This document shows, one piece after another, positions 1-64,000 of a stretch of DNA of 64,000 bases. This DNA is from Dipteris shenzhenensis. Taxonomy: Eukaryota. Made by a program: the position numbers and the translations under genes. The DNA lies in NCBI GenBank assembly GCA_047967505.1, contig CM106538.1. The stretch is one strand, 5' to 3'. Each line of letters begins with the position of its first letter. Within the stretch, counting starts at the first letter, position 1. The notes below the pieces were generated by a model. It was not told the origin of the DNA and did no database searches. It saw only the letters and a list, made by a program, of their open reading frames with translations.

Positions 1-612
1 TAATAACGATGAGAAGTGAATTGTTGGGCATGCCTCTCTATACTAGTTTTTTTAGGTCATAGTTTCCAATAAACTTGAATTTGAGGGTCGATATAAGCAA
101 TGGATTGTTCTTAGGTTTGTGGTATAAGTTTTGTTTGAGTAGACGTTATCCTTTTTATATTTTTAATTGCGTATTACTAAACATGTTTTATTACGTATTA
201 CTAAACATGTGATACAACAATTGCTTACTTATTCAGAAAGAAAAAATAAAGCCAAATTATAGTTGCATAGTGACAATAACATTTCATTAGAATGTTTGAT
301 AGTATTGCTTTCGATTTTAGTCTTCTAGCCAAAGCATGATTAGATGCATAACTTGTTCCATCCATGACCTATGTGTTACTTATGCATTGCTCAACAAAAT
401 TTGACAAACATGCTATTGAAGCTTATCAAACCATTCTAGACTTTAATCTGAGACCAAAACATTACAAAAATTCCTTTTCGAATGAGATCAATAAACCATT
501 GCAAATGCTATTTCGCATGACATTGTGAAGCGTGTACCTTAGATTAAAAAACAAAACACAATATTTTGTGAATTCCTCCACTCATGATATCCACTCAGCA
601 ATGTTCTAGCAT

Positions 613-1225
613 GCTCCGATACCAATGTAATGTGCATACAATATTAAAGCTATCTTTGATCATACATCATCTCCTTGTCTAAGCGGAAGCATATACATGT
701 CTAAGGGTGGAAATGTAAGCTTACCTAAAAGACAAATACTAAAAGAGAAAGAGACCAAAAGACAATGTGTAAAATACCACACAATGCATGATTGAGTTGG
801 AAGACCCTTCTTCTATGAAGAGAGTATTTACTTTACATGTGGCCCAATGTGGGCAAAAGATGAAAATTGATCTTTGGTGATATTTGTAGCTTGATTTACC
901 CTAAAATGGAAGTAATAAAAAATATTGAGTTCATAAATATGCAATGTTCTTTGAATGGGCCATGCTATTTCTTGCCTTATGTCCAAAAGGACAGCCATAG
1001 GTTACTTTATATCTTGCCTTATGTCCCCTAGCTTGGGAGATTCCCAGCTTTCATGTGCTTTGAAGGGGTGACCTGTGGAAAAACCACCCTTTTTCCCACC
1101 CTTTTAGATCACTATTCTTGCAGTGGGAGTAGAGACGGCATAGAGGACTAAGATGGGTTTCCTCTTAAATTCTCCTTAAATAATAATAAAAATCCCAAGA
1201 ATTATTAAAGGAGGCCTCACTAACA
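613..1225 (-). mobile_element. Probable LTR with adjacent tRNA-iMet PBS (decayed LTR retrotransposon)
   Basis: GCTCCGATACCA at 613-624 is a one-mismatch reverse complement of TGGTATCAGAGC. It is followed by TGTAATGTG at 626 and a candidate end CACTAACA at 1225. No partner LTR is seen. Confidence 0.45.
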
Positions 1226-2169
1226 TGGTGAACAAGGACATATAGTAGGCTCATTTAGGATGCCAAGGTTCATTTTAACGACTATGAAGATATCAAAACA
1301 AAGCTATGTAGGGGATCCCTTATGATGCTTAATCAACATTTTGTAGAATAAATAATAAAATTCTTACTTGTTAACTTTATTATAGGCATATGCTTTTGTT
1401 TTTTTTTTAATCCAATTATATTAGAAGGGTGGTCAGCCCTCGAGGCCAGACTAGATTATAAAACTCGGCCTTCTAGGGTTACACATGCTTGGCCTACGCT
1501 GCAAACAACCCACTAAACCTACCCCACATGCAAATTATTAGCTTCTATTAACAATAGAGCATGACTTACAACCGGGGCCTTGCTTTCCATAAAAAATAAA
1601 AAAATCCTAAGAAAGATCTTAGCCAAGACAGTTTGTCATTGGTAGTTCTAATATTGTATAATTAGATGAATGGTTTTCTTTAACGATCCATGGAGACCAG
1701 CTAGCCAAGGCTCTGTCTTAGCCCTTGTTCTCTTTTATATCTCTTCCTAACCATGAGCTCATAGATTAGTTCAATATCGAGCAAGTGATATACATGCTGT
1801 CTGAAAAATGATAAGAGCAGTGACCATTGATTTTGCAATTGAGGATCCTTTTCACCCTTTATTGTGCATACAATATTAGAGTTATTGAATGCCTGATAGA
1901 ATTAATAAACAAATAGTCATATTAAGCTCTGCAAAAAAAGAGCAAAGGCACATAAGAGCAAAAATGCCAACAAAAACATAGCCATGATTAAGTGGTAGAA
2001 AAAGAACAAAGGCATGGAAGGAAGAGCATGAAATTGCTTGTACAAAGGATGAAAACTAGGTAGACATGAAAACAAAGGCATGAAATTGCATGTACAAAGA
2101 ATGAAAACTAGATAGACATGTTTGATAAGCCTTGAGCAACAGCTATTGTTGATTGTTTTTATTTATTTT

Positions 2170-5100
2170 TTAAATAGATTTTTTCATTAGGGAGATGGTT
2201 AGTCTGACCTTTACAAGGGGTGGTGGGCAACCGGCCAATAAAGCACTATGCACAACCAAATGGAACCCAACTATCCTATCCGAAGTTGGCGGCCTACTTT
2301 TGCAACTAGTCCACCTAATAGAGCATCCATTTTACTCGATGACCAGCGAAAGTCACAAATGTTCGCCTTCGTCAGTGAAACCAGCGCACTTGCCCTGCCT
2401 CTACATGTCTGCCAAATGCACAACTATTACAAAATTCCCATGCTGCAAGAAGAACTGATGCATGGATGTGCGACCAACATGAACCTAGGGTCTATGGGAA
2501 ACCTTTGGTGTCACCTAAAAACACAGCTCTCCAATTTGACCCAACTTTGAAATCAGACCACAAACCCACGCGCCTCACCGCATATTGAATTTTCCTTAAA
2601 CTTCCCTAGTAATCTCATAGTTCCATAATATATGGCGCACCAATTCATCGAGCGCCCACAAAGGGGGCACAATAGGGAGGAACTTCACTCACGACCTCTG
2701 ATGGCCAACCATTAGTGTTGCACCTTCCAAAGCAGGAAGCAGGCCTTCCCTACCAGTTTGTCTTCCATAGATCTTGAGATCTTTTAGACTAGCACGCCCT
2801 CCCCTCCTCCCCTTAAACCCCATTTCCGATTCAACATAGGGAAGAGCATCAGAGACTCACATAACCGCCTGTAGATGACTTTCATCGCAATTTTCCTCAA
2901 TGAGGTTTTTCCAATCCTCCACTGATTAATCTTCCAACTATCTAAGACTACATGATTGGAGGGCCAGTTTGTTGGATATCCTTTCTAGCATCGCCCTCAT
3001 TAGACCTGCTTCCCCATTAGCTAACATGAATTGCCTCTATCGAGTCTTTAGAGGAACCCATTCCGCTCTCCTTGTCATCCTAGCCATTTCTTGATGCCCT
3101 TCCTGTGAAGGTTTTGGGCCCTCACAATGTCGTGCCTTCCAAACGGCTTGCCAGTTCTGTCCGAAGCCTTGCTCCACCAAATAATTTGTAGTAAGCTTGC
3201 ATCACCCCTAAGGCTGCTCTGGCCTTCCCAAGACAACAACCTAATGCATGTCTTCCAAGTGGATGCCTCCAAGCCTTTAACGTGAATCAGGAAATGAGAA
3301 AATAGGTGATCATACCACGATAGCTCAGACTCTCGGTCCCAACCCCCTTACACTTGCCTTTAGTAATAAAGTACTTCACCACCTCCACCCACGATGTTTT
3401 TGAACATGAAAGTCTCAGGATCCACTTGCTGATCATCAATGCGATATTTTTCTTCTCCAGGTCCAGCAACTCGAGACCCCCTCTTTCCTTCGACACCTTC
3501 AGCACTTCCCACGGAATCATGTGCAATTCCCTTCTCCCCACTTCTTCTGCCCGAAGGAAGGATCTAAACGCCTACTCAAGCTTTGACCAGTGAGATTTTT
3601 TATAGTTGCAAAAGGTTGCTAGATAGGTAGTAGCCACATAGAGAATATGCTGCAAGATCAGGCTCTAGTGTTCCAGCCTAGGCAGCACATGTGCCACTTC
3701 TTCAACTTGTCTAAAATCTTTTCCTTCACCCAATCAAAACATTGTCTTGCAATGACCCCCCACCCGAGTGGAGCACCCATATAGCTCACAATTTCTCTGT
3801 GGTTCGTACATTTCACACCTAACTGAGTTGCCCAGGATCGTCGCTAGTTCCCAACATGAAACTTTTGGCCAAGCTGCACTTGGAGCCACAGACACCAAGC
3901 AGTACTTCCTCAACAAGTCGAGCAGATTTAAGACGGGTTGGATCCTCTTGCGAGAGTGCCATGGTGTCATCGGTGAACATCTTCCCACACAGCTGCTTTC
4001 TAGAGGGGAGAACTACACCTTTAATGTTACCCACTGCCATAACTAATTTGATCATCTTGAGAAGGGGGACCGATCCTAGGGCGAACAAGAGGGGTGAAAT
4101 TGGGCACCCCTGACGAACCAATGCCGTAAGCTTGAAGTGGCCAACAACTCTACCATTAACACACAAAATTGGAGCAAGGCAAGAGACTTTTGCCTAAACC
4201 CTTTCCCCAAACCCCAATTTCTCAAGGATAGCCAAAAGAAAGTCCCAATGCACCCTATCATGCGCTTTGTCTAGATCAAAGCGAAAGCACATGATCTTTT
4301 GATTGGATGCACTCGCATAGGCCAGCACGGTTGAGATGTTCAAAATATTCTCAAAAATGCCCCATCCCTTGATGAAGCCATTCTACTCTCCACCACCTCA
4401 GCACACATGTCCTTGATCCAAATTGCAAGTGCTTTTGTGATTACCTTGAACTACACGTTCAACATCATTACTGGACACCAACCACTAACCTTTAGTCAAT
4501 TCTACTGCTTAGGAAATAAGTTCATCAAGCCGAAATTCACATCCTCTGAAGGGAGCCTAATTGGACAACCTCGTTGGCCATATCTGCTGCAAGATCTTGG
4601 ACTAGCACATCCAAGAAGTTCCTGAAAAACTCCAAGTTGAACCCATCTTTGACTCATCTACTCACTGACACAACGCTCCACCCCTTCGAGTACTTTATCC
4701 AGAGAGTGCCTCCAGTCTTCGTCCTTCACCGTCTCTTCACCCACAATTGCTCATAGCTTGTTATTGAAGACTTCTACTAGATTCTAGAATTTAGAGATAA
4801 TTTATCCCTTATCATTTATTACCCTAGCTATATTCTCATGTTACCATTTCAACTTCAGAGAGTGAAAAAAATCCTTCGATGGAAAATTTCCCACAGCAAG
4901 CCAAGATTGTCTACACTTAATGTGTGCTGCCTCCATCATTTTCAACTCAAACTCATGCAGCAACTCCTCCACCTCGATCACTAGCAAGTTGAGACGCTAG
5001 GATCTTTAGGATCCAAGGATACCGCCTCCTTGAGAGACTTCAAGCCCACATTCACCAACTTTCTGTCCTTCTTCCAATTCCTCTCTCACTCCTTAGCAAA

Positions 5101-7670
5101 AATGTGAACGTTAAGAACAATTGTGTCCCATTTTCGGCAAGGATCAACAATACCCATGGTAGCCTCCCACCACCTTGCTCTGATCTTCTCATAGAATTGT
5201 TGAGACCTCACTCTAACTGATTGGAGAACTTAAATGGAACGTCCAAGGAATGGGCGGTAGCAAGCAGCATGCAAGACTACTAAGTAACTGGGGCGTGGTC
5301 TTGATAGACTCGAGACTACATGGTAATCCCCTCTCATAGGCCCCTTCATCCACCATCCCTCTTCTAAACAATAGAAGTGATCTAATCTTCTTGCCCTAAA
5401 GTCTACCCCCCTCCGACGATTATTATTCTAGGTGAAATCACATGCATTCTCTATGTTGATCCTGAAGCATCCCTCTCCTAACTGATTAACAGACATGGTG
5501 AGTGCGATCTATCAATCTCCTCCCAAGCATCCCTCTCCTGACCAATTAACTGACATGGTGAGTGGGATCTATCAATCTCCTATTCTATAAAATCCCAATC
5601 CATCCATTTCCCTCCTACCAAACTGGAACTGAGGCACTTCCAGCACTCTGCTCTGTCTTTGGAAAGATTTGGTGCATACACGCAACCCACATTGAAATCA
5701 AAGTTATCTACTTTGACCTTAACTGCCAAAAGATATCCTTCAGCATCCTAGAACAAATCCACCCAAAATCCATCCATTTCCCTCCTACCAAACTGAAACT
5801 GAGGCACTTCTAGCACTCTACTCTATCTTTGGAAAGATTTGGCGCATACACACAACCCACATTAAAATCAAAGTTGTCTACTTTGACCTTAACTGCTAGA
5901 AGATATCCTTCAGCACCCCAGAACAGATCCACCCAAAATCTATTTCTCTTCTACCAAACTGAAATTGAGGCACTTCTTGCACTCTGCTCGGTCTTTGGAG
6001 AGATTTGGTGCATACACACAACCCACTTGAAATCAAAGTTGTCTACTTTGAACTTAACTGCCAAAAGAGATCCATCAGCATCCCAAAATAGTTCCGTAGC
6101 ATTGAGCGTGATCCTAACCAACAATGCCATAGCCCCCTACCCTCTTATCGGGCAATTGACAAAGACTTCAAAACCGATATTTTGCCAGGTGAACCAAATC
6201 GGATCATTAGCTCCACACTTGAGCTCTTGCAACAACACTATCGACGACGGATGAAAAGATTTGATAACAGATAGACATACATATTGCTTAGCCCGATCAC
6301 ACCAACCTATCACATTCCACAATAGTAATGCCACTTTTGTACTACCTACCTTGCCAATCCCATCCCCCCCCCCTCAAGAAGCCTCTTCCTATGATTTACT
6401 TCTAGCATTGATTCATCCTGGAGCCAATCAATTTGGCTTGTGTTACCAACCTCAACCACACATAGTGCTCTCTCTTCAATCGGCACTTCAGGTGGGCCTG
6501 CAAAATGCCTCTCTCCTTTGCCGGACTCCCCATCTCCTCCTTCAGGACTAGCGGACATCGTTGTGCCTTCTTGCTCGTCAACCAGCCTCTTGCTTTTTTT
6601 CCCCATCATTTCCCAACCTTCCTCTAAAGCTTGTACCGGCATGTTGGTGGCTTGCTCGACTTGTGCAATGATGTCGGTGCTTGGAGCCTTGGTACCAGTC
6701 TCCTTAAGGAAGCCACTTCGACCACCTCTTTTGGAGAAGATGGGCCGAGACCTCTGTTTCATCTCCCAGTGCCAAAATAGTGTTTGTAGCTCTATGTGGG
6801 CACTCCTTGGTGCCAGGCACTAATTATTAGGAAAGTTGATCTTAATAAAATTTGGGATCTCCTGGATTTGGTCCCTGGGGGTCCAAGCAAGTTTATGCCC
6901 CACTGGAGACTTGGAGGACAAGGGTACCTATAGTTTCCCCCACGTTGAAGCCAATTTCTTAGCTGAATCAGTCAATTATTGTGGAAGATTGGGGAACTCG
7001 ATCCATACTAGACATTCATGGAAAATGAACTCGTCAATTCAAAATGCAGGGCTCCATGGAGTTGACAAGAATGACAAACGTGTGAACATGAAGGTCTTTC
7101 CTGCTCAGTGCAAGCTAGTTCCGAATCGTTTCTAAGACACACCTGACCAGAAAGAATCTCTTTCCCAGGAGCTTAACCACATATCCATTCAAGGCCATGT
7201 CACATTCGTAGACCAAAAACCGACTGAGTTTATCCAATGATGGGGCACAGCCGGTGAAAAACAGGTAGACTCCACCCTTGGTAAGACAAGTGAGCTCGGG
7301 CTTAACATCTTCTAGTTGTAGAGTGCATTCTGAGGAGTGACTTTTCCCGCCCTCATACAAGCGAGATACCAGCTCTGTTTGGCTGCATCCTTGCCACCCA
7401 CGATGGGCAACTTTGTTGTGTAGAATTATGGCTGCCCCATCGTCCTCCATCCAAACCTGAAGACAAGCAGAGAGAGGAACATGAGTGCCACGATGATTGT
7501 GCATGATGAAGGTGGTGTGAATGCCTCCAAGCATAAGAAAAGAGAGCAAGTCAAAGTAAATATTTTCAAGGGTGGTGAGGCAGATAAGTCAAATGATGAG
7601 GGCTCGTCAAATCCCTATGAGGCTAGGGAAGGGGCTTTATTGTTGATTGTTGCCCAATTAGCATAATTAG
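2170..7670 (-). mobile_element. Near full-length decayed L1/Tx1-type LINE (ORF1, endonuclease, RT)
   Basis: Minus-strand fragments are in LINE order: ORF1-like (VKLLGKRFFLVRC, 7115-7549), APE start (LLWNVIGW...IVLLQELK, 6137-6334), RT (VRQGCPISPLLF, MFTDDT, 3819-4166) and post-RT motif (SKERGGLEL...SKWILRL, 3287-3541). A T-rich tail lies near 2155-2185. Many stops and frameshifts. Confidence 0.85.
5468..6085. repeat. Tandem duplication (~60 bp x2) and triplication (~170 bp x3) inside the LINE endonuclease
   Basis: GCATCCCTCTCCT..GATCTATCAATCTCC occurs at 5468 and 5528. The CATCCATTTCCCTCCTACCAAACTG.. unit occurs at 5601, 5771 and ~5937. Confidence 0.9.
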
Positions 7671-7743
7671 CCACCATAGAAATATTGTAAGGGTCTATGT
7701 GCAAAGTCTTCATTTAAGAAATGCGACATTTATGTCCTTGAAG

Positions 7744-8200
7744 TGTTGTTTTCATAGATTCCCAACTTGTACCACCTATGAGTAAGGTGAAATAGTAAAG
7801 TAAGTTTACTATACTCTCAAATCAAAAGTGGTGTTTTCAAACTCATGTTTTTTATACAAATATAATGAGGGTTGCGTTTACGGTGGTGTCAAGATTGTTC
7901 CATTGCTTACTTAGTAGGACTTTGTTAAGGAGGACCTTGTTATGGTATCCAGATTGTTTCCATTGCTCATTAATAATGTAGGAAATGTGATAATTGAGTC
8001 CTTGGTGTGGTGTTTTCATAGATTCACAACATGTAGCACCTATAGGAAAGGTGAAATTGCATAATTAGTTTACTATACCCTTAAATATACATGGGCATTT
8101 TCAAAGTCTGTAATTTTGATAAAATATAATGAGCATTGTGTTTATGGTATAAAAATCGCTTCCAATGCTTGTTAAGGAAGACTGTGTAAGGAACTTATAT
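7744..8200. repeat. Diverged direct repeat, period ~264 bp
   Basis: TGTTTTCATAGATT..CACCTAT..AAGGTGAAAT..AGTTTACTATAC occurs at ~7745 and ~8010. Confidence 0.75.
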
Positions 8201-9379
8201 GTTACAAGGATTAAATGAGGTCTTGCTATATTACATCTCATAAGAATTTACTATAAAAGAGATTATGAATTTAACCTCTTGTAAAGTAGATACAAAATAT
8301 ACATAGTGGGAATGCTAGATAATGAAAACTTTATCAAGGAAGTCTACGAGTTTACCTTAACATTTGAAAACTCTTGAAACCACGAAATGTTTGCCCTAGA
8401 GTAAAACTTTATTATGAGTAGATAATGAAAGGAGATCCATATCCTTGAGCTCAAGGCCCTTAAGGCTAATACAACCTTAATAAGATGGCAACCCCTAGAG
8501 AATTTAGTGGGCGATGAGGACCACAATACTTACAAAAAGGAGCAATTCTTGTAAGGTGGAGGAAGCCTTCTTTGCCTTGAGCTAGTTAGTGTAAGGGATC
8601 CCAAAACAAAGTTTGAGATTATATGAATTCATACTCAAACCCCCTTTTTTATTTGTTATCTATTAAACTAGCTAAGAATAACATAAGCGTAGATGAAAAC
8701 ATGTGAAGAGAAAAGTGGTTGTATACGTTTTTTTTTTTTTGCCTTTTTTAGCATTCGTCCATGCTCCTATTTGAGCACATTCTCACTAGTGCCCAAAATT
8801 TAAAAGGTCTAATGAAACCTTTTCCTATCATTAAAAAATATTTCATATATATTCCTTTAATATGTAAGAAGATGAAAAAAATTATCCATTTCTCAAAGTG
8901 CTTGTGATTGAAAAAAAAGCACCCCAATGATAATGAAATTGATGTCAAATTTAGAGACTTTCCTCACCATTTGGAGACCACTGGTAGCATGGAAAATAAC
9001 TCAATTTTGCTATTCTCATGTCCACCAGGTTGAATTGGGTAGGAGTGGAATGTACTAGTGCCAAAATTCAAAAGCCTTCTCTTTCCAATGACAAGCTTGT
9101 CCTATCGACAGATTTTCATTTCACCTAAAAGAGATATACATCATGTGTATCTACAACGTTCACGCATTACCCACAAGGTTCGCAAAGCGTCTTTAGTCTA
9201 TAAAGTAGGAGGCAAGGATCTCGCCATCTTTATGGAAGATGCAAGAGATACTCTCTTGCTATTGTTGGAGATGAAGCTACATATCCGAAGCTTCTAAGTT
9301 CAAGGCTAACATCAACCATTAGCCTTGAAAATAAGAGCGCGTTCAAATTTGCAGATCTTTGGCAGAGTAATCAATTAAT

Positions 9380-10082
9380 GGCAAGAATTTTTTCCTAACC
9401 ACACGGGAATGCTGTCTTTCGAGTTCCTCCTTTTACATGTGACATGTAGAATTCCGAGTGTTGGTAATTGACAAAACGCACTCCGATGACAATGAAATCG
9501 TTGTCAAATGTAAGCACCCCTCGAGTTTTGATGTGTGCACCCAGGTCAAAAACGTTTGGTAGAGTTGTTGGAGGGGGGGCGAGAGTGACGTGTAAGGGCG
9601 AGGAAACCGCCAGCTGTGCGGAGCGCGACCCCATGCATCTCAACGTCGCTGCCGTCCGCCGACCGTTTCCCGCCGGTCGCGCCCGTCGCGCCGGTTGCAG
9701 GGTACGGTACACTCAGCAGCGCGGCGGAACAAAGGCCGCAGGATATCTCCACGTGGCGGTAGACCGGAGGGGCGTCGCGATCGGTAGGATCTAGACCGTC
9801 GGTGCAGAGCTCACGATCCTCGCCGTCCATATAGGGTCGATGATCTTTTTGTGGGACGGCCCCTTTTTCATTGATTTTTTGCCCTTTTTCGTTGCTAAAA
9901 GTGCAAGATATTTTTTTCCCCAATTCTTTTAGCCTTGTTTGTTCCATTTCCGCCATTCCGTTGTTTTCCTTGATCGCCTCTAACGCACAAATACACATAC
10001 CTACTTTTTAGTTAATCTCCCCCTCCCTTTTAGTTAATCTTCCTTCTCTCTCTCTCTCTCTCACTCTCTATTTTTATTATTG

Positions 10083-10118
<36 letters not shown>

Positions 10119-10400
10119 GCACACACACACACATCAACCTTCTAGGTGATCCCACCGTTGATCCCTTTCTGGGTTGGATGTTGAGGTGTGGGCTTCCGAA
10201 ATATGCACAAGTGCCATCCGGGTACGTGGAGGCCGGCAAAAAGTTTGGCTTTGTATAGATTGTAACAGAGACAAAGACAAAGCGAAGCTAAGAGGGAGGG
10301 GAGGCACGTGGAAGAAAGGAGGAGGAAAGCGCCATGTAAATTTGGGCCGATGACGTTGAAGGTGGCGGCCTTTGGGAAATTGGAAGTGGAGTGCTAAATA
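9380..10400 (+). promoter_or_regulatory. CpG-rich upstream/promoter region of the ARM gene, with G-boxes and CT/CA microsatellites
   Basis: Dense CpG at 9580-9860 against CpG-depleted TE flanks. CCACGTGG at ~9749, GCACGTGG at ~10304, (CT)n(CA)n at 10044-10133. Confidence 0.5.
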
Positions 10401-10449
10401 GCAGAGCAGTAGCAGACTGCAGTGGAAGTAAGTAGTACAGGAGCGTTTC

Positions 10450-10820
10450 TACGGAGCTTCTTCTTGTTCCGATTTGCAGAGGACGCAGAGAAAGAGAGTG
10501 AGAGAGAGACAGAGCTCTGAGAATTTAGACCCTTACAGAGCCTCTTCTTCTCTTGATCCCATTTGCACAGAAGACCCAGAGTGAGAGAGAGACAGAACTC
10601 AGAGAATTTAGACCCTTTGAGCATTAGAGCTGCTTCTTGTTCCCATGTGCACAGAAGACAGAGAGTGAGAGAGAGACAGAGCTCTGAGAATTTAGACCCT
10701 TTGAGCCATTTTCTCTTACAGAGCTTCTTCTGTTTCTTCCATTTGCAGAAGAGAGAGAGAGAGAGAGAGTGACAGAGAGACAGAGCTCTGAGAATATAGA
10801 CCCTTTGAGCATTTTCTCTT
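10450..10820 (+). repeat. Four-copy GA-rich tandem repeat (83-104 bp) upstream of the ARM CDS
   Basis: Core GAGAGACAGAGCTCTGAGAATTTAGACCCTT, with the CAGAGCTCTG element at 10510, 10593 (variant), 10677 and 10781. Confidence 0.9.
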
Positions 10821-11405
10821 GTCCCTTGTCCTTGTAGAAGAGGATCATCATCTGGGGTCCCAGCTTGCTTTGCTCCATCGGTTTAGCTTGAGAGGCCTCA
10901 GCCGTGGAAGTCTTCCAGCCATTCGCATTTCCTTCCTTTTTATCCCATCCTTTGCATGCCTTCCTTGTTCTCCCTTCCTACGTACTCCCCTGTCCCCATT
11001 CTCCCTCACCAAACCCTCAAGCTCCCACCTTTCAAGCTCCCTGCTGCCTGCCCATTTCCTCCTTTTCATCATTCGCCTTTCCAAAGCTTTTGCTTGCTGC
11101 CTCCCTCCCTCCGTCCTTCACCCTTAGCTTCTTTGACCAAAGTGTATCACATGTCCTTTTGCTGTATAGGGATTCTTCCCTTCCGTTTCGTGTAGATGCG
11201 GTTTTGGGTCCTTTGCCTTTCATTGCGCGCCATCTGTGCGGTAGTCGCTGTTTTGGTTCACCTGCCTTTCGCTTCGCCGTCTGCGGACTTCATGTAGTCT
11301 TGGGTTGTCGATCTTTCATGTTATCTGAATTAGGAGCAGCAGGATCCTTCAGTGGGCACTTTGAGTAGCCTGGAGCGCATTTCTATTTTAGCTGCGAAAG
11401 GAAAC

Positions 11406-11704
11406 ATGGTGTCGGAAGAGGACAAGCTAGAGCAGGAACTCCAGGCCTTGGAGAACGATTCCCTGAATGGCAGCAAGCAAGGCATGCAGGATGTATTATG
11501 GTCTCTTCTATATGGTGTGGGCGAATCTCGGCTGAGAGCTGCAAGGGAGATTAGGAGATTGACCAAAACTTCTGCAAAGAGCAGAGCCTACTTGGCCGCT
11601 GCTGGTGTTATTATCCCGCTGGTCTCTATGTTAAAATCTTCTTCAGCGGAGGCAAAGGAAGCAGCAGTTTTAGCCTTACTGAATCTTGCCGTGCGAAATG
11701 AAAG
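11406..11704 (+). CDS. ARM-repeat protein without U-box, exon 1
   Basis: ATG at 11406. Encodes RLRAAREIRRLTKTSAKSRAYLAAAGVIIPLVSML..EAAVLALLNLAVRNE. Donor AG|GTTTGT at 11704/11705 (phase 2). Confidence 0.93.
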
Positions 11705-12639
11705 GTTTGTAACTCATATCTACGCCGAAGTTTTTTATCTCCTGCGGTTCTTGTGAAGATCTGATTGTATGTTTTGCTCGCAAAGAGAACAATCATCTCT
11801 CCAGTTTAGAGGCTGAACATCTCCCTTCCTAGGTCTTATTCTGTCTGGGGATCATGAGCATCCTTCTGATTCCTCTCTTTGACCCACCGTAGGATTAGCT
11901 CCTTATGGACTTGCTAGCTTTCTGTCCTAGAGCGAGCACGTCTTGTGAGCATGATCTCTTTCAGTACAGTCAAGACGGCTTCTCTCTTCGATACAGTTGG
12001 ACGTTTCAAGGATTGTATTTACCATAGTCTGTAATCTCCGTTTACAGGCTTATGTCAGAAGCATGTAACAATTCGTTTTCGTTTTTTGCGAGTACGCCTA
12101 GAGGTGTCGCTCTTAGATTTAAAAGTTCGAGCTGTATCACGTCGATGCAATCATACATATGCCTTTCATCTTTGTTTGAACATTGATCAGATGCAAGCCT
12201 CTTCAGTCTTCGCAAGTGTATTTTTTCCAAGCTTTTGATAAGCGGATTTTTCTGATGACACTTTTCAATTCTTGCAATTCTGTTGCAACTATCTGGAGTG
12301 ATGGCGAGCTGTCAGAGGTTTACAGAAATGTTTATAGAAAGCTCTGTTCTTATGTGTAGCGTGTCTTCTAGTTTTATTCATCTGGAACCAGGGACGAATT
12401 GTTTAGCCTACCCTTCAATCAATCTTGGTCTCATGATTTTTAAGCCCTTGCATCCATGGTACTGATGCATGTCTAGTCTCTGGTATGCTGATGTCATGAA
12501 GAGAGCGTAAGGTTTGAGTCATACTTCACGTGAATAGAGGTGCCTAGATCAGCATCTTGCTTACGTCAGGTCCATTGAGTGTCTGACATGCCTCCTTAAA
12601 AAGTTTCTGACCTAGGTTATGTCATTCTTTGTTTTACAG

Positions 12640-13510
12640 GAACAAAGTGAGAATTGTTAAGGCTGGTGCAATTGTACCCCTGGTCGAGCTGCTGCAGTCA
12701 GGAGATGCAAATCTGAGGGAATCAGCTGCAGCTGCAGTACTGACTTTATCTGCCTCAAATGTTAACAAGCCTGTAATTGGTGCTTCAGGGTCAACTCCTC
12801 TTCTTGTAGAGATGATTACTTCAGGAAGCCTTCAAGGCAAGGTTGATGCTGTTATGGCTTTGTACAATCTATCAACTTATCCAGACAATCTGCTACCCAT
12901 TCTTGCAGCCGGTGCTGTTGTTCCTTTAATCTATCTGCTGAAAGACTGCAAAAAGTCATCAAAGGTGGCAGAAAAGACGACTGCTTTGCTTGAATCTTTG
13001 ATGAGTTTCGAGGAGGGCAGGTCTACTGTCGTAAAAGAAGAGGGAGGCCTATTGGCAATGGTTGAAGTATTGGAAGAAGGATCCCTGCCAGGCCGGGAAC
13101 ATGCTGTTGGAGCTCTGCTTACAATGTGCCAGAGTAGTAGATACAAGTACAGAGATGCTATTCTCCAGGAAGGGGTGATCCCAGGACTATTAGAACTCAC
13201 AGTTCAAGGCACCCCACAAGCCCAGCAAAAGGCCCGGAACTTGTTGGAGTTGTTGAGGGATTCCTCAGAGTCTAGGAGGTCTGCTTCTGCCTCTGCATCT
13301 GCTTCTGCTGTACTAGAGAGTATTGTATATGACATTGCTGCCCACGTGGATAGTGGAGAGCCTGGTACAGAAACAGCCAAGAAAATGTTGACAGAAATGG
13401 TCCAGCTGAGCATGGAGCAGAGCATGCGTCATTTGCAACAAAGGACATTGGTCTGTGTCCCCTCTGATCTCTCTCGCCCTAACTGTGTCGCAGAGGTTCC
13501 CTCCAAGTAG
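12640..13510 (+). CDS. ARM-repeat protein, exon 2 (spliced CDS 1170 nt, 389 aa; resembles the At3g03440/At4g12710 type)
   Basis: Acceptor TTTTACAG|G at 12639/12640 restores RNERNKVRIVKAGA. ARM repeats follow, with a C-terminal AKKMLTEMVQLSMEQSMRHLQ motif and TAG at 13508-13510. Family assignment is from recall. Confidence 0.93.
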
Positions 13511-15588
13511 AAAGCTTTCAGGCCTTCATTCTGCTTCTTCCTCACTGAAGTCGGTCTTAGATTAGATTGTATGCCACTCGGTGAGGAAAGAAGTTTCTTG
13601 TTGTATGTTCATATCACCAATTCTGCTAGACAAGATGCTGAATGAGTACAGGTAATTCAAGTTAGGCAGTTGTTTGCTGAACTAGGTTGGTTTGAAAATT
13701 GTCTCAGGCATCTCCAGATGCTCCTTGTACAATACACATCGGGTCACTCAGCCTTTATGAAGGTAGTGCCCTTCTCTTGGTTTTCTTTGTCATATATATA
13801 GGGAATATATAGAAGTGTGTTTAGGGTAAAATCAAATTGTCCATATGGTTCTGTGGCTCTGAGAATGTGTTAGGGCATCAGATGAATTAGGGCATGCTCT
13901 ATTTCAGAAGCTTGAGTTGCATGAAATGCTATCTTAATTAAAAGAGTGCCATGGTGGTCAATTATTATCGGCCTTTTGTTCCGATAGCTGATTCTGTGCA
14001 TGACTCTATATCCCCTTTTGAGTAGATCAATAGATGACCCGCGCGCTGCTGCACTACAGGATGATTTTACCTAGTTCGAAGCAGCAACAAACCTGTGCAT
14101 TGCTTGCTCTTTGTGTCACCAGCACACCTTCTCCAGAAACTCTTGGAAGCTACTCCCATTTGGAAACTACCTAGAACCAGCATCACTTTAAGGATTGTTT
14201 GTGATTGCACTGAAGATGATATTCTTGTCCGTGCATCCGTAGCGAGCTCTAATTTCTAGCTGTTCTTTCAAATTGGAGCTTGCTCTCGCAATAAAATTAG
14301 GGATGCAAGCTTGCATATAAAAATGGCTGCTCTTGATTCCAAGCCTGCTCATGCATTGCATAGCATGGATGGAAGACACAATCCAGCTTCTTCCTCTTCT
14401 GATATTGAGCTGGTTCGTGCATTCACTCTAGCTCTAATCCCCTGCAGGCCTAGTGCTTCTTTCTTGTTTGCTTGATAGTTGCCGTCATTCTTTAGAGCTT
14501 GCTATCCATTGAAATTAGGCCTGGTTTATTGTTGCTTCTCCCTGCAGCTGCAATAGGAACTCTCTTCGGCAATGGTTGCACAAACTTTACCAATCATGTC
14601 CTCAGGCCTGTGGCATTGGCTAGCTCTACTCTAGCTCCTCTTCTTTGGCGTGGTATGGATGATCCAATACAAAAGTCTGCCAATTCTTTGTGGATTGCAT
14701 CAAGCCTCTTTATCAATTCTTGTGGGTGTGGCCATTGGAGGCTTTGGCTAGAGAAAGGCCTTGGAACTATTGTTATTATGAAGAAGAATTGTCCATCGGA
14801 GCATCTCAATCAATTGAACAATTGGGTTTTGATTCCTGTGGTAATTGGTTGCCTCGAATTGTCTCTTTGCAATACTCATTAGAATGTTCACTTTGAGTAG
14901 AGTATGTTTGAACGTTTGTGCCATGTCTTGTGTTGGTTCTTTGTTTTTTTAAATCCTCAGTTCGTGAAGGTAACACATGTATTGAGAAAGTCGAGTTCTA
15001 GAGAGTGAATGTCAAATATATGTAGTATAGATTGTGCACCCTACGTCAGGATAGGACTAGTTGAACCTTGTTTGTTTTCCTTTTAAATGACAGGTTAGAT
15101 CCTTGAAAAATGTTTGAAAGCTAGACATAAATGCAAATATGGGCCATAGAAGCTTTTGCCTCTATAAGTTTTTGCGTCCAGTGGGTATATATGAGAGAGG
15201 AGGGAGAGCCAACATAGAGGGCGGCGGGGGGGGGGGGGGGGGAGAGAGGGAGTAGGGAGTGGGAAAGGAGGGGTGCAAGGAAAGGTAGACTACAAGGATA
15301 GGGAGAGCATAGGTTAATCGAGGAGGTATGAGAGTGAGATGAGTTTAATAGATGGAGTGAATAGATGTGTGAATGCTCTTTTGCATACTTATGAGCGGAA
15401 ATTTGCTATATCCCTTAAACTTTGACAAATTTTTATTTCCCTGTAATGGTCACTCCAAGCCACTTTGACATGCAAGAATGAGGGAGAACCATAAGAATGG
15501 ACGCTAGTATGCTTATGCACTAGCTTGACAAATCTGGAGTGCATAGGAAGATGATTTAGAGATTGCTTTGACTTGCACATTCCTTTAT

Positions 15589-15589
<1 letters not shown>

Positions 15590-15663
<74 letters not shown>
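15590..15663. repeat. (CT)n(CA)n compound microsatellite
   Basis: Seen directly. Confidence 0.95.
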
Positions 15664-16099
15664 TTTATTCTTCATGTGTCTTCTATGTAGGTTGAAGTGT
15701 GCTTCTCTAGGTTTGTTTTAATAGAGCTGATGTCATCTTCATTGTGATGCAAAGCATTCATTAATTTCATTTGGTATTTACACCCTCCAAGCGTAATGTG
15801 CATGACACCCTCCATGCGTAATGCGCATGCTAGTGTAGCGTCATTTGGGTCTAGCCCTACTAACCCAACTAAAATGGACATTTCTTGTAGTGATCAAAGG
15901 TGGTGCCTCTAGCTCTAAAGCATCAACTAGGTGTTATAGTTGTCCTGAAGCTGAGGTTTTTTCCTCACCCGACGGACATGGAAATATATTTGCACTAAAC
16001 TAAGGTAAGCTGTCTTATTAGGCATAATGTTCTCTAGTCTTTGGGTTGAGCATTTTGGTCTCTTGTGTGTTTGCTTTGGATCAAACAAGCATTGTAGAA

Positions 16100-17360
16100 T
16101 TAGAGAAAATGTGATCGCTAGAAAATATGGTGATGCTTACTATGATATAAGTACACTTCTTTGCACGCAATAGCTATAGTTTGGTGTTGTACCAATCAAC
16201 TCTTTTAGATGAGCATAAAATTATCCCGAGTCCATCTCGATAAGTATATAATTGAAACAAGTTATTACTTACGAGTGTTGGTATGTATAGATACAAGGTT
16301 CTTTGTCAAATTTTGTTTATAACCTTCTCAACCTTTTCCTAACTACGCACCCTCAAGGTTTGTATAAGATCAAGGAAAGCATCAATAATATTTCAAAAGT
16401 AGAAACGAGATTTACAAAACTGCACGTCTTATATATGTTTAGTGTATCTAGTCATATGCAACTTAAGAAAAGCAATTAAGTAATTAGAAAGAAGAAGTAT
16501 ATAAGATGTATCTAGAGATGCCTTGGTCGTCTCATCATAACGCTTGTATGCTTGGTTGTGTCTACTAAGCTGACAAGAGAAATCGCCGATTGTTGTTGAA
16601 GCAATAACATGCATATAAGGCATTGATTTGTCCTTGTTTCATCTGCAACTCGATTCTTGATTTAGTCCTATTGCTTTCTTCCAGATTAAATAGCCGTCGT
16701 CTTTCGCTTAAGAGACTGACATCCCTGTTGTTTACGATTTTCACACGACTTCCATTCTTGAAATCACATGATGCTACTATTATTTTGAATATCATTCATT
16801 CTATAAGAATATGAATCTTTTTTATCCTCATGCCCTAAGATTAAGTCATCTCTGGTCGTGGTTGTTCATCTTCCTATCCAAAGACTACTTCTACCAATTC
16901 ATTGACAGTAGGCAGTGAAAAGAAACAATCATTAATTTCTTACCTCAAGTCGAAACAATCATTAATTTCTTACCTCAAGTCGAAATATAATGATCCAACC
17001 ACTCAATATGATCACAAATTCATGATTTACCAAAACCATAGAAACCAAGAACAAGGCAAGAAAAGTAGTGGAGAGCAGAGAAAGAGAGAGCGACATTGCA
17101 TGGGATCCAATCTGTCCCCCTAGGTGGTGGCTCTTGCTTCCCATCTAGAGTATTTATAATTCTAATCCCAAAAAGCAACGAGCCAATAATAGCACATCCA
17201 AAAGAGTCCCTTGTCCACAATTAGAGGTATTGCTCAACATAGCTCCACGAGCTTAAAATATCACAAGGCTTAATATGCCCTCATCCATAATTAATAAAAT
17301 AAATAAGCACACAAATTACTATTCATTACTTTATAGTATGGCCCATGGCCTTTGACAGCC
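16100..17360 (-). mobile_element. Highly decayed Copia RT remnant with LTR-like flank
   Basis: Minus-strand GMRIKK (~16830) and YMHVIASTTIGDFSCQLSRH (16429-16623 ORF) resemble Copia RT motifs. A 30-bp duplication lies at 16923-16985. Confidence 0.35.
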
Positions 17361-17719
17361 ATTCGATACTTCAATCAATCCAAATCACCTTCACCATCTC
17401 TATTCCTTGTTATCCAACTCATCATCTGTACTCAAGCCACTAAGTGTGTTAGTTATTACAATCAATTGATGAATCATCACACCAACTAATCCCAACACAA
17501 TTGTATGCTTGATATACAGACATCATAATACACACCTTACGACCAATTGCAATAAAACCAGTAGCACTAGCGACATTAGTATTAACATGGAATCACCCAC
17601 AATTACTAACCATCTAGCTTGGCAAAACACAAGTAGCTAGGCGTCCCCAACTAAACTCCAGAAAGCATCCCACTAGGACACCTTCCACGTCCGGTGTACT
17701 CCACTACAACTTCACGATG

Positions 17720-19300
17720 AAACAATGGCTTGAATGGTGCTAGGAAAAGAATTGCGAAAGGTTTCACAAGTGGAGAGAAAATTGGCTCTCATTGATGGGC
17801 AAGGTGGTGGTACTGAAGCATATCTTATCTCCCATGTTAGTTTGTGTTTCTATCGTCCTTCCATTTTCACAATCTTGCTTTTTGAAGGTTGAAAAACTAT
17901 ACGAGACATTTTGTGGCATGACCAATGGCTCTCATTCCCATGGTATTATGCTACCACACGTAGGATGGTAGGTGGATTAGGTGTAGAGCCTCTAAAGGCT
18001 AAATGCAACCATCTATGTTGTAAATGGCTTCTCAAACTTCAATCTTCACAACCATGGGTAGTTTTGCATCAATGGTGGATTGAATAGCAGGGAGTTTTTG
18101 GAATAGACCGAGGAAGTGCTTCTTGGTAGAAACAATGTTTAGGATCAAGCATTTAGAGATCCTCAAGAAACTAATTCCAATCTAGTGCAATAGAATTGCC
18201 CACTATAGTTGGAAAGGTGCTGGACATCTTGATGCTGACGACTTTGTGGGATTCAATGCATGGATCAACAGCTAGCCTTTTGTGAATAATGTGGCTCCCA
18301 TCTAGATCATCCCTTGACTTGCAAAACACATGAACACCAAGGGAATAATGTACATTATTAAATTTATGGGATTATAGCAGACATGGATTTCTTACTCTCC
18401 ATGAGCTGAGTGCTCGCTACGATCTATCTGCTCGTGAATAGATCTTCCTTTCACTACCTTTTCAAGACTCTGACTCGATTGGCCTAGTAGTTTGACCAAT
18501 TAATTTGTAGGGATAGGTCACAAATGGTGTAGGGAAGTATTTATGCTGCTCAACTGCTAAGTATGTGCCTATCACATAGACAACTAATATTATAACTGCA
18601 ACGAAGATGGCATGGCGACACTACGTGCCATTTGACTCTATTGATGTATGGGAGAGATGGATGCAACAAATATTGTAGCTACAAACAAAGATGGCATGCC
18701 TACACTACATGCCATTTGACTCTACTGGATGTATGGGAGAGATGGTTTCATAAGGTTTGTACAACAACACTATCCCATAGGCTCAAATTTCATCTATGGA
18801 GAATTCTTACTTACAAGCCACCTACTATGGATTGGCGTCATCGAGAGACATTACCATCTATTTTAGAGTGCATGGCAATTAATGTATATGGAAGGTACTC
18901 TAATGATGGTTGTCTAGAGTGTAAATCATAGTTCCCCTTCAATGGAAATAGGTGCTATAGGGTGATAAGGAGCAATTGAATGACGTGCATATCAAAATAT
19001 GGAGCCTCATACATCGATTTATCTTAAATATTTCAAAAGTAAGGCCTTCAAGTTTGTTTCCTTTTCTATGACTATTTACTCTCCACCAAGAGACAGTGTC
19101 CATCATTGCTCTCATCTAGGAAAGGCATACCTTTTAGGTCCTTACTAGTCGCTCATTAACTATCTTGGACCACAACTATTCATATAAGAACTCCCTATCC
19201 ATGAATTGGTTTGGATAAGGGTCTATTGTGTGGGGTATGGATATTCTTACAATGTTATGCTCACATGCCTTTATATGTTTGAATATTTGCATAGTTCTTT
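17720..19300 (+). mobile_element. Decayed 3' half of a LINE
   Basis: GGLGV..KWLLKL (~17970-18040) and a zf-RVT-like KFHLWRILTYK (~18785). Confidence 0.6.
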
Positions 19301-19329
19301 TGGTGTGCATCCCTTAACACTATATTGTA

Positions 19330-19600
19330 TAAACCAATTAGCACATACAATAGTAAAGGGATAAATATACAATTACAAACTAAGCACATTGATGTCAGAG
19401 AGCACTTCATCAAGAAAAAAGTAAATTGGAGACATCACGCTATATCATTCTATTAACAAAGATAACGTTGCATGGTTTTAAAATAGTTTTTTATGCTTGA
19501 CTTGATACAAAGAATGAAAAATCCCGCAATTATTCTTGGAATCTAGATTCATTGTCTCAAGGGAAGGCCAAATGCATGTTAATCTTGAGGGAAGTTTTGA
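19330..19600 (+). mobile_element. Copia RNaseH C-terminal remnant
   Basis: TKHIDVREHFIK at ~19380-19415 and a purine tract GAGGGAAG at ~19588. Confidence 0.6.
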
Positions 19601-21499
19601 TGATCCAATCCCAAAATCATGTTGATGCATGCAATATTAGCAAGATATGTACTTAGAGTACTAAAAGGGCGCTAATAGAACATCCATGCATGTAACACTA
19701 ATAGAGCATTGTATTTATTCATTCCTTACAATTAACAAAGTGTACATCTAGTCTATTTTGCTACACTCTTGTTCTCACCCTAGTTATGTCCTCATTGACT
19801 CTCTATTTTGGCATTCCCACTATAAACTACTATTTCATAATAAAAGATAAGTAAGCTAACTTTAAGATAGGAAAGAAACCCACACCATTCTAAAATGAAG
19901 GTCCACTTAAAGAGCTAATGACATGGTATGGAACCTTATTCATGAATTCAATAGTTAAAAGATACAATAAGTTGAGACAAAATGCAAAAATACTCAATGG
20001 AAAAAAACAGAAAAGAGAAATTATTACCTTTCATATTCACCAAAATGCTGAATTATGGACCTTGTGATAAGAAGGCCCTAAAAGCTACTGATTGGGAAAG
20101 ATTCAATTAAGTGGTAGGGGAGATTCCAAAATATAATGAAACTCCCCCCAATGATAATGTTTGGGAGTTGCTAAAAAAATTAGATAAAGATGGGAGACCA
20201 TGTTGCCTTGCTTTTCCCTCATCTTTCCAAGCATCTAACCCCATATTGCCTCTCATGTAGCCACCAACCTCCCCCATTCCATTCTATTCCTAAAGTCGAT
20301 GTAAAATACCAACCGCTCATCATGTAGACATAATTCCCTTGGGTGCCAACTCCCTTTAGTAAGAAAACCTATCAAAATCTTAAGTATGAGATGAATTTAA
20401 CAATATGCCATGAGTAGAAATTATTCAAATTAGCATGGTTGTGTTCTACACCAAAAGAGCTTCAAATATGTCTTTACACCTTGAAATTTGGGTAGCACAT
20501 GAAAAAATTATATTAATTTGAAAGGAGATGGGTTTTCATATTTTAGTATATTTTTTGTTTTCCCCCCCTCATCCAAAAGACCCCCCCTTGGGCCTCACCT
20601 ATTATGAAAAATATGTACAAATATTAAAATCTTGCATATTTTTCAAGGTATATAACTTATATTTTGTGGGAGGAGGGACATGAAATTTTCATAATTTTCC
20701 CTTGCATATTTGAAATTTTTTAAACACATCCATGCATATTATATATGGACCTTCTCCCCCAATAACCTGGATTTTGGACGAGGGTAGTAACATATTACAT
20801 ATTGAGTTGGAGCCCCAGGCATAATGCATGACAACACCCAATGACATAATGCATGACAAGACATTTTAAACTATGTGCTCTCAATGAAGCTCGTGCCAAG
20901 TGTGAATTGGAAACCCTTCACCTTATTTGACTTTTTGCTAGCACTTCTCCAATAATCTTATTGGGGTTTGCATCGGAGAAGATAGTGGGAACAGTGTGAA
21001 TCAACTCACATGAATGATGAACAAAATGGATGCAAGGATGAAACACTAGCAAAGGTACCAACATCTAAGAGGTGAGTGGATAGTCGGGATCAAAGCTCAG
21101 ACAAGGGAACTCTAGACAGTGGCCAAAAAGAGACCCAAACTAAAGGGAATGAGCAAGTTGAGTAGTTCACCAGAGACTACACTATGAACTAAGGGAGGAA
21201 GAAGGGCCTCTCATGAGAGTTAAGAACCCCTACCTATAGTGGATTCGAGCAAGTGCACAGAAGCCAATCCTTATTATCACAAGGGAAAAATCCGAGTCTA
21301 GTAGTAAAAGCTATAATGGATATGTTTTGGGCAAAATCACCACTAAGTTCACCCAAATATGCTGAAGCAATAACAGCAGTCCAAAGATAAGAACAAAATT
21401 CCAAAATTACATGGGATGAGAGGGAGAGAATCCCCAATCCCTTTTGTAGAGTTTTCTACAAATAACGACGACATTGCAAGGCAATACAGGAAAGATTTA

Positions 21500-22228
21500 T
21501 GTTAGATATCAATGCTCCACTCTCGTGTAACTACGCGGGAACTAGCTAACTCTACTTGTAAGCCCCCCATATGAGGAGAAGGCATTTGAGTAGCTCAGCT
21601 ATCCGGTAGGTCCTAGTTTGGACACCAGATGGGGGCCATGTGTGGCATGATGGCTGGACGGCTTCAGATAGAGTTGGCACACTGCCAACTAGGCTACATG
21701 CAAGTGCGGGAAGGCATACGGTGACTGACCGCACTAAGGGTAGACCGAGCATTTCTTGGGGCAGCCCACTCTCGGGTTGCGGGGCCCGTTTGGAGCCTCA
21801 AATGATCCCGGATGGTTGTGGGCCGAACGGAGACCATAGGTTAGTTGCTCTGTTTTGCACACCGGTTCTATTGTATGGTCAGTGGCCTATTTCGGGACCG
21901 ACCCCAAGTCGACCGTTTTGGGTGGACTAGGTCAGCCACCCAATTGAGCCTAACCAACTACGACTGGTGGCTATATAAGAGCAAGCCCGTGAAGCCCATT
22001 TCATCACTGGCTATAGTAACCTTGATTCCTTAGCATTCAGCCTCCGTCTTCTACTGTTTCCAGCATGCCATCAAAGCTTCTTTCACAGGAGCGCACGGCT
22101 GGGAGGCAGAGCCATCTATTGTATCAATTCTACAGTAATCAAATTTTTGATTCTCCATACTATCTTGTTTTCTCTCTTGCATACGAGATCCTATTATCTG
22201 TTGAGCACAGACGTATTATTTTCTTACA
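21500..22228. mobile_element. Solo LTR (729 bp) with TSD ATTTA
   Basis: ATTTA|TGTTAG...CTTACA|ATTTA. It splits the host gag. Confidence 0.8.
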
Positions 22229-24525
22229 ATTTACTGATGTACTTTCCCTCACATTTGTGGACAAAGCCATCAAATTGTATAATCAGTACTTGGATAAGCA
22301 CTCTGCCACATGGGACGAGGTGAAAGTGGCCTCCCTAACAAGGTTCTAACATGAATTCAGAAAGGAGACTGAATCTCAACCAACTCAAACAATGCATGGG
22401 CGAATTAATATATGACTTTGTAGTGAAAATAAGGGTATTGACCAATCAACTAAACAATGCACAAGATGAAACGAAATCTTGGTTGTTGACCAGCCTCACC
22501 AACTAGCTAGAATTGATGAAGACGTATGACAAATTGCTTCACAAAGAATTGTGCTTCAAAAAGGGGCGATGAACTCTAACAAAACAAGAAGGTGTTCTTC
22601 CAAAAAGTGGATAGTGAAGAACAAAGAAAAGATGAAATGGTGATCAAGAAAAACACCAATTTGAGAAAGAGAAGTTGAAAAAAATTCTTAAGGGAATGGG
22701 TATTAGAGGCACTCCGAACAACGGCAAGGTATGGTGCCACAAATTTAAGGTGGATGACCATACAACAAATGAGTGTTGGTTGGGTAATTTATGAAACATT
22801 TGAATCACTCGAGCCACAATAATGAAGAGTGCTAATTGATTAAGAACAAAAAAGTGAAAATGTCCATCAAGTGAAAAGAGAAGTTCGAATACAAAAGACT
22901 CTACTAGGGGAAAAGAAGGATGAACACAAACATGCATGCTATCTATGGCAAGGAAGTATACGGTAAGAATGAATGACGGTTTTGGAAGATGCAACTAGAA
23001 ATGCTACAAAAGGCATGTAACCAAGATGATTACGTATCGACAATCAGAGTATTGCTATAGCAAAAGCAGATACACAAGTGCTCACAATATCACTAGGGCC
23101 AGCCCAGATGAGCTCAAAGAAGTTGAATGAGCTAGATATTTGCACAAACAAAATTATCCACATCCTCAAACAAAAAGAAAGGGAGAAAAGATGGTACAGA
23201 AGGACCAATAGCACAAAACCAAACCAACATGACCTAGGAGAAATATTAGGAGGTGGACGTGGGTGAGTTTTCATCATCCATCTAGTAGAACTCTCTCCCA
23301 GTGTGCAAAGCTCTCTCAAATTTTGACAATCAACCAATGACTAGTTTCAAATTCTAAAGCCACAAGGGTGAAGCTGAAAAAAGCACCAATTTAGGAGGAA
23401 TAAGCTCCCATGATTGAGTGTTGATGATCGACAAAGGCTCTAGAGTACACATCATCTCTTCAAGGAAGTTAAAAAGAGGCTCAAATTAAAAAACTTGAAG
23501 CCTTATACATTCAAAAATTTCATTGGTGAATCAGAGATTTGGTTCTAGTAGGCATGCTCAAGGGCATTGCATCAAAATCAGTGTGGAGCATATTTCACGA
23601 CCACGTACATCGTGGCCAAGAGGGAGAGAGAACAAGGATACCCCATTTTATTGGGACAACCATGGTTGAAATGTGTCAAGGTACAACTGGGGAGGAGATG
23701 TCGTCAACATCACTTATGATAGGTAGGACATGCAAATACTAGTGAGAAAAAGCACAATCTAGAAGCAATTCAATCTTGAGTGCTTGGAGGTGGAAGAGGC
23801 CTACGTCTCTAACATTGAATATAAGTTTCTCACCTCAACATTGATCCATCACCATGATTGACACAATGCGGGTAGCCACTGAGATGCTAGTGAAAGTCGA
23901 AGAGCCCAAGATGGACTTCCCCACAGGATTCATAGAAGACAAAGAGGGACAAAGACAAGCCAACCAAACAAGCCAAATGACTCGAAGTGTCCAAATTAGT
24001 GGAAGTGGCCAAATTATAGAAGAGTGTTAGTCGTGTCTCCAAAAGACTGAAAAACACCTAAATGCATCCACTCCTAGCAATGGGAATGCCAGGGTTAGAC
24101 TTAAATCTGACTAATGTCAGAAAAAGAAAGAGGTAGTACAAAACATACAAAAAGCCAAGACAATCATTTATGAAGTGGAAATATTGCATATAGTTTGTAT
24201 TTCAGCAAATAGCCTGATGTAGGAAATGATGATTAGTTTATAACAACATCCCCGATGGTGTTTTGACTTTAGTCAGATAACAGTCAGAAACAGACATAGT
24301 CCCAAAAATGATGTGGTGGATAAGGCCACTACTACTGGTTGTTAGGGACAGTTATAACCGTCCCTATAGTTACACAATTATCCACTACTTACTATTGTAA
24401 CCCCCTTTTACTAGAGGTCTACTAACCCTCCTTGGTTGAGGTCCACATGGGTGGAGAGGTTATTATCAACACCTGGCACACCCAGTGGTAAAACTTTTTG
24501 CAAAAAAGTGGAGGACTCGAACCCT

Positions 24526-26708
24526 TCACTGGAAGTAATCCATCAGCTGAACTTTGATGGTGTTGGTGGAGTTCAGATCTATGACTGCTCCCTTAGCAGC
24601 AATTAGGTCTGCCTCATTTGCATCTTCTTTGTAGCTTTCGTTCAGTTCTGGTTCCTCCTCAAATGTTGTCTGTTTTTATACAAAATCTACACCCGAGGCT
24701 AAGGCATGGCTTGGGGTAGCTATGATTTATGTATCCTCATATGTGGCATCCATGAAAGTGGTGTGCTTTGTAGGCAATTGTGTTGACTGATTTTGCTATG
24801 TTGCGGTCGGCTTCTCAAGCTATGATTTCAATTCAAACAATTATCTGTCAACATCCATGGGCATCTATCCCTGTTTTGCACCCTGTGCTGTAGGTCGGAA
24901 TGTCTCCAATTCATGTGCCATGATATCATATGCATACGCAGCAGATGCAAAGGCCTCATAGGGTCTTTGAGCAATTACAAACAGGCATTTTTTGAGATTG
25001 GACCATAGGTCCTGAGATGTCTTTGCCAACTGTGTCTTCATATCTGTGAGATCGGAGGAGCTAAGGAAAACTCCATCTACTTCTTCTACAAATTCCTTGA
25101 GGTGTTGATCAACTCCTTCCAAGGCATGGATCTATTCCTTCACTATAAGATTCTCAATGTTCAAGTCTGTGTGGGCTACACCCATTCAATCCAATTGTAG
25201 ACAAAATTATGCTTTCATTTCCTCTAGCCAAGTTGTCAAAGTTGGCAAGCATTCCTTTTGTACTCTGACTTGGGCAATGAGTTTGGAGACTTTCTTCTCC
25301 TGCATAGCTCTCTGTATTGGGCGTATTCCCTCTTTATTTCCTCTAGTTCCAACTGAGTGACATGGAACTTTTTTTGCATATCAGCTAGCTTAAGCATATA
25401 TTCATGTCCGGCCTTCTTATTCTATGTCAATTCATACATTCGTTGTTTCAACTGCAACTGTACTTTTCTCTGCTTATCAACATAGTTTTGAAAGACTCTG
25501 AGGGCATGTTCTAGCTCCATGCTGGAGTCCATTCCTCTTGTAGGTGGACTGGTCATATCTTGTTTTGGGGAGGCCTACAAGTCTTTCATGTTGTGGACAG
25601 GGGAGAAGGCTTTGAAGGACCTTCTAGGAGGCATTGCAAGCAATATACTAGCAATGTTCTCCTCTAGTTTATTCCAGGTCTCCGTCTTTTGAAGAATGGA
25701 TTTTGCCCAAGGATTTAACTTTATCTTCTTGGAAGATTTGGGCTCTGTAGGGGTGGCTAACAACTCTTCTCCTGCTAAGGGTGTATCCCATAGACGTTTT
25801 GCCAAAGATTGGCCATACACAGCCATAGTAGCTTCCTCTTTGGAGTACTAAGTATCTTCCAATGCTTGTAGCATGTCTTGCTTTGTCTTTTCCTCCTCAT
25901 ACTAGCTATCATGCATTGCTTTGGTGCGCTCTTCTCTGTACCAAGGGACTACCTCCAGGGTCTTTGTACCCATCTGGCTGGCAAATTTAAATAAGGCACC
26001 AATAAATGGCCCTGTCTTGGAATGAGCATTAGAAGCACTGAAATCCTTTTTGGCAATCTTGCTCATAAGGCGTGAGTGGAGGAGATGTGCCCATGATATC
26101 TTTGTTCCCTTCTCAGCTGCACTTAGCGTAGCATAAGAATCTCTACTCATAGTATTAGTTTTTTCGAGCCACTGCATCCTTTCGAGATACCAAACAAGCT
26201 GCTGGTGTCTTCTCATATCCTAAACATTATTGATGAAAAAATAATTCTTTTGTGTCTCTGGTGGTCCGAATTCCTTCTGCATGTCAAAATCGATAGCCTT
26301 TTTGTAGAGAACCTCTTCATCATTGATGATAGGAAGCTGAAAGACCTATGCCATAATTTCAAGAGAAATCATGATATACCTCTACTGCATTGGAAAATCA
26401 TGATATTCTCAGCAAGTATACCTCTACTGCATTGGAAACTCTCGTATTGTGCCAGTGCATGCTGGGAAGCCTTCCATGATGCCCAAGGTAAACTAGTGTA
26501 CTACAATAAGCTGATTTTCTTTAGCCGCTTCTGATGCTTGGAGAGGTCCAACGATACCTTGAAGTTCGCAAAGCTACTTTTACAAAAGAAGGGGTGGTTC
26601 TCCATTCGATTTTGTCTTCTCCAGATCTAGTATGTGTATATTCTTTTTCGCGGCCGGGCTTTGGTGTGGGATTTTCCAAGTAGGGGTGAGAGATTTCTTA
26701 GGACCCAT
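24526..26708 (-). pseudogene. Disrupted extra ORF of the Gypsy element, unknown function
   Basis: Collinear minus-strand ORF pieces run from MGPKKS (ATG 26708) through 25902-26216, 25575-25826 and 24865-25122 to ..VQLMDYFQ* (TGA at 24526-24528). The C-terminal half is charged and coiled-coil-like. Confidence 0.6.
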
Positions 26709-27436
26709 GGCTGTGTCAAGGAGCGTTCTAGCACTTAAGAGCTTGAGGTTTGGATCTAGTTGTTATGATGGGCTAGGAAATGTGAGCCGATGGCTTCTTT
26801 TGGGTGCCATAAGTAGAGGAGGCTCATGGGAGAAGCTTGTGTCGATGTGTCGTTGCAATGGACGGTCCATCAATGCCTCATGCAAGGAACTAGCAATGCT
26901 TTTCGGTGACTATGAGGGACTAGTGTTCATCTTTCGTTTGGCACTACGGGGGTTATTATTCATGATGGAATTTGTCAGGGAGGGGTTGGCGAGGATGGCT
27001 ATTGTGGGAGTGAGAACCTCAACGGAGGGAACAGGCTTGTCGACAAGGTTCGGGTTCATACCTTGTACGTTCTTGGGTTGTCTGGTCATTACGGAGAATC
27101 TATCACGTGTGGCACAGATTGCGTTGTTTGGGGCGCTGTCGAAGACTCGTCTCTACATCAAAGCTGGATGTCAAAGTAGTAGTTGGATCAGAGGTGCAGT
27201 CCTTTCTTTTGCATGAAGTAGATCAAAAGGGGATGTTGGAGTCGGATCGAAATCGGACTGTGTTGTCAGAGCAAACTCGGAAAGACTTGTCGGATGTGAG
27301 TCAAAGTTGGGTCAAACTGTAAGATTCGTGTCGCACGTGTCAGGCGGATCAGGAGTCAGAGTTGTTTACCCACTCACGTATGCTCATTGGATTGCGGCCG
27401 GACACACTAGTCGAAATCGGATTATACTCAAAGTGC

Positions 27437-30046
27437 TCAATCGTTGGCATTGCATCCGTTGGATTGCATCAGATGGATGTTGGGGCCAGGCTTTCCACTG
27501 TGGGCACGTTGGCTAACTCTTGTGTACCTGGGGAAAATAGTAGGATTTGTTGTCCTAAGGAAAATCTCCTCCTCATCATCCTCAAATTCAGCTATCATGT
27601 TGATGCCCTCTGCTTGTAGTGGGTGAACTTGTTTTGGGAAGCTTCTCTTTGAAGAGAGATTGATTTTAAACTTATTTTTTCCTTTCTTGATTCTTATTCT
27701 CGCTGAACTCCAATCTTGTTTTACTTTGGCAGCTCTCAGCCATGGTCTACCCAATAACATGGAATAGGAACAATCTCGTTCCTCAATTCTGAGTACTACA
27801 AATGTGACTTTAAAGGATAGTCCCATAATGCTAATTTCCTGTCCTCTTAGTATTCCAAGGGGTTGTATTCTTCTTTGGTCAGCCATTCTGACCTAAAATG
27901 GTGCTAGTGCAAGTTCATTGCAACAAAATTTCTTAAATAGATCCTCAAAGAGGATGTTCACTCCTAATCCTCCATCTACCAATACTTCTGGTGTCCTTTG
28001 CCTTTTATAATCCACATCTATGAGTGGGACTTGATAATCCACATCCTTCAATGGTGGATGTGTAAATGTCGGGTGTTTCCTCTTCATCTTTACTCTATGG
28101 ATGATTTTTTGTTTGAGGAATGTCCCTAAAATGCAAATTCTGACATAATTGGTTCTTGAATGCTGGAACAAGATTTAGAAGTTGATCCAATGTTATCTGA
28201 CTTTGGAATCCAAAAGATCTTTAAAGAAGAGTGTGGGGTCTTCATGTTCATATTTGGCCTTTTCCTGCATCTGACTTCTATTCTTCAATGTGGTGTCTAC
28301 AATTGGAATGGCTTGCTCCTCTTTGATTTCCGTTAGCTTGACCTTGTCACCTCCATTTTTCTGCTCTGCAGAGTCCGAGCTAGTTCCATCTAGCAAATCA
28401 CTTTTTTCTTTGGGAATATATCTCAAGTTGGAAGAAGCTTGTCCTATTGTGTGTGTATCTAGAACTTTGTTAGGTTGATGGATGTTGCTTTGCTAAAGTT
28501 TATTATCTACATGTTGATGTCAGACATTGTCCGTCGAAAGACTGTCAGACTGTGTTTGGAGTTGTCTAAGGTCAATCTTAGCCTTACCCTTGTTTTGGAG
28601 CTATGATGATCTTGCTTCTGTTGCTGCATTACTCTCAAGTAATTGATGTAGGGCTTTATTTCAGACCTATGCTTGATAAGGCCAGTTCATTGGCTTTGCT
28701 ATCATTCTTGGTGCATCTTCAAGGCCAAGCATGGGCTTTGTACCTCTGGATCTTGTCACTACTAGTGCATGTATGTTACCCTAATTTCTTTGATTTTATT
28801 GATTGTAATCCTCATTTATAGGACCCAAGTACACCATATGAACACCTGGTGGTGGCTGCTTTGCTGATTTTGGTTACCTCTTGGATTATAATTGATTATT
28901 GGGATTCCTCTTTCTCCTCTGTGTTTGCACCAAAGCTCACATTGAGGACCTTTTATGTGGCCTTCCATGCCACAGTATGTGCATGCTTGATTTTGGTTTT
29001 GTTCTTATTGATTTTCCCAATTCTACTGATTGGGTCTTCTTGGTGGTGCATTATTGAATCTTTGTTGTCCTTGTCCTTGCCTACCTATTGTAATTTGATT
29101 AGCTACCACACGGGTGGGGCTTGATTTTTTGAATTTTGCACATGAGGAGGGACTCTCCCCCTATAATTTGGATTATACTAGCATCTCTCTTTGTCATGAT
29201 TGTCCTTCCCACAAAATTCTCAAGCAACTTTAGGTAGGGTGGGGGTGTTTTAAAAGCTTCCAATTGATCCTTAATCATTTGCTCTAACTTAGAGAGCTTG
29301 TATGTTTTCTTCTTTCCTTTTGATTTCTCTTTGTTCTTGCTCTGTCTTTTCTTTTTCTTTGAGGTCTCTTCCTCTTCACTCTCATCATATCTGATGTATC
29401 ATCTTTTGTATCATCTAGAGCTTTCCTCATCGTCTAAATCACTGTCTGTCTCTGTTTCAAAATCTGTGTCAAAGTCAGAATGCCTTTTCTTCTTTTGTTT
29501 TTTAGACCTTGACTTCATGCCTAGTCTTCTTTCTGCTCTTTGTGCCACATCAACCATGTTGTTAAAATCATTTACTCCTCCAAGCTAATCTCTGCCAGCT
29601 ACTGATGTCCATGATTCTTTGTTTAGTCCCTTACAGAAATAATCTCCCATTTGCTCATCAGTGGGTTGTTGATTGTTTATCAACCTTCTATTCAGATTTC
29701 TGAACATTTGGGCATAGTCTTCAACTAAGAGATGTTTTTTCTTCATATTTCAAAGCTTCTTGAGTACATGTTCTAGAGTTTTTTCTTTACAAAAGTAGCT
29801 TAAAAATGCAATTTTCAAATCATCATAAGATGCAAAATGAGCTACACCATATTGCATTAGCCAAATCATTGCCTTACCATTAAAAGTTGCTACAAACTGC
29901 TCTTTCTTGGTGAGGTCCGGAAGTTGTCCGATTCCACTTGCAACCCACCTTGTTTCAAATTGTCCGAGATGACTGCTGAAACTTGTCCTCTTTTGCCGAT
30001 GAATTTGCCTGACTTTACCAAAGGATTCTGCATTCTTGGCTGGCAT
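27437..30046 (-). pseudogene. Gypsy gag-protease (disrupted)
   Basis: Retrotrans_gag-like KKEQFVATFNGKAMIWL..SYDDLKIAFL. Knuckles (*)EFCGKDNHDKERC (~29200) and CTYCGMEGHIKGPQC (~28960). Protease VLVDGGLGVNIL and MLLGRPWL. Confidence 0.85.
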
Positions 30047-32879
30047 TATTGTCTTTGAGCTGGAGCTTGCACTTTCTTTTTTGGAGGTGGAGATAATGGA
30101 TTAAAGTCGAGTTTTCTTTGAGCCTGAACAAATAGGCATGCTGCAAAATTTGTTGCAATACTCCTTTTGAGTAATTCTTTAGTTGGTGATTGCACCATCA
30201 ATTTGCTAAGTTCTATTTGTACCTGACTTATTTCTATGCCATGCACAGAATTATTAGAAGATCTTGTTCCACTCGGTGTGTAATCTGGATCATGGAAAAT
30301 GTCATCTTGATCATCTGTTTGTGTGCCTCGCTTCCAGTCTAGCACGGTTTCTTGTAAAATAGGTGTAGCCAATTCGGCGAGGTGATGTTTTCTCCTAAAA
30401 GTTATTCGACATGGACCAAGATACTTGCCATGTAAGGAATAAATAGAGAACTATAGTCACTGGCTACTATTGAGTTGCTTGTAGTGCAGTTTGATAAGGA
30501 ATCTACTTGCACTTTGTTGGAGCTTGTTGCCTTGAATATTTGATTGTGCCATTGCGTAGTCGGATGACTATCCCCACTGGTAATCTAATGACTACTTGCT
30601 GGCTTGTCTGGTTAATGTGGCGACTGAAGACTTTGTCAACAGTGTCACTTGTCGAACCGTGTATTGTACTTTTCTTTGCCAATGAGTTAACAATTGTTTA
30701 TCAATGAGGGACCTAATCAAGTTGTTACACACTTGTATGGTCTGAATGGAGTCAGAGTACAATCTGCTTCTTGGTGAATGCTCAATTCGAGATACAATTT
30801 TGTAGACACCTCACTCGTTGCAGTGTGTTCACTTTTTTGAAGTGTTGTGGTGGCTATCCAACTGGTTCTTATCATGAGGAAGTCATTTACAAAAGTCGAG
30901 AAGGATTTTCGAAAGTGGTCCGCCTTCAAGCACTTTTTGAATGACTTCACTCATTGAATCTGGTTGTATGCCATTTCATGCTTTGCTAGAAGTCATCTTT
31001 GCAACAATACATTATTGGTGATTTGATTTTCTTGGGAGTTGTTGCCTCTGTTGGTCGATTTTCTTTGTAGTCATTGTAGATCATACGATTTTCATTCTTT
31101 TGTGAAATTGCTATGTAGCAGCAACCGGCAGTCATAGCTCAAACGTAGTAGAGGATTGCCAATATTGTTAGTGGGTCTCCAAAAGACTAGAAAAGCCCTA
31201 CACATATCCACTCTTGAAAAATGGGAATGCCAGGGTTGGGACTTAAGCATGAGTAATGTTGGAAAAAGGAAGAGGTAGTACAAAACATACAAAGAGCCGA
31301 GACAATAGTTTATGAAGTGGAAATATTACAAATAGTTTGTATTTCAGTAGATAGTAATAGCAACCCTGATGCAGGATATGATGATCAACTTATAACAACA
31401 TCCGATGGTGTTCCAACTTTAGTCGGATAATAGTCAGAAATAGACATAGGCCCAAAATGATGTGGTGGATAAGGCCACTATTATTGGTTGTTAGGGACAT
31501 CTATAACTATCCCTACATTTACAAAATTATCCACTACTTACTATTGTAACCCCCCTTTACTAGAGGTCTACTAACCCTCTTTGGTTGAGGTCCATGTGGG
31601 TGGATAGGTTATCCTCAACAAAGAGCAAGCTAGCAAAGAAATAAATGTGACTGATTGGAAAGAAGTGCTTCAAAGTCTTAAAGCAAGGAAGGTGTGTATG
31701 AAGAATATCTAATTCCTATAAGTTCTAGTTTTCTTCATCAATAAATGGAGCAACAAGAAAATTATCTATCAAATGATGATGAAGAGCTGAAAGATTATCA
31801 TTTTCCAATAGAAGATGATGAAGAGTCATTTGATAATTGTGCATGCTATGCATTTGCACCATCATTTGCAATTGATGTCATGTGGAAGCAAGAGAAGGTT
31901 AATCCAAATGCATTCTTTGAGGAGCCTAAATATACAATCCCTTACAACAAGGAAGGTTTGGGGTACATTCCTAATCCAATTCAAGTCAATGATTCTAAAC
32001 TATGTCAAAGCAATGAAGTTAAAGTTTTTTCTAATCTTTATTTCAAGATTGTAACTTTTGATGAGGATGACGAAGATCTTGAGGACTACAATGAAGGCTT
32101 AAGTCCAAATGGTTTTTCTCTTTGGTTTGGACTAATGGATCCAATATAACCGGAGACAACAATGAGTCAAAATATTGATATCAAGGATGAAAATGCTATA
32201 TTGGACAACCAATTTGGCCACATGATTAATGCAAATGGTTTGCAAAAGGTTGGCTTTGCAGAGCCATCAATTTGAGATAGCTATTTGTCAACTCTATCAG
32301 TGGCACTTGATGGATGTGCTCTGATGGATCCTTTCGCATGAACATGACACAATTATCACTGAAGCACATTAGCGAGTGGCAAAAGGTCACTTTGCAGGAG
32401 CAATCATAGTGAAGAAGGTGCTGCAAGCCACACTATAGTGGCCAATGCTATAGAAGGATTCCTCAAGATTTGCACAGTAATGTGATGTGTACCAAAGATT
32501 GGACCAGCCATTGAATCAAGATTGGATGCAGATGCACCCGCCAAGGTTACCTCTCGCACCATTCCAAAAATGGGAATTGGATTTCATGGGTTGGTTCAAA
32601 CGTGTAGTCGTAAGAACCAAGAGTTGCTATGTACATGTTGCAATATACTATTACACCAAATGGGTTGAAGCATGGGCTTTGTGGGACAATGCTGCAAGAT
32701 CAATAGAAAAGTGCCTTTACAAAGATATATTATGTTGGTTTGACTATCCCATCAAGTTGGTTAGTGATCATGGGAAGCACTCCGTTGTCATGAAGCTACA
32801 TAAATCTCTTGCCTTTTTTTGGAAGAAATCTAGTTGTAAATTGATCATGCCCAAAAAATGTTGTAATTGCTTGGACTGA

Positions 32880-33325
32880 CTTTCATTCAGGATATTTTCA
32901 TAACTTTGGATGGATCCATCTGAATACTAGCTACAGAGATTATGAAACCTAGAAACTTTACTGATGGTGGAGATGCCATTTTTTGAATTGCAAACTTAAA
33001 TTGTACTTATGAAGTCATGTGAGAACCTCCTCTAAGACTTCTTTATGCTGCTCCATTCGCTAAACGTGCTAGGACCATCCGATAATGCAAACGACATCAC
33101 TTACAATTGATATAATCCAATTGGAGTTTGAAAAGTTATCTTCTCAGCATCTACTGGAGCAATATTAATTTCCAAGTATCCTTGGCCATCACGATCCAAA
33201 AGCCGCTTTTGATTCATACCCTTGGAAGAATTCTGACTATTTTGAATATCACATCCATAGGCACAACTGCGGTAAACAGCTACAATTTTACATCTATCTT
33301 GAGGACCTGATGAGTGAAAAGACAC
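32880..33325 (-). mobile_element. Gypsy RT fragment
   Basis: GYLEINIAPVDAEKITFQTPIGLY, and VKFLGFII at ~32950. Confidence 0.65.
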
Positions 33326-33329
33326 ATGA

Positions 33330-34546
33330 TTTTCCCTTGCAAGCTGTGTTATCCATTGTTGCCACCGCCGTCAGCACATCTTTTGCCAGTTCAGTAATGA
33401 AGTATTTGTTTAGCACTTTTGCCACAGGTTGCTAGGCTAGGGGAACTCATTGTAGGAGTTGGAGGAACTAAGCTACATAGTCTTCCACATCCTAGTCTCC
33501 CTACTTGAGAATTCACAATCCTTCCAGAGTCTTTGAAATCATTTTCTATTTATGAAACCACCTCAAGAATGCAATTCTAATAGCATCATAGGATGAAAGT
33601 AGTCTATTGGGTTCTTTGCTAGCCATCGTGATGCCTTACCATCCAAGTTGGCTCAAATATAGCCTCCTTCTACATGACATCCACCACACTCGAAATGTTG
33701 AGGGCATAGATTTTAAGAAACTAATGTACATCTCTGGATTTCTCCAAAACTTTGTATGTTTGACATTTGCTATACCGCCATCATTGGAACAACAATTGTA
33801 GCCACAACAGTAGTTGGTCTGCCTCCTGCCAGCCAAAGATTGTGGATTTTGGAACAATCCTCTTACCATTGCTACTGACCATGCTTGCCTCACGGTTGGT
33901 GATGAAGGTTTGCTCAGTACCCTCCACATGCCCAGAACAGGCTGCAAAGTAGGAATAGAATTGGAATGGCACCTTCCACTTCACGGTGTGACCTCGCCAC
34001 TTTTTGTGAAGTGATCTAGCCACTTCTTGTGGGGCTCTCTTGATCCAACTAGGCATCACCATGCTCCAGTGTGCCCCAAATGGGTTCTTCGACTCCTGCT
34101 AGCCATCTCCCTAATCTAGGGGATCTCCACACCACAATGGCAATAGACCTTCTATGCCATTGGGGATGCCTCATTGTTGGAACCAATGGTTTTGGAGGTC
34201 CTTGCAACTGTGTTCACATGCATAGTTATGTCTTATTCAGACAAAAGACCAAAAATACATTATATGTCTGCATGCAAGTTCCAAATCTATCGAACCAGAA
34301 TGTTGACCATTGGAAAATCACCAAACAAAGCATCTCGTGGATTGGTCTTGATAGAAAAGATATAAGTTTGCACTTCGTGGATCACCTGTCACTCAAAAGA
34401 TGCTCTCTTGAATCATTGCCATAAGAAATGCAGGTCTCGATAGATCTAAATGCTGTGCCACAAGATAATGTGGGCACTAACGAGTCTGCATGGGAATTTG
34501 CCACACACCACAAATGTGCAGGATTGAGAACATTGCGGTGGCAATG
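33330..34546 (-). mobile_element. Decayed LINE RT 3' fragment
   Basis: Minus-strand GLGMWK (~33490) and WSPRLGRWL (~34110) resemble LINE post-RT sequence. Heavily disrupted. Confidence 0.45.
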
Positions 34547-34836
34547 TGTAACGCCCTTATATATTGGATAGAGACACTACGGGATACATAGGAGACACAC
34601 TCATGCGACTTAGGGAATACACATAGAATAGACAAAAGGAGACATACACATCTCTACAAATTACGACACATGAATAAATAATTGATGATCAAATACAATG
34701 GTTGCATGAATACAAGAGTCTGGTTGCAGCTGTCACACCCACCCATGGCAGTTGTAGGTACTTACACCCTAGGAATCCATGCTACAACCACGTACTATGT
34801 TAATGCCTTAACATGGGTCTCCAATTGAGTGTGACA
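34547..34836. mobile_element. Solo LTR (290 bp) with TSD CAATG
   Basis: CAATG|TGTAACGCCC...GTGTGACA|CAATG. Confidence 0.85.
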
Positions 34837-35181
34837 CAATGTGCCCTACCAATTGGCCTTCGCTTAGTGCTTCACTTTTTTTCTTTACTATTCAATGTCC
34901 AAAAAGTGGCTTTGGTGGGATTTTCAATGTTGAATCTTTCTTGGAAAATGCTTTTGATTGGTTGAAATATAACCAAAGTGCCACTGCACTAGCCAAGTAT
35001 CCAAGAGATTGCAAGTGGTCAAAGCCTAATAGTAATTTCTACCATTTTATCTAAGCTTAGGTGGAGCAATTGAGTACATAGTAGATCCATTGTTTCTCTA
35101 AGTACTAGGCAACAAGCTTAATGAAAAAATCCCTTCCTCATGAGAAGTTTAAGAAGCTCAAACTTATCATTTATTGTTTCA

Positions 35182-35519
35182 TGTAGAGACTATCTCCTAT
35201 GACTGGGTCATTGGTTTGGGTTATATTGTGTATACATGGATATATGTGTGTATACATGGAAAATATAAGTAGCGGTAAAGGAACTTTTCTATTATATCAG
35301 TTAGTGTGAATAGTCCTTATGGATTTAGGTGAAACTATTTAGGGTGATGTGTATATTGCATCATATTGGCTTTCTACAATGTTGAAGGTGTACACTTTGT
35401 ATAGTTGCCAAATGTGTTGAGGTATATAGTTTCCAATGTATATGGTGCACGTTTTGTATAGCCACAGGTGTACCTCCTTTTCCATGTCTTTTGTTTGTGT
35501 TATTGATCATATTCTAACA
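35182..35519 (+). mobile_element. LTR-like segment related to the LTR at 62307-62633
   Basis: Shares the blocks GGGTCATTGG, ATAGTCCTTATGGA.TTAGG and GTACA.TTTGTATAG, and ends in CTAACA. No TSD found. Confidence 0.5.
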
Positions 35520-37250
35520 TTGTCCAATTATTACTAAGCTTATCATGATAATGAATAATTCTGGGATCAAGATTTTGGCAATAAGAATTCCACATCCCTT
35601 GGCTTTACATGGCCCCAATGGATTTATGGGATGTACTAATACTTTGAAAAACTTGGAAAGCATCCATTCTTGCATGACATATACTGACAAAATATTGGAT
35701 ATTAGCCTCATCAAGGTTGGGAAACTTGAACTGCATTGGAACCCATCTTCCTTGGTAATGGCAATAATTATATTTTTGAATAAAGTTTGATGAGATTAGT
35801 CACATGATCAAAATTGATGAGTTCTTCATATTTATCTACCACCTCCACATGCAATGTTGCCAACTAGCTAGAATCTTCCCCTCTCTAGCCTTCATATGGT
35901 AGTAAACTAAAATTAATGTCCACTCTTATAGTGCCAGCAATTTGTTTTCCTCTCCCTTAGGGTTAGAGCTTGTGGCACTTCATTAGGAGAAGAAGTTTCA
36001 AAAAGGCGATGGAAAATGAATAGATTTTGTATGTGTCTCAAGAAGTAAAAGCCAAAACTAGAGGTGTATGTGTCCCAACTTCCCATCCGGTTGAGTCAAA
36101 ATGGGCCCAATTGCAATCCTAGATGCATCCACATGCACATGAAAGATCAAGTTCTAGTTTAGCTTCTTGAGGATAGGATTTTTTGCAAAGCTTAGAATGC
36201 TTCAATTTAAGGTTCATCCACTCAAACTTCATGTCATGTCTTGTTAGCTAATGAAGAGATTTGACTATGCCCACATCCTAATGGGCAAACTATCTATACA
36301 AGCTAAGGATTCTCATGAATGAGTGCACTTTCTTGACAATATTTGAGTCTTTCATTTTTCGTATGTCATTAAATTTTGACTTTTTAGTCATTATGCATTC
36401 ACCTAAGATCCTCTGTCCCACCAACACTCTTGAGAACAACTGAATACACATTGTAGGAATTTAAGGTGATTTATGTTTTGGAACTTCTAGAACATCTTTT
36501 GTGACATTACAAGTGTGCATGCTTTGTACTATACATAGAGAAATTATCCAAGACATGGCAAGGAACTCATCGATGTAATTGTGGAAGTTTCCCACCATGA
36601 AGCACTAAAACATATAGGATGCATTCATCAACCCAAATGGCATCACTATATGTGAATATTCTTGCCATTTGGTGATGAAACTCTTCTCCTCCTAATCTTC
36701 TTTGGCCAACATGATTTGATTGTACCAAGTGCATCCTTCCTTGAACGAATGCATATCATGGCTAGCTACTTTTTCCCAAATGGTGTTTATGAATGGTAAT
36801 AAGAATGGGTCTTTCATTGTCTTAGGTAGTCTATACAGACTCTCAACTTGCTATTTTCCATTGGTACAATTATGATTGGGAATATCCAATTGCTTTGGTA
36901 GAATTGCTAGATGAAACCTACCTTTATTAGCTAGTCAATGTTTTCCTTTACCAAATACATGTACTATTGACTTGGCTTAGCATTTAGAATGAGTGTTATT
37001 TAGTATTGAATCAAATTTGGTGGTACCCCTTCAAGTCCTTTGTATTCCCATTTGAATACACCCTTATACTCCAAAACAAGTTCTTGGGCTCTCTTGAGGA
37101 ATTTGTTCACAGAGTTCTTTGTTGATTTGGATCAACCTTGGTGCTTCTCACAAATGGAAGGAGAAATCGAAAACATTCCAACATATAGTGTAGTCAACAT
37201 TGGAGGAAAATTTTGTACTAGATATCATAGGGGAATATCGACTCAGCAAC
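35520..37250 (-). mobile_element. Decayed Gypsy RT/RNaseH
   Basis: FHVHVDASRIAIGPILTQ (~36090-36145), an MPFGLMNA-type motif (~36620-36645) and an RT core remnant at ~36540-36570. Confidence 0.75.
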
Positions 37251-37909
37251 CATGAAAGTGCGGCAATCAAGGAGGGATTTTGATGGGTGCATGAGTCCCT
37301 ATTCTTTCAAGCAAAGAATTACATGGTGTCCTTGTGAACGAGGGAGTGATCATGCATGCCAAAACACAATCAATTGCATGGCGTGCATATTGCAAGTGGA
37401 AGCATCAAGAGTGGGGACCACACTGGCAAAAGGGAAGTTGATCTACATGAAGGTCGACTAGGTTCTCAACATCTTGTTCCCATTGATAGAGATGAGCTAG
37501 AGGTCCCCCTACAGATCAAAATAGTTGATTCGAAGCTGGTGCATGAAGGTCTAAGAGAATGGACAAGTGTCAACAAAGAGGAGGAAGAGGAATAGTGAAG
37601 GGGCGAGCTTTTCTCAAGCAGAATCGACAACGTCAAATCCCTCTCCTCCAACCTCAGTTTTGGTGCCCATCTCTTCTTCACCTCCCCCTATGAGTTTGGT
37701 GCAGATAAGTGCAAAAGTGCCAAGCACTCTATTGGTGGTAACTTTAGAGGTGGTGACAAGTTTTGCAGTGGTGCCTAGCCTTGCAAAGGTGCCAAGTTCC
37801 TATTTTATTGCAATTTCTATTGAATAGTCCCATTCACTTTTTGATACAGCTGCTACCTGAGTGTCAAGTTTGATTTTGGGAGGTTCCCATGGAGAGACAA
37901 AATAGGGAA

Positions 37910-38410
37910 GCTCTATTGTTACTTCCCATGGAGGCAAGCTCTATTGTTACTTCCCATGCTTTGCACCCCTTCCCTGCTACTTTGTCGATCTTGAGTACAG
38001 CAAACAGCAGCATCCTAGTCATCCCATGGAGTCCACCCACTTTTGCATTGTAGCCTAACCAATTGGAGGCTTGCGGTCAATTTTTAATCGATTTGGCTAA
38101 CCAATGGGCCATGTAGCAAGAGACTAGTTAGAAACTTGTAGAGTTGCAGACTTAGAATGAATGCCTACAAACACAAAAGGCCAAATGGAGGCTCTATTTT
38201 TACTTCCCATGCTTTGTGCCCCCTCCCTACTACTTTATTAATCTTGAGTACGGCAAGAAGCAACATCCGAGTCATTCCATGGATTCCACCTACTTCTGTA
38301 TGGCACCCCTACATAGTTGGAGGCTTGCAGTCAGTTTTTTATTTATTTGGCTAACCAATGGGCCATGCAATAAGGGATCAATAGCAACTCGTAGAGTTGT
38401 GGACTCAATA
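37910..38410. repeat. Diverged ~253-bp tandem duplication
   Basis: GCTCTATT.TTACTTCCCATGCTTTG..TTGGAGGCTTGC..TTGGCTAACCAATGGGCCATG occurs at ~37938 and ~38191. Confidence 0.85.
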
Positions 38411-40379
38411 TAAAAGCCTGTGAGCTCAGAATGCCACCGTATAGAGTGAGGTAGTCAATAGTCCAAGCAATGAAAACCAAGCAAGCCTCATGAAGCAATC
38501 AATGAAAATCAAGCAAGAAAAATCAACATATGACATTTGACTTTAAAACCCATCACATGTATCCAATAATTAGAAAGAAGAAATAGCCACAATTAGGCAT
38601 AATGATTCAAGTAGTAGAATATCATATGTAAGATGTCATAGTACTACCCATTGTCTTGCTTAATATCCATGCAATTTAAAGTAATCTTGAAGACTAAGTT
38701 AAACTATTACATTGATTGATAATTCCAATATGAAAAACTCAATTTCAATTCAAAGTCTCTAAGTATTTATCATCAACAAATGTGCAAGGATCATTTTCCT
38801 TTTGCTTGGTCATTTGATCATGCTTCTCACCACTACCCTTTCCATTGCTACTGCTTAGCCTAGTAGATCACTCTACAAACACAATCTACATTGTAAATAG
38901 ATTTAAATGACCAAATAGAATTATAGGCACGATCAATGTATGGACATTAAACGTTCTTGAATAAGAATATATTTTTATCGAATTGATTTATGTCTTTTAT
39001 GCCAAAGTAGATAAACCAAATATTAGTCTAGACTCTACACATTAGACCACATATAACGATAATCATAACAATAGGTAAAAATTCACAATTAACAACTGAA
39101 TTTTCATTTTGTAATGCAAGCAATCTCTTACTAGACTACATATAGAGTTCAATGTTTGATGCATATCCTATCAAAGATAGATGCAAAACAAAAATCATTG
39201 CAAACTATTGGCCACATTTCACAATGTCCTCAAATCATCTTAGACCATATCATTAAGAACACCATGATCTATACCTACCTTCTTAAACAATGTGTATCAT
39301 AATTTAATTTTAAATAAGAAGCTACTAAATGCTATTCATCCTAAAGCATGGCAAGTGACTTCTATATAAATAACAGTAGAATTTGTACTCCATATTCCAA
39401 TAAATATAATCTAAAATGGTATTTATTGATTCTATTATTTATGAAATATCACATCAATGCATATATACATGAATCATATGGGTGTTTGAGAGGCTAAATA
39501 GTATACTCATTACCATCCTAATAAACAAGATCTAATCGAGCTCTCTTGGCACTAGCAACCTACACAAGGGGCTCAAGAACACTACCCACCATAAAAGTAT
39601 CATTATCAAAAGAGAAGCATGTATGCCCATTTGTTAAGATTCTCTCATGAGTCTAGGTAAAATATTACATCCATGTCCATTCATATGCCACCTAGAGGAT
39701 CAAAATACATTCAATGAAAGTAGTGGATCCCTTAATTCTTATTGAAAATGCATGGTGGATCATGCTCCATGTCTCTTTTGAACCTCAAGCCTGATAAATG
39801 AGTCCACAAGTTACTCATTTTTTGTATATTCAACTTCTCATCAAAGGTAGGTTTAATATATACACTAAAATATTGGAGGTGTATGGCTTAATTGCATCAT
39901 AAACACAAGCAATAGGGAATCATTTGAAACATGGAGAAAGGTATATCAAATACATTTGATCTCTTACATTCCACAATGATTCAAAGGAAGGAGATTTCTA
40001 AACAACATATCTTATCCTTCTTGTTTGGGTAACCATGTAGAATTTTATCTAAAACAACACGCAATGATGCACTCCAATAATTGCATGAAAACATATCATT
40101 CCATCTATGTAATGCATTCTCATTCATAGGCAAATTATACAATAGTCATGTAGATAAAGAGCATCCAAGCTTAAACTATGAAATAGTATAGAACTACAAT
40201 AAAGTATTTCCTATCGCTAATGGGAAAATAAGGACTAACCACCATCTAATCATCCAATATTGTTGCAATCACAAGTATGCCACACCTTAAATGATCCTTT
40301 GAGAGATGGTACCATGAAGGTATACCATCTCCGCACATCTCAAAGCTAGGGGGAAAGTCAAGAAACATATTACTTGCAT

Positions 40380-41705
40380 GTAGCCCAGCCCCTCCCCTCC
40401 CCCTCGCCCCTCCTACTATGGTCACCCTCACCACCCTCCTCCCCCCTCCCCCTCTGCCCCCCTCTCCACCTCTTTAGTAGGTTCTTTAGCCTCCCACCCC
40501 TCCCTTGCCTCGACACCCCTGCCAACAAGCAAGGGTAAGAAGATGTCCCCTTTTGCTTTCTTATCGTAGCATCTTGTCCAAGGAGGGAGCTAGAGGGAAG
40601 GGGCTCATTCTCTTGATCAGGAGCTCCCAATCTCCAGCTTGGGCATCCCTTACCACAGTACTTCTAGAGATTGGGACCTTGGAATCATCTGGAGATTCTG
40701 GACTCTTACCCTCTACCCCTAGAGGTAACGCTTGTGGTCTTGTAGCCCCAAAAAGGGGGTTCGATCAACTTAGTGGGCTCCTAGACACACCCACATTGGA
40801 GATTCCAATTTGCATCCACAGGGTTGGAGAAGGGGTCCCTAGTGGTGTTTGATGCTATTATGGGAGATCAGATTTCATGCATGATGGACGAGTGGATGGG
40901 GCCATAGGGACTAGACCTTTGGCATGCCCATGGTGTAGAGGTTACTTTTTAGTTATGCTTCACACGAGAGAAGCCGATGTGTGGTTTGGCGGCAGGAGCT
41001 ATTAGGTTGCCGCTTGAGGCAAAGGTTGATCAAGCATACTATTGGCCACTCTAGAAGTGTGCGCAGTTGTTCGAGGTGGAAGTCTCCTTCAGGATGAAGT
41101 GGGCACGGAAGATTGGCATTGAGCCAGTGTCCACCTTAGTACGTCAACATACAGACATAGACTACTTGCTCTCCAAACCCCCTGCAAAGTCACATAAGGC
41201 AGTCTTTCTGGAACAGGCACCCACTCATAGGAGAGCCTTGTTTTCTAGATCCCTATCCTCATGAGCTATACCATAGTGAGTTGGAATGTGCACGGGCTCC
41301 ACGACCATGCTCGTAGTCAACCACAGTACCTAATCCTTTGGTAGGAGTTGCAGAGGGTAGTGGTAGGGCAAATATTGGACATCCTTTTGATTTGGGAGCA
41401 TATGTTCTCAGCATCAGACATCAAACGGTGATACCATCTACTCCCAAGGAGAGGTTTGAAGGAGTGGTCACCTCTAGCAAGACGAAATGGAGGGGTCTTC
41501 ATCTCAATCTCATAGATAGTGGCTCTAGAGGTCTATGATCCAAGCTTATCCCAGGATGGGCAGTTTGGATGGGAGAGTCTAAGATTGGGATACTGAACGT
41601 GTATGCCCAATGTGCAAACATCACCGTCTAGCCTTTTGGAGGAGGCTATAAGAGTGTCTTCCAAATGTAGACTCTTGGATTGTTGGAGGGGACTTCAACA
41701 ACCTG
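40380..41705 (+). mobile_element. LINE fragment (ORF1 tail and endonuclease)
   Basis: IGILNVYA (~41584) and DSWIVGGDFNNL (~41670) are APE endonuclease motifs. Confidence 0.75.
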
Positions 41706-42830
41706 AGATGGTAGCCACCTTGATGATTATTTGGATGGGCGGTAGGTGAATAGGTGGTAGCTCAAATTTTGATCCGGCTTGCATGTGATTTAATTACCAC
41801 TTAATTACCAATCATCGGCACGGCCGCTCCTTCATGATTATTTGGACGAAACCATCTGATGTAGGAAATATTGCCCATCCATATGATGCATCTGCATGCA
41901 TGCAATTTAATTACCCCTAGCCACCTTCATGGCGGCTCCTTCATGATTATTTGGACGTCATGATGTTAATTACCAATGACCATGGTGGCATGTGATTGCA
42001 TGGACTTGCATGCGATTATCTTTGGGACAAATTATTTTTTAGTGCAATTAATTACCAATCACCACGGTGGCTTGAGATTAAATAGTAGCCTATAATTCTA
42101 TAATTTGATGGGCTTGCATGCTAGTGATTATTTTTGGGACAAAACAAGCAATCCAGTCTGGCATGCATGCAATTTAGTTACCAATTAATTACCAATCATC
42201 ACTGGCATGGCAGCTCCTTCATGATTATTTGGATGTCCAAATTACTAGCCTCATCATCGTGGTGGCATGTGATTGCATGGGCTTGCATGTGATTATTTTG
42301 GGGGCAAAACAATTCTCGATTATTTTTAGTGTAGTCTCACTAGAGATAAAATAGTGCTCATGATTCTATAATTGGATGGGCTTGCATGCCAATGATTATT
42401 TTTGGGGAAAAACAAGAAATCTAGTCCCACTCACCGTGATGCCCTCACCTTTAATGAGAAGGCAAAATTATACTATTTTTAAGGCCTCTAATGAAGCTTT
42501 GCATAGCAAAGACAATCTGCAAAATACAGCATTGCCCGACCACTCAAGCATGTGATTAATTGGCGACTTGAATTTTGACTAATTGAAGATGGCTCATGAT
42601 TATTTGGATGGCACCGTTGGGCCTCCATTCCTCGCATTGGCTCAGATTCTAGTTAATTTAAGGTGGCTTATTAAGATGGTTCATGGTTATTTAGATGGCA
42701 CCACAAGGCCTTCATTCACCATGCTGGCTTGGATTTTGATTAATTGAAGGTGTCTTATTGAGATGGCTCATGGTTATTTGGATGGCACCACCTGGCCTCC
42801 GATATTAGAGTGCCACCGTTATTATTTAAC
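41705..42830. repeat. Complex higher-order repeat built on ATGATTATTTGGA and TTAATTACCAAT motifs
   Basis: At least seven ATG(A/G)TTATTT(G/A)GA copies at ~41724, 41834, 41943, 42221, 42596, 42683 and 42770, with ~280-bp and ~87-bp periodicities. Confidence 0.8.
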
Positions 42831-45800
42831 CATGGCTTCGAGCATGATTTGGCTACTTTGCCTCCATGCTCTGCTACTTTGCTCCATGCTCCCTCCTCTA
42901 GCTCTCATGCGCCCCTAATTGGCTATCATGATCGACACTCCCTCCTCTATCTCTCATCCACTCATCTACTCCCTTGCTCATTCACTCCACTACTCACCCA
43001 CTCTTTTCACCATGCCAAGATTTGCAAGAAATGCTCACCCCCCTTGATACAATGTGATCCCAATCTTGTTTACTTTCTCATACACAAAGCAATTCATCCA
43101 AGAAATGAGAAATGATTATGTTAGACCTTATAGCTTGTGAATAAATACAAGGACTTTCTTGAAGCCTCATGTGACAAGAATTGAAACTTGTGCACATTCC
43201 AAGCAAGCCTAGGGAGCACAGATAGCATGGCAAGGAATGAACCTAGAAGGGAAGAATCCAAGAGAGAAAAAGTGAGGAGGAAATTTCTCCAAAAGAAGAG
43301 AAAGACCTAAAAGGGACAGGACATAGATGAGAAGAAGCCAAGAGAATCAACGCATAGTGGAGAATATTATGGGATAGGTGCACAAGTCATGGCCTACAAG
43401 TGAGAGTAGAAGAGATGGATGTGTACTTTATTTGGCATTTACCGGCACAAAGGACGTGAAATTTTGAATGCAAGTGTGGGAGATGTTAAATATTTGGAAC
43501 TAATGCAAAATGATAAATAACGAGAATGGCACACGTATAAATTGAGTTCTTTCTAGTGTATTTATAATTTATGGGTGAATTATGCTACAAACATCACCAA
43601 AGATCAAAGTTTTAAGACCACTATGTAGTAGCTCCATAAGTGTGGACTGCATTTTTCAAAATTACTCCTTTCTAACTAAAATAAAAAGAAGTTATTAAGC
43701 ATGCCCCCAAATGTATGCACAAAATTGTAGTAAAGTATTGGATACCCCCTCAACCATAGCAAAGACTTGCAATCGGTTTCCTCCTTTGGTTTGTAGGAAG
43801 CTCATGTAGTGCACTTAATTCGAATGAACAATTCATGCTTCCATATATGTGTATTGATTTTTTTTTAATAATTTGGATATCCTATGCAATCCAAGATACA
43901 TCCTTCTTTAGCATAATCATAATTTTCCAAAAATTTTTAAAGATTTATAAAGGGAAAGGAATGTAGTGCCTATATGTAAATAGGAATTTCAATATCATCT
44001 TTTGAACACACATCCTATGTAGGTCTTTCTAGTAGTTCACCGCACAAGGTCTAATATCTTTTCCTTTCACTACTCTTTTATATATTTTTCTCACTACATT
44101 GTTCCAATCATATAAGAGTCCTCACTACACACTCAATACTCACAATATCTTGAATCTAAAGTTTTGTCTTTACATTCTCAATTTTCCATCAGCTATTGGT
44201 AGATGACATTTCGACAAAGCACATTGCTTAAAATTTTTGATATAAGTACCATGCTTTATTAACATTGTACCCAAGTTTTGTTTTTACATTCTCATTTTTC
44301 CATCAACTTTTGATAGATGATATTGTTTATAAAATTCAACAAAGCACATTGCTTTTAAAAATTGATATAAGTACCCTGCTAAATTATGAATATCAATGGC
44401 ATTTATTCACATTGTAATGGTTGCCATTATTATTTAATAATACACCTATCACAATGTCATATGTGATGCTTACAAGAACTTGTCCTTTTTTTGTGTTTCA
44501 TTAGTCATTTTCAAGTTAATTTTATGAGGTATAATGTATGAATTTAATTAAATATATAATGAATAGCTTTTCCTCTATGTGTACATTAACATAGATTTGA
44601 TAATCTAATATATGAGCATTGTCAACCTCGATGCTCATGCTTAAGCTCTTGCCTAACTCATTAACTCTAATAACTAATGGGAATCTCATGTGCAATGGGA
44701 ATATCTATGCTATGTGCTAGGGAAAACAAGTTCGGTGGACTAGGATTAGAATAAAGATGTCCACAAGGCTCTTGTAGTGTTCCTTATAACCAAAGGAGAG
44801 GTCAATGCCTTCTTTGAATTCTTATGTTTCAATAATCTAAATAATTAGTTGTTGGACAAGAAATTGTGTGACCACTAAAAATGAGTTAAAAAACATTTGC
44901 ACACCTCAATCTACTATGCATACTATATGGAACTTCCTTGAAACATTCTCCAATTGGAATTTCCTAGAGACATATCTCGTAGGTTATCTGTGTGCATACC
45001 TCATTTGAATGCTTATCCAACTTGTAAAAGAATCCTCTTTTGTGGTGGCCAAATCTAGAGCTTGCACATGGAGTATAGTAAATGATTAAACTTGGTAAAA
45101 GCATGCATGTGGCTTATATATTCCATCCCATTGTGTTATGCTTTGCAGCATCCATAATAGATACCGTGAGGCAGAAGTCCTTGAAAATGCTAGATGGATT
45201 TCCTAACCATTTTGTAGATAAGATATTCAAAAGTATGCCATGCTATCTTAGTAGAGAAAAGTTTGATCTCAAACCCCCAAAGCAAGTCAGTGGTGCAGAA
45301 GCCCGGGTGTTTGGGAGTGATGTAGGCAAAGGTGCTTAAAAAGGAGGGGGTTTATTTTTTATATTCATCGCAATGTTGAAACTTCTAGCAATGATACGAG
45401 TAAAATATCAGAGTTGGACCTTTGTTATCCCTTTTTGTTTCTATATTTAAGAGAGAGCCACGTACATGTTTGGCATTGTTAGAAAACGTGGCCAGATGCC
45501 ACATGTCACCACCGAGATGCACCGAGTGCAGGGGATCCCACTCCCTGCCACATAGCCATGTAGAGCCTCCCCTTTTACCCAAAAAGAGCCGGGGGGAGGG
45601 GATCTCTCTTTCTTTATAACCAAGGTTCAGTGAATGTCACAATTGCCTATGGGATTGATCCCCAAGGTCTTCTTCCACGTGTCACTGTGTGAACCAAGAA
45701 CCTTTTTAGCTTCCATTAACCACATGCTCCATGAGGGGGTTTGAGCCACACATAGCCCTATTTCCAACATCCCCCCATGGTTCAAACTCCACTAGCATGA

Positions 45801-46527
45801 GCTGGCCAACCAAACATACTAATCACCCACACAGGGCAAGACCAGCCTTTTTACAAACTCTGACCACCCACATAGGGATAGTCAAACAAATAATGTCAAT
45901 CACCCACACAAGGCACGGTCGACCAATCAAATGCCAGTCATCTCAACACAAAATCATGGCATGCTGATGGAGGCCATCAACTCTCGTGTCCCACTATGAC
46001 CAGACTGAACACTACGTAACAGTGTGCAGTTACGCACGCGTAGTGATTTGATTTGCTGCCGTCGCCTTGTACTGCAATCAAAGCACATGTGGGTCGCCAC
46101 TCCCGCGAGTGCGCAGCTTGTTCAGGATTGGTATACAGTTGTAGCAGCCATTGTCATGTACACACACACATAGCCCTATATTTCCAACAAGCATCCACAT
46201 AGAGTATTCTAAATATTGGGGACAAGAACCTTGATTTATTCCATAGCTTTGAACTTTGTGAGTTTCTGTGGAGCTCACGCGCTTTGCTTGACTCGTTAGA
46301 GTGTGAGATAATGAGCTGAGAAGGAATACTTTCAGCGTTGGAATCATTTTGAAATGTATTTGCAAGGCGTGTGCAAGGGAAAATAGGTGCCAAGGAAGCT
46401 ATCATGCACAAGGAATAAATTAAAGAACGTAGTTGATAAGCACGAGAAGATCAAAGTATATATATTTATCGACTTAGGATTCCCTAATTGATTCGGCAGA
46501 AAGGTTGCGTTGAAGGAGTCAGCAATC

Positions 46528-46772
46528 ATGCAGACTATGAAGTGCAACTATTGTGTTGAATTCTTGCAACTATTGTGTTGTGTTCTTGCAGACTATTGTG
46601 TTGAATTCTCGCAGACTATTAAATGCAACTCTTGTGTTGCATTCTTGCAGACTATTGTGTTGCGTTCTTGAGATAGTATACTATCTATTGTCGCACACTA
46701 TTAAGTGCAACTGTTGTGTTGCATTCTTGCAGACCAACTGTTGTGTTGCATTCTTGCAGACTATTGAGTTGA
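46528..46772 (+). repeat. ~21-23-bp minisatellite (ACTATTGTGTTGCATTCTTGCAG) directly upstream of the protease ATG
   Basis: About nine to ten full or partial units between a TATA-like run (46457-46465) and the ATG at 46782. Confidence 0.9.
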
Positions 46773-46781
46773 AGGTGAACC

Positions 46782-48245
46782 ATGGCTCAGCATCATGGAT
46801 CCTCGTTGGTTGTGCTCATCATGCTCTTACTTGTACAAGCCTCCTCTACTAATGCAGGCAATGGCGACCGTCTTGTTCCAGGAACTTGCTCCTCTTCCAT
46901 GACAGTGTTGCCTGTGGATGATGAACAGCACGCCTCGCCCACAAACACCTTCACTGGTTTGAGAGCGCAGCTCACTCACCGCGATGCCTTCATGGAATTC
47001 AGCTCCCATGAGCAGAGCCTGGAGAGGTTGACGAGAGCAGCCAAGGGGAGCAAGCTGCGTGCTCAAACGATCGCGGCGAGGAACGGCAGCAGGCGCGTTC
47101 TGGCGCAGCGAACCTCTTTGAGCAACGGTCCTCCGCTATCTGCCCCTATCTTCTCTGATGATGAGGGAGCATATTTGGTGACCCTCGCTCTCGGAACCCC
47201 GCCTCAACCCTTCAGTGCCATCCTCGATACAGCCAGCGACCTGGTCTGGCTACAGACCGACCCTTGCTTCCAGTGCTACAACCAAACCGGAAATGTCTTC
47301 CAGCCCTCCTCGTCTTCCACCTACAAGAATGCCTCGTGTGCCGACCGCTTGTGCATCGTCTTGCCCGCCAGCTTCTGCTACAACTCCTCGCCCTGCGAAT
47401 ACACCTACGGCTATGGAGTCCCTGAAGGAAATACGGTCACCACAGGCGTTCTTGCCTACGATACGCTCACCATCGGAGAATACTCATTGCCCAGCTTTGC
47501 TTTCGGTGCTGGATTCTTCAATTACGGGCCGATTGCCTTTCTAAGCGCTGCAGGCATAGTGGGCATGGGAGCAGGCCCGCTCTCTCTGCCTTCGCAATTG
47601 GCATATAATTCCTCCATCGAAAGCAATTCAAGTAAATTCTCCTACTGTCTGGTCACTTGGAACGACGCGATCTCCAAGACGAGCCCACTTCTGTTCGGAT
47701 CCCTTGCCAATATCAACGGCACGGGCGTTCAATCCACGCCCTTCCTGAGCAACCCAGCCCATTCTTCCTTGTACTACGTTAATTTGCAGGGAATTAGTGT
47801 GGGTGGCACCCCCCTCGACATCCCCTCCGGTACCTTCGACATCTACACCGATGGTCGCGGTGGCTTCGTCATAGACTCAGGCTCTACCGTCACTCTACTT
47901 GTGGACGCCGCCTACACTCCGTTGCTGAACGCCTACTCGTCTGCTATCCACTTTCCTACCATCAACGGCTCGGCCCTCGGGCTCGACCTGTGTTACAACG
48001 CCTCCAACTCCCCGAATGCCACCTCCATACCTGCCCTTGCTTTTCTCTTCGACGGCGCGGACCTGAGTCTCTCTCCCCAGAACATCTTTTTTGATTATCA
48101 CGGGTACTTCTGCCTAGCTTTTGGGAAATCGCCGGTGAATATCAGCGTCCTTGGAAATATTCAACAGCAAAATATCCAGTTTCTGTTCGACAATGGATCC
48201 AGCAAGAAGCTCTCCTTCAAGCCGGTCACCTGCGATACTCTTTAA
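46782..48245 (+). CDS. Secreted nepenthesin-like (A1B) aspartic protease, intronless, 487 aa
   Basis: Hydrophobic signal peptide, then a propeptide with LTHRD..ERLTRA..SKLRA. Catalytic motifs LDTASDLVW and IDSGST. Cys-rich NAP insert, FSYCL, LYYVNLQGISVGG, VLGNIQQQN and a terminal CDTL. Confidence 0.96.
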   Translation: MAQHHGSSLVVLIMLLLVQASSTNAGNGDRLVPGTCSSSMTVLPVDDEQHASPTNTFTGLRAQLTHRDAFMEFSSHEQSLERLTRAAKGSKLRAQTIAARNGSRRVLAQRTSLSNGPPLSAPIFSDDEGAYLVTLALGTPPQPFSAILDTASDLVWLQTDPCFQCYNQTGNVFQPSSSSTYKNASCADRLCIVLPASFCYNSSPCEYTYGYGVPEGNTVTTGVLAYDTLTIGEYSLPSFAFGAGFFNYGPIAFLSAAGIVGMGAGPLSLPSQLAYNSSIESNSSKFSYCLVTWNDAISKTSPLLFGSLANINGTGVQSTPFLSNPAHSSLYYVNLQGISVGGTPLDIPSGTFDIYTDGRGGFVIDSGSTVTLLVDAAYTPLLNAYSSAIHFPTINGSALGLDLCYNASNSPNATSIPALAFLFDGADLSLSPQNIFFDYHGYFCLAFGKSPVNISVLGNIQQQNIQFLFDNGSSKKLSFKPVTCDTL

Positions 48246-48516
48246 TTAGGCAAATTACTTCTGCATGGTTTATCAGCTCTCCTTGAAACTGCATGTGACG
48301 TGTATGCAGCCATAGAAGATATTTCTTTACTATATGTGTTTAGTTTAACACAAAAATAACACGTGACGTTTTTGTAAATGTCTAAGTAAGCCGTGACCTT
48401 TTCAGATATGTAGCCTACTTCTCCAAGGGATTATCTCATGTAATTCGTTTTTTTCCCCTAAAGGTGTTTCTATTTGGATTTTTTGCTATTTTGGTCCCCA
48501 TTTTTTTCTCCCCCTT

Positions 48517-48575
48517 TCTCTCTCTCTCTCTCGCTCCTCCTCTTCTTCTTCTTCTTCTTCTTCTTCTTCTTCTCT
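48517..48575. repeat. (CT)n/(CTT)n microsatellite
   Basis: Seen directly. Confidence 0.9.
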
Positions 48576-48659
48576 CACCTTCCAGGCAGGCCTTTTGAAT
48601 GTATTCAACTTGTTTAAAACAAAGCTTAACTATACAAAGGAACTCAATAGAGCCCCCAA

Positions 48660-51305
48660 GCAAGAAAATGGTGCATGTTCATAAGTTGGCAGTCGCAAAC
48701 CTTGGTCAGAGAGCATACATGGTTGCTCATATAGATTCTCATTTATAGCACCAAAGGTATGGACATCTTAATTTAGATCCATGCAATTGCTTGAATGCAA
48801 GAACATGGTGAAAGGACTCCCCTTTGTCAAAGAGGGTGATTTGTGTGAAGGATGCCTTTATAGAAACAACATAAGGAACCTTTTCCCAAGGGTTAGGCCA
48901 TAAGGTTGAGGCCACAAGAGCAAAGAGACCATTAGAGTTGGTGCATATTAATATTGCAAGGTATATGACCAATATGCCATCACTTGGCGGTAGTAAATAC
49001 TTTGTTACATTTATTGATGAGACCATACAGAAACGCTATTTGGCTACACCATGAAGAAAAGGTTTAAATTGTTTGCAATGTTCAAAGAGTTCAAGGCCAT
49101 CGTAGAAGCTCAGCCAGTTGTCGAATCAAATGCCACAATGTGAAAGAATATACACTCCAAATTCTTTACTAAGTACTGCAAGCAATGGGAAATACACATA
49201 GGATTTTCCTTTCCTAAAACATAGCAAGAAAATGGAGTAGTGGAATGAAAGAGCCACACCATTGTTGAGTGTGCAACGAGCATCATGCAAACAAAGGACA
49301 TGCTGAAAAGTTTGGACCAGAAGCAGTTTGCACAATGGTTTATTTGTTATACCAGTCCCCTATGAATGCTTTACATGACATGACACCAAAGGAAGCATGG
49401 AGTGGATGCCTAGCATCTCATAGTATTTGGATCAACTACATGTGCTCATGTATCAAAGGACAAGAGGGGTAAGTTTGATGCCAAGAGTGAGAAATGCATT
49501 TTCGTTGGGTATGCAGAGGAACATAAACCTTACAAGTTGTACAACCTTGCAACTCATAAAATGTTTACTTCCCATGATGTGGTGTTTGATGAGAAGGTAA
49601 ATCATGCTCTTTCCATCATGTTTATGTAGAATTAATGGAAGAGTAGAGAATCAACTAGTTGATAATGCTAGAGATACAGATTTGTACATATCCATAGAAT
49701 GTGGAATATTTGATTGCATGCTACCTAGCATGAGTGGAAGTAGTTAAGGAAATGCTACCTAGCATGAGTAGTGGTCTAGGAAATGGGAGAGTATCTCAAA
49801 GACATTCTACAAATTCCCAAGCAGAGAATGCATCTCATGGTCAGAATGACCAAGAAGCCATGTCATCTAAGAAAATTACAAGGTGGGTAAAGAAGCTAGT
49901 GGATGAGGTAGATGGCATTATCAAGGACTTGAAGCTATACATGCTACATTGCACAAATCAAAGGACCTATCAATTTCTGGAGGCAAAAAAAATCCAAGGA
50001 ATGGGTTGATGCCACGGAAGAAGAGTATAATGGCATTTCTCCAGACTGCAACATGAATTTTGGGGATTGATGGAACTGCCCAAAAGAAAGAATGTTATGC
50101 ACTACAAATGGTTCTATGAGGTCAAGCAAAAATCTGATGAGAGTGTTAACAAGTATAAGGCAAGACTAGTGGCCAAAAGTATATGCTTAGAAGAAGGGCA
50201 TTGATTATGAGGAGACATTTGTGCCAGTCACAAGGATAAAAACAATCCACCTTATTCTTTCTCTTACTTGTAGTATGAGGTTACAGTTGCATCAAATGGA
50301 CATCAAGTTCATGTTCCTAAATGGAGAACTAGAAGAAGAGGTGCATATGAGACAACCAAAAGGATTTGTGGAGAAAGGATATGATCCTCTTAGTGTGCAA
50401 GTTGAAGAAGGCACTCTATGGTCTCAAGCAAGCCCCATGGGCTTGGTACATCAAGATTGACACTTACTTCAAACAAGAAGGCTTCAAGAAAATTAAAACC
50501 TAATCATGGGGTGTATGTGAAGAGAAATATAGATGCTCTCAGAATCATTGCATTCTATGTGGATGACCACATCATAGCAGGCAGCAGCAACAATAAGTTG
50601 ATCAAGGAGGTCAATGTTTGTAGATAGTTTGAAATACATTATTTTGGGATTCTTGCATTATATTTTGGGTGTTAAGATAGCACAACTCGAGGAAGGCACT
50701 TAGCCAAAACAAGTACATTGAGTCTATTTTAGAGTAGTTGGGAATGTTCACAACATGTTGAAGTCATAGAGTACAAAATTTTTAGATCCTGCACTTTACC
50801 AATGAGCATAGCACAAATAGAGAAACGCATATTTCTTAGCCAAATAAGGGACATTGAGTCTATGTTAGAGTAGTTTGGAATGTTGGATGTCATATCTCTA
50901 AGTACACCTATTGAGACCCATCACAACATGTTGAAATTGTAGAGTGCAAAGGTTTTAGATCCTAAACTTTATTGACAAAAATTTATAAGCCATATACTTG
51001 ATTTCATTGACACGGCATGATATTTGCTATGTAGGGCTATTGAGCTAGTTCATGGCAAAGCCGTGTGTCCACCATTGGAATGAGGTAAAGTGGATTTTTG
51101 GATACCTTAGTGGGACAGCCAATCATAGGCTTGCATATCTGAAAGAGAGCCCATATGGAGAACCACATATGATGCAAAATGGGGAGAAGGCCACCAATGC
51201 AAGTCTATTCAAGGAAACAAATTTATGCTAAATCCTCATTGTGAATCTTGGTCTAGCAAGAAGCAAACCACCGTGGCATTCTTTACAGCAGAGGCTAAGC
51301 ACTTG
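48660..51305 (+). mobile_element. Truncated Copia pol (GAG-pre-integrase, integrase, RT, start of RNaseH)
   Basis: HQRYGHLN, LELVH..PSLGGSKYFVTFIDE, KFDAKSEKCIFVGY, YKARLVAK, LHQMDIKFMFLNGELEEEV, FYVDD and SKKQTTVA. Confidence 0.9.
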
Positions 51306-51321
51306 CTCAATTAGTTTTCTT

Positions 51322-51385
51322 TGATGCACTCAATGCCATGCATAATTTGATGTCCTTGATGTATACTCAATGATGTGCATAATTT
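51322..51385. repeat. Left arm of inverted repeat (pairs with 60823-60923)
   Basis: The reverse complement of TGATGCACTCAATGCCATGCATAATTTGATGTCCTTGATGTATACTCAATGATGTGCATAATTT matches the right arm. Confidence 0.9.
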
Positions 51386-54300
51386 GACAACAAGACCCCA
51401 AATCTAGATCTTTTTGAACTGGATCAAAGAGCATAACTCTCTTTTCATTGTACATTGCTCAATTGGCTTTTTTTAACAACTTGAGGGATAGTGGAATCAG
51501 GAATCCAATTGTTAGTGCATATAAGAATTTGAGTCATTGTCAATCCATGGGAGAATTTTGTGTGACAGACCTTAAGTATTTGATGAGAACAACTTCCATA
51601 TCTGAAGTGCAGGATCAAGTTTCTATTTGTCAATGGGAAGATGTGGAAGTTTGTTGATGGTGGAAAAGTGGCAATGCTAGCCTATGATGAGTTAAATGCC
51701 ACAGCAATGGATATTTTCACTATATAAACTATGACTAAAGAACAAAATGGTTGCCCAAATGTGAGAGTGATCTCAATGAAAGCGGAATGGAAGAGGGTGA
51801 GAGAGAGGAAGAGCCACACAAGTTTTTGGTGGGTGCAAAACACCCTAATCTTCTATGTCATCCATATATATGTGTGTGTTTGAGTATTGTACATAACCAG
51901 GTTGAGGTACAGTGTCCTTTAACCCCCACAACCTCCCACTTAAAGGACAATGTGCCTTTAAGAGAGAACTATCAGTGGACATACTATCCAATGCCCATCA
52001 ATACATGACAATACTCAAACTACTGACTAGGTAGACTCTTCGTCATCATATCTGCAGGGTTATCATTTGTATGAACCTTGACAAGCTCTATGCGCTTGTC
52101 CTCAAGAACCTCCCTAATGAAATGGTACCTGACCTCAATGTGTTTGGTCTTTGCATGAAAGACCGTATTTTGTGCTATAGCTAAATAGCACTCATGGAAT
52201 CACTATGCAATGTCGGTATACCTGTATGAAGCTCCCACTAGTCGATCAAGCCATATAGCCTCCTTGTAACCCTCTATGGCTACAACATTCTCGGCCTCTC
52301 TGGTAGACAAAGCAATGCCCTTCTGTGCGCGAGACATCCATGACACTGCACCACCTGCAAAGATGAACACATAACTAGAAGTGTGGATCTCCTACTATCT
52401 ACATGCCTTGCATAGTATGAATCTATGTACCCAAGTACGTGCATCTCTCCTCTACCAAAGCAGATGCATATCTCCCTCATAATGCACTTACTATGCCTCC
52501 CAATTCCTCTTTCATAGATTAGCCATATATCGGCTAACAACCGTCTACTTCAAATGCAATGTCCAATCTAGTAGCTATCATAGCATACATAAGACTTCCA
52601 ACCGTTGGTGCATAAAGGAACCTTGGCCATCATGGCCCTCTCCTCATCTGATTTGGGACTATTTGCCTGACTCAGTTTTACATATGGAGGCAATGGAGTA
52701 CTTACTGCCTTTCCCCCCTCCATATTGAAATGTTGTAATACTTTTGTAACATACTCCTGTGAAAGCCAAAGGAGTTTCCTACTCTGATCACGCGTGATGC
52801 GCATACCAAGAATATGACCTACAGGTCCCAATTCTATCATGTCAAGGGCCTCATGCAACTTGGCCTTCAATGCATCTAGCTCATAAGTGTTCTTGCTAGC
52901 CAATAGCATATCATCCACATAAAGTGCCAAGATTATCAGGCTATTATCTTTAGTCCTTTAAGTATAGAGGTAGTAATCAATCTGACTTCTTCTGAAACCT
53001 TGGGACCAAATGAAAGCATCAAACTTTTGATAGCAATCTCTATGCACTTGCTTAAAGCCATAGAGAGTCTTTTTCAGCTTGCAAACCAAATGCTCTTTGC
53101 TCTTTTCTTCAAAACCTTCTGGCTTTACCATGTAAATTTTCTCATGCAAATCCCCATGCAAGAAAGTTGTCTTGACATTCATCTGCATAAGCTCCATATC
53201 CTTTTGTACGTAGGCACATCATCACTTGTGACCTTCATCTTGTAGACCCATTTACGTTGCCACATGCTTTCTTTCCACGTGGCAAAGAAACCAAGTCCCA
53301 AGTCTTATTTTTCATGAGTGAATTCATCTCTGATTGCATGGCATACTCCCACTTGCATTGATCCTCATACATCATAGCCTCCCTATAGTAAGAACGCTCA
53401 CTACAATTAGGAAGCATCACATAGTCTACTTGAACAAATCTCTCCAGTGGTCTAGATACTCTAGCTCATCTTCTTAAGTGCATTTGAGCTTGTTGTCCCG
53501 CCTGCATATCAACCACATTTGGCTCACCGTTTCCACTAATAGATGATCCATCATCTGCCCTAGATTGTGTGCCTATGGGAGTACCTAGTGGTAGCATTTC
53601 CTGCACATTCGGTGCTTAGATAGTTTGCTGCCTATCAACATATGTAGGTGGATTCACATCTTGGAAAGTGATTCTCCTCATTTCCACATCCCTCATGGGT
53701 GTCATGCATCTTCTTCTCATTAAATACCACATCATGGCTTCATATGATCTTCTTTGCTTCTGGATCCCAAAGACAATATCCCATCTTTCCACTTTCACCA
53801 TAACCCAAAAATATGCATTTCCTAGACTTAGGATCTATTTTCTTTTGAAGCTCTTTTGCCACATGTGCATATGCCTCACACCCAAATATATGCAAATGAG
53901 AGTAAGAGGGCTTCTTGCCACTCCATGCCTCTTTAGGAATACCACCATCCAAACACTTACTACATGCACTGCAATCTTCATTGCCTCAGCCCAAAAAACA
54001 CCAGAAAGACTTGCATTGGAAAGCATACATTGCAACCTTTCCTCAATGGTATGATTCATCTGTTTTGCAACTGGATTTTGCTCTAGAGTACGAGGGGACG
54101 TGAGCTCCCTCTTGATCCCATGTGTATCACAGAAATGTTGAAAGTCATGAGAGAGATACTCTCCACCATTGTCAGTCCATAGGCATTTAAGCATTCTACC
54201 TAACTGATTTTCAACCAAAGCCAGCCATTTCTGAAATACTTGGAACACATCGCTCTTCCAAGCTATAGCATAAGCCCATACTTTCCTAGTTGCATCGTCA

Positions 54301-57092
54301 ATGAATGTCACATAGTATTCAGCCTCGCCTAATGACAGTGTAGGCATGGGACCACATACGTCTAAATGCACCAAATCAACCTTTCAAGCTCTTTCTTTCC
54401 CCTTATTTTATGGGTTGATTTAGTATGCTTCCCATAGAGACAATGCTCACAGAATTCAAAGTTAGAAAAAATCAAATGTGATACATAACCCAAACGGCAT
54501 AAGAGTTTCATTCCATTTTGGCTCATGTGCCCTAATTGGTAATGCCACAAAGAAGTACTTGGTTGCTCATTTATTGTAACAACATGATCAAACACCCCTG
54601 ATACATGTAAGGGATACAATGTCCCACACTTGGCACTTCTTGTCAAAACCATAGAGCCCTTCTGAATTTTTCAACTCTGAAAACCAAAGGTGGTTTGAAA
54701 ACCAGCATCATCTAGGTGACCCACTGAAATAAGACTCTCGGTCATCTTAGTTGGCATGTCTCACATTTTTCAAAACAAATGCATACTTATTTGCAAAAGA
54801 AAACTTTATGTCACCTGCTCCCACTATGTCACATGCATAGTTATTTCCAAGATGCACACAAGCTGCCTTTCCACTGTCATAAGTGGAGAACCATTCCCTA
54901 TGAGGAGGAACATGGAATGAAGCACTAGAATCTAAAATCCAATCCTGGGAATATGCATCATCTGAAGTGGTAAGCAAGTCTCCAGGTAGAGTAAACATGG
55001 AGAGAATGTCATTGTCACTATTATAGTGACTGCATTGATCTCCTCAATCTTCACTTTTCCTTTGTTCTCCCTTGAACTCTCTTCCTTCTTATTTGCACCC
55101 CAATTTGCATTCTTTTTCTTATCCTTTTGCTCTCTTTTGAGCTTGTAGCAATCCTTTTTCATGTGGCCCTTCTTGCCACAATGGTAATACTCAATGTTCT
55201 GTGCCTCGGATTTGCTATACAAAACTTCCCTCTTTCTTGGGACTTCCCCCTAAACTGTGATCTACCCCTTTGCACATTAAGGCTACATCCTACTTGTTGC
55301 CATCCATAGACTTCGATCTAATCTCCTTGGCCAACAAGCTACCCACAACATCATCAAACTTCAGTACTCCACTAGGTTCAGAGTTATTCACATCAGTTGT
55401 ATGGAAGGTATCCCATGAGGATGGCAATGAACATAAGAGGAATATTGCCTTAGCCTCCACATCAAAATTCATCTTCTAAGCCTGAAGCTAGCTAAAAATA
55501 ATATTGAATTCATTCAAGTGAGAATGGAGAACACTTCCTTCATCTGTAGCTCAAACAACCTCTTCATGAGGTAAACTTTATTAGAGGTAGTTTCCTTCTC
55601 ATAAGTGGCACATAATTTTTTCCACAAAACTTCCATAGTCTACTTATTTACTACTGTGAAATAGACTGACTCTGCAAGATGAATTCTAATAGTAGACTTT
55701 TCTAATGCATCCAACTCAGTCCAATCATCCTTAAACATAGTTACAGACTTAGCTGCAATCCCTTGCAAGGGTTTAATCTGCTTCTTTTGAATAAACACAT
55801 CCCTTATCTGTTCTTTCCACAAAGAAAAGTTTGTGCCATCAAACTTTGTAATGTTGAAAAACTCCTTTCCATACATGAAAGAGGATGAGATGATGCAAAT
55901 AAAGCAAAATCCCAAATGCTAGTGCCTGCAAGAAAGAATCACGCCAAATACAAGGTTCACCCAAATATGTCTATCACAATGGAGGGTAATATCACCAAAA
56001 ACTCAAAGTTCAAAGCATCAAAATGCATCTGACTCATGTGAATATACTATCCATCCATATGAGCAATTTGGCCCAAAAGAAAATGCCAACTGCAATGGCA
56101 ATCCAAATGCTAGTCAAAGTGCTGAAATTACAGGAGTCTGCAACAACTTTTCCCTATTTTGAATAGCCAATATATTTTAAATGATAACTCGGATGCCAAA
56201 ACTATAAAAAGAAAAATTGTAGCCAACTAATAGCTTTAAAAACTTCAAGTTTGCTCTATGGATCCAAATTCCTTCTGGTTCTCTAATATTAACTGCTGAA
56301 AACAGCCTCCTACTCACTTTTTCTAGTAGTTATTGAGAATGTAAATCATGGGCATACAAGGCGTAATAACCTATCCTACAAATCTCGGATTGAAATGCTT
56401 TCAAAAGCAAGATTGTAGCTTTTCCAATGGTCTCAAACTGTTCAATTTATATCTAGACTGAATTCTTCACAGTTAGAAAGATATTCACGTTAGAAATAGG
56501 CTTCATAGGTTGTAGATTGTGTAACTTTTTGCTGTCTTGCAGGTCTGATAACTTTTGACAGATAATCTAGATCAAAAAACTTTCAAAAGAAAAGTTGTAG
56601 CCCTTAAACTGTTCTACACTTTCTCTATTTAACTCAGGTTCTGAGTCCTCAAGATTTGAGAGACATTCTCTCCTGAAAGTGACTGTTTGCACAATTTGTA
56701 GCATAAAAATTCCTCACAATTCACTTTGCAATCTCCCTCTGCCTCAGTCAATCATGGCCATAATGCATCAATAAGCAATACACAAAAAAATGAGCAACCA
56801 ATGCTCTCCTGTACCCGAGCAAGTATGCACAGTGCACAAGCACAAATCCTGCAAATCAAAGAATGCTCAGCCCCCAATGCGTAAACACATCACTGGCAAC
56901 CTCTTGGGCATGAAACCACGAAGTGACAACATCCGACACTCGTAGTACAAAGTTCCCTTAGAAACAAGTAGTTTTTACTTCCCATTACTGAAAACCAGTG
57001 TAGCACAGACCTAAACCGATGTATAGTAGGTCGTTTTTACTCCCAGAGAGTGAATATATGACTTCCCCCTCTTAAAACAAGCAACAAACTAT

Positions 57093-59755
57093 AGTTGGAG
57101 TAGCAAGAAGGATTCAGCACAAATGAAGCAAAATGGAGGATTATATTCAAGAGAGGAGAGGCCCTTATAAGGGCAACTGATACAATGCATGTGCCCCAAA
57201 GGAGAGCATCTCCAGATCCACAAATCACTCCACTGATCTCTCAATCAAGCCCATGAATCTCTCAATCACACCTAATAGAACCTTCTACCACCTAACCTGG
57301 TCACACTAACCACCATGTGGTGATACACAACCCTTGTACCCCTAGGTACACCCCATTACATCAATTTGTCCATCATTCCCCCCCACAAATTGATGACCTC
57401 ATCCCTCAGCAGTAGTACATAGGATGCTCCATGGCTTGCCCACCATCATGTGGCAACACACATGACCCCAACCTGTGACTCACTCCTAGGACTCTTGGTT
57501 TACAATTGGAGGATTGGACACTGACTATGTATGGAAATCCCATGGGTCCAACAAGGTAAAACCTCAAACAAAGGACTAACAATCATTTAAGGATGAACTA
57601 AACATGGTAGAGAACCATTATTGACCACACACACACAAACAACTTAGAAAACATATGGGTCATCACCCTTGTCAAGATTGACTTGGGTGGTGAAAGCAGT
57701 GAGAGCTTTAACATCCTCCAGTTCTTCTTCTTCTTTTGTCTCTGCTTCTTCCACAAGGTTTTTTGAACATTTCTTCTTTGCATAGCACTCTTTCTCAAAA
57801 TGTCCATGTTTTCCACAAAAGTTGCACTTCATCTTGCTCTTGCTGGTGGATCCCTTAAAGTTGCTTTTGGCCAAATATGCCCCATGTTCTTTGTAGTCAT
57901 TCCTCTGTTTGATTTTCCTTTCCTCTTCCAAGAGGGATGCCTCAATTTCCAGCAAACTAATCTCTGGTATATCGGTGAGAGTAGTGACAATAGTGCCATA
58001 TTCCTCAATTAGGCTTTTGAGTAAGATAGCAATTACAATGTCATCATTAAGATTAAACTTGATGCTAGCTAATTGAGTCAGTATGCTCTTCATGGAGTTT
58101 AAATGTGAAGAGATGGATTCTGCTCTATCCAATTTCAAATCAAAGAATTTGATGAGCAAGCTAAACTTGGAACACTTCCCCTGTGCTCCAAAGACAAGCT
58201 CAAGATGACTTCATGCAGCATGAGTAGTCTCAAATCCATCAATGTGGTGAAATAAAAGAATCACTCAATCAAAGAGCAATTATGGCTAGTGCCTTTTCAT
58301 CCTTAGGGAGCCATCACTTCTCCTTACCTAGTGGTTGGTTTCTTTTCTTTTCCATTAGCCACATTCCAGATCCCCTTTTTCATGAGAATAAATTTTAGTT
58401 TGCTCTGCCAAGTATGAAAACCCTCTCCCTCAAACTTATCTATCTTGGTTTTGGAGGCCATAGGGAAGGTCTTATCAAGACTGGCACTGTCTAATCCCCT
58501 TACAATTCAAAAAGAACTATCACCATGTAGATGCATGTTGCAAGCAATGAAATCTAAAAAGCCAAGGTCCTTTACATATTGATAATAGTGAGGGACCTAG
58601 GATTTGCCTTGGAGTTTAGTGACCTTCCTATTGTTATATCTTGGAGTTTTATTCTTCTTTATCATCTTAACACATGGAGTGTTGCTAGAACCACAAGAAG
58701 AAGGCATGTTCAAAAACTATCTTTCCATGAATACAAAACTATGAAGGAAAGATTGTCAAGATACCAAGTAGAATGTTTGCAGGTGAATGAGACTCCCACA
58801 AGTCCAATGGCTCCTCTAGCACTCCAGCATAGTCAGTACTAAAGTTCTTGCAATCAAACTAAGAAGCCCCAAATCTTAGTTGACTTGGTCAACCCTCTAA
58901 TTCACAAAACTGTCAAAATGTGAACTCAGAAATGAGCAGAGATTGGAGGCTAAAATTAAAGTTCTAGAAGCAAGAATTGAAGGGGCTTTTGCACTGGAAT
59001 GAAAGCTCTTTTACAAGAGAGGAGCCCCTAGAGAAGAGTTGCGCAATGTTGCGTCGAGTCGCCTGAGAGAGAAGCACCTTTTCCAACTAGTTTTTTCTTG
59101 TTTTCTCCTCAAGTACTAGACCATTGTTGCTCAAAATTCATCAGCAACTAGCTCATAAGGTTGCCCAACCTCCCCTAAGAGGGTTTTGCAAATGGTTGAG
59201 TCTACAGGCAAAATTTCCTAGAATATCGCCTAGTGAAGAAGCTATTGGCACAGGCAACAGTAGCAAAATCTTGTAAAATGCTTTAAGGTGGAAGTGCACC
59301 TTAGGGAGGTGGTTTTAAATCTCAGAGGACTTGAGGAATAGTCACATGTAGAGGGAGAACAAGCTTAAGGAAAAAATGTGGGAAGAGAGGGGAGAAATCC
59401 TTCATTTTGGAAGAAGATGATGACATGGCACTCAAAGAGGGCTCAAGGAGGGTGAACATGGCTCTGATACCACATGTTGGAGTAGTAAGAAGGATTCATC
59501 AAATGAAGGAAAATGGAGGAGTTTATTCAAGAGAGGAGAGGCCCTTATAAGGGCAACTGATACAATGCATGTGCCCCAAAGGAGAGCATCTACAGATCCA
59601 CAAATCACTCCACTGATCTCTCAATTAAGCCCATGAATCTCTCTATCACACGTAATAGAACCTTCTACCACGTAACTTGGTCACACTAACCACCATGTGG
59701 TGATACACAATAATTGTACCCCTAGGTACACCCCATTACATCAATTTGTCCTTCA
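57093..59755 (-). mobile_element. Gag-only LTR retrotransposon (TR-GAG-like), TSD ACTAT
   Basis: LTRs at 57093-57375 and 59475-59755. ACTAT at 57088-57092 and 59756-59760. Perfect iMet PBS at 59461-59472 and PPT TTCCCCCCC at 57376-57384. Only gag lies inside. Confidence 0.93.
57644..58461 (-). pseudogene. Copia-type Gag of the nested element (frameshifts in 5' part)
   Basis: MASKTKIDKF.. starts at 58461. UBN2-like ESISSHLNSMKSILTQLASI..AILLKSL, CCHC knuckle CNFCGKHGHFEKEC, stop at 57644. Confidence 0.85.
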
Positions 59756-60822
59756 ACTATCCGAAAAGATAAGGCAACCTATTGTATACACCCCCGAACA
59801 GTAAAAACAACCTAAAATATGTTAAAATACAACTCCCATGGGCAACCCACGGGTAGTAGGAGACTCCACGCAATAACTACGAGCAAAGATAACACTTCCT
59901 GGGCTGGAAACAAGCAAGAAACAAGCTCTACAAAGCAGGCAACGGGCTAGAAATCACTGCTGCAGTAGTAAGAAAATTGAGATTCCCTTCCTTCGTTTTG
60001 AAGCCACAAGTGAATAGAAGCTCTCCCACAAGCTTCCACAGCAATAGGAAAGCAGAGGGCGGCAAGAGGGCAAGGCTCTGATGCTAATTGAGAGTGCTCT
60101 CAAACAAAAGTGGAATGGAAGAGGATGAGAGAGAGGAAGAGCCACACAAGTTTTTGGTGGATGCAAAACACCCTAATCTTCTATATCATTCATATATATA
60201 TGTGTTTGAGTATTGTACATAGCCGATGTTAAGGTATAGTGGCCTTTAACTCCCATAAAATAATGCATTTGAGGTGTGGACAATGGTGATGCCCATTTTA
60301 GAGGGCAAAACCTTGATTACACACATGAATTTGAAGACACAATTGGCAAATCCTCATATGGAAGAAGGTAATGACTTGATGGAACACCTTAACAAGATGA
60401 AAATTCTCAAGGACAAACTAACCAAGAATGGCTTGATGTGGATAATGTAGAAGTTTTCAAACAAATAATCCAAAGTTTACTCCATCTTTGAGAGCCTCGG
60501 GGTGGCAGTGATTGCTAGAGGGGCATAGCGATCAAGTCAGATGAATTGATAAGCTTATTGATCCAAGACGAGGACTGGAGAAAAGGATTGAGGGATGAAC
60601 ATGTTGAAGGTGCATTGGTGACCAAGATGCGCAATATGTAATTCAAAGGCAAGAAGCCTCATAGGAATACATAACATGGTGAGAGTTCAAAGTCCAAGCC
60701 TAGACAGCATAAAAACAATCAAAGCCAATAGAGATAACAGACTTTTGCTAAACAAAGGCAATCTGCAAAGAGCAAAATGAAGTGTTATAAATCTGGCAAG
60801 TTGGGTCACATCTCCAAATATT

Positions 60823-60923
60823 AAATTATGTACAGCAGTGAGTATACATCAAGGACATCAAATTATGCATAGCATTGAGTTTACATCAAGGACATCAAAC
60901 TATGCATAGCATTGAGTGCATCA
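60823..60923. repeat. Right arm of inverted repeat: 37-bp unit x2.7 ending in TGCATCA
   Basis: Units of AAATTATGCATAGCATTGAGT(A/T)TACATCAAGGACATC. Confidence 0.9.
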
Positions 60924-62000
60924 TGGTAATCCACACAAATCCAGAGCTCACTGTTCTTTTTGGGAGCAATGACAATGACAGAGAGCCAAGTTACCTTATC
61001 AATTGGGTAAAATGAAACCCAATGACAAAGAGCCAAGTTACCTTATCAGTTGGGTAAAATGAAACCCATCCATAGCAACTTATCAATCTCCTTTTTAACC
61101 AACTAGGCATAATTTGGGTTCATATCTTAACACTATTTGGCATCCTTCTTCAGGTTGATCCAGTGTATGTACACAAAGATTTGGATCAACAACCCCCCTT
61201 ATATCTATGTTCTCCCATGCAAAGATATTATTTTTCTCCTTTAACAAAGCTGCTAAATATTTCCAAAATTCTCCCATAGCATCAACATTAATTTTCACCA
61301 GCTTAGTTTTGAGATTCAATTCTTCATGATCATCTTCTTGAATGCAAAGAGGTCCTCCACATCTATTCTACATACGCTGATTCCACTTTGATAATTACCT
61401 CTTCCCCATATTTTTAGAGCAGGAGACTTCCCCCTCATCCAATTATGGGTCCAACTCCATGACCCGTAATTCCAATAGGTTATTATCTTCTAATGCCACA
61501 ACCTTAATAGACACTGCACAAATGGTTGGTGTAGCTAAGTCAAGCCCTTCAAAATCAGGATCGCAGATGGATTGGCATCCAAAAATTTATACTCATCATC
61601 ATCCAATTTAGCCCCTCCCCCATATTAGTTCTGTGTGCCATGACCAATCATTTTTTTTCTTTAGGGTCATCGTGGATTCATCTTCATCTTCAAATTCTTC
61701 TTCTCACTCTTTACACTTATGGTTTTGTTGAACTCCACTCTTATTTGAATCTAGCTACCTTGAACCAGGGTGGCCCAACAACATCAAGTATCTAATCCTC
61801 CTCCATTTACAGGATGACAAAACTAACTTTGAAGACCATCCCTTGAATACAATCACTTTGTTCCAAAGAAAGACTATCGGTTGAATACGACTTTGATCTA
61901 CCATCCATGGCACAGGTTCCAAACTGGATAGTCCGAGTCTTTTTAAACATGTATTGTAGCAAGATGTTAAACAAATCCAAACAATCATGAGACTCTAAGG
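60924..62000 (-). mobile_element. Gypsy protease to RT-start fragment
   Basis: YLMLLGHP (~61775), NIFAWENIDIRGV (~61215) and ELWICVDY (~60930-60950). A 47-bp duplication lies at 60974-61067. Confidence 0.75.
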
Positions 62001-62633
62001 TCAAAGCACATTGACATCTGCTACCATTTCATACAACATTGGGCGGAAGATGGAATTATTCAACTACCAAAGTGCCATTGCATTAGCAAAGAATCCAAAA
62101 GATCATGAGAGGCCAAAGCACATTGACACCCACTAACATTTCATATGACATCAAGTGGAAGAAGGAATTGTTTATTTAGTTCATTGTTTCTCTGAGGACC
62201 GCCGGGCAACAGATTTATTTATAAAAAAATTTACCTCGTAGGAAGTTTGAGAAGTTTAAATCCTACCCATCTATTTTTTAATAGAGACCATCCAATGATG
62301 GGGGAGTCTTGAAGTATATGGGTCATTGGGCTAGTCCCACACATGTATATATTGTTGGATATATGTTCATATATTGTATGTATGGGTAAATGGTTAGGAC
62401 CATAGAGTTCTATAGAGGGATTCTAAGTCATTGTGCGGATAGTCCTTATGGACTTAGGGCAACAGACCTAGGGTTCCATGTATATTTTATCATCTTCATC
62501 TTTTTTGTTATGTGAGAGTGTACATTTTGTATAGCCAACTGTGTGTATGTTCTCTCTTGTCCTCTTTAATGTGTGCTTAGAATGTTGGACTGTGTGTCCT
62601 CATTTAGATCTATCTTTAGCATAGATTTCAATA
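62000..62633 (+). mobile_element. Copia 3' end: RNaseH tail, PPT and LTR
   Basis: AIALAKNPKDHERPKHIDTH, PPT GATGGGGGAG at 62297-62306, and LTR TCTTGAA..TTCAATA at 62307-62633 (degenerate TGTTGAA..TTCAACA). Confidence 0.75.
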
Positions 62634-63137
62634 TCAAGACTTGCTGCAGAGATTTGAGGCCCAAAAAGTGGATTCGTATAGACATAAATGAAGACAAAAT
62701 TAATAGAGCATTTAAATTGGTTAGAAGTTGTCTTGTCAGTATTCTATGAATTCTTTATGAGTAGAAATGGATCACTTAGATCTATTTTTATTAAAGCAAG
62801 TTTTGCACTTGCAAAATCTTATTTTTTTGGAAAGAGAGACATTGGGGGTTTCCCCAAACAAGGACTCACAACCACAATATCATAAGTTTCCCAAAGAAGA
62901 GCTCACAATTATTCGGTCATGACATAGTGAATATCAAAGATGAAAGGTGAAAGAAGGGGGGGAAAGGTGCAGAGATGCATATGTATGAACTCATGGCATG
63001 GGTTTATAAAGCACATGTCACAAGAAAATTATGCAAAATGAACAACATCAATCTCTTACTAAAAAAATATTTTTAGTAAATCCTATATATGCATGTAAAT
63101 CCTAGTTATGTATGTAATCAATACTTACTAGATTGTG

Positions 63138-63141
<4 letters not shown>

Positions 63142-63195
<54 letters not shown>
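63142..63195. repeat. (CT)n microsatellite
   Basis: Seen directly. Confidence 0.95.
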
Positions 63196-63200
<5 letters not shown>

Positions 63201-64000
63201 TGCCTTTTACCAAATGTTGCAAAACTCGATCCCCTCTGTATGGCACTCTTTTTTTTTTTGTGAATCCTCTCTTTGGAAATCTCATTCACTCTCTTGTTTG
63301 CATGAGAATCTCTCCTTGCATATGGATATTCTTCTTCTTACTATGATGGTACAAATCCTCATATATAGGAGGTTGCTTCTTCAAGATCCCATGATAGCTT
63401 TTCAAACACCTATGATACTTTTAGATTGAAGAACAAGATACAGGATACTCTAGCTACATCTCCAATTTGTGTAGGATCCTTGAGGGGTCACTCAAAACTA
63501 TGTAAGATGTATTAGCACATTATACTCATCCCATGCAAAACTTTGCTAGTTAGCACACTTGGGTGTGTGAAACATAGACATTAGTTGACAAAGCATGATG
63601 TCTCTAATGATCAAGGTGTATATTGATGCTTACTTGAGAAAGAATGAGACATGAAAAAAGATGGCACACCGTCCCATGCCTATGTTGTAGGTATTTTACC
63701 ACATCTACAATCATCAAATGATATCAAGAGGTAGACAAGATGATTGGATGGTTTCTCTATCTCAAGTTCTAGTTAGCTTACATGAAATGTTACAAGTGAA
63801 AAGTTGCATATAGGCTATAGAAATTTTTAGATGTATCCATAAAATATCATGGACTTCCATGCAAGCATTGTTGGCTACTACAATAATGTGTGAAATTTTG
63901 ACATCCATAAACATTTAATAGAGCATGATGCCTCGAACTCTCATAGGGAAAATAAATGCTTAGTTGAGAAAGAGTGGGACATGGGAAAAGAAGGCATGCA

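Follow-up and report, generated by a model that had tools for sequence, protein, structure and literature searches.

A tRNA 3' end where a polypurine tract would be expected in a gag-protease LTR element of Dipteris shenzhenensis

To our knowledge, every LTR retroelement studied starts its first DNA strand from a tRNA or a self-primer and its second strand from a polypurine RNA that resists RNase H. LTR elements that keep gag and have no reverse transcriptase (RT) are known, TR-GAG and similar elements among them. Over-extension into the primer tRNA has likewise been described as far as positions 55 and 54, and the available text of the same source records stops beyond position 58 under the name "primer over-extension sequence" (PMC13191261). 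In HIV-1, 44 defective proviruses have been described with tRNA read-through inserts of 7 to 54 nt that end in an abrupt junction (PMC12657518, in the text available). The bipartite primer sites of Ty3 and Ty1 include tRNA-related sequence outside the core site, with contacts to the T arm, and in Ty3 part of the site adjoins the 3' LTR (PMC5371799, in the sections available). Here we compare with these systems an LTR element in a stretch of 64,000 nucleotides of contig CM106538.1 (assembly GCA_047967505.1), which we call the window.

An RT-less element and its coding direction

The element spans 7.6 kb and is flanked by a 5-bp target-site duplication, AAGAG, read directly from the sequence. 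Its borders are as follows.

24021-24025, left copy of the target duplication, AAGAG, matching 31621-31625
24026-24471, left LTR, 446 bp, TGTTAG...ATCAACA (repeat finder and alignment); the 3' LTR if gene order sets the polarity, the 5' LTR if the tRNA site sets it
31166-31620, right LTR, 455 bp (repeat finder, direct read and alignment)
31621-31625, right copy of the target duplication, AAGAG

The first-pass annotation had placed an element at 24025-31620, and the LTRs and the duplication confirm that it is an LTR element, with its start moved by one base to 24026. The left LTR terminates in ...CAACA at 24471, both LTRs have TG..CA ends (TGTT...AACA), and 386 of 442 aligned positions are identical between them (87.3%, or about 87%). 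The copy is old (13% LTR divergence) and degenerate. A blastn search of the whole element against the window returned only the LTRs against each other and no sister copy, and the analysis rests on a single copy of the element.

Coding sequence was assigned with 17 related proteins as tblastn queries; of the 42 segments found within the element, every one lies on the minus strand. The earlier claim that all ORFs run on that strand stands as regards homology, and it does not stand as regards ORF counts, as the six-frame totals are similar for both strands (2343 aa on the plus and 2434 aa on the minus). The coding features are listed in the order of the minus strand.

29971-29417, minus strand, gag (capsid) region (tblastn with P0160 residues 93-288, E 5e-30)
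28285-27524, minus strand, retroviral-type aspartic protease, with an in-frame TAG at 27893-27895
26575-25971, minus strand, conserved domain without a name, located after the protease in relatives that lack RT (tblastn)
25299-24919, minus strand, C-terminal coiled-coil region of the family ORF (tblastn)
24528-24526, minus strand, TGA stop of the last ORF, 1 nt from the tRNA-derived block B described below

The names of the gag and protease domains were taken from relatives. Both P0160 and P0163 match Retrotrans_gag and Ty3_capsid, which is the source of the gag name, while the relatives of the protease (972 proteins by phmmer at E<=1e-3, the best at 5e-45) bear gag, aspartyl-protease and RVT_1 domains, a family found in gag-PR-RT polyproteins of the Ty3/gypsy type, which is a partial check on the link to Tat/Ogre lineages suggested in the first-pass annotation. 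Pfam gave no family for the 20 raw ORFs of the element, nor for the protease read across its stop as X, and a gag-like ORF at 29753-30100 had no relative in the search of longer proteins. The unnamed domain is matched by P0156, P0157, P0161, P0162, P0163 and P0164 (tblastn E 1e-18 to 1e-25) and also by P0082, for which there was no Pfam family; P0157 and P0158 had weak protease matches only. The coiled-coil region is supported by residues 997-1119 of P0158 (E 1.5e-7) and residues 1165-1250 of P0157 (E 4e-4). In P0157 another 162 residues follow this match, which would put the end of the ORF near 24500; the last minus-strand ORF is 24529-24675, with the C-terminus ...KVQLMDYFQ before its stop.

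The minus-strand order, gag, protease, unnamed domain and coiled-coil tail, is colinear with that of fern proteins that lack RT and reach up to 1412 aa; among the relatives, P0156-P0158 and P0161-P0164 are encoded by Adiantum nelumboides. Because of this colinearity, and because the ORF ends close to the predicted place and 1 nt from block B, the interior is the whole family unit in its native layout: its leader, on the right, measures about 900 nt, and its 3' end, on the left, is short. The element carries the marks of an LTR retrotransposon, namely two direct TG...CA repeats, a duplication in the 4- to 6-bp range, and gag and protease in a single direction (protease E about 1e-40, minus strand). 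An autonomous Ty3/gypsy element would also code for RT, RNase H and integrase, and homology search found no RT or integrase segment in 24026-31620; RT matches are present elsewhere in the 64-kb window, outside the element. The best explanation is that this is a non-autonomous LTR retrotransposon of the Ty3/gypsy type, with gag, protease, an unnamed domain and a coiled-coil tail, and without RT and integrase. Autonomous relatives that bear RT exist (P0153 and P0165). The element shares with TR-GAG-type elements the LTRs, the target-site duplication, gag and the lack of RT and integrase; unlike them, its family keeps a protease, an unnamed conserved domain and a long coiled-coil tail, within a single ORF that reaches up to 1412 aa.

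The tRNA-derived block at the left LTR

Between the left LTR and the last stop codon we find two short blocks which, read together, are the complement of positions 51-76 of a tRNA, CCA included. Direct reading agrees with the coordinates and letters previously given for both blocks and for the palindrome between them.

24472-24473, plus strand, spacer CC separating block A from the LTR end; GG when read on the minus strand
24474-24488, plus strand, block A, TGGCACACCCAGTGG (direct read)
24489-24512, insert of 24 nt that splits the tRNA copy and contains the palindrome ACTTTTTGCAAAAAAGT at 24493-24509
24513-24524, plus strand, block B, GGACTCGAACCC (direct read)

Block A is the complement of tRNA positions 62-76 or so (4 nt of the T stem, the 3' strand of the acceptor stem, the discriminator and CCA), and block B is that of approximately 51-62 (3 nt of the T stem, the T loop TTCGAGT, and CC). 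The reverse complement of both blocks gives a single T arm (GGG / TTCGAGT / CC-CAC), followed by a 7-nt acceptor strand, the discriminator and CCA. The insert ends in GTGGA, echoing the GTGG at the end of block A, and is probably a later small insertion or duplication. The tRNA with this ending is putatively the plant tRNA-Arg(UCU); string searches of the literature with the tRNA end returned unrelated primers and small RNAs only. CCA is not encoded by eukaryotic tRNA genes and is added after transcription, so its presence in the DNA of the element, together with the fit to a single T arm, points to a reverse-transcribed mature tRNA.

Each block has one exact match in the window. When mismatches are allowed, counts are at the chance level, both for the 15-mer with up to 3 mismatches (2 observed against 1.20 expected) and for the 12-mer with up to 2 (2 against 1.74). 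What exceeds chance in this block is its position and its internal tRNA logic, not the match counts. ARAGORN found no tRNA gene in the window and none in the region when it was tried in seven forms, whether the 24-nt insert was kept or removed, and Rfam had no match to the tRNA model at E<=10. The stretch 24527-24542 was considered as a second, degenerate primer site, being an inverted repeat with block A, and was rejected, as its score was reached by 679 of 2000 shuffles and by 63 of 129 internal windows.

Like a canonical primer site, the block is the complement of a mature tRNA 3' end with its CCA, and its TGG begins 2 nt from the CA of the LTR, a spacing identical to that at the canonical primer site of a small control element in the window. 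Its match extends beyond the standard 18 nt and enters the T loop, in the manner of over-extended strong-stop products (PMC13191261). Unlike the sites in the available text of that report, it reaches position 51, past the minor stops at 55 and 54, and is split by an insert. Its placement is also different, as a primer site lies on the gag-pol strand after the 5' LTR, whereas this block is on the plus strand, opposite to the genes, and adjoins the LTR downstream of them. The earlier description of a tRNA 3' end in primer-site geometry with a polarity opposite to the genes is accurate. Read as coding-sense RNA, the block has the sequence of the tRNA itself and not of its complement, whereas in Ty3 and Ty1 the extra segments of the sense RNA carry the complement of the tRNA (PMC5371799, in the sections available).

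Polypurine tracts, the right border and LTR polarity

If gene order sets the polarity, the block occupies the place of a polypurine tract, between the last ORF and the 3' LTR, with its 3' end 2 nt from the TG of the LTR. Unlike such a tract it is not purine-rich, and it has the sequence of a tRNA end; no 12-nt window in it exceeds 8 purines, where the mode for the background of that strand is 9. A purine scan of both borders found no polypurine tract abutting either LTR in either orientation, which agrees with its reported absence at the left border. In the minus orientation, the longest purine run in the last 30 nt before the LTR is AAAAAG, starting 28 nt before it. For self-priming of the Tf1 type, with the LTR-adjacent leader pairing to the start of R, the best complementarity (9/11) is at chance level, being equalled or beaten in 47 of 100 shuffles.

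The right border was read in both orientations.

31161-31148, minus strand, TGGCAATCCTCTAC, candidate primer site for the minus strand if the element is minus-oriented, starting 4 nt (ATAT, 31162-31165) inside the right LTR
31141-31155, plus strand, AAACGTAGTAGAGGA, 12 purines of 15, ending 10 nt before the right LTR

On the minus strand this border reads LTR...CTAACA-ATAT-TGGCAATCC, that is, an ordinary-looking 5' LTR, spacer and TGG start. Among offsets 0-5, TGG would occur by chance in 10.5% of cases and TGGCA in 0.9%; beyond TGGCA the candidate is not known to agree with any tRNA, and none could be assigned to it. On the plus strand, AAACGTAGTAGAGGA is the only purine-rich stretch in the neighbourhood of the right LTR, and it makes a weak polypurine-tract candidate with the wrong geometry.

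Motifs in the LTRs themselves are ambiguous as to polarity, which we tentatively take to be minus. TATA-like and poly(A)-like strings occur in both orientations and the TGTT..AACA ends are symmetric. In the minus orientation there is a TATAAAC box in the middle of the LTR, which is weak evidence for that polarity, a central TATA being the usual position in plant LTRs (PMC11656987, in the text available). On the plus strand the LTRs have an AT skew of +0.10 to +0.11; a canonical control element of minus orientation in the window has a skew of like sign (+0.16 to +0.22), which weakly suggests the same polarity.

Readings of the locus

Our preferred reading, which we put forward tentatively, is a minus-oriented element in which a retro-copied tRNA end occupies the plus-strand start site, and then primed, or marks, plus-strand synthesis. 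The sense strand of the element would be the minus strand of the window and the left LTR its 3' LTR. The interval of 53 nt from the last stop codon to this LTR would be a reverse-transcribed 26-nt tRNA end (positions 51-76, with CCA), copied from a mature tRNA, in the sense of the element RNA and split later by the 24-nt insert. The CCA end lies 2 nt from the TG of the LTR, exactly where the 3'-OH of a plus-strand primer has to be. The site on the minus-strand cDNA would be complementary to the tRNA, so that a tRNA could anneal there, or alternatively the tRNA may have stayed annealed after being copied through a template switch. RT may then have extended the annealed tRNA through U3-R-U5, replacing the function of the polypurine tract; both the origin from a mature tRNA and the priming step itself are what the arrangement suggests. 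The absence of a polypurine tract would be explained by the tRNA taking over the plus-strand start site. A literature search, in the text it could reach, gave no description of tRNA-primed plus-strand synthesis in LTR elements, nor of elements devoid of a polypurine tract. Against this reading it must be counted that an LTR followed after 2 nt by TGG and the complement of a tRNA is the classical signature of a 5' LTR followed by a minus-strand primer site, that a plus-oriented alternative needs no new mechanism for the tRNA copy, and that we have one old, degenerate copy whose right-border candidate is not known to fit any tRNA beyond TGGCA.

That alternative takes the LTRs as plus-oriented, with a canonical primer site by the 5' LTR, reading through the primer tRNA to position 51, and the whole interior inverted; we consider it the main rival and only somewhat less likely. 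Plus-strand strong-stop DNA would have carried the read-through, the copy would be a dead by-product, and the inversion could come from aberrant strand transfers in replication or from a later genomic inversion or capture. The geometry and orientation of the block are exactly those of a primer-binding site, down to the 2-nt spacing of the small control element, and tRNA-Arg primers occur in 10% of surveyed plant elements, typically in non-chromovirus gypsy lineages (PMC6317226, in the text available). The over-extension and HIV-1 read-through cited above would be precedents, and the HIV-1 inserts have the same succession of LTR, primer site, extra tRNA bases and abrupt junction to the interior. 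On the other hand, HIV-1 is a retrovirus of animals, and the present element is a retrotransposon of fern type. The HIV sequence after the insert also keeps its orientation, with a deletion, whereas here the antisense of the whole interior follows, and the available text of PMC12657518 has no mention of inversion. The inverted piece would have to run from 1 nt past a stop codon to 4 nt from the other LTR, and no pair of inverted repeats of at least 18 nt marks its breakpoints. The right LTR-ATAT-TGGCA junction would then be chance mimicry (0.9%). The 12/15 purine stretch near the right LTR is on the strand that this alternative needs, but it ends 10 nt short of the LTR and leaves no usable polypurine tract, so a plus-oriented element would likewise be without a plus-strand primer site, there being no such tract in either orientation. 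The colinear and complete interior, the normal-looking right junction and the lack of a plus-orientation polypurine tract tilt us toward the tRNA-primed reading, which is not proof of it.

A non-priming job for the tRNA-identical stretch on minus-sense RNA, as a tRNA-like 3' structure or a decoy strand, appears very improbable. As a decoy it would pair with the 5' acceptor and T-stem strands of the tRNA, open the tRNA and bridge the 5' and 3' ends of the genome, as the bipartite site does in Ty3, part of which adjoins the 3' LTR; a tRNA-identical strand should by construction be complementary to the partner strands of the tRNA, and in the minus-strand minimum-free-energy fold 24525-24535 pairs with block A. 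The inverted-repeat partner of block A is at the chance level by the shuffles given above, the 3' segment of Ty3 is complementary and not identical to its tRNA, and the exact 2-nt spacing would be left without explanation. The structural version, a transcript ending in a tRNA-like structure, had been one of three readings offered in the first-pass annotation and is not borne out, with no tRNA match by ARAGORN or Rfam and ordinary fold energies (z = +0.23 for the minus strand, -1.16 for the plus); the other two, a tRNA-primed plus strand and an inverted coding region, survive the tests. A chance match, or a remnant tRNA gene or tRNA-derived SINE beside the LTR, is scarcely credible. It would accord with the chance-level counts of mismatch-tolerant motifs in the window and with the failure to detect a full tRNA, but CCA, absent from eukaryotic tRNA genes, is present, the match is 2 nt from the LTR and the two blocks fit one T arm. 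The 10-base T-arm motif within 60 nt has a chance of about 6e-5 which, multiplied by 0.105 for TGG at offsets 0-5, gives about 6e-6.

The preferred reading, a tRNA copy at the plus-strand start, could be extended from this copy to its family. The RT-less gag-protease elements would then habitually do without a polypurine tract, and an Arg-like tRNA of the host would anneal to the minus-strand cDNA and prime the plus strand at a tRNA-identical site a little upstream of the 3' LTR, making both strands tRNA-primed. In a variant, the tRNA-identical site would also open the primer tRNA and bridge the ends of the genome. We regard this extension as quite doubtful.

If the LTRs are of plus polarity, the locus would be a plant example of primer read-through with inversion of the whole interior; accidents of reverse transcription of this class have until now been recorded mostly in HIV proviruses. 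If a tRNA copy did serve as the second-strand start, the polypurine tract would be replaceable, even if this arose only once, and the element would be a test case for primer choice by RT and for old ideas that tie tRNA-like genomic tags to the origin of retroelements.

Structure and integration of the element

The element is a 7,595-bp LTR retrotransposon, delimited with a repeat finder and alignment, and the same window contains a small canonical LTR element that served as an internal control.

24026-24471: left LTR, 446 bp
31166-31620: right LTR, 455 bp
57088-59760, minus strand: control element, ~2.7 kb
57093-57375 and 59475-59755, minus strand: control LTRs, ~95% identical over 256 nt
59461-59472, minus strand: control initiator-Met-type primer site TGGTATCAGAGC, 2 nt from the 5' LTR
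57376-57384, minus strand: control G-rich purine tract, abutting the 3' LTR

Both LTRs of the element start with TGTTAG and end with CAACA. In their alignment, 386 of 442 positions agree and 56 differ, 40 of the latter by a transition; gaps take up 16 further columns. As the target-site duplication AAGAG lies on both flanks (24021-24025 and 31621-31625), both LTRs come from a single integration event. Blastn of the whole element against the 64-kb window found no further copies. Each LTR also has a pure-purine 15-nt run on the plus strand (24119-24133, AGAAAAAGAAAGAGG; 31261-31275, GGAAAAAGGAAGAGG), ~95 nt from the left ends of the LTRs, which may be due to chance (~0.2 by a rough estimate). 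The control element, with the target duplication ACTAT, illustrates how the two priming sites normally appear in the Dipteris shenzhenensis genome.

Retrotransposon sequence is abundant across the window. The element is bordered at the left by a protease fragment (23561-23707, plus) and at the right by an integrase-core fragment (32484-32795, plus), with too little space between the two for an intact RT; it seems to have inserted into an older, related gypsy-type remnant. Degenerate gypsy-type gag, RT, and protease fragments are found on the minus strand at 33062-33590, 36488-37131, and 60908-61968, degenerate copia-type RT (RVT_2-like) fragments at ~50 to 53 kb (50284-53209), and three tandem copies of a ~170-nt unit at 5597-6102, the later two being 92% and 61% identical to the first.

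Coding content and direction

The first-pass annotation had assigned all ORFs to the minus strand. This holds by homology, as all 42 tblastn segments inside the element (from 17 longer relatives) have minus-strand orientation and are colinear; it does not hold by ORF length, since six-frame totals are nearly equal (2343 aa on the plus strand versus 2434 aa on the minus strand).

29971-29417, minus strand: gag (tblastn E 5e-30)
28983-28843, minus strand: colinear segment (tblastn)
28285-27524, minus strand: protease (tblastn)
26575-25971, minus strand: unnamed domain (tblastn)
25299-24919, minus strand: coiled-coil tail (tblastn)

The protease frame (27440-28174, minus, with one TAG read as X) matched 972 proteins at E<=1e-3, 184 of them at <=1e-10 (best 5e-45). 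Domain scans of 12 matches, mostly the longest, found RVT_1 in 4, Retrotrans_gag in 4, and aspartyl-protease families in 3. The 17 longer relatives came from a second search, and nine are annotated as hypothetical proteins of the fern Adiantum nelumboides. Relatives of the first kind are gag-protease-RT proteins (P0153 and P0165, with RVT_1), and those of the second kind have no RT and carry an extra domain and a tail (P0156-P0158, P0161-P0164, and P0082). As tblastn with related proteins found no RT or integrase segment inside the element, it belongs to the RT-less members of a fern-type family with multiple copies. The conserved domain (25971-26575, minus), of no assigned family, and the long, acidic coiled-coil tail are present in P0082 and P0156-P0164; in this family they replace RT-RNase H-integrase, in ORFs of up to 1412 aa.

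The relative P0157 extends 162 residues past its last aligned residue, which puts the expected ORF end near 24500, and the stop codon of the last minus-strand ORF (24528-24526) lies 1 nt from the tRNA-derived block described below; the interior is thus a complete family unit. It has a ~900-nt leader at the right and, at the left, a 53-nt gap between stop codon and LTR. Between protease and extra domain, ~0.9 kb (26580-27440) lacks protein homology. Its G+C content is raised (0.46 to 0.49), its plus-strand GC skew is strong (+0.26 to +0.37), and the plus strand has its longest ORF here (26563-27213, 217 aa). An insertion or a variable linker may account for this stretch; the protease-to-domain gap is ~318 codons here versus ~165 aa in the relatives.

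A tRNA-derived block beside the left LTR

Checking the letters bore out the motifs reported at the left border: CC, followed by TGGCACACCCAGTGG (24474-24488) and GGACTCGAACCC (24513-24524), with the palindrome ACTTTTTGCAAAAAAGT (24493-24509) inside the 24-nt stretch that splits them. In reverse complement, the two blocks form a single coherent tRNA 3' part, positions 51-76: three T-stem G residues, the T loop TTCGAGT, CC continuing as CCAC in the other block, and then a 7-nt acceptor strand, G, and CCA. The 24-nt stretch ends in GTGGA, repeating the GTGG at the end of the first block, and looks like a small, later insertion. The 53-nt gap consists of nothing but tRNA-derived sequence and this insert. 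As CCA is absent from eukaryotic tRNA genes, the block probably goes back to a mature tRNA, presumably tRNA-Arg(UCU), that a reverse transcriptase copied. ARAGORN found no tRNA genes in the window.

Gene order makes the left LTR the 3' LTR, so that the tRNA copy, in the sense of the element RNA, stands at the place of the polypurine tract. The tract is indeed missing from this border, where the best 12-nt window has 8 purines, under the strand's mode of 9. In plus orientation, AAACGTAGTAGAGGA (12 purines in 15 nt) ends 10 nt before the right LTR, and since the 3' end of the primer defines the LTR start, this gap makes it unworkable as a plus-strand primer. The right border, read on the minus strand, is ...CTAACA-ATAT-TGGCAATCCTCTAC, resembling an ordinary LTR-spacer-TGG junction with a candidate primer site, to which no tRNA could be matched; at offsets 0 to 5, window frequencies give chance expectations of 10.5% for TGG and 0.9% for TGGCA. 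Self-priming complementarity is at chance level.

Plus-strand priming and LTR polarity

We tentatively favor minus polarity with a plus-strand start site occupied by tRNA sequence. The minus-strand cDNA has the complement of tRNA positions 76-51 right after the U3 complement plus 2 nt. An annealed tRNA would put its 3'-OH where that of the polypurine primer would be, RT could extend it through U3-R-U5, and RNase H could remove it, just as it removes the primer of the minus strand. The block may have been acquired within one cycle, when RT switched template to a packaged tRNA and the tRNA stayed annealed, or may have been inherited; since the copy is near-perfect over 26 nt and extends beyond the T loop, a fresh copy seems to fit better than long inheritance.

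The somewhat less probable reading is plus polarity, with the interior inverted behind a canonical primer-binding site. In both readings, a tRNA 3' end faces the left LTR in the way a primer would; the two differ in LTR polarity alone. With plus polarity, LTR-NN-TGG-tRNA complement carries its textbook meaning, and read-through of primer tRNAs is documented: the strong stop is mainly at m1A58, with minor stops at 55 and 54, and unmodified tRNA is copied in full (PMC13191261), and 44 defective HIV-1 proviruses have 7 to 54 extra tRNA bases, ending at a junction (PMC12657518). However, this requires inversion of the whole interior between one breakpoint 1 nt beyond the stop codon and another 4 nt short of the opposite LTR, neither of them marked by inverted repeats; the right junction must imitate a native one by chance, and the polypurine tract is absent here too. 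Minus polarity requires one unprecedented assumption, a tRNA copy replacing the polypurine tract, which explains why the tract is absent, why the spacing is 2 nt, and why the layout is native. The LTRs themselves have symmetric ends (TGTT..AACA) and TATA-like and poly(A)-like strings in both orientations; a TATAAAC in minus orientation at a central position, as is typical of plant LTRs (PMC11656987), and an AT skew that agrees in sign with the canonical minus-strand control are weak hints of minus polarity.

A tRNA-identical site with other functions is improbable, and a chance match or gene remnant even more so; a share of the probability falls to none of these four readings. Once mismatches are allowed, the motifs are no more frequent in the window than chance predicts; the block exceeds chance (~6e-6 by rough arithmetic) through its position and internal logic, as TGG lies 2 nt from the LTR, a T-arm motif follows on that strand within 40 nt, and the blocks fit one T arm. 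A new replication mechanism would be more than one old copy can support. The observation is real and odd, and two of the three readings offered in the first-pass annotation survive, the bolder of them, a tRNA-primed plus strand, being modestly favored.
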